From positions 22,028,871 to 22,092,870 of the forward strand of contig NC_092676.1 in the NCBI RefSeq assembly GCF_964355755.1: a stretch of 64,000 nucleotides of DNA, written 5' to 3'. Positions 1 through 64,000 of the stretch are shown here, piece by piece. The notes under the pieces are model-generated. The model was not told the origin of the DNA and searched no databases. It saw nothing but the letters and a program-made list of their open reading frames with translations. A program made the position numbers and the translations under genes. The stretch is from Antedon mediterranea. Taxonomy: Eukaryota; Animalia; Echinodermata. How positions within the stretch are numbered: the first letter of the stretch is position 1; every line of letters begins with the position of its first letter.

Positions 1-52
1 ATATTCAACAAAAAAATAACAAAGATAATTTTTTCAGTGGGACAATACACCT
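1..52. mobile_element. Probable right end of a Kolobok-like element
   Basis: Ends in GGGACAATACACCT|TTAA; the other end is outside the window. Confidence 0.4.
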
Positions 53-289
53 TTAAGTGTAAGTCTTCACTTAGCATGTAATTGGTGGATGCAGTGACAT
101 TACTATAATAAACAATAAGTAAATACACTTACAGTATTGGAAATCTAAATTTTGTTTTTGCATTGACTTATCAATCGAAAAAAGATTATGTTTCAATCTG
201 AATAGTTTTCACAGATAAAATTAAATTTCAATGCTACAAATTTAGAACAAAATAAAGTCATATCAGATTCACATCTCTAATTCATTATT

Positions 290-510
290 GATGAATTCTT
301 ACAAAATTAATGAACTACTCACGGAATTGGTGACTGTCAAGAAATTGTTAAATTTTCGCGAAATTGTTGAATCTTCACAATATTAGTGAATTATTATGAA
401 ATTGGCAAGTTTTCACGAGAGTGATGAATTGTCTCGAAATTGTTGAATTCTTAAGAACTTGATAAATCCTCACGCAATTTGGGAAATTCTCCAAAAATTG
501 GTGAATTTAC
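290..510. repeat. Degenerate ~20-21-bp minisatellite
   Basis: Recurrent GAAATTGTTGAATT-like units. Confidence 0.55.
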
Positions 511-540
511 ATTAGGCCTAAATTGGGGAATTATCTGTAA

Positions 541-721
541 AAGCTTGGTTCCCACTAGAACGTAACGCAAGGACGTAAACGCAACGCAAGCGTTTTAACC
601 AATGACAAGCGAAGTTATAGACAGTTAGCAATCACAAGCGAACAAGCCATCGCTTGTGATTGGTCAATTCACTTGCGTTGCGTTACGTCCATGTGTTGCG
701 TCGCTAGTGGGAACCACGCTT
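541..721. mobile_element. MITE family A (AAGCTTGGTTCCCACTAG TIRs; possibly PIF/Harbinger-like)
   Basis: Palindromic element with CGCAA/TTGCG subrepeats. Relatives at ~8457-8614, 12740-12875, 15688-15896, 16942-17168, 17941-18148, 19762-19963, 21821-21946, 50122-50272 and 53293-53437. Confidence 0.88.
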
Positions 722-2086
722 AAGAGTAAAAGCACCTCAAGTCGACGCAAACAATTAAAAACATCATGTGAACCACAATAGCACGTCAGTAATCCGCAAT
801 TTTGTTTCTAACTTAGCTTTATTTTATTCAGTAAAAACGTATGCATATATATTATATAATTCGTCTGAACATTTTGTTTTCTTCATGAACCTTTCTGACT
901 TTTAATCTAGGCCTACTTCAAGTATCTTTATCAAAACATATCGTCAATAAATTATTCTATTCCCCCAGCTTTTTTCAGTTTCATTGGTTAATATTTATGT
1001 ATTACCTACATTTGTTATAGTGTTTTCATGAACCTTTGACGTTCGGTTTATTTAAGGTATGTTAAATCATGTGACTCAAAAACGTCATTCTAGTCATGGC
1101 TATATTTTTTTTGTATGTATATTTTTGTTTGTCATCAGATTTTAGAACACGCCATTCTAACCTATAAAACAAGGCGACCACTCCAGTATCGTATCGTTTT
1201 TTGTATTGTAGTAAATGGCGGTAATGGCCTAATGAACGCCGTAACAGCATTTGTCATTAGTGTTTACATATACTGTAACGACTTGATAGCTCTTTAACAG
1301 ACCATTTCATACGAGAGGTTAAAAGAGCGCTATGTATTATGAAAGAAAATTGCTTGCATTGTGCATTACAAATACCTGTTCTCAAAAGGCAATCTAATTT
1401 TGATTAATTTAATTTTGAGCTTTCAGCTTTCACGACCTTCTACAGTGCAGAATCTACAAGTCCACAGTAAAAAAATACATGGTACCTTGATTTAGATTTG
1501 TATTAATTTGGTGGTGAATGAAATTGATGAATTTATGGTTGATATTTTATTTATTTTATGTCTAGGCACACTGTACTATCAGATAGGTGTTATCCTTATA
1601 TTTTGTGAACCAGGAATAATGACGATAACAAATGGAATAAAAAAAGGATAACGATTATAAAAAAATAAATAAACTCTCACCTAATTTTACTAAAGAATAA
1701 TTCTCAAAATCTGTATTTGAAATCAGATGAATTTATTTCAACATGATCTTACAGATTTAATTATTCCGTTTTAATAAAAACATTTCTAATGATTTAAAAA
1801 ATAATTTACAACAATTAATGTAAATATAACTTCGTCTTTAGGCATAATACTATACATGCATAATACTGCGGGGGTGTCCAACCAAGGACTATACGTTTAT
1901 AAGGATTAATAGCCTACCAATTGACCTAACATTTTACTAAATTCAATCGCGTTTACTGAAAATAAAAAATTCCACCAACGCAAAGAAATTAATAATAATA
2001 ATTTTTAAAAGGAGATTTTATTAATCGTAATTGTAGTTGAAATCAATGTGGATGTCTTGCATATTAAAGCGCTTATTAAAATCTAA

Positions 2087-2616
2087 GCTACACAAGTTGA
2101 CGTGCGCGTACAAAGTATGTAAACTACATAAGTTAGGGTGCGCGTAGAAAATATGTAAACTTCTACACAATACAAGTTGAAGTGCGCGTACAAAATAAGT
2201 AAACTACACAAGTTAGGGTGCGCGTAGAAAATATGTAAACTACACAATACAAGTTGAAGTGCGCGTACAAAATATGTAAACTACACAAGTTAGGGTGCGC
2301 GTAGAAAATATGTAAATTACACAAGTTAGGGTGCGCGTACAAAATATGTAAACTACACAAGTTAGGGTGCGCGTAGAAAATATGTAAACTACACAATAAT
2401 ACAAGTTGAAGTGCGCGTACAAAATATGTAAACTACACAAATTAGGGTGCGCGTAGAAAATATGTAAACTACACAAGTTGGGGTGCGCGTACAAAATATG
2501 TAAACTACACAATACAAGTTGAAGTGCGCGTACAAAATATGTTAACTACACACGAGTTGACACGCGCATACACAATATGTTTGCCGGCTACACAAGTTGA
2601 CGCGCGCGTACAAAAT
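2087..2616. repeat. ~36-bp tandem repeat array (with ~41-bp variants)
   Basis: Unit CTACACAAGTTAGGGTGCGCGTA(G/C)AAAATATGTAAA, about 14 copies. Confidence 0.95.
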
Positions 2617-3045
2617 TCACAGTTTTCATATGGATCGGTATAGATTATATCACACATTTTGAATATCGTTAGTGATTTATTTAATACGTATACACACCTA
2701 CGGGAATTCATAAAATGTGTTTAAAATTTTATGATAGTTGCTCTGTAAATGTCAACTATTTAATTTGTTTAAATTATGCCGAAGGGTCTATAAACAACCC
2801 GTGTGGAAAATGTATTCTGCGCTAAAGGGGACCTACAACTCACAAACATTGAAAGTTCCGCACCTCTCTGCTCCAAATTTAAACAGACAGCAGACACTAA
2901 GTGATTAAACACTCATTTTAAATTAGGGAAGCCCTGAGGTAAATGTACAACCTACACAAAAAAAAGTACCATTGTTTCCTATGTGACCCTTGAAGAGATA
3001 AAGGAACACTGCAATGGTCACGTGATATAAGGCGAAGGTCCATTT

Positions 3046-3232
3046 ATGAAGTGCGCGTACAAAATATGTAAACTACACAAGTTGGGGTGCGCATAGAAAA
3101 TATGTAAACTATAAAAGTTAGGGTGCGCGTAGAAAATATGTAAACTACACAAGTTGGGGTGCGCGTACAAAATATGTAAACTATACAAGTTGAAGTGCGC
3201 GTACAAAATATGTTAACTACACGCGAGTTGAA
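3046..3232. repeat. Second array of the same ~36-bp repeat
   Basis: About 5 copies in the same orientation. Confidence 0.93.
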
Positions 3233-4171
3233 AATAACATACACACGAGTTGAAAATAACATCCTATCCTAATTTTATCATTGAAAAAAATTTTAAAAAA
3301 GATTTATTTTTTTTTATTTTAATTTATTTATGTTCAACTTTAGTTCACTTTTGGTATTCCCTGTCTTGTGTTTCTCTGTTTTTGTTGTTGAATATAATTT
3401 TTTTTTTTATTACGGATATGGGTATTGTTATTCATACAGGTAGTAAAGCTTAGTTGAATAGATTTATCCTTCTAAACGTTTTTTATTGATTCATTTTTGT
3501 TATATTTCACTGATTTTATACATTTACACGTCAACGACTTTCTATATACAATTGTAAGATTTTCAAAACATACATGTGATTAGTGCATTGGCGCCACGAT
3601 TCTCAAAAGTATACCAACAAAAAGTCATCAGTCCAAATTTGCAATCGTTTATTATTACCGGGTTTATTACAATAATCATTATGTATTATTATCTAATCAA
3701 AAATCAATAGGCCTGAATTCATTTTGTATTGTTCACATTCAGCGCTAACTGCAAGTGGCAAAACAGCGGTAACACGCATGCGTGTAGAGATGTCCAGCTT
3801 CAACGTAGGATCGCAAGTTGGTAGGACATCCGGGTTGGTCCGCTCCTTAATTTTGGGGGGAAAATAGTGCAAAAGAAGGATCAACATTAAGTTAAGCAAA
3901 CGTTGTCTTTTAATTGATCCAGTCGATTTGTATAGTGTACAAACTTAATCCATGTGCTAGAGATGATGTAGTCGACAGACAAGAAACAACAGATTATTTA
4001 CATAATACGTAGAGCCGGGTGCTGACGTCAGTATTTATGTTGTATTTTAGTTAATGAATTCGTTTAATTAGAACACATTATTCTCTCATGGTTTGAAATT
4101 TGGACACTTCTCTTTTCAAGACCTACATAAAAAAGAACTTTCAAGAGCTTACATAAAAAAGAAGTAAGAAT

Positions 4172-4206
<35 letters not shown>

Positions 4207-4807
4207 GCTGTTGCGTAATTAAGTCTACACCCATCCAACATAAAGAAAGTAAATAATTTAAAAACTTTCATTAAAAACGTTATTCAAAGGAGTAATACGT
4301 TTGCAAATAGTTTAAGAACCTGTATCCGTCATATAATGTATTGTTTGATGTATTATGTTAAATTGGATGCACCACTTCTGTGTGTGCCACCGATGCAAAG
4401 GTGTCATTTCCTAATAAATTATTTATTTATTTATTTTAACGATGGCGTTAAAAAAATGAAATCTTTTAATCTCCGCTCCGAGACTGTCTTAAAATTACTC
4501 TCTTTACGTGGGTCCATGCCTGGGGCTGCAACTTGCATGCAGAAAAAAACGCAAAACGTGTTGGTTCTTTAATATTATACGTTATCCCACGCAACCCAAT
4601 CTTTAATGTGCACTGGGATTGATTTTCTAACCTGTAATGTGTACTTTTTGCATCAAAAAATAAATTAAACGAAAGCCCTATTAGACGTCCTCAGCAGAAG
4701 AATTGCCACAGACACGTTATAGGCTTATAACCACACATTCGATTTTGGAGCTAAAGACTACGTTCAAAAGAATGTGATTATTGAAGCTTAAACATTTTTT
4801 ATTCTGT

Positions 4808-4840
<33 letters not shown>

Positions 4841-5884
4841 GGGCCTATTAATTAATTTTTTAAAGATGTATCGTGCTAGATCTGCCATGCAACCACTTTA
4901 GTTTATCACCAGCAGACTATCTTTTTTTTAAATACACAGTTTACAAAACTAAGAAAAAATAATGAATGTGCTGAGCTTTGGGAGTGTTTAAATGATGTGA
5001 GTACTTATACACCTTAGGCCATCTTGGCCAGACTAAAATATGCTTTGAAAATGATAAATTGATTCTATGTTTGAGAAACATACCACAATAATATCTACAT
5101 TTTGTTTAGGCCTATTGTGTGATTCAATTTTGAGTTCCACTACGAGCATACCAGCTACTTAACAATTGTTTGGTAAAATAACTAAACAGGCGCTCAATAA
5201 AAATATATTTCTAGGGACGTTTCAATTTTTAATGCAAATTTGATCGATATAATATTACTGTAATCACCAAACATTTAAACATAACAATGCCGAAGAAAAG
5301 TATCTATAATCTCAAATATTTGTCTTGATTATAATATTCGATTTTTATATAAATTTTAAATTTTCATTTTGTTCGTAGACTCGCGTTGTTATCTCATTAA
5401 TACGGTACTGAAAAACTCTGAAAACAGCCTTAGAATTACAGTACTGTTCTACCAAAATTATAAAATGAACAATTAATCAAATGTTTCGTTTACACGCTTT
5501 ATCTTTCTCAGTAATTGTAACATGCGGAAAAAATGCCTATTATTAAAAAATAAACACCACTATTTTACATATTTTCGTTTACACGCTCGACGAGCTTTAA
5601 GTAAATAATCCTCAAATTATTGTGTTAAATCTCCATGGTTAAATCTAGTTCAGTCTCGCTTTCACAGTCAATGACCTAAATCATGCAACGTCCATAAATA
5701 TTAATATATAGTTATAATTTGTTTGACTATACGACAAAATCAAGCTGGAGTCGAGATTGCCTCCAGCTGGCGTCTAGCCTCGACCAAAGACAACCGGGAT
5801 TTTTTTTCTGGGCCTATTTACTTTACGAAATGAGGCAAACCTATCTTCGTTATTAACGTTTATTGAACAATTATAACTCACGCG

Positions 5885-8800
5885 ATGGTTGGTAAGTAGA
5901 CATTATGGTATATTTTTAGTAACCGCTATTTCTCGTCATTTGTCAGTAGTCAGCTAATTAACAGGGGCCATGACCGTCTCACTAATTATGCATTATCTCC
6001 TAATTACTTTTGTTCCCGGGTGATAGTGTATTTTCAGAGACAAACGATCGGCTGAGTAATTTAGTCCGGCTCGCTTCCTGATAAAATTGATCAGGTAAAA
6101 ATTGTATTTTCCAGAATGATCGTAAAATAAAACAAAAGTTATACTTGGTATGACCATTAATTAGTGTTCATGTTCCCAACCAGTTATCCATTCGTAGAAA
6201 GTACCGATGAAGAAGCCAATCTGTGGCGACTTTAATGGACTCGAAACATGCTTACTTCGGTCTTAAGGAATTTTGAATAATTATTTTGTTAGCAATTTTA
6301 CGATATACATTTATTAAACATTTTGATGTTACGTTTGTATAACTTTGTGTATTATAATATTATTATTCACTCGATTCTGCAGATGTCACTAGCTAGAGTC
6401 TAACTGACGATCACAAGTCGTTGTGATAAGATCATCAGTATTGGATAATTTATCTTAGTCCGTTTCCGTTTAAAAAATGTATTGACAAAATGTTTCCAAT
6501 CTTGGAAGATTGACAATAATTATAGCAAGGATATGATACTGCTAAAAAGATTTTAAAAATCGAGTAAAATTGTTGCACGTCAACATAGGTCTACAAATAA
6601 ACGAATATTACACGATGATCACAAGCGAGGTAAATTCTGATCAGAACTGTATTTACACCAAATAAATAATACATACAGTACTTCCCTCTAGATAGAGTTA
6701 AGATATCATGAAAACGAGATTTTTTTATGACAGAAATATATACATTCAATGTATGCATTGTGTAAAAATGCGATATTATTATATTATGAATAACTGCCAA
6801 TTATGACATGGTATTTGAGGGTTTTCGATTGATTAATGTATTCTCCATCATCAAATAAAATGTTGCCATATAAGGAAGTATATAATGATATAACAAAAAC
6901 AAAATTTAAACGTTTAAAGTTGTTTCTTCTTTCATTCATACATTATAACACTGACGATGACGTCATAGAAAGTGTTTCCATGAATGTTTATTCTTTCTAA
7001 CAAATTTTAACGTGTTAATAAAAAATGTTAGTGTTGCTATCCAGTAATGGCAAAGTACTTGTACTACACTAATACATTGACTTCCTGTGCGTATTTTTAA
7101 TGACGTGTGATTTGCTGAAATCTCAAAAGGCTTTTGTGTCTGCGAACTCTGCCATTAAAACATCCACCCGCAATACAAATTGAGTTTCTGCAAACATATT
7201 AAATCTGTCAATACGATGACCTGTCCCTATGTACTTAAAATAGGCTTTTATACATACTTTTTATGGTTAATAAACATGTTTTATTATCGTGCTTTTGAAT
7301 TTGTATGACTTGATCTCATTTTATTTCTATGGCACGTTTCCTTTGTCAATGTATAATTTAATATCAATCGGTCTGTTTATAATGCATTTAATAAAGTTCC
7401 GAAAAAAGAAATCCATGAAATATGATAATTTTACCTTTAAAAAGATAAAATAAATAATCAAATGTAACCAAAACTTCGCTATTTGGTAATTTATTGGACT
7501 TTTTTCCCCTTAAATTATTGTGATCCAAAATGTTCAGTCAAAGTGAATAACATTAAAATGGCATACTGTATTCGATACATTTTTTTACAAGGAAGAAACA
7601 GTATAAATTTACCCAAAACCAGTTGTCTGGCAGAAAGTGTGCTTCCGAATTTAATTTTTCTTTACTTTTAATTACATGTTTCTAATAATTTGTATATATT
7701 TTTTGGATCAAGTATAAACAGTTATTTTTAAACATTAGTATTTTCAGAGGAACAACCTTTACTGATCAGTTGTATTTCGTTTTTGTCTTACAGCTTCGGG
7801 TGTGCTGTTGATGTTAGTTACACTGGTGAAGTCTGAAGATTGTCTACAGATGCGGGACGAATGTCTTGGTGATTTGGAGTGTGGCTTTGCTCTTGAAGAG
7901 ACCCCTAAACCAGACGTGTGTGGTGACGCCGGTAAGTTAAAGTAACTCGAGTTAGTAGTGCATTAGCAGATTTAACGACGTTCAATAATTTAATATTATG
8001 TTTAAATTGATAGTTATCCAATTCACCTTGAAAACCACAATTATGACCATGAGAAACAAAGACGATTTTCTTTCTTTTTTTAATAATAAAGGGGAAAAAA
8101 AATACCTCTACTCATTACAGTTTGATCAGCTGCCTTTGTTTTGACCCTTTCTGTTTTCGTCGTATGTTCTGTTAATGTGTTTAAAAACATTAGTAACTTT
8201 ACTTATGGCCTTCCCTACACAAGTTTCTCTGGTTTTACCATTTGGTTTTACTTGTTGGGACTTTGCCACTTTCATAACTTAAAGAAATCTATTAGCATTT
8301 TTTTTATAGACACTTCTTTCTTTTAAATGTTTTAATCGCATAATTTATTTGTAAATTGAAAGAAATGTTTCTTATCGTTATTCTGATTTTTGAAAGAAAT
8401 AAATGTTCACTTGATTGATTGATTGATTGATTGCATTCTTACTTCTCTGCATGATGATTGATTCCTGCACTAGAGGCACATCATAATGATGTAACGCAAC
8501 GTAAGTGAGTTGACCAATCACTGCGATGGATTATTTGAACTGTCGCTTGCCATTGGTCAACACGCTTGCGTTGCGTTTATGTCCTTGCGTTGCGTCCTAG
8601 TGGGAACCAAGCTTAACTAATGTCAAATGGTTTACGATGATGACCCTCACTCGACTGGGCTGACAATGTCCCTGTTGTAATCTTTATTTAGGCTCACCAT
8701 GCCAAATACCAGAATTACAAAAAATGTTTTGTGTTCAAATGTTGGAGATGTTGCGAAGAAACTATCACCTTAACGAATGCACATGTGATCCAGACAGCAC

Positions 8801-11800
8801 TGAATGCCGTCAATTCCAGAATTTAATAACAAGACATCCATGTGAGGTTGGAGGTGAGTTTATCAGTGCCTCTAAAACCTGGAGAATTCCAGCGAAAGGC
8901 AAACGTTGACTAGTGCGTATTATTATTTTCGTCTACTTTTTGTGACGTGAACAATTGTGCAACCAATCAAATATCTGGATTGTACGATTGGCGCGAATGT
9001 ATTCGCCTAGTGCAATATAATTCTCAACTAATAATACCACGTTTGGACCAATTTGTATATTACGATTTCATACAAGTTCCCACGTTTTAATTCTTTTATT
9101 TTTAGGAATAAATATTGGTAATCATGTGTCTTTATCAAGTTTTTAATGAAAATTCAAAATGTCATATCGATACTGTATATATCTTATTTGAAGTATATCA
9201 TAGGAGGTAAATCTAGGGTGCACGTGCTTCACATGTGAACCCTTGTTGCAAAGACCTTAACGTAACTCGTAACTAGCATTCCATGACACAGGCACCACAT
9301 ACACGTGGGATGCTATATTGTTGAAATTGCTTATGTTACTGGACAAATAATGTATATCTCTGGAGATAATCACTGAAAATCGAGTGCAATGTATTCAGTA
9401 TTATTTTAGTCAATACCGTACAATTCCTATTCAGTGTTCTGATAAAAGCAATTTAGTGCATCATAATCGTTTCTACCAGATATAATTAATGAATAACACG
9501 TTTCTTATAAATCCATAGATGGAGCATTTATAAATCCTACGCCTGATGATACACTTATAACTGATGATTACTCAAGTTACTCGTGTAAGTTTTTAGCTGA
9601 GCATACAGTTTTTGTCCTCTGACGAGATATAGTGAGACAGTATTTTGGGTTAGGTTAAGTAATATTTAGATATTAGGTGCTATTGCATGAGCATGTTGCC
9701 TTCTATAGACACTATACTGCAGTATATGATATATCATTCTTCAAATGTTTGTAAAATTATCGATCCTTAATATGGAGCTTTCAATTCATAGACGAAAAAC
9801 GATATTAACAGACTGTGACGGGCGTGTACGTGCCATCCGTATTGTTGCTAAATGTATTTAGGTTTTGAGAGACGAACGACGGCTAACCTAGCATAGAGTA
9901 TGTTCAGTAACCAGACGGAGTCTGAAATTAGTGTCGTAAAGGAAATGATTAACCTGAAAAACTTAACCTAAAAAGATGGCTTCTTACGATGGTGTGCTTA
10001 AATTGTGTACAAATACAATTAATTAATTGATAGTACAGTAAATGTTTACCTGTATCTTATTGTTTGAAGGTTTGCATGGCGAAATCAAATGTTGATATAT
10101 ATAGTTTGCGGTATACCACGTGTATTAGTTCTGAAAAGAACTGTTGAGTTTCTCGACGTTTCGATCAATATTCTCTGATCGTCCTCAGGAGTGAGAAATC
10201 CTCCAATCAAAGGACAAGGTGCTATATAATAAATAATGAAGGCAATTTGAGCCCTCGAATAAAATAGTACATACAGGAGTACTGGAACAATTTCATAATC
10301 CGTGTGTTCCAATTAAATTTAGTTTATCAAACTGCAACTGCATCGTTACTAGTATTTTAAACGTGATTCCGTCTAAAAATAATTTCTTTAATTATTTCAG
10401 CTTCTTTATCAGAAGACGAACCCGGAAAGCAAGAAAATACAGATGTTGATATGGATCCAATATCGAAAGTAATAAGTAAGTTAAAATGTACACTCTAGCT
10501 TGGCAATTTTAATTGCCATGCCCTTTCAAAAGAGAATGAACTGAAACTGAACCTTATAAACGATTTAAATAGAATTTAACCCTTGTCGTATTGTACTGTA
10601 ATTGTATTTATATTTACACTTTTCTCCGATTACTAACATCCATATTGATGAATACCATTGTTCTAATTAACCCAGTTATCTCTTAAAGACGGTATGACCT
10701 GCATCTTTGCATTGTAAACTATAGACAGAGAGACTTAATCGCGTGTACGACATTTCTTATGTCGTTATAAATTGATTAAGATAAGTAATGCATTTTGAAA
10801 GCTTTTTTTGTTGTGAATAACCGTATATTTTGTCTAATTTTGTTGCTGTCTCTAGTATTAGTAACTAAACCCAATGACGTGAAATCTTCAAGTGACTCAT
10901 TAGCATCAATATCATCGGAGGTATCATACGATTCAGATTTTAGCTGTAAGTAGCATCTTTCATTCAACTACCTTAATTCTGCGGTTGAGTCAGCAGTGCG
11001 CAAACGATGTGAAAGGGTATAAAAGCGGATATTTATTAGCCACCGCAAGCGTAACTGAAATGTTGGAAATTCGGATTAGCCAGCAGTGAAGATCAGCTGT
11101 TCCGCTTTCTCAGTTAAAATCAGTTTTGTATTAAAAAACTAAAGTACCAGTGGCCCCGCCACCAATCAAACATACAATTAAGTAAATACTATTTCACTTA
11201 AGTCAATATACATATTTAAGAATTTCACTTCAGTTTGAACGTTCTTTTTCTAGGCCTCGGAGACTCCGGCAATTCAATTTATAACTTTTTTATTTATTTA
11301 TTTTTTAATTATAACGATGAGGAAATCTGCCACCTAGCCAATATTCGAACTCGACGAAACCTCCTGCTTGATATGTACTAGACTACTTTCATAGGCGAGT
11401 GGTAACGGTAAGCGGAAAACCGCGTAACTTTCCCCACGTAGAATCTGTGTCTATCCTGAGCGGGAACCGCGTAGCTTGTCCCACGTAGAATCTGTGTCTA
11501 TCATGAGCGGGAACCGCGTAGCTTGTCCCACGTAGAATCTGTGTCTATCATGAGCGGGAACCGCGTAGCTTGTCCCACGTAGAATCTGTGTCTATCATGA
11601 GCGGGAACCGCGTAGCTTGTCCCACGTAGAATCTGTGTCTATCCTGAGCGGGAACCGCGTAGCTTGTCCCACGTAGAATCTGTGTCTATCCTGAGCAGGA
11701 ACCGCGTAGCTTGTTCCACGTAGAATCTGTGTCTATCATGAGCGGGAACCGCGTAGCTTGTCCCACGTAAAATCTGTATCTATCCTGAGCGGGAACCGCC

Positions 11801-14800
11801 CGTCCGTTCCGCGTTTTGTGTAAACGGTTATAAGAAATAAGATAAATTCTATATTTTTATTACCGTTACCGCTCGTCTGTGTAAATTGGCCTGGAGCTTT
11901 CATAGCAATGTTCAAATAAAATTAACATGTCATTGTCTTCTTTGTAACATTTAAGCTGGTTCAAGTTTTGTAAGTTCCGCACTGAACATGGACGATTGTT
12001 GGATAGAAATTAACCGATGTCGAAGAGACAGGTCATGTGATAACGCCCTCACCACATTTGAAATGGCTTGTTCATGTGACGTCAAACAGTATTTCGCATG
12101 CGTATCAGATGCACCAAAATGTCAAGAGGTAATCGTAACCATTACATATCCTAGAGAATGTAGATACATTATCAACTTACTTTATTTCTTTTTTGGGTAA
12201 ACACATATGTACCTCAAACCGTACTTTACCGGAGTATGTTCGACAAGTAGATCCTAATCATAATGTACACTAATTTTAAATTAAAATTAAATAAAACCGC
12301 TACATACGTTTACACAGTACTGTATTTGTCTAACTTACAATCAATGACGTTAAATGATGCGCAACTGTTGCGTGTTGTTTTAGTTGCATACGAAGCTTTC
12401 ATTTTACCACGCGCACCTCCAATACGAAAAGTATAAAAATCACTGTACGCATGCTTAGAAAAATATGAGCATGTGTATGACTTATTTACTTGAGAGCTAC
12501 GCAGAGTAGAAATTATACTGAACCAATTCTGTGGGCTACAATTAACTTGTATTTTTAATATTCCTGACAGGCAAGAGATGGATTAGATGCGTTTAATCTG
12601 GTGAATTGCGGCTGCCCGGAGACTATGAAACACAAGAAACGCTGTCAGTTTGTCTACGATAAGTTGTTTAACAATCCCTGTATTGATGGTAAATAAGCAA
12701 TCACATTATTTGTACTATTATAATAAAAGTATGACACCCTTTGGAAACCAGCAATGGGTCCCTAAAAACACAAAAGAACGCGACGCAAGAAAATCGAGTT
12801 GACCAATGAAAAGCACCGTTCGAATAATCCACCCCTCGTTGATTGGTCAAATTTAATTGCATTGCGCTTACGTCATATAGTAGTATCCCAAACGAGAGGG
12901 TTCTACTGTATGTCTATTTATCTGTTCTTTTAAATTCTGAAGTTTTTTAATATTTGATTTTTTTGTTATCACTAGTGAGCTGCCGGGAAAAGTACAATGT
13001 ACTTAACGAATATCATTAATGTATAGATTACACAAATATAACTAATGTAAACAACTATCTTATATGAATAAATCACAATTCTGTCTCGCCTAAAATTAGA
13101 CTGTCACATAGATGTTATACCCCTGTGAATTTCGCCCCTGGACCAAAATCCTAGATTAAATCTAAATCGCAAACGCCCACTCGTAATGAAAACTGTTACC
13201 ATAAATTATTTAGAGGATTACCATGGAACAGATTTTATTGTTTATAACAAATGTTGGAGGTGTTTAATGGCGCTTTTTTTCCAAACGGCATATTCGTAAT
13301 GATTTTCATAATCCTTTCAAACGATAAACGTCTACCCACACAATTAATATAGATATAAGTATATAGATCCTTCTCGAAAGAAGTAATGAAATCACAATAA
13401 ATCTTGAATATCTATGAATATAAACTTTTTTAGATAAATCAATATACAGGGATTCGTTCTCTTGTTGTGTTATTCAGTGATTATCCCTCTTATAAAGAGT
13501 TAAACATAATTATCTACGCAAACAAAGTTATAGCGTAATAAGAACGTATGTCAACTCCCTTTCATTAGATAGTTTGAGCAAATTAACGTATACTTATCCG
13601 TGTCTGAACCCTTATAGAGATACGGATAAATTTAATTCCATATTTGCGACCATTTACCGGATTCCCAGTGCTGTATCTGAGCATCAGACCGTTAGAGGGC
13701 AGATACTTCCTGTCCGACCCGAAAGTTCATTGTTTGTCTACAAAACATTGGCCTAAGACGACCTAGGTAATGTTTACGAGTTTCGCTTTCTGCGGGTGAA
13801 ACCAATTATTGCAGGCGACGATTGTACACGGCATAGTCCATGGGAGGTATTTTGTTATCCGACAAACTTTATAATATAGACATTCTATTTTGTTTCTGCT
13901 GGCAACACTCTTGTAATTTCTAGTTTAATAGATAGTCTTGTAAACAATTTTCAATTCTTTTACCACACTTTATAACTAGTGTAGCAATTTAATTTTCAAC
14001 AAATAAATAAAGTTTTAGAAACGTATCGACAATTTGTATCTTGAGCGGTATCGATATCGTACTTTTACACACAGACCTGTGGATAATGGAGGTTGCTCAA
14101 ACTACCAGTTAAAAAGTGGGGATCTAAGGCCGGACTTCAATAGACATGTTATAGGAATATGCACACTTTTTACCCCAAACCCCTTCATTAATGGTTACCA
14201 CATCTTTTTATTGCAGGTTGTCAATCTAACAATGTGCAATCAGACACGGCACTTAATGGTATGTTATTGCTGTTCGTAATTTTGGAAAATAGTAGATATT
14301 TGTAATTTGGAAATACTTTAATTTACTAATACTTCGAGGTTTTTTAGGTAAATTTATATTGTGAATTGTGAATTCGGAAAAAACGTTGTTTCTTTGCCGA
14401 CTTATAGCGCATAAAATGGTGTTTTTAGCTTGCTTTTTGAGTGCGACTCCGGTTGCATCAATGTCTTTTTTTTTATTAAAAATCGTATTGGCCTGTATCA
14501 CGTTATACATTACAGTGAAAAGAGTAATAAATGAAGATATGTAAATAAAATGGTTCAAACGGCCATGATCACATTAAAAATATAACTTGTAAGGCGAAGC
14601 CTTTAATGAGTTTAAAACAGTTCAAATGTAAATGGATGTACGCGAAAATGCCTGCAAGTACTTTGACCAATCAATACATTCGGATGATCAGTCTGTAGGT
14701 TGTGATTGGTCAAGCTTCATATTCTTATTGTATTCCCAATTGAAGAAAAGAGCCGAATATTGATATGGATCGCCAGTGGTGTACACAAATGTAAAATATT

Positions 14801-17800
14801 TATTGTTGTTTTACCTCATTCCAGCCAAGATGCTACCGTACCAAGACGCTATAAATAAATGTACAGAATCAGATGACGTTTGTCTTGATAGCTTAGTAGC
14901 GTTTTCTAGAGAATGTCACAACTGTTCACAGGCTGAGTGTCAGCAAGCAACGGGCGATTTCATCAGGCATGTAGATCCAATAATATCACACGCCGTACTG
15001 TTCAGTGACTGCAAAAGGGCTAAGAATGGTGACGGGTGTGTGGATACCACTTCTGAACGCGAGTGCGGCACGATTGTGTCGCCAGTGCCTAACTGTTTGG
15101 AACTTCCTATTCGATGTGGAGAAATTCTTGGATGCCAGTAAGTATAAACATACCGCCATTGGCAGAATCTGATAATTTAGGGATTTGAATTTAGAGAAAA
15201 AACCAAAAACTTACTATTTTATATGCTTCTCTTCTTCTTTCAGATCTTTTCATTCTCTTATTTCTCTTAGGAACAATTCCTTTTCTTTTGATAATTATTA
15301 CTGTAGTCTTCCTCTTTCTGGCAAAAAATATAATAATAAAGCATGAGGTAACTATAAAAAATTAAAATTCAACTTTTGTAAATATCTTTTAGGGTACAAT
15401 TTCAAAATTTCCAGAACCACTGCGATCCAAACAGATGCAATCAGGATGTTTACAGTTTGTGCCGGACCGCATACGCTGCTCTCTTTGAAACCCCGATTGC
15501 TATCAAATGTACGTGCGACCCAAACGCCGTGGACTTTTCAGAATGTCGAGTTTTTCAACGCCGTGTTTCAGAAAATAGTTGTGTTGGTAGGTGAAAAAAA
15601 AACAAAAATTAGGAAAATATAAATGAACTTTTCCTAATCTTTACTCGTTATTTTGTGTATTGTATTACATTGTCTACTTTTTCTCTGAAGCTTGTTTCTC
15701 ACTAGCTACGCAATATAACGCAACCTACGCAACGTAAGAAAATACCCTTTCAACCATGGTGTTTGCCTCCGCCTGCGTGAAATCAAACCTACGATGTTTG
15801 CATCACTATTGCGTCGTCGGTTCCCACTTGTATTTATGCAATACAGCACTTTGCGTCGATACGTCGCTGCGTTGAGTTCTAGTGGGAACCAAGCTTTAAG
15901 AAACATACTGCCTATTTTACCTTATTTCAATCAACATCCCTTTTATACCACATTACAGAATCGGCATGGTTTTTGTGCTATATTTAACTTTACTACTTAC
16001 TCCTCTCACGTGTGTAATTTAATAAAAGCATGTCATTCATTCTCATCAGTGACTTCCGGCATTTTCTCAACATGTTTCCTTAATCACATCTAATGTTTAT
16101 CTATTTTTGTAATTTCAGATAAATCAATTCTTTATTACCAGGATCCGACGTTGGAAGAACGTAGGGACTACGAAAGTACGTATTTACCCGTGTGAATATT
16201 GGAAAAACTATTTTTAAAATTTGATATTCCATTTTCCAGCAGTCAAATATTCGTAATTCAAAAAATAATATCATTTTTATCTATTTGATCATATCTTGTA
16301 TTGAATCAGGAATGTGCTTGGTTATAATAATACTAATATAATATCATCCATATGAAAAGTAAATTAGTAAAAATGCGAAGTAAATTTGACAAAAAAAATA
16401 GTGTTCAATGAAATTTAGATTGCGTCCTCTATATTCGTTTCCGAACACGAAATAGATTTTACTTTTATTTCTAACGAAAACAATAACTAACGTATTTATA
16501 CGTATTTTTGTTTTCGTTATCGTATTTGTAATGTTGCAAAACCTCTCGTTTTTGTTTTGGTCGTAGTATGTACGATAAGGCTTGGAAGTGAACCCAAGGC
16601 CCTACGTGTCAAGATTGGTACTTTTATTCGGGTAAGCTTTATTATCAATATGCTATACTTTAAAAATCTCTTTCTATGTCCAAACACATCTTTACTATAC
16701 GATTAATGTAGTATATTATGTGCAACCATTTACCATAAACTTCTTTGATAATGGTCACTACAGGTTCCAAATTCTGAGGGTGAATCTTCAATTTGCCAGT
16801 GTAGAGCTGACAGAAAACTCGGCTACTGCCATGCTATCCCTGCTGGCCAGAATTTGTCTTGTAAAGAAACGCCAAGCACAGTTTACAATGGTTTGTATTG
16901 TCGCATAATTACTGTTATTTTAAAGTAAAGAACCCTGTCTAAAGCGTGGTTCCGACTAGCGACGCAACGCAGCGAAGTTTTGACGCAAAGTGCTGTATTG
17001 CGTAATCACAAGTGGGAATCGACGACGAAACAGTGCTGCAAACATCGCATGTTTGATTTCATGCAGGCGGGGGAAAACACAATTATCGGAAGGGCATTTG
17101 TTTACATTGGTTGTGTAGGTTGCGTTATGTTGCGTCGTTAAGCTTGGTTCCCACTAGAACGTAACGCAGATTAGATTCTTTATTTATTTATTTGTTGTTA
17201 TTGTTTCTATGTTATAGAGAATGATTCAACACATAGAAATGGAATTTGTGCATGTATTTCTGGTGAATTTATATGCTCAAAACCTGAAAGTGAACTCAGC
17301 GACTATCAGTTAAACAGTAAGTAGTATAAAAAGAAACAAATGTTCCAAACACAGTCACAACAACAATCATTTCAAATGAAATGAAACCCATTTTTTCCAT
17401 TGAAATAACAACAAAGTTGTATCATTCCTATATTAGTTATTTTCATTCAATACGCAAAAGTTTGATTGATATGAAACTAAATAAAAAAAAACTGAGCGAA
17501 ATACTTGTAAAGTACAGGGCGACAGAGGGCATGGTCATTGAAAATAATGATAGCTCGAGATCTTATAACGTTTTGTGATGTCAGCATTTTATGCATTTTC
17601 CTGAAAATCAGTGGGAATGTTCTTTTGCTATACAGGATAAAAGAGAAAAATCAAGACAATTTAGTAAATCAAAGTTACCAAAAAGATTTTACACTTTCAG
17701 ATGGACAAACATACTTATTCATCGGATATAGTAGCAGTGAATTACAGTATGTTAGTGAGTTTATCGGGGAGCAGGTACCAGATGCCGTGTTTCATAAACA

Positions 17801-19122
17801 GTTGCAACAACTATTGGATAATGAGACCAAAGTCTCTTCTAAGGTATTTATGCAACTTACAAGTTCCGTATTTAAATTTGACCAGTGTCTACACACATTC
17901 CTCATCTCACATGAGAACATATACCCTAACCTAACCCTTAAAGCGTGGTTTTCACTAGCGACGCAACGTAACGCAACGCTACGACGTATTGACGCAAAGT
18001 GTTATATTGTGGGAACCGAAGACTCAGTAGTGCTGCAAACATCGCAGGTTTGATTTCACGAAAGCGGGAGCAAACACAATTACTGGAAGGACATTTTCTT
18101 ACGTTGCGTAGATTCCGTTACGTTGCGTCGCTAGTGCGAACCAAGCTTTACTGGCACCACATATTATACACAGGATATTCCGTATTATGTAATATGCCTA
18201 TTATGGTAATTTCTTGGTTGGTTCTACTTACATTAAAGACACTGTAAATACATGTACCGTTTTATTTCAATTCAACGGGTAGATCCTACCCGTATAATAG
18301 ATTCTATTTGTTGGAGATAATGGTCGGGTGACCGTATTCACCAATCGCATTTACGATACTTTACTTAAGATGAAATGTAATAGGCCCATTTCCTCAATTT
18401 CACCAAAGAATATTTGAATGATAGAGTACTCTTTAGCGTATGTATATGACTCAACATGTTTAACCACACATTCCGACCTTTGAATCAATTTCATTAGAAT
18501 ACATATTTAGTGTATCAATTCATCATTAATAATATATATGATTTTATTTAGTGTACGTTGGTTCTAATTCCAATAACGACCAGAGGAAACCTACTGTTCA
18601 GGTCAGTAGAAGAGGAAAGTGACCCTAACCAGGTACGTCAGCTTTAAACGTGGTGAGGACGATGACGCAAAGATGATTTTAAATTAGATGATGATTTAGT
18701 AATAAGATAATTCCCCTGGTAGACCTAACTACTGTATAATGTTTGGTCTCAAGGACGTAAGGACACCTCAAGCAATGTGGCCAGTCATCGGCTAGTGATA
18801 AACAAAGCTCGTCCACAAAGTTGTGTTTTTTCAACAACATTTATGGAAATAACTTCTCATAAATATACTATATTCTTTTCAGACATCAGTTACCTGTATA
18901 GGGTCTATGATGCACTTGGCTAGTATGATAAACGGCAGGAATATGCCACTGGTCACCAGTCCAGTACTGTCTGTACTGAAAATAGCCAGCGTTGACTACC
19001 TTGACACCAACAGTAACAATCCTCAACGACTAAGCCGATCGTCAGGTACTAATCAGCATCTACCTCACTGTCTTTCATGGTTGATAGTGTTAGCCTCGTT
19101 AGTATTTCTAGATTGCTTTTAA
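5885..19122 (+). CDS. GFRalpha-like (GDNF family receptor alpha/GAS1-type domains) GPI-anchored protein with RECK-like C-terminal modules; 18 coding exons, ~729 aa
   Basis: Phase-consistent GT-AG exons: 5885-5891, 7794-7931, 8692-8853, 9519-9584, 10401-10475, 10856-10945, 11956-12128, 12571-12688, 14217-14258, 14825-15137, 15393-15586, 16119-16175, 16567-16631, 16764-16890, 17218-17316, 17701-17843, 18552-18632, 18883-19122 (2190 nt, open). Signal peptide MVASGVLLMLVTLVKS. Four Cys-rich repeats of type C-x6/7-C-x5-C...CxC...C...(N/H)(P/S)C, e.g. CRTAYAALFETPIAIKCTC...ENSCV and NCGCPETMKHKKRCQFVYDKLFNNPCID. Hydrophobic GPI-type C-terminus. The small exons 1 and 9 are the least certain. Confidence 0.85.
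10062..10200 (-). mobile_element. Penelope-like element pseudo-LTR remnant
   Basis: The - strand reads CTCCTGAGGACGATCAGAGAATATTGATCGAAACGTCGAG...TTCGCCATGCAAACCTTCAAACA, a pattern typical of PLE ends. Confidence 0.65.
10149..10198 (-). ncRNA. Minimal type I hammerhead ribozyme (Penelope-associated)
   Basis: CUGAGGA-(C)-GAUCA/UGAUC stem II-GAAA-C-GUC with palindromic helix III (ACGU). Stem I is CUC/GAG, or alternatively UUUCUC/GAGAAA. Confidence 0.65.
11380..11892. mobile_element. MITE with an internal 47-bp tandem array (~8 copies, 11417-11799)
   Basis: Imperfect TIRs (...GCGAGTGGTAACGGTAA and TTACCGTTACCGCTCGT...). Unit GAACCGCGTAGCTTGTCCCACGTAGAATCTGTGTCTATC(A/C)TGAGCGG. Confidence 0.88.
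15688..15896. mobile_element. MITE family A, ~205-bp subfamily
   Basis: AAGCTTG...CTAGTGGGAACCAAGCTT; core shared with the 16942, 17941 and 19762 copies. Confidence 0.85.
16942..17168. mobile_element. MITE family A copy plus the start of a second copy
   Basis: AAGCGTGGTTCCGACTAG start; a second AAGCTTGGTTCCCACTAG begins at ~17140. Confidence 0.8.
17941..18148. mobile_element. MITE family A copy
   Basis: TA|AAGCGTGGTTTTCACTAG...CTAGTGCGAACCAAGCTT|TA. Confidence 0.85.
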
Positions 19123-19761
19123 TCAAATAGAAACACCATTCCATTGTAAATATCACTGCTATTTCTATAAGTATTATCAACGATAATAATTTATATATAA
19201 GCTTTACCACGCAAAAATGGTAGGTTAAATCTGTTCAAGGAGTCTCAGAATTATCAAATTGTTTAGCAAAAAAAAACATTTTTAATTTCTTTTAAGTTAA
19301 TATTGTTTTCAAAATACAATAAATAGTCTATGTGTGCACATTTAATTTAAAAGAATAAAAAAACACTGGTTAGATTTAAAAAAACAATACTGAATTGCGC
19401 AAATAGATAAATGCCAACCTAGTACTTCTATCATGGCAACAATTAGTGCTGTTAATAGTCCCATTATACAAATTGGTATAATCTGATGTATTTTTCTTAT
19501 ACTTTATTGTTGGGTGTGTGCAGAAAACGTGTATGTCTGTTATAATTGTACATCGTCAGTAACTTATCACCATCAAATATGATTTGTTGTAACATTGTAT
19601 TTAGTTCATTTCATTCGTTCAAAGCTGGCTGCGGCAGTGGTTAGGACACTTAACTGCTACATACGATAAGAACATCTTCCAGCTGTAAATGTTTACCTCT
19701 AATATTGGAAAATACTAGGGCGGATACGCGGCGAGGAATTGGACTTGAACCCCACGACATA

Positions 19762-19963
19762 AAGCTTGGTTCCCACTTGCGACGACACGTAACGCAACAT
19801 AAGCAAATTCCCTTCCAATAATTGTGCTTGCCTTCGCCTGCGTGAAATCAAACCTGCGATATTGACAGCACTATTGCGTCGTCGGTTCCCACTATTGGGA
19901 TTACGCAATACATCACTTTGCGTCAATACGTCACTGCGTTGCGTTCTAGTGGGAACCACGCTT
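19762..19963. mobile_element. MITE family A copy
   Basis: TA|AAGCTTGGTTCCCAC...GTGGGAACCACGCTT|TA. Confidence 0.85.
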
Positions 19964-22007
19964 TACCTACAATAAACTGGCTTCTGAACAGGGAAGGTCT
20001 AACAGCTATTTTCCTTACGTTCAGAATACGGGACTCATCTTACCTTAATTCATATATGTTTAAATGTAGAATGTTGAAATCAACTATTTATCGCATAAGC
20101 ATTACCTGTTTAAATAGTGTACAGTATGTATTATTGACCACTAGATAAGTATAATAGTACTACTTACTGCAGTTTATAATATTAGATAATATAAATTATA
20201 TTGTATTTTAAAATTAATTAAAAAATGAGGTAGCATTATAGATAGTTCTAGATCTAGATTTGTACTATTTTATATATCAGTCGCAACTCGCAGCAAATAG
20301 TTTCCGAAATTATATTTTTGTATCAAAAGAATATGTAAATATTGATAATAATGTATAATTAGAATTATGTGTACAGCCAGATTAAAAATAAAGTGTATAT
20401 ATGTTGTGCAGTTTTTGAGGGAACAGGAATCATCGTTTAACAATGTATATATTGATGAAATACAGGAAAATATTTATAGTAACAGTACAGAAGTTTCGTT
20501 GTCGGCGGCAAATTACAAAATGCATCAATCGACTACGCAGATATTACGGACTTTTGGATTTGAGTGGGCTTGTACTACGTTCACATGGGTGGTAGTCGAC
20601 CGGTACTAATTCACGACAATATGATGAAAGTTTCGATTGAAGTTGACATTTATTTTGATACGCGAGTGAACGTATTACGTAAACACCTTTGTAATTTGGT
20701 GCGCGTGGGGCTAATCCACTGGGCCGGTGGTACGCGAATATGTAGTCGTACTTACACCGGGCTATTTTGCTTAGCCTAATCCTAAATCCCCTTTTATGAA
20801 GGGTGACTGAGTCAGAGAGCGATCATGGTAAAATACAACTAAACAGGTTACTGTCACTTCATGAGCGTGCGCAGAATGAGTTTGAGACTGGTTTTTTTTT
20901 ATTTTGTATCTATTATGTTGTGTTTATATGTTTTTTATGTAAAAGGGTCCTGCGAAAACAGAAGTGTAAACTTCTCTATGCAGGATCCTTGCCATCATTT
21001 ATGCTATGAAACTGTATTTATAAACGATGAGTAAATAAATGTGAATTGAATGAATAAATGAATGAATGAGACTCGAAAGGCGCGTAGTAGTGGTCAGGTT
21101 AAATGCAACATGTTATCGTATCAATTCGCGGTTATACAATGGCCGTTATAAACACGTTCCTGTTTTTCGGCCCTTCTTTCTTTCTCCAGCCATTAATTAA
21201 GCAGCTTTCGATATGCTAGGACCTATTGGAGTTGTTTTTCAATTGTTGCCAATTTGCTGGACCCAATTTGCCGTTTCTAGATACAGATGACAACATTCTG
21301 ATATACATGCGCATTTTAACCAATTTTGGACAAAATGACGTAATACATATAAATATAATATATAAATATTCATAGGTCGCCCCAAATCGAAACTTTTTTT
21401 TTTTTTATTTTCTGTATTTCATAAAACAGTATACATTATTTAACTTGGTTACATTACAAAGTAATACAAAATAATATTATTTTGCAAATCGAAACTTGGC
21501 ATTGCATGTTCTCATACATCCGCTTTGTGTTCTTATAATTCAGAATAACGTAAAGCATTGAATATTTTATGCTTGCCGTAACGTGGGAACGTATATATGC
21601 AAAGATGTCATTATGTATGCACGAATTGTATGTAGACTCCATACTTACTATTTCTTTTTTTTAAATATCACCGAGTATTCATAAATTTTTAAACAAATAT
21701 CTATTGGTTTCAAATTACGATTATCATATAATTATGCCTACACACATAGCGGTCTTAGATATTATAATTCACAGTTTGTGTTACAATAATGCATGTGGTC
21801 CCATTTTCGATGTTGCTATTTAAGTTTGGTTCCCACTTGGTCGCAACGCAATGATCCGCAAGTAATTTGACCAATCACGTCGCTTTTGATTGGCACCTCA
21901 CCTGCGTTGCGCCTATGACGTTTCGTTGCGTCCAAGTTGAAACCATTAAACTTCAGTGTAGATTATTAGGCATGTTTTGCATTTAGGTATTAAATTCTAA
22001 ATATCTA

Positions 22008-22158
22008 TCTACTCTATCAAACTAGTCTGACAAAAAAAAGTATGATGTGCCCAAATATGGTAGGGATATGCCCAAACATGGTAGTGATTTGACATCATCA
22101 TGTCTATATATGGGAACGTCACTTTTTTTACATAAAGTTTGATAGTGTAGACAGAGCT
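22008..22158. mobile_element. MITE family B (CTGTCTACACTATCAAACT TIRs)
   Basis: Ends AGTTTGATAGTGTAGACAGAGCT. Relatives at ~25195-25329, 49933-50097, 61882-62037 and 62250-62353. Confidence 0.8.
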
Positions 22159-23064
22159 TAAGACATAGTTTGCTCTCTTTACTATTAATTTTTCTTTTAT
22201 TTTCTTCTTGCTACGTTCTTTCATTTGTGACTGTGGTATGGACATAAATAGACTCTCGAGAAATATGGCTTCGGATTCGTATGAAAGCACTCTTCTCTTC
22301 TAGTCTTTAACAATAAAGCTGCTGACCTACCTTTCCTTTAAATAAATTTGTGAAAGAATTTAATTAGTCTGAATGATGTTAATAGCTTAGTTTTTAGAGA
22401 TTCTAAAGTAAGGTAAGCATGGTTTTGGATTCTCTAAACTGAAGCGTTTCGGTGGCTAATAAACACATAAAACTTTATTTTAGCATGTTAAGTATGATGT
22501 ACACAATATAAATTTATACGGTACAAATAATATTGTATGAGAAAATGTCAAGATACCACCTAGATTAACTACCTTCTTGTTGGGTAAAATGTTTTGCTAG
22601 ATCGTTTAAATAATGAAGAAAAAAAAACCCAAAAATGGTTTGTTCTTCTAAATGTATTAATCCGTATATTACGGCAAGATTTTAAATATAATTCAATGTC
22701 AGTTTAAAAATATGCTTATGAGTAAAATTTGGATAATCTTTTTCATGAGATGACAATATAGTATTATCTTGTACCGAAAGAAAATATTTAATCATATTAT
22801 TAATGTAAAGAACTTGATAAAAGAAATACTGAAATGAGACTCATCAATGTATTATAATGAATAAATGTCTTGAAATAAAGTGGTGCACATGCCTCTTAAA
22901 ACATAAAGCAAACTTGTCTGTCATTTTTTTAAAGGGGGGGGGGGGGTTGTTTGTGAGTTATACTTCGGTTATGCAACACACTAGTAAGTTGACTTTGTTG
23001 TACAACTCTATCAAGTACTGATGGTATCTTCCGACCTCTTCGTTTACTTTGTGTTGTGTGAAAT

Positions 23065-23716
23065 AAGGTATAACACTACAATATTCTGTTTGTCCAAATT
23101 GTGTAAAAATTGTCCAAAGGGTTCTGAGATTTTATAAGTGTGCATATACTATATTTTGCATTATAACAAATATTTCTTTAAGAATATTTTTATTAAAATG
23201 GTTCCATAATGATTCCGAAACGTCGATCTTCTTGTTTTTTGTCATTCAATTTTATTGTAAAGTTATATTTTTATTGTAAATGAATTCCTTTCTACAGTAG
23301 TTTCGCGAAGGAACTGTTGACCTCATGACCCTGTACTTCCATCATTGCAAAATTTATGAAACCAACTTACAAGAACCTGTGCTCGATGTATCTGCCTCTT
23401 GTTATTGATGTGCCTTCTGGGAAATGGGTTTAATTCATGAAAAGCAATCTAAGATAAACAGATTAATACAATTTATTCATTCATTAGTGTAGTAGTCAAC
23501 CTTCCCATTTACAGTATACACCCCTTGGTCTGAAAGCAGTTCGTAAATGATAAGTTTTAAAGACTCAAAACCCTATATTATCAATACCAGAAGCATTAAA
23601 ATAAAATAATTTTATTTCAATATACTGTAACTCAACTATTGTATAATATTGTTTACTTAAAATACTGGGGTCTTTTTTCACAAAAACAATAACTTAAAAA
23701 ATAAATGTTTGAACAA
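23065..23716 (-). pseudogene. Transposed duplicate of a TBC1D2-like gene fragment (penultimate exon at 23371-23448 plus flanking intron)
   Basis: Direct repeat of 44919-45492 with high identity; both splice sites retained. Confidence 0.92.
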
Positions 23717-24050
23717 CAATCCCTGCAGAGATTAGGTGAACTCTGTCTCCATGACTATTTAGGTAAATTCTCCAAAGGTTTCTTATTCTTTGTATTCCAA
23801 TTAAGTTGTCACTGTTCATTTGTTTGCACAGTGCAAAATAGATCTTTTCTTCTGTTATAAAGCTTTCTTTATCCTTGCATACGTCGTCGTTTTTGAAAAA
23901 GATCGGCTTCACGCTGGATAGGTTTGGTTTTCCTTCATTCTCTGTTACGTAGGCCTAATTCTCTTTGTTCCAACAACACCTTTTGCTACTTCATCCATTG
24001 TATTCGTAGGCCTACTTGATTGATTTAGTATAAATGTTACTCGCCATTAC
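23711..24050 (-). mobile_element. Truncated non-LTR retrotransposon ORF1 fragment (L1/Tx1-like)
   Basis: KPIFFKNDDV...LIGIQRIRNLWRIYL resembles the N-terminus of Tx1-type ORF1 (from memory). It is cut off at the duplication junction. Confidence 0.5.
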
Positions 24051-24479
24051 TTTACCTGTTACCTTGTTCAATGTTTGCAAGGACAATCAGGGCTAGGTCT
24101 TGTCGCATCAAGACGGTGTTCCAACAGCCAAGATTCGATATAGTGATGCGATTCTGGATTCTGAAAAATTAAGTGATTTAGACCGAGTTAAACTGCACCT
24201 TAGTGTAAGTGTATCTAATAAATTTCAGTATATCACCGGGCGGTATAATTAATGTTCTTTGCCTGATTTGTTTATATATTAATATATTAATATATTAATG
24301 CACAAGAAAAGACAGAAGATTTAGCAAGGTAAGATTTATCATGTCTATAGTTTCCAGATTGTTGCAACCTACGTATGTGAAACATGGTGATTAACCAAAG
24401 AAGAAAGCCTCTATATGTATACCATGGACCGCCATAAGAACCAACAAAAGTGTTTGGCACAAAATAGGCAAAAATTAGA

Positions 24480-24670
24480 ACAGATTGCCAGTTTGAAAAA
24501 AAAAGATTATGTTTGGAAAAAATGAGGGAAGAAGACAACGAATCAGATGGATAGAGGGAATATGTGATGCAGCCAAACTCCCAGTAATTAAGCAGGATTG
24601 CCAAAATCAAGCGCAAGATCGGCCTGTACACAGGAGAGTGTACTCGGATGAATGGAACGCGACGAAGATA
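24480..24670 (+). mobile_element. RTE-type LINE 3' remnant
   Basis: IMFGKNEGRRQRIRWIEGI resembles the C-terminal G...R.RW.D motif of RTE ORF2. Confidence 0.5.
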
Positions 24671-25567
24671 GAACCAAGGAAGCTTCCTTGGTTCTATCTA
24701 CAAGAGAAGTATATAACATTAACACGTAACTATATAGCGCACATTTCTATGAAACTCATAATAATCAGCGGCGCTTTACATCCTATCATGTAATTGTAGC
24801 CTATACTTCGAAATAAAAAGTAATTAATTGTTTTAAACTGATTAAGTTATCTAAAAGTTTAATATTCGGCAAATTGTTCGAAATTCTTGAATACCCTTGC
24901 AATTATCGGTTGCTTTCGTAATTTAATTTTTATTCAATTATGAAAATGTGATATATTTACATATAATATTACTAGAGTTTGTCTAGTAACTATTTGTATG
25001 AACTTACTCAGATCTTGTGCAATATTATACAAATAAATAAAGTTCATAGGTGAAATGAAGAAAATATTATTATTATTAACTATTGATAAAACACAAATTG
25101 TTTGTCATTTTTTAGAAGGTACATTACGTTTATCTCAGATTCTTTTCTCTCTATTCTAGTAGACTTACGACTTATTTGATGTTTCTCTTTTAACCACTGT
25201 CTACACTATCAAACTAATAAAAATGGAATGTGCACATAATGGACACGATGACGTCATATCAATACCATAATATGGGACATCACACTTTTTTTGTGAAACT
25301 ATTTTGATAGTGTAGGCTAGACAGAGCTTTTTTAACTGATGTTCGGGTCTCAAACGCAGAAGACAACCCTAAGTGTTAACCCTCATCACACCTGCCAATT
25401 TTAGCGTTTAGACCCTCCAGCTAACTATGTCGTTCGGTCGGTTGGTCAGTAAATCCTAACTTGAGCACGCGGCTACAGCCATGTATATGGCCTTGTTCAT
25501 ACTCGCCTTTCGCCTAGTATTGTAAATATGAGTAAGGTATCACTTATTATTTGTTAATTTTATTATA

Positions 25568-27944
25568 CTAGATGGTACGGTCGCTTCGCTCGCGTACCAT
25601 CTAGGTCGTGCCCACAGATGGTTCTCGAATACATAATAATTTCAGCTTAAAAAACTGGCGATTTCAAATGTACGTACCGCAGGCTGTACAGGAACGAATA
25701 AATAGACACTGTGATTTATGTACTCAACTAAAAAAGGAACAATTTTTAAATATATTCTTTATCCATTTAGTAACGAAATATTAATTGAACTTATTCAACC
25801 TTATGTTCCTAAGTGGTCTCTGAGATCTAGATCTGAGTCTCTTCTTGCCCATATATTTCATCCTTCCACTAAGTTTAATGAAAACCACCTCTATTCGGGG
25901 AAAATCATAAATTCGATTTAATCGTCAATAAGTATTAATAAGTATTATCTAACTCGACTTAATTAGTAGGCCTAATGGTTTTCAATTGTTTCTTAGAGCC
26001 AATTCATACTTAAGGTGGTTCCTACCCTACCCACCAAAGTTGTTCTGCGTTTAGGGCATGTGATGTAGGCTACCGTAGGCCTATCTTCTACTGGTTTTAC
26101 AACGCTACTAATGCCAGTGAGGGAAGGGTGATGATGTGGGTGGTTTAACTGCAATAATAAAGATTTATACATAATATACGGCGAGTGAAAACGCTAGCTC
26201 TTTATCCGTTTAAGAAAAATGTATATTATATCCAACCTCTGCAGCACAGATTGAAAAAAAAATGGATCGAATTTCTGTTATGAGTATACAGTACTTGCCT
26301 TTACGACGCCTGAGGGAATAGACACTTGTGGAACAGAGATTGGAATGTTCCATTCATCGCAAATCAATACATTTGTATAAACGTAAATTAAATCTATCAA
26401 AATTTTTTTTAAAGAAAATCGGCCTGTCTTTAACATTATGATGCTGTACTCTAGCTGTTCAACCGGTTTTCAGCTATTAAAAACAATTATCGTAGGAGGA
26501 GATAGGAAAATTCGAAGCCTCCTCGCATTTTTGTGGCGGGTATTTTTCAAGATGTACATCCATTAGACAGTGTATACCACGATCGGAAAACACCCCTATT
26601 TCGCGATTTACCAAATTTTGCCCTTACGTAAATTTATATATAGATAAGAATTAAATGGTACGCTCGCTTCGCTCGCGTACCATCTAGGTCGTGCCCACAG
26701 ATGGTTATCGAATACACAGTACAGGGTAAAAAATCTGGCGATTTCAAATGCACGTACCACAGGACTATAATACATTGTCGTTTACAGAAACGAATAAGTA
26801 GACACAATGATTTATGTAGTCAACCAAAATTAACACCACAAAATGAGTCCAAATTGTTTATTCATTTAAAGAAACCCAATTAGGGTTGAGGGATGGGAAA
26901 GAGGATAGGTACAAAGAGGAACAATGTTTAAATATATTCTTTATCCACGTCAGTAACGAAATATTGTTTTCATTTTTTATAGGCCTATAAATAATATACC
27001 ACTAACGGTGACTAAATATAGTAAAACATTTGCGATTTAATACTTTGTTAAAACTGTCACTGTCATAGTCGATTGAAATAGTAAAGTACATGTAACGATA
27101 CACCACTACGACGTTTATATTTTTTGTAATTATTAATTAATAAATGCAAACGTTGAGAAGCAACTGTCAGTAATAAAGTTTATTTGTATATTACGTGTTT
27201 ATAATATCTAACAGTAGAGCCTACCCATAATCACAGTAATAAAGTTTATTTGTATATATTTTTTTACATCTAACAGTATTCACAGTAAGAAATGTTTGTA
27301 TATATTTTTTTACATCTAACAGTATTCACAGTAAGAAATGTTCGATTCAATTGGCGACCAAAAATGGTTAATAGGTAGGCCTATTTGCAGTACTGTATTG
27401 TCAAAGTATTGCAAGTTTATTTTCCAAGGGCTCATAAATTTACCTACTTGTCTTAAACCAAACTGGCAGACTGAGAGATTGGAATGTTCCATTCATCGCG
27501 AATCAATACATTTGTAAAAACGTAAATTAAATCTATCAAAATAGTATTTTTAAAAGAAAATCGGCCTGTCTTCAACATTATGATGCTGTACTCGAGCAGT
27601 TCAACCGGTTTTCAGCTATTAAAAACAATTATCGTAGGAGGAGATAGGAAAATGCGAAGCGTCCTCGCATTATTGTGTGCGGGTATTTTTCAAGTTGGAC
27701 ATCCATTAGACAGTGTATGCCACGATCGGAAAACACCCCTATTTGGGGCAAATCGTTGAACCTAAATTCGTTTTAATCGTCAATAACTAATTATCTAACT
27801 TAATTTAATTAGTAAACAGGGTTACATCAGGTGGTTAAAATCAGTACCGAAAGTACGAACCAACTTTATATACCATCGAGTAAAAATTCTAGAAGTAAGG
27901 CGCGATTTACCGAATTTTGCCCTTACGTAAATTTATATATAGAT
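25568..27944 (+). mobile_element. Two head-to-tail Helitron/Helentron-like non-autonomous elements (25568-26645 and 26655-27944)
   Basis: Shared 5' end ATGGTACGxTCGCTTCGCTCGCGTACCATCTAG (hairpin). Shared internal block 26335-26600 / 27475-27744. Shared 3' end TTTTGCCCTTACGTAAATTTATATATAGAT. No TIR or TSD seen. Confidence 0.72.
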
Positions 27945-28416
27945 ATAGGCCTATAACACTAGCAGCGCTGCATAAGTTACTGTACCAGTCTAGGACGATT
28001 AGCCTATTAAAAAGTAAATAAATTTACATCTTTTTATAGATTTTATATCAAAAATGAAACGCAAAGAATTGAAAAATAGTTTAAGTAGGCCTACATTTAT
28101 AAATAATTATTGTTCTCATTTATAATCAAATTTTATTGTCAATACTTAACTGTCCTTACAATGCATTTAGAACTATTTGGGGACTAGTAGTGGTTTAACA
28201 TAAAAAACAGCAGAAGTAAATAATACCGAACATTAAACACTACTTCAATTTACAGAGTTGTATTATTCGTAAGAATCGAACAATTTCATATTATTATTAT
28301 TTACTCTATTTTCCACTGGACATGCTACAAAAGTGAAATAAGAATCTACGTGGATTAACACGTTTTAAAATATTGCTAGACCATACTGAAGAGCACTACA
28401 CAAACCGTACTGTAAT

Positions 28417-29879
28417 ATGAATGAATGGTTACCGTACATTGTAAGTAGGCTACACTTTGAATGTTTACTGAGTAGGAGGCTTAAGTATGGTAATATACGC
28501 CATTACAATAGTTGTACAATGAATATGCAATATATTAGATGAATAAATAAAGTTTGAAATGTAAAATCATAATGGCTTGCCTCCATTTGTTTTCTGAGTT
28601 TGTTCTACTGTATTATGCGATTAATTAGGGCATCAATATGACATAATAGGGGGTGAGCATGTGTAAATTTATTCAGTTATACTCGTTGATAGTCGATAGT
28701 ACCAAATAACAACACTAATCAACTATTTTATATTTAGGTGATGTATTCCTATTATCATCGAACGTTTTACATTGTTTTACTTTCTTTGATGTCATTGGTT
28801 CCGTCGTTGTTTCTGGTATATAGCTCATCAAAAAGTGTGGAAAATAAAATAGTGATGAAGCCGGCTACACCAACAAAGGCAAGGTACAAGAATGATTCAA
28901 CTCAATTTAATTCAACTGTATTTACACACCGAGTTCCAGATCATTCAGTTCTCAAAGCTAGTTCTAAAAGTGTTGGAAAACTGGTTCATTTAGGACCTAA
29001 AGGTCGAGAATTTGACTTCCGGACAAAAATAGATTTTACGCCTTCGGTAAGAAACGCCTTGCTTTGTATTTAAAATGAGAAATTGATAGCATGTATCTAT
29101 AGTTACTATAGTACGAAAGCCTAATCCTGCCACATGAGTATAAACATTATACAATCAATATGAAAATAGCTATGTCGAAATTTAGACCTACAATGTTGAA
29201 ATTTTGACACAGTAATTGGAAACAATCAGATAGAGTTTGAATAACGTTAGAAGAATCGGGTGAACAAGATGTAAAATTAATGGACTTTATTATCGTCTGT
29301 GTTGTATTCGTTTGTAGTTTTACAGATTTCTCATCTGAAATAGGGTTCATCATGAATATCCTCACAGACATGTTACAATGACATTGACGATGACCATACT
29401 GTAATATATCTGAATCATATATACATTGCTCATATAAAGTTTACGTTTATCATAATGCAAATTCTGTGTAAAACTTCAGTGCAATTCAAAGTAACAACAT
29501 AATTATCTTGCCTTTAACCTATATTTTCATATCAAATACAATATAGTGTAGCTTATTGTCTTTGTCTACTTTGCATCTATTTTTCATTTTGTTCAGTATA
29601 ATTATGTCATCATCTAAATTATGCAAGTTTTGAAAAAAATATTAAAACAATTACACTCCTATTGCCAAATAATGTCAATTCCAGAATAAAAAAAAAATCA
29701 TGTACTAGATCCAATACAAATAACAAAGAAACATTTAAGACTTCCATTAAGGCAAGCCAATAGCCGTAAACACTGAAGCCACTATTTTCTTTTATAACAT
29801 TATAATTTAAACATAAATAAAACATCAATGTACAATAATTTGACAATAATTCATTTCATTCATTATGCACTTAAAAACG

Positions 29880-29913
<34 letters not shown>

Positions 29914-32908
29914 AATAAGCAATTAATAATTATCAACTGATTCAACAATGTTTTTTCAGACTTGCGCAACCTCCATTCAGAAAAGGTTCTTGGGGAGTAA
30001 TTGGGCATCGAGTAAGTTCATGCCAAGTATCACCATGGCGATGCATCAGGGCGCGATGTCAAATGCAGAGTATAAAAGACTGCATGCATTTGGTATGCCT
30101 TATGGTCTAAAGGGCTATAACGGTACTGACTTGTCTTACAAAGGTAAGAATTACCGTACAAAGGTAAGAATTACCGTACATAATCTATTTTTACACGTAC
30201 CCGTATAAAAACGATGACGATAGAAAACACTTTTAGGATCATTAACCTGGAATCTTCCAATTCTACGAATTTCAAGAAACTATTATGATAATGGTAAGGC
30301 TGTAAATTCCTGATATAGGTCTACAATAAAAATTATATCTGTTTTTTTCTTTGTGTATCGTACCGTATCGAAACAAATCAAATATAAAAAAAATCATGAC
30401 ATTTTAAATAATTTTTAGATTTTCTAGTATTATTTATCAAATTAGTTTATCTCAAGCATTAATATGATATATTGTCGATCCCTAAAAAAAGATTAATAAA
30501 TAAGACTTTGAATAGGTTATTTTGTAGTTTTAATAATGTTAATCACTTCTGCAGAAAAAACGGGAAATATAATGTTTTCACTTAAAAAGAAGCAACAAAA
30601 ATTGTCAGTCAATTTGACAATATTTTTTTGCTTTAAATTACAGTTTTTCAGGTAAATAAGTTTGTGTTCGATCAAATTTTTTGTCAAAAGTGAATATTAC
30701 TATTATTGAACATAAACATGGCATATTTAAAAAAATGTGTTTCAAGGCGAACATTATTTTAAAACTACAGTATTGCTTTAAATTACAGTTTTTTCATTCA
30801 GGTAAATATTTTTGTTCCGATCCATTCTTTTGTCAAAGCGAGTAACTGTTGAGACATGAAAATGGCCTATTCAACACAAAAATGTGGAAAAAAAATATTT
30901 GTAGGGGGACAATATGGTTTTTATAATAGCCGTAACATATTATTTTGTACCACCACACGCTTACTGAAGGATAACAATCATAAATAGCTTATACCTATAT
31001 AAAACAACTTATGTTTTTACTGTAGATCTGCAAGAAATACTATCAAAGCTACCTCATGAAGACAGTATATTAGAATTTTCTAGTAAAGAGAAACCGACAT
31101 GTTTAAGCTGTGCTGTTATTGGCAATGGTGGTATTCTTAATGGTTCTAAGCTTGGAAAAGAAATAGACGGACATGATCTTGTATTTCGGTAATTTATTTA
31201 GTAATAAAACTATAGAGTAGTAATTCTTATAGTACGGCATGTCAAGGGATACGGTGTTTATATTTATATAGTAGAATCTGAACTGAGCCTGCAAGAGCTA
31301 AGTCAACCATTCTCGCATGGCGGCAATAAACATTGGCCTGTGTGCATAAAAAAAATATATTTCTTAAATAGGCCTATTATCTATCTGTGAAATAAATTGG
31401 TATCATCTTTAACTAATTTTTAGATGTTAATTATTTCTATACATTGTTGTGATTCGTTTAGAAAATACAAATACCACATTTAGTTTTTTCCTACTGTAGA
31501 TCAGACCAAACGCTTCAATGTTGGTCTCATTCTGATTGTGATCATTGTTATTCTTTTTATAAGTGTGAACCACGCAATTCGAAGAGGATTTGAAGAAGAT
31601 ATAGGTAATAAAACTACACATTACGTAATGATGGACCGATCACTAACACACACAAGTAAAGAAGACGTTCCACGAGATAAGGTAACATATGATGACGACG
31701 AAATAGAGCATTTGAGAATCAATTGTTATTCAGTTTAAGTTTTGCACGGCTTAGGCCTAATGTAATATTCATTATTTGCATGCAGTTAGAAAAAAAAATG
31801 TATTCATTTTATACCAAAAATGACATACTAAAAGTTAAATGTAGCCTATAAATGTTTTGTAATATTCGGAATATCAAAGAAATTACTGAAGTACAATTAG
31901 ATCATCTATTTCCACTCAAGAAACCATTATCAACAATAATACATCTTAAACGTTTATATTTCTATAAAATATTTGATCGCAATATTAATAACGTCGTAAA
32001 TCAAATCGTTTCTTCCGTCAGGGAATTATGTATGTGTTCTTACCGTGCAGAAGATTAGACTACAGTTATATAAAAGATGCTATTGGACGGCCTAACCCAA
32101 AGCTGAAGTTGGTTACTGATGCAAACAATATGAGAATACTTCATCCGGATTTCGTTCGTTACATTAACAAAATGTAAGTAGGCCTAAATTCATATAGAAC
32201 AAAATAATTGTCGGCTGCTCTTGTATCTTGTTTTTTATTTTTCCAATTGAAATGTATTTTCTTATTGTAATGTTGTACTTTTTTTCACCTTATGTGAAAT
32301 AGAATTCATGTTTTTATAATAATGCATTATGATAAAAGAATATCCATTGATTATCTTATAACCAATTATGTTCTGAAATTAATTAGATGATCTCTAATGT
32401 AAACGGTGATTCAGTTTATTTACCATGGAGATCGACCACGAGATGTGGCATTCCATCGACCAATCAGATACGCCACTCAATCACACAGCCCTTTTGAAAT
32501 AATTTATACAAATTTTTTTATTAAATTCCTTTGTGTTTTTTTGTTACTAATAATGTACATTCATTTTATTGAATACCTATTATTGTTTTGTACAGGATAC
32601 ATTTCATTTAAGATAATCCTAGTTATTTTTTTTTTATGTTTAACTTTTTAGTTGGATTCAAAGAAAGCGTTTCTTTCGGCCAACAACTGGCGGTATGATG
32701 TTCATGTCAGCACTCCATTGTGGATGTGACTCTGTTGATGTGTACGGTATGGGTAATAATAAACAATTATTCTGCTCACTATTACGACTTAAAATATGAA
32801 AGATATAAGTACAATGGTGGGCATGACTTTAACCGAAAGATTGAAATTCTGAAAGCGTTAGACAAAGAGGGCATCATTAATTGGTACAAGCGAGATGTTA
32901 AATTTTAG
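28417..32908 (+). pseudogene. ST6GALNAC2: ST6GalNAc1/2-type alpha-2,6-sialyltransferase (GT29), apparently frameshifted in its last exon
   Basis: Exons 28417-28440 (tentative), 28738-29046, 29960-30143, 31026-31188, 31564-31681, 32022-32173, 32652-32908. N-terminal TM anchor. Sialylmotif L ([29 protein letters not shown]...EEDIGNKTT), LHPDFVRY and motif S (RPTTGGMM...CDSVDVYGM) are in frame. HYYD, HDF and GIINWYKR are in a different frame. Family call is strong; pseudogene status could be a sequence error. Confidence 0.8.
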
Positions 32909-33379
32909 AAGTAGCCTGCACATGCAAAAGCCGTATTATATCATTAGTTTAATATTTAACTAATACTGTATCATTGCCATTTGTTGCTTTCTTACTATCG
33001 AGTGGCGTTGATGCATTTTTTTAAATTCAATTTAAAGTTGATATACAATAGTTCGATTCAACGACTTAATTATTAATGCGACACCGAAGAGCGAAACATG
33101 CTAAACTTCAAACACGGTAACCATGGAAAAATAAGTATAGAACTTATACCTGCGTGATGTTACTCCGTTCCCAATTTATTTCTCCATGCAGTATTCAGAC
33201 TACATTTTAAACTGAAATAATGTTAATGTTGTAGGCCTATACATACATAAATGACTACAGACTTTGGGTTTGCAGTTTATCTTATGTATTGTGCAATGTT
33301 AGTGAAGAAGTCATTGACTTCGTTTCAAATATTCAAACTGTGTTTGTAAAACTTTTATTTTCAATAACGTTCTTAAGGC

Positions 33380-33682
33380 TTAAATCTATATATAATATCA
33401 TAATATCTAATAAATTCACACAAAATAAACAATATCACACTCATCAAACAAGACAAAAAGATCAGTATTACCTGCCACTCACTCGAACCAATTTTAAAAT
33501 GAACACCTTTGTATATACTGGACCTAAACTCTGGAATTGTTTTTTAGAGTGCCTAATTTTGTAATATTTATTTTGTATATGTTTGTTTTGAGGAGCCTAT
33601 TCACTACAAGCTATATGCTTTAATGTACTGTAGGCTCCTCCACTCTATACGTTATTAATAGTATAGTGAAATAAAATAAAAT
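33380..33682 (+). mobile_element. CR1/L2-group LINE 3' remnant
   Basis: HTHQTRQ...YLPLTRTN...YTGPKLWN, then a 3' stem-loop GAGGAGCCTA...TAGGCTCCTC and an AATAAA-rich tail. Confidence 0.65.
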
Positions 33683-34594
33683 GAAGTATATATTCTAAAA
33701 TGTCTGTTTTATCAAGGTTTAACTTAGGCCTTTTTTTAATATTTAAATTAAATATCTAACCTTATAATAGTAACAGATTATGTATAAACGTGTTTTTCTA
33801 TTATTATATTAAATATGATGTCATGTAATTTTAATTAAATGACATCATATTTAAAATATTAATATAGAATTGCTTAAAAGCAGTTTTCTTTGAAAACATA
33901 TAAGCAGCTTATTAGTTGCTTAAAGATATCTATAGATCAGGACAGATTCGTCTTTAAATGTCGTAATGAGAATTGCATGGGCACAACATTTTTCTTTTGT
34001 GTTACATACCCCTACCGCCCTCAGGTACGACAAGATTTAGTTACAAATAATAATGAAATAATTGTATCTAGAATAATACAATTGTGTGCTGGCGCCTAGC
34101 ATAATTTTGTTTTTCACCAAGGGCCACCCTGTATACGTGATATAAAGTTTGTATTAACGTCGTATATATTATAAGTTTAAAACTTAAAAGGGATAGTTTG
34201 TTTACGACGAGTTACGTAACTCTCTGGATAAGCATAAAACCATAATAACATAATTATATAGCCTATGCACATCCTGCTGCCCGGCTGCGATTTTTTTTTT
34301 CGTACATAAGTTGGGGACCCCCTCAAGAAACGTCACAAAATAAACATGAATAATTCATCAGTTAAATTTTCTTGTTCCGTGTGCACCCAAGCGTATACCA
34401 ACAAGAAGTGATTACACAAGTGCGGTACGATTCTAGGCCTATCTCCGCTGTTGTTGCCGCGTGCGATTTCATAGAAGAATAGCGGCGTTTTGTGTGGATT
34501 GTCGAAATAATCAGCCTTTGTTTATGGTGTTTTTAATATAATTTATTACTAAAGAATTACGTGTTAAAATTATAGTTTCTATTAATACTATAGG

Positions 34595-34723
34595 TGTTAT
34601 ATATGCATGTTGTAACGACGCCTTTGGCGTGCCATAATTGTTCTCTCTCTTCTGAATAAATGTTTAGTTGTACACGCTGTGTTTAGAGCCCTTACTTTAC
34701 ATTATAATTTACTATATACAACA
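34595..34723 (+). repeat. 5' LTR (129 bp)
   Basis: Identical to 38895-39023; contains AATAAA. Confidence 0.97.
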
Positions 34724-34741
34724 TAAATTTTGGCGACGAAG

Positions 34742-37700
34742 ATGAGCATGGCAGTTATAATAGGAAAGGTGGAAGAATTTGATTCATCTTTAGAAGCTTG
34801 GGATTCGTATACCGAACGGTTAGATCAATATTTTGTAGCCAACAAGGTCGATGATGATCGGAAGGTACCGGCATTGCTTGCACTCATCGGACCGAAAACG
34901 TACACGCTACTAAAGAATTTGTGTTCACCGGAGAAACCAGCGACACTGTCTTACGCAGATTTAATTACAAAGCTCACGACACATCTTTGCCCAAAGCCAT
35001 CGGAAATCGCTGAACGATTTCGGTTCTACAAAAGAGAACAGCATAGCGGGGAAAGCATTGCTTCATACATTGCTGAACTACGAAGGTTAGCCATTCATTG
35101 CAATTTCGGAAACACTTTGACCTCGACACTGCGAGACATTTTCGTCTGCGGGTTGCGTCAAGAGAACATTCAGAAACGTTTACTGGCGGTTCATGACCTT
35201 AAATTAGATGATGCAATTAAAACCGCTGTAGCTATGGAAACAGCAAGTCGTGATGCTACAGAATTTCAGAAAACAAGGACACCAAATACTACAGGTGAGA
35301 GCAATGTAAATAAGTTTACTACAAAAAATTACCAATCTAAAAGACACCAAGGTCATAAACAAAGTAAAGCATCTAGGCCTACACACTGTTACAGATGTGG
35401 TAATACAGGCCATAAAGCTGATCGCTGCAGGCACATACATACTGTTTGCAATTACTGTTCCAAGGAAGGACATCTAGAAAAAGTATGCATGAAGAAAAAG
35501 AAAGACAATAATGTGTCAAAGCCTAACACTGGTAACCTTAAAAAGAATGTACAGTATGTACAGGGAGAGGAAGTCAACTATGAACCTATGCTATATGCAA
35601 ATCATAAGTCAAAAGTGGAGCCAATTATAGTGGTTGCATCTATAAATGGAAAGAAAATCCCTATGGAATTGGACACTGGATCATCAGTATCACTGATTCC
35701 AGAGTTGACCTACAAGAAAGCATTCCAGTCGTTACCATTACAGAAAACTACAATTAGGTTGAAAACATATTCTGGTGAGACTATTGTACCAATAGGCATG
35801 CTAAATACTAAAGTGTGTCTTAACAATCATGAAGAACTTGCAGAGTTATTGGTCGTTCCATTGAACGGACCAGCCTTATTCGGACGTGATTGGCTAAAGA
35901 AGTTTAAATTAGATTGGCATGAAATAAAAGCCATTGATGAGGCAAAAGCAACAACTAAAGGTCTGGATGAAATTTTAGAAAAACATAAAGCTGTTTTTAA
36001 AGATGAATTGGGGAAACTGGAGAATATTAAAGCTAGTATCTACATCACTGAAAACAGCAAACCACAGTTCCACAAGCCAAGAAATGTCCCATATTCAATG
36101 AGGGACAAGGTCGAAAAAGAGCTTGGACGACTACAAAATCAAGAGATTATTAGCCCTGTGAAATACAGCGAATGGGCAGCTCCCATTGTACCTGTACAGA
36201 AGAAGTCAGGGCAAGTTAGAATCTGTGGTGACTTTAAAGTTACAATTAATCCTGTGATGAAAGTAGAACAGTACCCATTACCTAAAATAGAAGATATCTT
36301 TGCATCTCTAGCAGGAGGTCAGAAATTTACAAAAATTGACCTTAAACAAGCATATTTACAGATGGAAGTGGAAGACACTTCAAAGGAACTGTTAACTATT
36401 AATACGCATAAAGGGTTATTTAGATATAACCGACTTCCATTTGGTGTAGCCTCAGCTCCTGCAATCTGGCAAAGAGCGATGGACCAGGTACTGCAAAATG
36501 TACCCTTTACATCTTGCATATTGGATGATATGATCATCAGCGGAAAAACAACTGAGGAACACTTAAAAAACTTGGACACAGTTTTAGAGAGATTAGAGAA
36601 ATACAACTTAAGAGTAAATCGTGAGAAATGTGAGTTTTTCAAAGAGGACATCACATACTGTGGTCATGTGATAACTGAAAAAGGGTTACAGAAATCCCCT
36701 GACAAGATACATGCAGTTATCAATGCGCCAAAACCTGACAACAAACAGCAAATGCGATCATTCTTGGGTTTAATAAATTACTATCGTAGGTTTTTGCCAA
36801 ACTTATCGTCCATAGTCGCACCCCTGAATGAACTCTTACAAAATGAAAAAACTTGGAAATGGACAAATTCATGTGATGAAGCTTTTAAAGCGGTCAAAGA
36901 ACTTATAACTTCAGACCAAGTTCTATGCCACTATAATCCTGAACTAACAGTTAAACTAGCCTGTGATGCATCGCCATACGGCCTTGGTAGCGTTCTTTCA
37001 CATATTATGCCAGACGGAAAGGAAAGACCAATTGCATTTGCTTCTCGCTCCTTAACAAAAGCTGAAAAGGGCTATGCCCAAATAGATAAGGAAGCATTAG
37101 GACTTTATTGGGGAATACAAAAGTTTCATACTTACCTGCATGGCCGACATTTTACTTTGGTGACAGATCATAAGCCGCTAGTAAGCATCTTGCATCCACA
37201 AAAGTCAATTCCAGCAATGACTGCTGCAAGACTACAAAGATATGCCCTTTACCTATCTGGACATACATATGATATCGAATATCGCAACACGCACGCTCAT
37301 GGGAATGCTGATGGATTGAGTAGATTGCCTATACCTACAGATGTGATTGATTACGTCGATGAGGCATCTACATTCTACACCTCCCAGATTGAAAGGTTGC
37401 CGATATCAAGTACAGAAATACGGAAAGAAACACAGAAAGATCAGATTCTGTCACACGTATTAGATACTGTTTTAAAAGGGACTAACAAACTTCCTGACCA
37501 AGAAGCGTACACACCCTACAAGCGCCGTCTTACAGAACTTACTTGCCATCAAGGGTGTTTAATGTGGGGAAATCGAGTACTAATTCCAGATAGACTTCGT
37601 GCTGCTATTCTTAATGAAATACATGATGGACACATTGGGATTGTTAAGATGAAAAACTTAGCTCGCTCTTACATCTGGTGGCCTAACATTGATTGCGAAA

Positions 37701-38725
37701 TTGAACAAGTTTGTAAATCTTGTATCGGTTGCCAGCAAACAAGCAAAATGCCAAAATCCGCACCAGTACACCCTTGGGAGTGGCCATCTGCCCCATGGGA
37801 TCGCTTACATATAGATTTTGCAGGGCCATTCATGAACTCTATGTTTTTAATTGTTGTTGACGCCCATAGCAAATGGCCAGAAGTTTATCCAATGAGATCT
37901 ACTACAGCACAACTGACTATTGAGAAATTGCGAATTATGTTTAGCCAATATGGTATTCCCAGACAAATTGTATCGAACAACGGTCCTCAATTTAAGTCGG
38001 AGGAATTTACAGATTTCATGAAAGCAAATGGTATTCGACATACCACATCATCCCCATATCACCCCAGAACAAATGGCCTAGCAGAGAGATTTGTGCAAAC
38101 GTTTAAATTGGCCATTAAGCAAGCAAGAGGAAACAGTTGTTGTTCATTACAGCAACATCTGAGTACATTTCTGTTTAAGTACAGAACAACTCCTCATACA
38201 CTTACCAAGGAAACACCTGCAAAATTACTCTACGGACGCAATCTACGAACGCGTTTGGATCTTTTGAAACCGGATCTAACAGCTACTGTCTTGAAAGGTC
38301 AAGATCGTATGAAGTTTGCAAAACATTGTGGAACCAGTATCCGAGAGTTTCAACCCGGACAATCAGTAATGGTCCGTGATTATCGTAACACAAACCAGAA
38401 ATGGATACCAGCTCAAATACAAGGAAAAACTGGTCCACTATCTTACACAGTTGACACAGGACTTGGAACAGTATGGAGGCGTCATGCTGATCAACTACAC
38501 CCAACTATGGTGAATGTCACTCCTACAGAAATATTCACCCAGGATGACCATGTTCCAGAAATACTAAATCCAACAGACGCTCCACAATCAGATAACCTTA
38601 CTCGAAATGTTAACGCCGACACACCTGTTACAACTGGCAGCGCATCTCTTACACAAGAAACTGCACCCATACGTCGATATCCAAAAAGAAATAATATTCG
38701 CCCACCAAAGAGACTAGACTTGTAA
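34742..38725 (+). CDS. Gag-Pol polyprotein (gag with two CCHC knuckles, protease, RT, RNase H, integrase)
   Basis: First ATG at 34742. CYRCGNTGHKADRC and CNYCSKEGHLEKVC knuckles; ELDTGS protease; RICGDFK, LPFG and CILDD in RT; CDAS...TDHKPL RNase H; HHCC zinc finger and HIDFAGP...SNNGPQF...NGLAER integrase. Domain order PR-RT-RH-IN is Gypsy-type. Confidence 0.97.
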   Translation: MSMAVIIGKVEEFDSSLEAWDSYTERLDQYFVANKVDDDRKVPALLALIGPKTYTLLKNLCSPEKPATLSYADLITKLTTHLCPKPSEIAERFRFYKREQHSGESIASYIAELRRLAIHCNFGNTLTSTLRDIFVCGLRQENIQKRLLAVHDLKLDDAIKTAVAMETASRDATEFQKTRTPNTTGESNVNKFTTKNYQSKRHQGHKQSKASRPTHCYRCGNTGHKADRCRHIHTVCNYCSKEGHLEKVCMKKKKDNNVSKPNTGNLKKNVQYVQGEEVNYEPMLYANHKSKVEPIIVVASINGKKIPMELDTGSSVSLIPELTYKKAFQSLPLQKTTIRLKTYSGETIVPIGMLNTKVCLNNHEELAELLVVPLNGPALFGRDWLKKFKLDWHEIKAIDEAKATTKGLDEILEKHKAVFKDELGKLENIKASIYITENSKPQFHKPRNVPYSMRDKVEKELGRLQNQEIISPVKYSEWAAPIVPVQKKSGQVRICGDFKVTINPVMKVEQYPLPKIEDIFASLAGGQKFTKIDLKQAYLQMEVEDTSKELLTINTHKGLFRYNRLPFGVASAPAIWQRAMDQVLQNVPFTSCILDDMIISGKTTEEHLKNLDTVLERLEKYNLRVNREKCEFFKEDITYCGHVITEKGLQKSPDKIHAVINAPKPDNKQQMRSFLGLINYYRRFLPNLSSIVAPLNELLQNEKTWKWTNSCDEAFKAVKELITSDQVLCHYNPELTVKLACDASPYGLGSVLSHIMPDGKERPIAFASRSLTKAEKGYAQIDKEALGLYWGIQKFHTYLHGRHFTLVTDHKPLVSILHPQKSIPAMTAARLQRYALYLSGHTYDIEYRNTHAHGNADGLSRLPIPTDVIDYVDEASTFYTSQIERLPISSTEIRKETQKDQILSHVLDTVLKGTNKLPDQEAYTPYKRRLTELTCHQGCLMWGNRVLIPDRLRAAILNEIHDGHIGIVKMKNLARSYIWWPNIDCEIEQVCKSCIGCQQTSKMPKSAPVHPWEWPSAPWDRLHIDFAGPFMNSMFLIVVDAHSKWPEVYPMRSTTAQLTIEKLRIMFSQYGIPRQIVSNNGPQFKSEEFTDFMKANGIRHTTSSPYHPRTNGLAERFVQTFKLAIKQARGNSCCSLQQHLSTFLFKYRTTPHTLTKETPAKLLYGRNLRTRLDLLKPDLTATVLKGQDRMKFAKHCGTSIREFQPGQSVMVRDYRNTNQKWIPAQIQGKTGPLSYTVDTGLGTVWRRHADQLHPTMVNVTPTEIFTQDDHVPEILNPTDAPQSDNLTRNVNADTPVTTGSASLTQETAPIRRYPKRNNIRPPKRLDL

Positions 38726-38894
38726 ATAGACATGAAACAAGAAGTTGATTTTAGTTGAACTTTATTATTCATTATTGCATTGAAAGATATTATACAGAAA
38801 ACTTTGATTGAAACATTATAATTACGAATGATTACAGAACAGTACAGAACTCTAGAATCTAGTCTTTACTATTCTTAAAATGGTAGGGAGGATG

Positions 38895-39023
38895 TGTTAT
38901 ATATGCATGTTGTAACGACGCCTTTGGCGTGCCATAATTGTTCTCTCTCTTCTGAATAAATGTTTAGTTGTACACGCTGTGTTTAGAGCCCTTACTTTAC
39001 ATTATAATTTACTATATACAACA
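38895..39023 (+). repeat. 3' LTR (129 bp)
   Basis: Identical to 34595-34723; preceded by the PPT. Confidence 0.97.
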
Positions 39024-40159
39024 ATAGGCCTAATTATTAGTCTCTAAACCCATGTCTATTCTAGTAGTAGCTGTGTGGGTACGGTGTGTATGTGTGTGAC
39101 GTGTGTGTGTTAGGTATGACACAATCCGAGTAATAAGTCAGCAAAATTAAACATTACACAAAAATACATTTTTTATTCTCGTGGGTCTAATCTTCCCATC
39201 TCATGTGTTCATATACGCGCATTTTTAAAGTTCCTTTGAGTTCATGCATATTGTTTGATAATAAAATAGTCGAATTAAAAAGATACAGTACACAAATTAT
39301 ACACATTCTTTATTCTTGTGGGTCTAAGCTTTCTTTGGGCTATGTCCAATGAATTACTACTTACTTGCCTAGCTGTCGATTAGCCTCGACTCGACACATT
39401 TTGTGTGAAGAATAGTGCGCGAAGGTAATCACGTGAATCCTAGGCCTACTGTAGAAAGAATCGTATCGCAGTTGTTCGTGTAATCACTTCTTGTTACTAT
39501 ATCGCTTGGGTGCACACGGAACAACAAATTTAACTGATGAATTATTCATGTTTATTTTTGTGACGTTTCATGAGGGGTCCCCAACTTATGTACGAAAAAA
39601 AAAATCGCTGCCCGGCTCCATTTCCTCTCCTCCATAGCAGTAGACGTGACCGCCCAGCACAAATGTTTATGCTACAATCATGTTTACCTAGGCCTACTCA
39701 GTAATTAGCCTAGTAGTAGTAGTAGGAGGGCTGTCGATTCTATGGTAGCAGGACTACGGCGTGCCCCTAGCCTAGATTTAGTACTAAGAAGTAGTACTCT
39801 ACTAGGCTAGGCTATATGTACTCTACTACACCAAAGATAATAAAAGGAGAAGATACAACAGTTCCGTTGGCGGTGTAAACCACATCCGGGTTACTATTTG
39901 CCTACGCCTGAAGGTGGCGCATTTCTTTTTCTCTAGAAGAGGTGCGCCACCTTCAGGCGTGGGTAAGGTAAAACTTTTATTGTAAATATCTATAAAAATG
40001 CAAACGATGATTATTTATCAAAATAATTATCAAAATTTTAATAATATCAAAATTGGTAGAGCACAGACGCGAGAACACATCAGATCATCACGATACATCG
40101 AAACGTGGGATTAGACGGGAACCATATCTAGAGCCCGCCGTCGTTCGGCTGCTGGATTC

Positions 40160-40922
40160 GGATTAGGCCAAGTTGAGCCGCCGACAAGTTGAGCCGCCGC
40201 CAGAAAAACATTATTTTCTATGGAACGCCAAATGCTAACTTTCGCCTGTGCTCGTTCTATTTATATTAGGGATAACGATGTACATTCAAAAGTTTATATA
40301 TATTATTAAATATTATATTTAAATAATTATGAAAATCTTGCTTGTAGATTCCAAAATATAAAACATCACCGAAAGTGATCGTTTTTAGCCAAAAATGACG
40401 TAAACATGTTGCCCCTCAGTCGGCAGTTGTATGAACTAGGCCTACTCCATTTTTCGGTAAAATAATTACATAAAATCACGTTTTTTAGTAAAATATTTTG
40501 TGTATTAACATTGTAAAATTCAATAAAATATTATATTAAAAGATTAGTAAATAAAAAATAATATTTATTTAACCTCATTCGAAGAATGTTAATACTCTAT
40601 TAATTAGTATAGTCCTGAGAGACAACGTGACTTTACGTGGTAGGCCTACACGCGAGAAAAATTATGAGTGCACTGAATTTTTTCCTCGAAAGATTAAAAC
40701 AATTAAATTATTAAATATTACTACTTTCCTTTGCTGTGTTGTTAATTGTAATATGTAATTATATATTATTTATTTTCATGACCAATAAACCAAGACCATG
40801 AACTTGTGTACTAGGACACCATCCTAATCACTACGCGAAATGTCGTAAAAGACGCATGCACTGGGCGTTTCATAGAAATCACCGGCGGCTCAACTTGTCG
40901 GCGGCCCAACCGGTCATATCCC
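40160..40922. mobile_element. Non-autonomous TIR element, 8-bp TSD, GG termini (Merlin/hAT/P-like; superfamily uncertain)
   Basis: TIRs contain AAGTTGAGCCGCCG and its inverse CGGCGGCTCAACTT. TSD CTGGATTC at 40152-40159 and 40923-40930. AT-rich core. Confidence 0.82.
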
Positions 40923-40987
40923 CTGGATTCTTACGCGTCCATGAATAAGCGTCCGCGTTTCCTATCCTTCTATGTATAACAGCGCGT

Positions 40988-42667
40988 GGTTCTAGGACAC
41001 CTACCCCCTAGACAGTTACCCCCCGGATGTTTACCACCCGGAAAACTACCCCCTTAGGACAACTACCTCCCGGACAACTACCCCCCGGACAACTACCCCC
41101 TTAGGACAACTACCCCCTTAGGATAACAACCCCCCGGACAACTACCCCCCGGACAACCACCCCCTTAGGACAACTACCCCCTTAGGATAACTACCCCCCG
41201 GTCAACTACCCCTCGGTCAACTACCCCCTGGTCAACTACCCCCCGGTCAACTACCCCCCCCCCCCCCCCCATCCAAAAGTAGACAAATATATAGGACCGG
41301 TTTCTGTAAAAATGAAATCATCTGTTTTTAACGGGTGTTTCGAAACTAGAGACCCGAGACCAGAGACCTGACACGAGACCCAATACGAAAAGGGAGACCT
41401 ATATTTGGGTCTCCCTTTTCGTATATTAGGGTCTCCCTTTTCGTATAGTGTGGTCTCTCTTTTCGTATAGTGGGGTCTCCCTTTTCTTATAGTGGGTCTC
41501 CCTTTTCTTATAGTGGGTCTCCCTTTTCGTATATTTGGGTTTCCCATTTTGTATATTTGGGTCTCCCTTTCGTATAATTGGGTCTCCCTTTTCGTATATT
41601 TAGGTCTCCCTTTTCGTATATTAGGGTCTCCCTTTTCGTATAGTGGGGTCTCCCTTTTCGTATAGTGGGGTCTCCCTTTTCGTATAGTGGGGTCTCCCTT
41701 TTCGTACGTGGGTCTCCCTTTTCGTATATTTAGGTCTCCCTTTTCGTCTCGGGTCTCGGGTCTCTGGTCTCTGGTCTCGGGTCTCTAGTTTCGAAACACC
41801 CGTTTTTAACCGATTATTCTGTTTAACAGCACGCTAGACCCTAGATGTGCTAGATTTAAAGTGCCGTATTTATTGAAAAAACGGCCTGGGCTGTTTATTG
41901 TTTAGGTGGTTTTTAGGTGGACATTTATTGGAAGAAAGTTGTTTATTCAATGGGAGGGGTATAATCTAATGGAAATAGACGCCGATTATTCCATATGATA
42001 TTTCATGGGAGTGACATGGTCACCGTTTATTTGAGGGGAATTTATTTAAAGATCGACGTTTATTCGGTGAGTGAACATTGAGGTCAAATATCAAAAGTGA
42101 TATTATTCTTCAAGTGTACAAAAATACATATATGACAAATTTGAGACAAAAATTAATTCTTTTAAGACCAGTGGTTATCGAAGCATTGTCCTGACGCAAA
42201 AATTATTATTATTATTAGCGAACCCAGTCTTTACAGTAAATACAGGGAGTACTATATAATACGTTCGATGTTCAATCTTTTACTTTTGTTTACAATAATG
42301 AATAGTAATTCGTCATTAAAATATAGTTATTAATTCCTATTATACACTGTTGCAGAGTCAGGTTGTTGAATGGTCTGGGTGGTTAGGGTGTTCTAAAGGG
42401 ATAGTTTTCTGGGGGGTAATTGTCCGGGGGGTAATTGTCCGGGGGGTAATTGTTCCTAGGGGGTAATTGTCCGGGGGGTAGTTGTCCAGGGGGTAGTTGT
42501 CCTAAGGGGGTTGTTGTCCTAAGGGGGTAGTTGTCCGGGGGGTATTTGTCCGGGGGGTAGTTGTCCTAAAGGGGTAGTTGTCCTAAGGGGGTAGTGGTCC
42601 AGGTGGTGGTTGTCCGGGGGGTAGTTGTCCGGGGGGTAAATGTCCAGGGGGTGAATATCCGGATACG
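40988..42667. mobile_element. Foldback-like TIR element with subterminal GGACAACTACCCC repeat arrays
   Basis: C-rich array ~40995-41270 is mirrored by a G-rich array ~42400-42660. 8-bp TSD CAGCGCGT at 40980-40987 and 42668-42675. Confidence 0.87.
41333..41801. mobile_element. Mutator-type MITE with internal ~21-bp minisatellite, nested in the foldback element
   Basis: TIR GGGTGTTTCGAAACTAGAGACCCGAGACCAGAGACC and its exact inverse. 9-bp TSD GTTTTTAAC (41324-41332, 41802-41810). Internal units GGGTCTCCCTTTTCGTATA-x. Confidence 0.9.
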
Positions 42668-42836
42668 CAGCGCGTACTGTTGATTCTTTACCTATTTATA
42701 TTCTTTGACTACACCTACCAGGCCTGCAAGTGTTTCCCTTAGATACGTCTATGCATGATATTTGACTCAAAGTAAACTCACAGTAGACGTAGGCTTCACA
42801 CATATTATGTATAAACTATTATAAATATTAACTTAC

Positions 42837-42982
42837 CTCCTTTCTTGCGCCGCCTCACGCCTTCCATGTTTCCATTAACATTCCCGCTGTTTCAGTTCGA
42901 TCGTCTGCTCTTCTGCTGCTCTGTCGTTTGATAAAATTGAGCCAATCAGACGCTTGTTTGATGGCTGGCCCCGCCTCTTCCT
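42837..42982 (-). promoter_or_regulatory. Putative Pol II promoter plus first exon of an unidentified - strand transcript
   Basis: GC box (GAGGCGGGGCC) at ~42966-42976 and CCAAT box (AGCCAATCAG) at ~42940-42949. Downstream AAACATGG starts MEGVRRRKKG and ends at a consensus donor GAG|GTAAGT (~42836). Confidence 0.45.
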
Positions 42983-44750
42983 TTTTTCTGTTTAAATACT
43001 GTACCACACCAACCTCGAACAAGCGATTCAACTGAGAGATCGACAGAAAGTCGTTCGGTACACTCAATTTGTATTCTTTATTCATAATATCCTTTTATTT
43101 ATAATATAGCCTAAATCCAAGCTTTTGCAATATACGGTACATACTTTTTTTTATATAAATTTCTTCAATAAAAATAACCAATTAATTATTTAGTACTGAT
43201 TATTTAATATGCGCAATATTAAAACATTTCATTCTCGCTATTTAAAAATATGATATTCGCACATGCTTTTTATAGTGTTAAAATAATTATTTGTTGTGCA
43301 TAGATTAACTAGGAGCTATCATCTGTTACAATTTTCTATACAATCTTATTTTATTATTAGAACTATCTATGATGTCTTTATTGGTATGTATTAGACCTTT
43401 AAATATTGTCATATTAATCACTTCACTATTATTGAGATAGTATATTTAGCACCTGCTTTAATTGCACCCTGCTATCAACTATCGTCCACCAGAATGGTGG
43501 GAGGTTATTAGGTCAATCGGATGCTTCTGATTGTTGGTAAGCAGGATTACTTAAAAAGTTATTGCCCGATTACCTTAAGATTTTAAAGGACGGTTTCATA
43601 GCTGTATGGGAACACATTTTCATATGGTTTGCGCTCTCATAGTGCCTTCTAGTTTATAGGGAATTAACATATAAATATTACTACAAGACGGAATTTATAA
43701 GGCACCAATTTAAAATTGATCATATTATAAACAATTGTTACTTTGTATGGACGGTCAACAAAATAAAATACAACTCTATTATTCTAGTGGCCTCGGCATT
43801 TGGTCTCTATTTAGAATCATTTTAATTAAGCTGAATTTGAAAAGCCGTGGATATACAATACTATTAAAGCCATTGTTATAGTGGTCTTCGGCATGTTGGT
43901 CCCTATTTAGAATCATTTTAATGTGGAAGTACTATAAAACATATTATACTGCAAGACTAGAATCATCTGGCATGATTATGATGAAATTGTGTCAATGTAA
44001 AGATGATTTAATGAAATATTATTATTATCTGCGTTTCATTTTTTTGAAAGAAATTTTTGAAAGATTATAAATAAAATTCAGCAATAGTTGCATTATTCTC
44101 TTCATAATTGTGCAAACAATCATAACATTAACATTAAATATTGACAAGATTATTTAAAATACAAATAGTATATGTATAGGCCTAGACTAGGCCTATGTAT
44201 TCATTCATGTTTTTAAAGGGAATGTTTAAGTAAACACAATATAATATTGAATTTAATAATACAATATAACAATTTATTGGAAAGCACATGTGATTTTATA
44301 GCATTGCTTAGCCATTTTGATTGGTTAATTTCAGATGCTGTGCATTACTTTCTCCCATATTTACCAATAGAATGCACAAACATTTTGAGAATTATTGTGG
44401 TTGGCTGTGTGTAATTCAGAGTGGAAATCAAACTTTTAGTGTGCAGCTTCTAAAACTCTATAGAAGAGTAACATATTCAATTTATATGAATACTATATAA
44501 ACAAGGAAAGCTAACAACAGGACACTCAACTCACCTTGCCAAGATAGGAACTCGTAACACAGTCCTTTGATCTTATGTCTGGCTGCTACAAATACCAACA
44601 GCAGCCACAGATACACACATTTGTTGACAGCCTGATAACTATATATAATCATTATTTGTATAATACAGAATATTAGTTGATAGGATAACTACAGACTTGT
44701 ATTATAGGTTTTAATATTCCCCATTTGTCAAACTTTAATAGTTTTTAACT

Positions 44751-47700
44751 TCAATTTCCGATTGCATCAACAACAGCGTAATCGTCCTCTTCGTCACTCA
44801 TTACGCCATCTACCACTACGCTTGGTCGCGTCGTCACAAATTCTTCTCTAATGGCATCGAGCTCTTCTAGTTCATGCTGTTAAGAAATAAAATATAGTTT
44901 TAATAATCATACGCTAAGAAGGTATAACACTACAATATTCTGTTTGTCCAAAATGTGCAACATTTCAAAGGGTTGTGGGCTTTTTTAAGTGTGCATATAC
45001 TGTACTATATTTTGCAAGTATTTCTGTAAGTATATTTTTATTGTAAATGAATTCCTTTCTACAGTAGTTTCGCAAGGGAACTGTTAAATTGCATCGTCAG
45101 TATGACCTCATGACCCTGTACTTCCAACGTTGCAAAATTTACGAAACCAACTTACAAGAACCTGTGCTCGATGTATCTGCCTCTTGTTATTAATGTGCCT
45201 TCTGGGAAATGGGTTTAATTCATGAAAAGCAATCTAAGATAAACAGATTAATAAAATGTATTCATTCATTAGTGTAGAAGTCATTTACAGTATACACCCC
45301 TTGGTCTGAAAGCAGTTCGTAAATGATAAGTTTTAAAGACGCAAAACCCTATATTATCAATACCTGAAGCATTAAAATAAAATAATTTTATTTCAATATA
45401 TTGTAACTCAACTATTGTATAATATTGTTTACTTAAAATACTGGGGTCTTTTTTCACAAAAACAATAACTTAAAAAATAAATGTTTGAACAAGAAAAATA
45501 AATTCTAAATAAAAACATATATAACAAAATTTAAATTAATTGCCTTTACCTGTGATAAACTTTTGATATCTTTCATTGTTGAAGGCATCTGTCGTAGGAA
45601 GTTAAAAATCTCAATGTACCCTGTCATCTGCAACAATTTGTCCTCATGGTATTTGAAAAAAGCCAAACCAAACCGGAAGAGAACTTTGTTTCCTTCGAAC
45701 AGAAATGTATCCCATACTCTAAGCATAGTCTTCAAAAAAAAAATAATCAAAATTAATTTTAATCAATATAATTTATTGATTATCTATTTACTCATCAATC
45801 AACCTATCAATACCAGTCAATATATCATTGAAGAAATGCATTTAATTTGTTGTATTTACATAATTATTTTTTCCATTTTAAGGGTTATTTTATGTTCATT
45901 ATAATGTTACCCATTTTGACACATAATCACTGCAACAGGTACTGAACAATATATATTCTAGAATTAACTAAATCTCTCTCTCTCTCTGTTCATTGGAACA
46001 ATACCATCTTTGTCGTATATTCGTGGTCCAGTTTTTTTTTATGTGCAATGTTTAGGAGTTTGCAATTAATGTTATTTTCCAGTCAAGTGCTTTACAGCCA
46101 ATTAAGATTTTTAAAAAGCCATCAAAAGTATGTTAAGTAAGTTACCCGCCTTTGGCATGACAATCCAAAAATACCATTTTGTAGATTACAGGTCAAACGT
46201 GAAATAAACATGATGACAGTTTAAAAACAGCTAAATCCATATTTATTTTTCAAAAAAGCTTATAAGCTTAAAAGTATATGCTTAAAAGTTGTAAGCAATT
46301 TTGTCTGAAATGTTTTTGTTGTTTTGTTTGTTGTACTTTTTCTTTGGGTTCCTGCATGTGACAAGAAACATGTTTTCCTCTTCAGGTTCCTCAATAATGT
46401 CTATTATATATATTATTGTTATTTTGCCATTACTGAAATTAATAAAATGTTCTTTAAATGAAATACAGTTACAGCATTGCCTTACCTCAGCTGGGATATT
46501 GTCACAGAATATTGTGATAAACCAATTAAATGTCACCAATGAAAGATCCACACTAATGAAAAAAAAAAACATTTAAACATAAAAAAGTGTGTGTATAACT
46601 ATCTGCTCGACAAACAGTTACTGTACAACAGTTAAAACACAATATTGCAGTTAATCTAGATTTATAGTATTTTTTATTTAAAAATATATTTTTTAATATT
46701 CTTTTAAATTCTTTTAAATATTGTTTTTTGTTCAATATTTGAATGTTATATAGGTGTAATAATTAAAAACTAGATCAGAACAAGCATGAATGTGCGATAC
46801 TCGGGGTACAGCAAAAGAAGCTGTAATGACGTCATAAGACCGGATGTAACGTCACATACACATCAATAACCTTGCTACCAAATACAGCTATACGGTACAA
46901 TCTTCGAGACGTGATATGGCTGCATCCGGTTTGAAATTAAAAATCCGGCTCTATAGCTTTGAGGACATGTCCCTGTAGAATATTCATGCAAAATCCCAGC
47001 TCAATACTACAACGAATAAGGGAGGAGTAGTACTTTATAAATCGCACTTTTTACCCGATAGTGTCCAGATGGAAGAGAAGATGAGAGAGTCCTAGACTTG
47101 GGTACCCCGAGTAAAAAGTATATTTACTCTAATTGAAAGAAAACCAAAATTGATGGCTTGGGTTATAGGGATATAGGATATTATGATATTATTGATTTAA
47201 ATAAATAACATAGCAATAGCATTTACTTTTCTCGATCAAGATGTGCATTTAGTCGTGGAATCTTTTCACTTAAGAGTTCTTTGAAAACACGTTGGTCAGT
47301 CTGTGATCCAATCAAAGTCTTGCTGTAGTAGTCAGGTGGCATAATATATTCAATAATTGCTATCATGCACCTAATTAAAAAAAAAAACCATTATTAACTA
47401 TAAAAACTTTGTTTCACAGTCATTCCAATTTAATTCAAAAAGTGCTTGAAAATCGTTGGAGTCCCCAAAGCAAAAGTGATACATAGTGGCATTAAACATT
47501 TTAACCATGATTAGTTGTCTTGATAGCTTTTCAGTTCATCACATAATCAAAACTGGCAGTGCTGTGGGTTGTAACATCAAATGTTAATGGGTTATAATAT
47601 GTCATTTTGCTCTTTCTGGTGGCAGTGAAGCATTGAGCTTTCATACTTGGTTCAAATCCTGAATGACACAGTACCAGAATCTGTCTCATGGACAGCTACA

Positions 47701-50700
47701 CTGCCCAAGCCTCATGCAAGACAAAATTAAAAGACTATAGTCAACAAGCTATTCAGGGGCCACTTTGATGGGTCTTGAAAGTGTCCAGTTATGGTTTCTA
47801 CTGTATTAGCAAACATTAGCCATGAAAAACAGGCTCCATAGTAACTGAATACTTACCAAAATGCATCCTCCTCATTTAGGTAGAGCAGAGCAATGGCTGC
47901 CAGTCTATTTAGCCCCTGACAGTAGCCTATCATAGGATTGTGGACACTGTAGGCCAGTAGCACCTTCCTTAGTTTAGGAATCTATAGTTAATAATAATTT
48001 TTAAAATAGCCTAGCTTACATAATTTACATAACTGACAAGATCTCTCCAGTCATTTCTGGTTTGTGCAACTGCTTTTATTTTTTAAATAAACTAAGCAAA
48101 AATGTGTACTGTATCTTTTGAAATGCCGAATCTGTAAGATTAAAAGGACTGGTCTGATACATAAAGCCTTAATTTCAAACTTAAGCACTAACAATTTTGA
48201 CTTAAGCAGAGCAGAGCTCTGGCATTGGGAAACAATATTAACATGTACTAACATGGCATACTTACTCCATCTGAATCTAAGTTTAAGTAATGCTGGTTGT
48301 TTGGCAATGTTCTTAGGAGGTCCAATTCAATTTGTTTCACTGCAGGACTGTGTTGGTATTTCTTTTAAAAAAAGTAGAAAGTGATGAATTTGGAATAGAT
48401 ATCTAGGTGATGGACAACTTACATACAGGTATATATCCACAGAAACCCACTTTCCGAAGTTCTGTGTCTGCCAAACTTATTTTCCCTGTCTACCAGGGGA
48501 TCAGCAGCTATCTAATCAAGTGCTTAGAAGCATTGGGCAATAAGCGCTGTATAAGAACAAGTATTATTATCAATATAAAATGGCAGAACATGAGAATGTT
48601 ATGTGGGGCACTGCTTCATGTTATATAATAGTATTGTATCAAAACTGCCGGTTAAAATAATAAAAAGAAATGAAGTATGCATTTTGTAATAAAACTTTTT
48701 AGTATTTAATATTTCATTAGTGAGGTACTTATGATTTGAAGTTTCCTTACTGTAGCATTCCTTTTCATCAGTGAACAGTGGTTTCAATTACTAATCGTAC
48801 CTGCACAATTACATTTCTCTGCATTTTGTTGATATAAATCATAAAAAATGAATGGCTGGCCTACCTTTCTATCTAACAGTTTCATGTAGTATGATGCTCC
48901 GTACATTTCTCTATCTTTCTTCACAAATGAATCTATGCAGCTAGAATTGAGAGGCAGATGTATATATAATATAATAATATGTACAATTTAGCTTTTTATT
49001 CTCCAAAAATAGTAATTAAAAGCACAGCCACTGTGGACAGAGTGCCATTTTGTGGCAGCTAGGCACTAAGGAACTTCTTACAGAAAATGAAAGAGTTTGT
49101 GTTTGGTAACATAGGGAATTAAACATTGAGACACTTGTCAGTGTAGAAAGCTTATAAACAAAATCCATACTTTGTTTTCATTATAATTAACTTATTTTAT
49201 ACATAACATCATTTTAATAAATCTATAAATAATAACAGTATAAATCATTATTTAAGTTTTTACAGAATTTTTGAAAATATTCTTAGTTATTTATTATTTG
49301 CTTTTATTTTTATTGCCAATATTTATTATTTTTCAAGGATGCTTGTGCCATGCACCGATCTTACAATATGCATCCTCCATGTATTAGTTGTAGTGGAATG
49401 TGGAAATAAATTGAATTGAATTGAATTATTACCCTTTCCAAACATGAGCTCTAAATTCATGAGGGATTCCTTGCCGTACAAGTGACTTCAGTTCAGGCTT
49501 AAAACAGAAATAAAAATAAAAATAGAAATAGAAACAGAATATTAGGACACACTTTGTAGGAATTGGGTACTGGCATTCTTTGTCTCTGGCCCAGAATATG
49601 TACAACATTTGTTGTACGTTATTGGTGTTTCTAAATCAATATACAAATTTAGATAATATGTTTGATAAATTGATATTTGACATGAGTAAACATAATTTAT
49701 TATTAGACAGGTATGTATAATAAAATGATGGAATGAATTGTTTTCTGAGTTTTAAATAAAATGGGCAAGTTAAAAGGAAATGAAATTCTTTGAATTAAAG
49801 TCTATTTGAGAAGGAGTTTGAACACTCTCTCAACGTTATACTAGTTTATACTAGAATCACACAATCTTTTTCATACAGAAGGGTGAAAAACTGTGACAGC
49901 ATAATTGCCGTAATTTGACAAGAGCCCATAAAGCTCTATCAAACTTTATATGATGTCACATCACTACCATACTTGGACACCGTAATTTGACAAGAGCCCA
50001 TAAAGCTCTATCAAACTTTATATGATGTCACATCACTACCATACTTGGACACATCACACTTTTTTGTCAAACTAGTTTGATAGTGTTTACAGAGCTTAAG
50101 AATTCAGCATTAATTTCCTTAAGCATGTTTCCCAAGAAATGATGTAAATGTAAGTGCAACACGATCAAGTTGACTAATGAAAAGTGACAGTTTGTATCCA
50201 TTGCTTGGGACTGGTCAAATTATTTGCATTGCACTTACGTTCTTGTGTTGCGTCCTAGTAGGAACCAAGCTTTAAGGCAAAGAATGACTTTCTAAATGTT
50301 ACATTATGTACTGAACGTGGTGACATGGTGTGTAGAATTGAAATATACTTACTGTTTTTATAAGATCTCTATCTCCTCGGTTTACAAAATAATTTTCCCA
50401 TTTCACAGACAATGATATTTCCATATCTCTCATCTTTGCCTGCAGATAAAAATATATTTTTATAACTTCAGAAATTACTCTCTAAAATTGTAATGGACAT
50501 ACTTTCAATATGAACACTGTAATTTACTGCACTGCAAAAGCAAAACATGTAAGTTTGCCAAAACTTCATAAGAAAGAAATACCAAGGAAAATTGCTTACT
50601 GATATTTCATCTGATCTTCTTTGGAATTGAGCAGCTCTTGATGCTAAGGTATCATCCATATCATCACCTGCAGTAACACTAAACCCATACTGGTCATATT

Positions 50701-53700
50701 CCTCAAATCTACACAAAATACAGGTAAAGGTAAACAAGTTAGATCACAAAGAAATTGATTAATACAACTGTAGTAATACTAGAGTAATTCATTTAACACC
50801 TACTGTACAGTAACACTGCCTCTCTGTACAGTACTTTACCTAGTAGGTTCAGTCCTTGCACTCTCCACTGCAGTTGATGAATCACTAGCAATGGCATCTT
50901 CCAACAGCCGAGAAATTAGATCATCAGCTTGTACACCATCTAATGCAACAAAACAAAACTTATTCTACTGTTTAATTAGGTAAAAGCAGTATAACTTGGT
51001 AAAACATGCAATGCACAGTGCAATTTACAGTGTACCATTGTCGGATTGTCAAAACAGGCATTCCAGTCGAACAATTTACAGTACCTAATTCTGTCAATGT
51101 CTTCTTTGCCCGATTTATAAAGCACACTATTATTATCAATAAAACACCATTCCATTAAGCAGAACTTTATTCTTAAAGAATAAAGTTCTGCAATATTGTC
51201 TGAACAAGATGTGGTTTAATGATCAGTTTTTATATTCAATCCAGCCATAATCAAATGAATTAATGAAGGAAAAGCCACATGACAAGAAGAAGTGATTTAA
51301 CATACCTCTTTGAGGAGCTTTTAACTCCTTTAGTAGAAGTAAATATTTGCTGTTAATTCTGCAGTAGCTTGCCTCCATTTCAGTATTTTGGCTTAAAATA
51401 AAACATGTAATACATACTTAAGTTTCTTTCATATTACAACAAATTGTTGTAATTTTTTACCCATCTCATTTCACTGATTTAGAGTTATTGGTACTTTTAC
51501 AGTTTGTCGCAGTAAAAGGCAAATTTTAAAATTGCACACCTTCATCGATAAAATGTGTCTCGACTAATAGGGTTCTCCCTAAACTTCGTCCTCTTACAGT
51601 AATTATAATGATTTCTGGTTCCAGTAGTTAAAAGGCTTTAACCCAGTCACTACCAACTTCGCATTTATGCGAATAGGACGCCACCACTCTCAGTGCCAAT
51701 TTTGCATAAATGTGAATAGGAAATACTATATTGTTTAAATTAAACAAATACTGTTGAAATCATTAACTTCCTTAATTATTGAATAGGGAATTTCAATAAA
51801 TATTTTCTGCAATGTTCACCCCAATTAATTCAGTTATTGCCTTATAAATGACTCACAATATCAACTCATGTCCACAATTTCAGTCTGAAAATGGTGTTAA
51901 AAGTAATCATATATTACCATGGCCGATGAAATGGCAAAATAAATGCACAGTGTACAATATATTACTTTAGGTTACAATAGTTAGTAGTAACCTAGATAGA
52001 ATTCCAAGATAACTATTCACAGGGACAACTACCACCTATACAACCGTGGAATCAATTACGTCCTGGACAACTACCCTTTTGGGACAATTACAGTGATCCA
52101 GAGAGTCCATCTAGATCTGACAGTTGAAATAAAAGTCAGCCTACACTAGAAAACTTACCCAATCAATGCCTTCTCCCTGATGCCATCGTTGGTACGTAGT
52201 TGATTTAATTCAAGGATTTCTTTGTTTAAAAACTTGTTTTGTGTTTCATATGCTTGTAATGAGTCCTAAAAGATGTAAAATGATTTACATAATCAATTAA
52301 TCCACAGTTGTTGATTTTTCAAATTTTTTTATGAGTATGAACTTAGTCTTGAGGAGAATCCTGCATCACAAATACATACTACTCCTTATTAAGAATCAGT
52401 TGCCAAAATCACAATTGATGCTTTAAAGAAAAGAATTATCATTTAGTATATACCCTAAAGGTGGTATTTCAACACAAAACTGAAAGCATCTCAACTCAAA
52501 AGCCCAGAACATTTAAACATAACTTGTACACACTGGTTCCATGTTCCTATGAATCGTCATGCACACGGTATTCGTATAAACCACAATTAGTTGTAATCAC
52601 TTCCATGTCGAAATAAGCACTTACACACTAAATTGGTTTAATAATTTGAACAAAGTGTTGAAGGTAATTTGATAAAATGCTGATAATAATTTACTTTTAG
52701 TTTATCAACTTCCTTAATGTCAACAATTGTCTTTGGGAGAGAAGTGCCAGTTGAAGTTGAATTACCGCATGTGGTATCACTTGTTAAATCATACCCATTT
52801 GCCTGGTCACCTGACTGATTACAATCTACTATAGCGCCATGAGGAGCTGGTCTCATAGGCTCAGCTGGAGTGCGATTTTCAAGTTCATACACCTTTTAAA
52901 AAGATAATAATATATTATTAAGAAGTATTATGTTTCTACATTTATGATTGAACCTTTCAATAAGCTGTGTTTGTAGCTTTAATAAAGATATTCACTTTTA
53001 GGGGAAAATAAATGGTTACATAAACCAGAATCCTATTGTCTTCCAGACAATGAACTTCCAGTTGACTATTTTTTCTTTTAAATTACAGTTTATGTATAGG
53101 TAAATAATGTTTTTTTAATCCAACTTTTGGTCAAAGTAAATTATAATTACAGTATTTTGTGACATTAAAATGTAAAATGGTCTATTTAATTTTTTTTTTA
53201 TTTACAGGTTTTTGTTTTTTTTTAAACATATTTTATTTTTTTTTAAATTAAGCATTTCATTGTCAACTACAAACAATGATCATTCTATCATAAAGCTTAG
53301 TTCCTATTGGAACGCAACGCAAGGACATAACCGCAACACAAGCAAGTTGACCAATGATAATCCATCGCTTGTGATTGGTCAAATTAGTTGCGTTGTGCTT
53401 ACGCCCTTGCATTGTGTTTTAGTGGCAACAAGGTTTGGGAAGAAAAAATAGACCTACTCTTGATGTTAGGTTCATAACTATCTCATCTTTTGCCATTATA
53501 AGTTCTTTAAACATGTTTACTTGTTCCTTTAACCCCATCACTTCTACTTCACAGGATCTTTAAAGAAAAACGAAAGTGCCCCTTTAATAAGGGTGTCTCC
53601 AAAAAAGGGATTCTACTGTATAAAAAAGGTAATAAAAATCCTATAAAAACACAAAAGAACAAAATTAGTATAATAGCATTTTACCTAAATATTTATACGA

Positions 53701-56700
53701 ATGAATTATCCACAAATAAAATCTATTCCAATTAATCAAACTCAATCAATCAATCATTATCTTTGCTAGTTACTATACTAACTATTAGTACTGGGACCCA
53801 GAAAGAAGTTAAGCACAGGTTTAGGTTTAGATGCAGAAAAAAAATATATATATTTAGAATATAATTATGTAGATTAACTTAACTATAAAAATGAAATATA
53901 ATTCTTTTTATTTACATGATTCTGAATTCATTGCTGTCTACAAGACAGTATAGGACTGTAAAGAACACATACCTAAATTGTTCTTTAATAGATTCTCTGT
54001 CACCCTGTAGTTCCCGTAGTAACTGTTCTAATTGCACAAGTTGCTTATTTTTCCGCTGTAGTATGAGTAACTTTTCTTGGTCTGTTTTACACTCTAGAAA
54101 TTGAAGACTGAAAAAAAAATAAATCAAAAACATTTTGGTTAAATTTGGCAAATCAACATTACGTCAGCTTAAGCTGCATTTGCCTATAGTAAATACAGTA
54201 ATATTGGACAATCTCAAATTCACTCAAAATAATTGCAAAAGAGCGCTATAATATACTATAGAAATTGATTGAGGTAATACAAGTCCAGTGGTTGAGTGAT
54301 TTAGGCAGGGGCCTCACAAACCAAAGACATACAACTGACACAGCTACGGCTCTCCTCGACCATAGTTCTGGTGGTAGAACAAGTCTTCTTAGATAAGTGA
54401 TTACTAGTTTCCAAGTGCATCTTTTGGAAGATTAGAGGTTTCCTAGTGCACTGGTCCATCTCAGCCCCTGTTGATCATATTAATGTGGCTGCCATGGATC
54501 TGTAAAGGGTCTAGTTCCATGATAATTGTGAGAAATCAAATTACGACAATAAACATAAAGTGAACTAGAGGGTACTCCGAGAGTACAAACCTCCGCCTAC
54601 TGTAAAATTTCCCCTACATAAAATTCCCCCTGAATATATTTTTTTAAACATTTTTTTTATTAGTTCTAAGTGTAAATAGGCTAACTGCACACGACAAAGT
54701 TGTGGATGACAGTATGGTGTAATGGTTATATATCCAGCCTCTCACAGTTGAGATCACTGGTTCAAGTCCCACTGAGGTTTTTTTTTAAATTATATTTTTA
54801 TTTCTTTTTTTTTTGTGGACCTTGATCTTTTACCCTGAACCTTCCAAATTTAACCACAATTATATGATAAGTCATTGATCATTGTGGCTAAGTTTGGTGA
54901 GAATCGGATAAAAAACTGTGTTCTCCAGGCAGTAAAATAGTTTTTTGTTAGTTGTGACCTTTACCTATGACCTTTTCCCCTCAAATTTGAACTCGTCCGA
55001 GCTTTTGGGGCATAGATCATTGTGGCCAAATTTGGTGACAATCGGATAAAAAGTGTGGCCTCCAAGCTGTTCACAGACAGACAGACACACACACAAACAT
55101 ACAGGAGTGAAAATATAACCTCCTTGGCGGAGGTAATAATTATCCAGTGTGCTTGTGAAACTCAAAATGAACTAGCACGGTTGACTAGTCACTAATACTA
55201 AAAAACTAGCCCTGACCTGGTAGCCTTCTCTAGGTTTGCAGCAGTGAGCTGTTGATGGAGCAGTGTGATCATCTCTTGTTTTGCCTTTGATTCATTCTCC
55301 ATTGCTTCACTCTCCTCTGCCAATGAACTTATTTGATGTTGTAACTAAGAAACAAAACATTAGAATAAAATTATATAGTGTAAACAAAAAACATTTTCAT
55401 TTCGTTTGTTTCTTATTTCAAATTACTTTACTCTGAAAAATAAAATGTTGTTCTTTACCTGTTGACATTTTGAACATGTGCTATCTGAACAAACATTACT
55501 GGATGTTAAAGAATTGCTTTTGGAAATCGGTGGAGTTTTTCTAAATTTAACAAGAAAATATCATTTTCAGAGGTCTATGACATTAGTGTAATATCATATT
55601 ACAAAAGCAGTGACATATACATTTCAATGCATCTTTAGTGAATTCGAGAAAGAGTATAACAACATGTGCTACAGTATATCAAAGACACAACAAGAAAAGA
55701 TACCAGAAGCTGTTTCTTTCTTTACCATGGGAAATGTCAAACAAGACTTTAATCAAATACATTTGGAGGTGGGATTTTCCCTCCTTTGAAGCTGTAGGTA
55801 AAGTTACAGTACAGTTAAGATAAATACTTGATCACGTACAAAATATATATATATCTTTGTCTCATGTGTTTATATTATATAATTATATCTAATATACTAA
55901 CTTTCTAAACGTTGACATAAATCCTTCCTTAGGCTTGGCTTTTTCAGTTGTTGCTGGTTCTACATCAGCTGAATTCTGGTAATCTTCAGCTCCTGATGAC
56001 CCCCGCTTGTTGGTCACTACTCCCTCCATGCCACCAGATGACCTCTTTCTTGAAGGTAAGCTAGCATAGGCAAAAACATATATATTTCTATTGTATACAC
56101 ATTTTTAAAATTAAAACCACAAACTTGTATACACATTTTTATAATTAAAACCACAAACAATAACATACTGTAATATCGTAAACAATGCTTGTTCCAGTTA
56201 CACTTATAGAGTAACTAAATCTTAACAGCAAAGACCATTGAATTAAATTTAGAAGTTATCAGATTATTGAAATGAATAATAGATTAAAATGTCAAATAAA
56301 ATTGAACTTTTAGCCACTTCAAAACACTTCTGACAGGCTAAAAATATACCACATTGAACGTGATAAGAAATTCAAACAACACGTAAAACATACCGTATCT
56401 GATATCATTAATTAAAGTACCTTATTTGTGCCAGACTTTTGAGGTTGCTAAAAGCAGAGTTGAACATGCTAGCAGTCTGATTAGATTGAGTGGCAGACTC
56501 TCCTACTGAATGTTTTGGTGCCTCAAGTGGGTTCAAAATTTGAGAGTAAACTATTAAACAAGTAACAAATAATGTCCATTGACTTTTTATCTTTCATATG
56601 ATATTAATGATAACAATGGTGATTATGTAGAAAAAGAAATTATTTTGGAGATAACTAAGAGGATGATAATATATATGACGTTGACGATGATGATCAAGAC

Positions 56701-59700
56701 GATGATGATGATGACGATGTTGAAGATAAAGATAATGATGATGGTGATCTTGTTGATAGTGATACTACTGATGATACTGATGATGATGATGATGAGGTGA
56801 TAAGTTGATAGTGATGATAATTTTGTTGAAGATACTCATGATAAATAATAATAATCTTGATGGTGACACTGATCATGATACAGATGATAATGTTAATATG
56901 ATTGCAATGTGATGATGACTGTGATGATTAAAACAATGAATTCTATGGTAATGATAACTAAATTGGTCACCTGGACTTTGTTTTGATCCAACCTGAATTG
57001 CCTGTTTTGATCTTTGTGTGCTCACTAGTCCAGTAGTAGAGTACTAAATAAATACAACAACATAGTGTAGTGCATTAACAAAATCTATTCGGCATGATAC
57101 TAGCCCTGTAAGTAGGAATGATCGGTTCAAATCCCATCAGAGCCGTTTTTTTCAGAAATAATTTTGAATAGCATACCTCCTCCCCCCCCCCCCCACATTT
57201 CAATGAATAAAAAACACACCTAAAAAAAAGGGAAATTTTATTCAATTAACCTGCTGTTTCCATTTTGAATTACTGTCGAAAGGTAGACCTTTAAAAACAG
57301 CAGCGCAATCAGATCAGTTGAAAATAATAGACAAATAATAGATGCCAGAAATTTAATATCAATGTAATATAAAGTATTGAATGTACCTTTTCATTCTGGT
57401 TTTTTCTAGAACGTGCAAAGCAGGTCTGCAGTAAGCTGTACTGCCTACGCTTCTCCTAAATATAAAAAAAAAAAAATATTAAAAATCAACAAAACAACTC
57501 GCAGTAAATTCCAGTTCATACATATTTTTACAGCTTGTTTCATTTCCAAGGGCCACCAATAGCAACATAAATCCACCACTCACATGATGGTATTAAAATA
57601 TACAAGATTCAAACAATGCGTGCAGAAATTCTGCAAACGACCCAGTTTGACCTGTGCACAAAACTAATTTTCTTATTACATATAACATACAACTCATTGT
57701 TTGTCTCCATTTGCAATAAATCCCTATGCATTCCTCTTACTCCTCAACACCTTTAAAGGTTCTTGCCAAACTGAGGTATGACTAGAGGTATGACACACCA
57801 TGTGTGCCAAAATGTTTTCTTTATTACCAAATTAAACTGAATCACCTTACAGAACATAGACTATAGGTTTTGATGAAGAATTTTACACAGTACAGTAGAA
57901 TGTAGAATATAAAAACTATTTTTTTAATCAGAGTGCGCTTACCCATCACAGTGGAGATAATTATTTAGAAAATCAATTTTTATTATTACCATATGGTGAG
58001 TGATTTTAATTGTTCTTTGACGCAAATTCATCATAAATATGACTGAATTATTTAATTTTTAATGTAAGTGTTGGCAAAGCTCCCATAAACAATTTATCAA
58101 GAACACGTAGCAATAATTGAATAATTGGAACTTATTCAAAATGAATTTAATTCAAATGAATCAGAATTATTAAATTATAAACCATATACATCCTGTTAGC
58201 ACAAATTATATTTAAAGTTTGGTTTCCAGTAAAAGTACAATGCATTATTTTTGCTATCAAAAGAATAGCAACCATCAATTTTTTTCAGTTTTCCTTACTT
58301 AATATCTACAGCCATAAGACATACAAGTAAAGTGAAACCAGGAAATTCACTCATCCCTGGTAAAACACACTAAAAGTATAGTTTAAAATATTGGTATATT
58401 GTTTAATATTATCAATAAGAAGTGTTTATAATTATGAAAGATAGTACTGTTTAAAATGCGTTTATTTCTTCTCCAAAAACAATTAACAGAGGTTTAGAAA
58501 CCCATCCTCCTTTGAAAGATTTAAAAAAGGAAAATGGTTTAATAAATCTACAAAAACTTTTCTGGGAGAGGATACCATTCAGCCCAGCTGTTGTTAACAT
58601 CCTGGATCTGTTCTTACAGTTTGCTATGAAAACATATTTGTTTAATTAAAGCCCCATTCCCTACGTTTTTTAGATCTAATTTAAGATCACAAACTATATT
58701 TAATGTAAAAATAATACTATATGGTCCTATTGCGATAACTTTTTTCGTCTTTAAAGGGGGGTTCCGGGTTTAAAATGAATAGTAAAAAATGTAAAATATA
58801 TTTGTTTGTCTCTTGAACGGTAAAAGTTTCAATTTATATAAGCGCCCAGTGAAGCAGAACGAAGGCTGTGAAATGAGGCCAGATTACAAGTGCAGCTACG
58901 GCAATATGACACTGTGTTACAGAATAGGAAATTCGTGAAATGGTCAATCTTCCGACGACTCGTTATCATTAACCATATCAATTACTTTTGTAAAATTATA
59001 CTTATCTGATGTAATTTTAGTTGGTCTTCCCATTTATAAAGTCAATGTTCTATGAAAATTCATCAAAACAGTGAAAAATTAGATATGTTTGCACTTTACG
59101 TTTGCCGATTTTCGCACTGACTTAGGGAAAGCCTTCAAAATCAATGAAGCGTAACGTATACATTCCTGCTGAGAGCGAGGAGAGCGAGACGACGATACAC
59201 GTGCTCTATCTACCCATGCCTGGCATCGTCACGTGATAAGCAGATACAGTATACAATACCAAACTGGTCGGGTCGAGTATACCCCGTCTATAATTACAAC
59301 ATGAACGATGTACAGTATTTGATTGAAGGTCGACTCGACCTACCGCAATGGTATAGATAATATAGCTCGAATGAGAGAGTTGGAATATTTGTAAACATAA
59401 GTATTGCTAATTTTAAGAAGTGTAGCCTAGTAAAAGGCCTGGTAGTATCAATTCGCATAGGGTCTACTACACTAGCTAGCTCAATTTTTAACTGGGCCGG
59501 ATCGGCTAGGTCTCCTTCCTACTACTGGTCTACTTGCTTGATGCAGTAGTATCCGCTTTTTTGGAGAGTAAACTAGGCCTATTTTAGGCCTACTTAGACG
59601 ATCGGGACATCATACGTGCGGACGGCGAATGGCGATATTTACAGCCGATTTTGCAGAATGTTTTAGGTTTAGATTGTTTAGGAGTTTGGTTGATAGGATG

Positions 59701-62700
59701 GGTTTGGAATCCACTGAGTTTTGTTATTTATGGGCCAATCGTTTAGTAGTGGGCCAATCGTTTAGTAGTAGGCTAGCTAGGCCCATGATGGGCCCCAATG
59801 TTTTAGCGTTTTAATCTCTAGTCAGAATGGCTCTCACCCATGAAAAAAAAATGATTTAGGCTAGGCCTAGCCTAGTACGTGAAGCCGATAGTACGATCTG
59901 TACTATTCGAGGTATAAAAATAGTATATAATTTATGACTCCGTAATCTGTACTAAATTTTGTATTTTATTAAATGTCAAATAAATATATGCTACTACTGT
60001 TATTATTACACATTAGGCCTAGCTTAGAAAACCTACAAATAATGTATTTCACAATGATCGGGTGGTCGTCGTTTGACAGGGGAGATTGAAAAACACAACG
60101 TACATGACGTCGCGAGTTTGGAATCCACTGATGACGTGTTTTGTGAATATCTCATGAATATTAATGAGCTTCCCTAAGCTGCTGAAAAACAGACTTTCCA
60201 TGAATTTACCCTAAAATGTATATGAAATTTTATTTTTTTATTTCTCGTTATTATTTCTTCATTCTGACATGTCTATATTTTTATAATATTTTTTATTTAA
60301 TAAATAAACGATATTTAAAAGCAATTTTAAACCCAGAATCCCCCTTTAAACGGTTAAAAATGTGAAAAATACATCGATTCTAATAATTATAGCGGCCCGC
60401 TATAAATCCCAAAATGCATTACGCGCGGATTGATATTTTTGTTTTTCACCTGTAATTCGCCCACTTTTCGATCGATCGTGAAGCCAAAACAAATGGAAGA
60501 CTCCTAACTTTTCAGCGAAAATACCGGGTTTTCCCCAATTTGTATCAACGGAGTCTGGCAAAAATAGAAAGACAATTAATGCAGCAACTATACAACGTCA
60601 GGCTAGGTATATAGCTAGCGTACGATGTTCGTACGTTATCGATGTTTACCAGCTAGGCCTACAAAACTAAGCCTAGCTAGGCTAGGCCTAAGACCGTCCA
60701 CGAGAGGTCGATCGCCGCGAGCTACTTAGGTAGTGCATTGTTTCTCACTTTTTATCATAATTTACCATAAAACGTACATTTAAGACAAGGAATGACATGG
60801 TTTAATGTTTTTAAAGTGATATATATGTAGTATTTTCCAAAAAACGTCCAAAATTGCAGGGAAGGGGTCTTTAAATGACATTGTTATTAGACAATATCTA
60901 TATAGATCCGCCCTTGAAAAAAGTTTTTTTCTCTGAAAAAAGTAGGCCTATCATACCACCAGATAGCAACCAGTCTTGCCTCTGTCTTAGGATGGATACA
61001 ATTTCTAGGTAGACAACACTTTTTTAAAATACATGCACATTGGGCTAGTAGAAATTACCAGTTATCATGACTACGCAGAAAATAACAACTGCAAAAAAAT
61101 GTTCTATTGATTTTACTAGCCCGCATGCCACTATTTGGTAGCCCACATAATGAAACTTGTTTACACTAACCTGAAGCTCCTGTAACCAATACATCATTGT
61201 GTGTCGGTCATTCGCCTGCAGATGATACTGTCGCCCATCAGAGCTGAACAAACCGAGGCATAAAAACAACAAATAGCATATAGTAGAAAACACCTTACTA
61301 GTGTTTCCTGCCAATAATCAAAAACTAATTTGTCATCAATTACACAAAGCATTAAAGAACACTTACTGTTGATTAAATTTAGGTTATTAATTCAAGATTG
61401 AAAATCTAAACATCCGATAGGAACATGCAATCAAAATAACATCGCTCTCCAGGCTTAATAATATTAATAGACTATCCAAACATTAAAATAAGTACAACTG
61501 GTGATGTTACAATTCCTGCACTGTGTATCAAACAACACTCACTGTAGTAAAGGAAATAACACTGTAAAAGAATATCTCTTCACAATGTTGATGTGTATCA
61601 GTGCATTGTTATTCAAAATTCATTTTTTTTGCTACAAAATCTAGAGATTAAAGAACAAAGGCATTTTTTAGGCTTCATTTCACATATTATACAAAATTCC
61701 CAAAGAAGAGGTATCAGAAAAATTAGCAAGTAAAGAACAGATTCAATTTAAAGTATAGTTTGCTATTATTATGGTTCCCTTTGTAAAAATATTCAATAAA
61801 AATCAGTGTTGGTGCCCACATTTTTCCCATGAAATACAACAATCAAATCTTTGTCTACGTTTAAAGCTACAGTATGTTAAAGATCTGTCTACACTATCAA
61901 ACTAGTTTGACAAAATAAAGTGTTATTTGCCCAAATATAATAGTGATATGACCAAATATGGTAGTGATATGACATCATCGGGTCCATATATGGGCACATC
62001 AAAAGTTTTTGTCACATAAAGTTTAATAGTGTAGACAAAATAAAAACAAAGTGCTTAGTACTATCAATGACCTCACAGTAGGTACAATATTATTTTCCAG
62101 ACAGATTACTAAACTACATTTGACTCTCTTTGTCTGTCCACTGTAACTTTCATTTTTCATAAATCAAGTTTATACAGTACTTTTATAATTTACTATTTTT
62201 TCAGACAATAGTTCATTTATCCCACAGCAATGTTATAATCATTATTTAAATCTCTGTCTATGCTATCATACTTTATGTGATGTGCCTATGGACATGATGG
62301 TGTCATATCACTACCATATTTAAGAATATCACTACCATTATTTGAGCACATCACACTTTTTTGTCAAACTAGTTGATAGTGTAGACAGAGCTTTAAAGAA
62401 ACTTGCTAATCAGTAGGTGAAATTTTTTTTTATTTATTTATTTTTTTAAAGATTTTTTGTACGTTTATCACAATTTGTTATTGATGGTGCAGGAGGTAGA
62501 GAAGACAAGACTATAGCGGAGAGCTGAAGGATGAGCGCCCCCAGTCGGGATCTACAAACCCTGTCTTATAAAAATTATTTCTCACCTGATATCGAAGTTA
62601 AACTGTCCATTCTCCTGAGAGGCAACGTCATAGTTGAATGATGCTGTAGATATATCAATGTGCCTAAATAAAAATAATGAAAAAAAGAAAGTTCATTTCC

Positions 62701-63401
62701 CTCTAGCAGTATACACTCTTTGCTTTAATTAAAAGTATACTGTAGCTTTCACACAGTATAATTGCTAAACTGTACACATTCTTCGTAATATGACAATATA
62801 CCACATTGATATTACAACAATATCACATTAAAACACCGGTTTTTGTCAGATCACCAAGTTAAGCAACGTTGGGCCAAGTAAGTAATTTAAAAGGAGACTT
62901 AGGAATACCAACCAATATGATTGGTCGAAGTGGGTGCATCACATCACAATATGAAAATATTAATTTGTGCGCAATGTATGCTGGGATTTATAGCGGGCGA
63001 CTAAAATTATTATTATTAGAATCGACTTATTTTTTAACCGTTTAAAGATGAAAAAAAAATGTTACAATACTGTAGGTCTATAAAGTATTTATTTTTACAT
63101 AAAATGTAGTGTGTGACCTTAAATTAGGTCAAAAAACGTAAATGTCTTTGTCAATGCTACTTCCCACTTTAAATAAGTACATGTACATATTAAGAACAAA
63201 TTCGCAAAGTAATTCTCAGGTCGTTCTCAAACCCACAACCTCCAGATAACTAGCCTGTTATTTGCTTAGTACTTATATTTATTATTAATGTATATTATTA
63301 TTCATAATAATATTTGAAAAAAACAGACTTACCCAAGTGGTAACAGATCCTGCTTGGTTCTGTAGTAATAGAGATGACAAGTACGTTGTTCAAAAACAAA
63401 C
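44751..63401 (-). CDS. TBC1D2B: TBC1 domain family member 2/2B-like Rab-GAP (PH, coiled coil, TBC); 5' end lies beyond the window
   Basis: PH exons 63333-63401 (FVFEQRTCHLYYYRTKQDLLPLG), 62586-62663 (HIDISTASF) and 61171-61243 (MMYWLQELQ). Coiled-coil exons at ~50-57 kb. TBC exons 48266-48361 (QIELDLLRTLPNN, Arg finger), 47857-47981 (GYCQGLN, Gln finger), 47227-47370, 46486-46552 (LVTFNWF), 45550-45729 (RVWDTFLFEGNKVLFR), 45156-45233 (IAFHELNPFP) and last exon 44751-44876 (ELEELDAIREEF...SDEEDD, TGA). Confidence 0.93.
46768..47116. mobile_element. Helentron-associated (HINE/DINE-like) element
   Basis: AACTAGA start; subterminal inverted repeats TACTCGGGGTAC (46798-46809) and GTACCCCGAGTA (47102-47113). 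Confidence 0.65.
49908..50052. repeat. 72-bp perfect tandem duplication overlapping a MITE family B end
   Basis: CCGTAATTTGACAAGAGCCC...CTTGGACA occurs twice. Confidence 0.9.
54563..55136. mobile_element. Helentron-associated (HINE/DINE-like) element containing a tRNA-like segment
   Basis: AACTAGAG start with a small hairpin. Subterminal inverted repeats ACCTCCGCC and GGCGGAGGT. (ACAG)n/(AC)n microsatellite and TGACCTT motifs. Confidence 0.75.
56600..56930. repeat. Degenerate (GAT)n microsatellite
   Basis: GAT/AAT triplet runs within an intron. Confidence 0.9.
58650..60870. mobile_element. Kolobok-like non-autonomous element (~630 bp) carrying a nested second Kolobok-like element
   Basis: TTAA|AGCCCCATTCCCT...AGGGAAGGGGTCT|TTAA. 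TTAA TSD with AG...CT termini. Other copies at 63551-64000 and ~62965-63140. Confidence 0.85.
58755..60345. mobile_element. Nested Kolobok-like non-autonomous element (1591 bp)
   Basis: TTAA|AGGGGGGTTCCGGGTTTAAAA...TTTTAAACCCAGAATCCCCCT|TTAA. The empty site is visible in the degenerate copy near 63035-63050 (AACCGTTTAAAGATGAAAAA). Confidence 0.85.
62813..62910 (+). pseudogene. Degenerate 5S rRNA pseudogene or SINE3 head
   Basis: ACACCGGTTTTTGTCAGATCACC-AAGTTAAGCAACGTTGGGCC...TAGGAATACCA follows the invertebrate 5S pattern with many changes. Confidence 0.7.
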
Positions 63402-63550
63402 CTTTAAATTATTAATAATAAATAAAAATAATGCTTATTATTATATTATTATACTATTATTATATTATAATAAGATGCACTGAAATCAGATATTGTACGT
63501 CATGATAAACACTGGAATACTGTAATGTAACAACTATTCTTATTGGTTAA

Positions 63551-64000
63551 AGACCCCTTCCCTGCAATTTTGGACGTTTTTTGGAAAATAATACATATAT
63601 ATCACTTTAAAAACATTAAACCATGTCATTCCTTGTCTTAAATGTACGTTTTATGGTAAATTATGATAAAAAGTGAGAAACAATGCACTACCTAAGTAGC
63701 TCGCGGCGATCGACCTCTCGTGGACGGTCTTAGGCCTAGCCTAGCTAGGCTTAGTTTTGTAGGCCTAGCTGGTAAACATCGGTAACGTACGAACATCGTA
63801 CGCTAGCTATATACGTTGTCAGTTATTTGCTGCATTAATTGTCTTTCTATTTTTGCCAGACTCCGTTGATACAAATTGGGGAAAACCCGGTATTTTCGCT
63901 GAAAAGTTAGGAGTCTTCCATTTGTTTTGGCCTCACGATCGATCGAAAAGTGGGCGAATTACAGGTGAAAACAAAATATCAATCCGCGCGCAATGCATTT
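63551..64000. mobile_element. Inverted near-identical copy of the outer Kolobok-like element (runs off the window)
   Basis: TTAA|AGACCCCTTCCCTGC...; reverse complement of ~60412-60870 with few differences. Confidence 0.9.

What the first reader, a model, noticed from the sequence alone, without database searches (positions are those of the whole stretch)
5885..19122. GFRalpha-RECK chimeric GPI-anchored receptor
Seen in sequence: after four GFRalpha-type domains, the spliced ORF continues with CTIRLGSEPKALRVKIGTFIRVPNSEGESSICQCRADRKLGYCHAIPAGQNLSCKETPSTVYNENDSTHRNGICACISGEFICSK. It then reads YLFIGYSSSELQYV...CTLVLIP...TCIGSMMHLASMINGRNMPLVTSPVLSVLKIASV before a GPI-type tail. From memory, these match two parts of RECK. 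One is the beta-rich Cys module (CKLGEASDFIVRQGTLIQVPSSAGEVGCYKICSC...CNVCSCFAGNLVCS). The other is the membrane-proximal domain (...ACNKEAEKIESLINSDSPTLASHVPLSALIISQV). RECK's intervening Kazal-like region appears absent, and GFRalpha domains stand where its CC domains would be. Vertebrate GFRalpha1-4, GFRAL and GAS1 have no such modules. Inference: an exon-shuffled or ancestral co-receptor linking the RET/GDNF co-receptor scaffold to the RECK (Wnt7/GPR124, MMP regulation) scaffold. I know of no description of this architecture.
Basis: partly seen in the sequence, partly recalled or inferred. Interest (0 to 1): 0.9.

Follow-up and report, generated by a model that had tools for sequence, protein, structure and literature searches.

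The report
Invertebrate GFRα receptor with RECK stalk
This feather-star gene is spliced into one message encoding a GDNF-receptor-like (Gfrl) protein whose last third, found in relatives from insects to acorn worms, matches two parts of the human protein RECK in sequence profile and predicted shape, so two surface receptors thought to be unrelated likely share an ancient stalk.

Summary
An 18-exon, 729-residue frame splices cleanly. One RNA-type contig joins exons 9-18 through nine GT-AG joints, including the disputed ones. RefSeq Antedon mediterranea models match residues 60-723.

The RECK likeness is real but remote. A 16-sequence profile of the tail ranks human RECK first among 177,635 PDB sequences (E 2.4e-8; RECK 531-613 and 834-936, skipping the Kazal region). 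Predicted structures match RECK at TM 0.69-0.78. Three other profiles and four single sequences missed RECK.

It is not a crinoid chimera. 19 of 27 homologs carry both halves, named hits span six bilaterian phyla, and the tree follows the species tree. The gene is an orthologue of invertebrate Gfrl, characterised in Drosophila; that paper noted the long tail but never mentions RECK. The RECK parts tied to Wnt7/GPR124 (CC domains) and MMP9 (Kazal region) are absent, so a shared stalk is likelier than shared signalling.

My searches found no paper making the link. This scan noted the same tail in another genome (e1-7708944) without showing the kinship.

The parts
5885..5891 (+). Exon 1, start codon (inferred)
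   Evidence: Only ATG-started, in-frame candidate of up to 120 nt before a GT[AG]AG donor in window 1-7780; no RNA or RefSeq support seen
7794..7931 (+). Exon 2: likely signal peptide and first half of GFRa-like domain D0
   Evidence: In frame; D0 match spans residues 19-101 at 26 bits; exon alone 9 bits; absent from RefSeq models
8692..8853 (+). Exon 3: second half of D0
   Evidence: RefSeq models start at Met60 here; X1 contig covers 8617-8853, starting inside the intron
9519..10945 (+). Exons 4-6 (9519-9584, 10401-10475, 10856-10945): Ser/Thr/acidic linker, all phase 1-1
   Evidence: Identical in RefSeq; 30% Ser+Thr, 20% Asp+Glu; pLDDT about 30
11956..12688 (+). Exons 7-8 (11956-12128, 12571-12688): GFRa-like domain D1 with a basic patch
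   Evidence: Pfam GDNF stretch; 35 bits; 4 Lys/Arg in the 9 residues ending at the motif cysteine
14217..14258 (+). Exon 9: linker
   Evidence: Joined to exon 10 in the X1 contig
14825..15586 (+). Exons 10-11 (14825-15137, 15393-15586): degenerate D2 and D3
16119..16175 (+). Exon 12: phase 1-1 linker between GFRa head and tail
   Evidence: Both joints in the X1 contig; in RefSeq
16567..16890 (+). Exons 13-14 (16567-16631, 16764-16890): first beta-rich cysteine module and start of the second; homologous to RECK from about residue 531
   Evidence: Pfam EGF1_RECK E 2.4e-4, under cut-off; family profile to RECK 531-613, i-E 9e-6; strands in model
17218..17316 (+). Exon 15: second beta-rich module (DUF7921 / FnI_RECK / VWC-like)
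   Evidence: DUF7921 E 1e-4 and FnI_RECK E 0.009, both under cut-off
17701..19122 (+). Exons 16-18 (17701-17843, 18552-18632, 18883-19122): membrane-proximal alpha/beta domain homologous to RECK 834-936, then a likely GPI signal
   Evidence: i-E 0.003, bias 0.1; TM 0.78 to RECK models over 117 residues; ferredoxin-like topology; hydrophobic end; RNA read-through to 19264
22252..22310 (+). Alternative last exon used by both RefSeq isoforms; replaces all or the end of the hydrophobic tail
   Evidence: X1 contigs break at the 19045 donor, which fits a branch; the joint itself was outside the stretch laid

Best explanation
This is the crinoid copy of the invertebrate GDNF-receptor-like (Gfrl) gene, encoding a likely lipid-anchored surface co-receptor whose four GFRa-type domains sit on a three-domain stalk that is likely homologous to the stalk of RECK. 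Shown: one spliced message from D2 to the tail; the same head-plus-tail layout in six phyla; profile and predicted-structure matches of the tail to RECK. Inferred: the layout existed in the ancestor of protostomes and deuterostomes; the stalk most likely came from a RECK-like gene, since RECK is reported from sponges and cnidarians and I found Gfrl tails only in bilaterians; vertebrate GFRa receptors later lost it. Inferred mechanism: the helical head captures a ligand or partner (a Maverick-type TGF-beta protein with a receptor kinase, or an NCAM-type adhesion protein, as reported for the fly), and the two beta modules with the alpha/beta domain form a compact pedestal that holds the head off the membrane. 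RECK uses the same pedestal, with its Kazal region looped out of it and a different head. Odds: Gfrl orthology about 0.92, homology of the tail to RECK about 0.9, pedestal as the main job of the tail about 0.6.
For: Splicing. Family: 28 hits at E<=0.001 among 1.84 billion representatives, one being the gene's own isoform; 19 of the other 27 carry GFRa domains and tail in one chain, 6 tail only, 2 head only. 20 of 27 were looked up, 19 had a species: 17 genera of echinoderms, hemichordates, nemerteans, annelids, nematomorphs and arthropods. Leave-one-out tail profile scores the crinoid tail 140 bits against a best of 12 among 500 shuffles. Tree of 24 rows: ambulacrarians 100/98, spiralians 98/94, ecdysozoan branch 99/96. 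The Anopheles homolog P0038 has four GFRa domains, a Thr-rich stretch and the tail, and carries close versions of two short motifs printed for DmGfrl. RECK; Pfam EGF1_RECK hits 8 of 16 tails and passes the cut-off in 2 of 27 homologs; 202-209 residues superpose on four RECK cluster models at TM 0.69-0.70 although RECK has a long insert there; the last domain alone gives TM 0.80 to the arthropod family, 0.78 to RECK and at most 0.57 to anything else listed. Full-length GFRa1 and GFRa2 chains are in the PDB set and are not hit by the tail profile at E<=5. Function: PMC3527400 (GPI anchor shown, neuronal expression, FasII interaction); Myers 2018 (title only).
Against: RECK was found by 1 of 4 profiles (A2 yes; A1, A3, A4 no) and 0 of 4 single sequences; the word-based search with A2 returned no RECK among 4,510 candidates. 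The beta-module stretch has a high cysteine bias (13.8) and also draws TILa and VWC hits (6 and 4 of 16), so part of it may be a generic module. Both sides of the structure matches are predictions. Drosophila Gfrl itself was not retrieved. The tree has no vertebrate, cnidarian or RECK row and the crinoid branch is long (2.3). PMC3527400 reports that fly Gfrl did not activate Ret and says RET seems absent from echinoderms; I could not check Ret or RECK in this genome. The D2 arginines that bind GDNF-family ligands (motif recalled) are not kept in the alignment to GFRa3. Anneissia RefSeq splits head and tail into two consecutive models.
Confidence: 0.72

Rival explanations
1. The shared tail is an active docking or dimer-forming unit with the same job in Gfrl and RECK, so Gfrl is a functional paralogue of RECK at the membrane and not just a look-alike stalk.
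For: The tail is kept across six phyla with 9 invariant columns in 16 sequences and seems to keep one arrangement despite RECK's insert. RECK forms dimers and its 781-971 fragment binds GRP78 (PMC12842694, section 5). VWC-like modules often bind TGF-beta-family ligands (recalled); weak VWC hits.
Against: Most invariant residues are cysteines; identity within the family is 19-29%. Vertebrate GFRa works without the tail. No binding was tested.
Confidence: 0.2
2. The likeness to RECK is convergence or independent reuse of common modules (VWC/FnI-type fingers plus a SEA-type domain), not descent of a three-domain block.
For: 7 of 8 PDB sequence searches missed RECK; TILa and VWC hits; the last domain has a common ferredoxin-like fold with best solved matches at Z 5-6.
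Against: Two separate stretches hit RECK in the same order, the second with almost no composition bias; RECK is far above all other families by predicted structure (0.78 against 0.57 or less).
Confidence: 0.06
3. A recent, crinoid-specific fusion of a GFRa gene with a RECK piece, or two neighbouring genes joined by annotation.
For: The Anneissia annotation has head and tail as two models; the head-tail boundary is a phase-1 intron.
Against: One contig bridges all joints; 19 of 27 homologs have both halves; the tree follows the species tree; the Anneissia head model already contains the start of the first beta module; no second GFRa- or tail-like locus in the window.
Confidence: 0.02

Closest known systems
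Invertebrate Gfrl (Drosophila Gfrl; PMC3527400; Pfam GDNF PF02351 + DUF7921 PF25537 + Fn1_3 PF25868 clusters)
   Same: Four GFRa-like domains D0-D3, basic patch in D1, long region between D3 and a GPI-type end; the arthropod homologs carry the same three-domain tail.
   Different: 729 residues against about 1,040; the Ser/Thr-rich linker lies between D0 and D1, not between D3 and the tail; D2 has lost a cysteine pair; an alternative last exon may remove the anchor.
RECK (human, 971 residues; PDB sequence 8tzp_C)
   Same: Two beta-rich cysteine modules (RECK 531-613) and the membrane-proximal alpha/beta domain (834-936) in the same order before a GPI-type signal.
   Different: No CC domains, no Frizzled-like domain, no Kazal region; so none of the parts mapped to Wnt7/GPR124 binding or MMP9 inhibition.
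Vertebrate GFRa1-4, GFRAL and GAS1
   Same: Helical disulfide-rich domains; family profile hits GFRa1 at E 1e-45 and GAS1 at 1.6e-7; D2-D3 fold.
   Different: Three domains or fewer and no tail (for the chains held in the PDB set); ligand-binding arginines not kept (motif recalled).
SEA-type extracellular domains (TROP-2 C-terminal domain, Gpr126, dystroglycan, MUC16)
   Same: Predicted beta-alpha-alpha-beta-beta-alpha-beta order next to the membrane; the top three solved matches are TROP-2 (twice) and Gpr126 (model of the Anneissia homolog).
   Different: Z only 5.8-6.0 (rmsd 3.3-3.8, 91-103 aligned), tied with unrelated folds; a lead, not a family assignment.

Membership tests
Invertebrate Gfrl | Four GFRa-like cysteine-rich domains D0-D3 | tested here: met
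   D0, D1, D3 at 26-44 bits; D2 degenerate (7 bits, 8 Cys) but folds as D2 of the D2-D3 pair
Invertebrate Gfrl | Long region between D3 and the anchor, conserved with arthropod Gfrl | tested here: met
   Leave-one-out profile 136-140 bits; TM 0.73 to the arthropod cluster model
Invertebrate Gfrl | Descent with protostome Gfrl-type genes | tested here: met
   Tree congruent with the species tree; no outgroup; Drosophila sequence not in hand, Anopheles stands in
Invertebrate Gfrl | N-terminal signal peptide | tested here: inconclusive
   16-residue hydrophobic start in exons 1-2; no predictor run; not in RefSeq models or in the RNA pieces seen
Invertebrate Gfrl | GPI anchor | tested here: inconclusive
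   Small-residue cluster then hydrophobic end, best 15-residue hydropathy 2.2; RNA reads through it; no predictor or assay
Invertebrate Gfrl | Neuronal expression; action with FasII/NCAM or Ret and Maverick | not testable with these tools
   Needs experiments; no genome held to look for the partners
RECK | Five N-terminal CC domains | tested here: not met
   No RECK N-terminal family at E<=1; the head is accounted for by GFRa domains and a disordered linker
RECK | Frizzled-like cysteine-rich domain | tested here: not met
   No FZ_RECK hit at E<=1; D3 ends about 17 residues before the tail
RECK | Kazal-like region | tested here: not met
   No Kazal hit; RECK 614-833 has no passing match; about 16 residues in its place
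RECK | Pair of beta-rich cysteine modules (Pfam EGF1_RECK, FnI_RECK) | tested here: met
   At family level; the crinoid protein itself is under the Pfam cut-offs
RECK | Membrane-proximal alpha/beta domain | tested here: met
   i-E 0.003; TM 0.78 over 117 residues
Vertebrate GFRa co-receptors | D2 arginines that bind GDNF-family ligands (motif recalled) | tested here: not met
   The arginine-rich stretches of GFRa3 D2 align with non-basic residues
SEA domain | Ferredoxin-like fold with a clear structural match to solved SEA domains | tested here: inconclusive
   Topology fits; best Z 6.0, under the level of 8 that the tool calls meaningful; Foldseek found nothing at E<=0.001

The most novel reading that the evidence does not exclude
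Gfrl is RECK's overlooked paralogue: both are built on one ancient GPI-anchored pedestal (two beta fingers packed on a SEA-like domain) that carries swappable helical ligand-catching heads, CC plus Frizzled-like for Wnt in RECK and GFRa for TGF-beta-type ligands in Gfrl, and the pedestal does the same active job in both (dimer formation or docking to a partner). Vertebrate GDNF co-receptors would then be RECK-derived proteins that shed the pedestal, and the fly Gfrl null would be a ready test bed for RECK's unexplained C-terminal third.
Probability: 0.22. Interest if true: 0.78.

Novelty: new member of a known kind. Interest (0 to 1): 0.47.

Why it matters
RECK is treated as a single-copy gene whose CC domains occur nowhere else (PMC7502776, PMC12842694), and the fly Gfrl paper left the long stretch before the anchor unexplained. 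A shared three-domain stalk ties the origin of the GDNF co-receptors to RECK, sets domain boundaries for RECK's little-studied C-terminal third, shows a natural Kazal-less version of it, and suggests swap experiments in an existing fly mutant. It does not reveal a new pathway, and the gene family itself is known.

Tried and rejected
[quoted passage not shown] Word-based searches found only the gene itself or three family members. PDB sequence searches that missed RECK: P0002, P0005, P0011, P0018 and profiles A1, A3, A4. Foldseek with the full model found only GFRa-family chains at E<=0.001 and nothing for the tail; with the tail model nothing at E<=0.001; no RECK chain appeared among the rows shown, which excludes nothing, as a solved RECK tail may not exist. 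No run on record as RNA was listed; X1 behaves as RNA because its contig skips introns. Exons 1-2 without cover in the X1 pieces shown: not evidence either way. The first read-laying was swamped by intronic repeats. The feature search scored under 0.9 (leads only, including the nematode cluster) and that gave nothing. PMC11521371, PMC6954182, PMC6216580 and PMC8989417 gave only reference lines or unrelated passages. No complex was predicted: no ligand or partner sequence was in hand. Rejected: two genes, recent fusion, RECK membership, Wnt7 or MMP function by homology.
Full report
1. The gene. I rebuilt the model from the window: 18 coding exons between 5885 and 19122, 729 residues, 17 of 17 introns GT-AG, one stop at the end. 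A search with exon 18 returned one protein, a RefSeq model from the crinoid Antedon mediterranea. Its two isoforms equal my model over residues 60-704 and 60-723. They start at Met60 and end in another exon at 22252-22310.

2. Splicing. Of five runs listed, none is on record as RNA; X1 is guessed to be. Laid on 14150-19300, one X1 contig of 1,285 nt skips nine introns at GT..AG and joins exons 9 to 18. A second contig runs from 19016 to 19264, through the hydrophobic end and the stop, so the GPI-type ending is transcribed. Exons 1-2 are not confirmed by any piece I saw. They rest on a D0 match that spans exons 2-3 (26 bits) and on exon 1 being the only fitting ATG-plus-donor candidate under my filter. 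This is one run from one study.

3. The head. Pfam GDNF scores E 8.5e-8. Against a profile of 54 domains from non-crinoid homologs, D0, D1 and D3 score 26, 35 and 44 bits; D2 scores 7 and has 8 cysteines. The AlphaFold model (mean pLDDT 74) matches solved GFRa D2-D3 fragments at target TM 0.63-0.71. So there are four domains, one degenerate. In the alignment to GFRa3 the arginine-rich stretches of D2, which I recall as the ligand contacts, are not kept.

4. The family. phmmer over 1.84 billion representatives gave 28 hits at E<=0.001, one of them the gene's own isoform. Of the other 27, 19 hold GFRa domains and the tail in one chain, 6 the tail only and 2 the head only. I looked up 20 of the 27; 19 had a species, from 17 genera in six phyla: echinoderms of all five classes, hemichordates, a nemertean, annelids, a nematomorph and arthropods. 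None was a chordate or a non-bilaterian. With the crinoid row left out, the tail profile scores the crinoid tail at 140 bits, against a best of 12 among 500 shuffles. A tree of 24 rows (P0003, P0004, P0020 and P0029 left out; P0038 standing for P0025) separates ambulacrarians (100/98), spiralians (98/94) and ecdysozoans (99/96); the crinoid branch is long and there is no outgroup. ESM Atlas clusters with GDNF, DUF7921 and Fn1_3 are mostly arthropod, one mostly nematode (feature scores under 0.9, leads only).

5. It is Gfrl. PMC3527400 (abstract, section 13 part 1, discussion, passages) describes Drosophila Gfrl: four GFRa-like domains, Thr stretches at 615-777, a GPI site near 1008, and a 'long sequence' between the fourth domain and the anchor. 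It says similarity to mammalian GFRa is restricted to the four domains, mentions Gfr-like proteins in sea urchin and C. elegans, and has no occurrence of RECK or Kazal. The Anopheles homolog P0038 has that layout and close versions of the two short motifs the paper prints, before D0 and in D1. The crinoid D1 has a basic patch at the same place. I did not retrieve the fly protein, so its tail is inferred from the mosquito.

6. The RECK match. A profile of 16 tails, searched against 177,635 PDB sequences, ranks human RECK first at E 2.4e-8; the next hit is a VWC domain at 0.2. Two stretches pass: RECK 531-613 (i-E 9e-6, bias 13.8) and 834-936 (i-E 0.003, bias 0.1). The 220 residues between them, which hold the Kazal motifs (PMC12842694, section 5 part 1), have about 16 residues as counterpart here. 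From the other side, Pfam EGF1_RECK hits 8 of 16 tails (best 6.7e-10) and passes its cut-off in the Ptychodera and Asterias proteins, 2 of 27. By predicted structure, residues 415-645 of the RefSeq protein superpose on an arthropod family model at TM 0.73 and on four RECK cluster models at 0.69-0.70 over 202-209 residues; the next rows are at 0.36 or less. The last domain alone gives 0.80, then 0.78 for two RECK clusters, then 0.57 or less. That three domains superpose at once suggests one compact unit from which RECK's Kazal region loops out; this is inference from two predicted models.

7. Against. Three other profiles (two full-length, one of six fragments) and four single sequences did not report RECK, nor did the word-based search. 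The homology is remote and depends on a focused profile rich in deuterostome rows. The beta modules also draw TILa and VWC hits. I could not run the reciprocal search from RECK, and I could not see whether the Pfam RECK seeds include Gfrl sequences.

8. Fold of the last domain. Models of the RefSeq protein and of the Anneissia fragment give strand-helix-helix-strand-strand-helix-helix-strand. The best solved matches are TROP-2 and Gpr126 extracellular domains at Z 5.8-6.0, with dystroglycan, PCDH15, amnionless and MUC16 lower among unrelated folds. I recall these as SEA-type domains. It is a lead only.

9. How it likely works. Shown for the fly protein: GPI anchoring, neuronal expression, fertility defects in nulls, interaction with FasII, and no Ret activation in those assays (PMC3527400). 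A later paper's title places Gfrl with Ret and the TGF-beta ligand Maverick (Myers 2018; title seen in reference lists only; text not held). A Maverick/GDF15-like ligand, Panda, is reported in sea urchin (PMC4564238, search listing only). So the head likely captures a TGF-beta-type ligand or an adhesion partner. In RECK, CC1 and CC4 serve GPR124 and Wnt7 (PMC6588345, passages) and a Kazal fragment inhibited MMP9 (PMC12842694). Those parts are missing here, so the homology gives no ground for Wnt7 or MMP activity. The shared part is best read as a pedestal. An active shared role is the main rival.

10. History, inferred. RECK is reported from sponges, cnidarians and most bilaterians but not nematodes (PMC12842694, passage citing Chang 2020, which is not held). 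Head-plus-tail proteins were seen only in bilaterian invertebrates. The simplest path is that a RECK-type stalk, without the Kazal region, came under a GFRa head before protostomes and deuterostomes split, and that vertebrate GFRa lost it. The introns at the head-tail boundary and at the point of RECK's insert are both phase 1, the class linked to exon shuffling (PMC7502776, whole text). RECK's own introns were not checked.

11. Novelty. RECK with Gfrl as whole words: 0 papers among about 8.1 million PMC texts and 0.36 million preprints. Searches listed nothing that makes the link, judged from titles, counts and abstract starts of the rows shown. The 2026 RECK review has no occurrence of 'gfr'. 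Not seen: subscription papers, the earlier in-silico Gfrl papers cited in PMC3527400, a survey of divergent SEA domains that I recall, Pfam/InterPro text, and all supplements; any could hold the remark.

12. Verdict. Real gene, real remote homology, known family. New member of a known kind, with an apparently unreported evolutionary link. Interest 0.47.

Noticed in passing
window 34594-39023: LTR retroelement with identical 130-nt direct repeats at 34594-34723 and 38894-39023 and one open 1,332-residue frame with protease, reverse transcriptase, RNase H and integrase hits in that order; the order is that of Ty3/gypsy elements (recalled) and identical ends suggest a recent insertion.
   Followed up: partly
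window 19045 and 22252-22310: Alternative last exon used by both RefSeq isoforms; one form drops the hydrophobic end altogether. The Anneissia model P0004 ends in a similar peptide, so a non-anchored isoform may be conserved in crinoids.
   Followed up: partly
window 5885-7931: Both RefSeq models lack exons 1-2 and so the likely signal peptide and half of D0; the annotation is probably truncated.
   Followed up: partly
window 11418-11799: Minisatellite of 47 nt, 8.1 copies, 96% matches, in intron 6.
   Followed up: no
window about 8490-8620, 15700-15900, 16940-17170, 17940-18150: Copies of a short interspersed repeat in four introns, with very high summed contig depth in both runs laid; probably a non-autonomous transposon family.
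   Followed up: no
window 40995-42652: Two 15-nt-unit arrays in opposite orientation (40995-41259, 42412-42652) flanking a 22-nt-unit array (41400-41747); looks like the ends of an inverted-repeat element.
   Followed up: no
window 28738-29073: 111-residue frame with a hydrophobic stretch near its start, possibly an exon of a membrane protein; no Pfam hit at E<=0.01.
   Followed up: partly
P0006, P0012 (and unnamed P0014): The nemertean Tubulanus has at least two copies of this family with the same longest contig length, grouped in the tree: a lineage-specific expansion.
   Followed up: no
P0017: The nematomorph homolog is 1,355 residues with at least five GFRa-like domains before the tail.
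   Followed up: no
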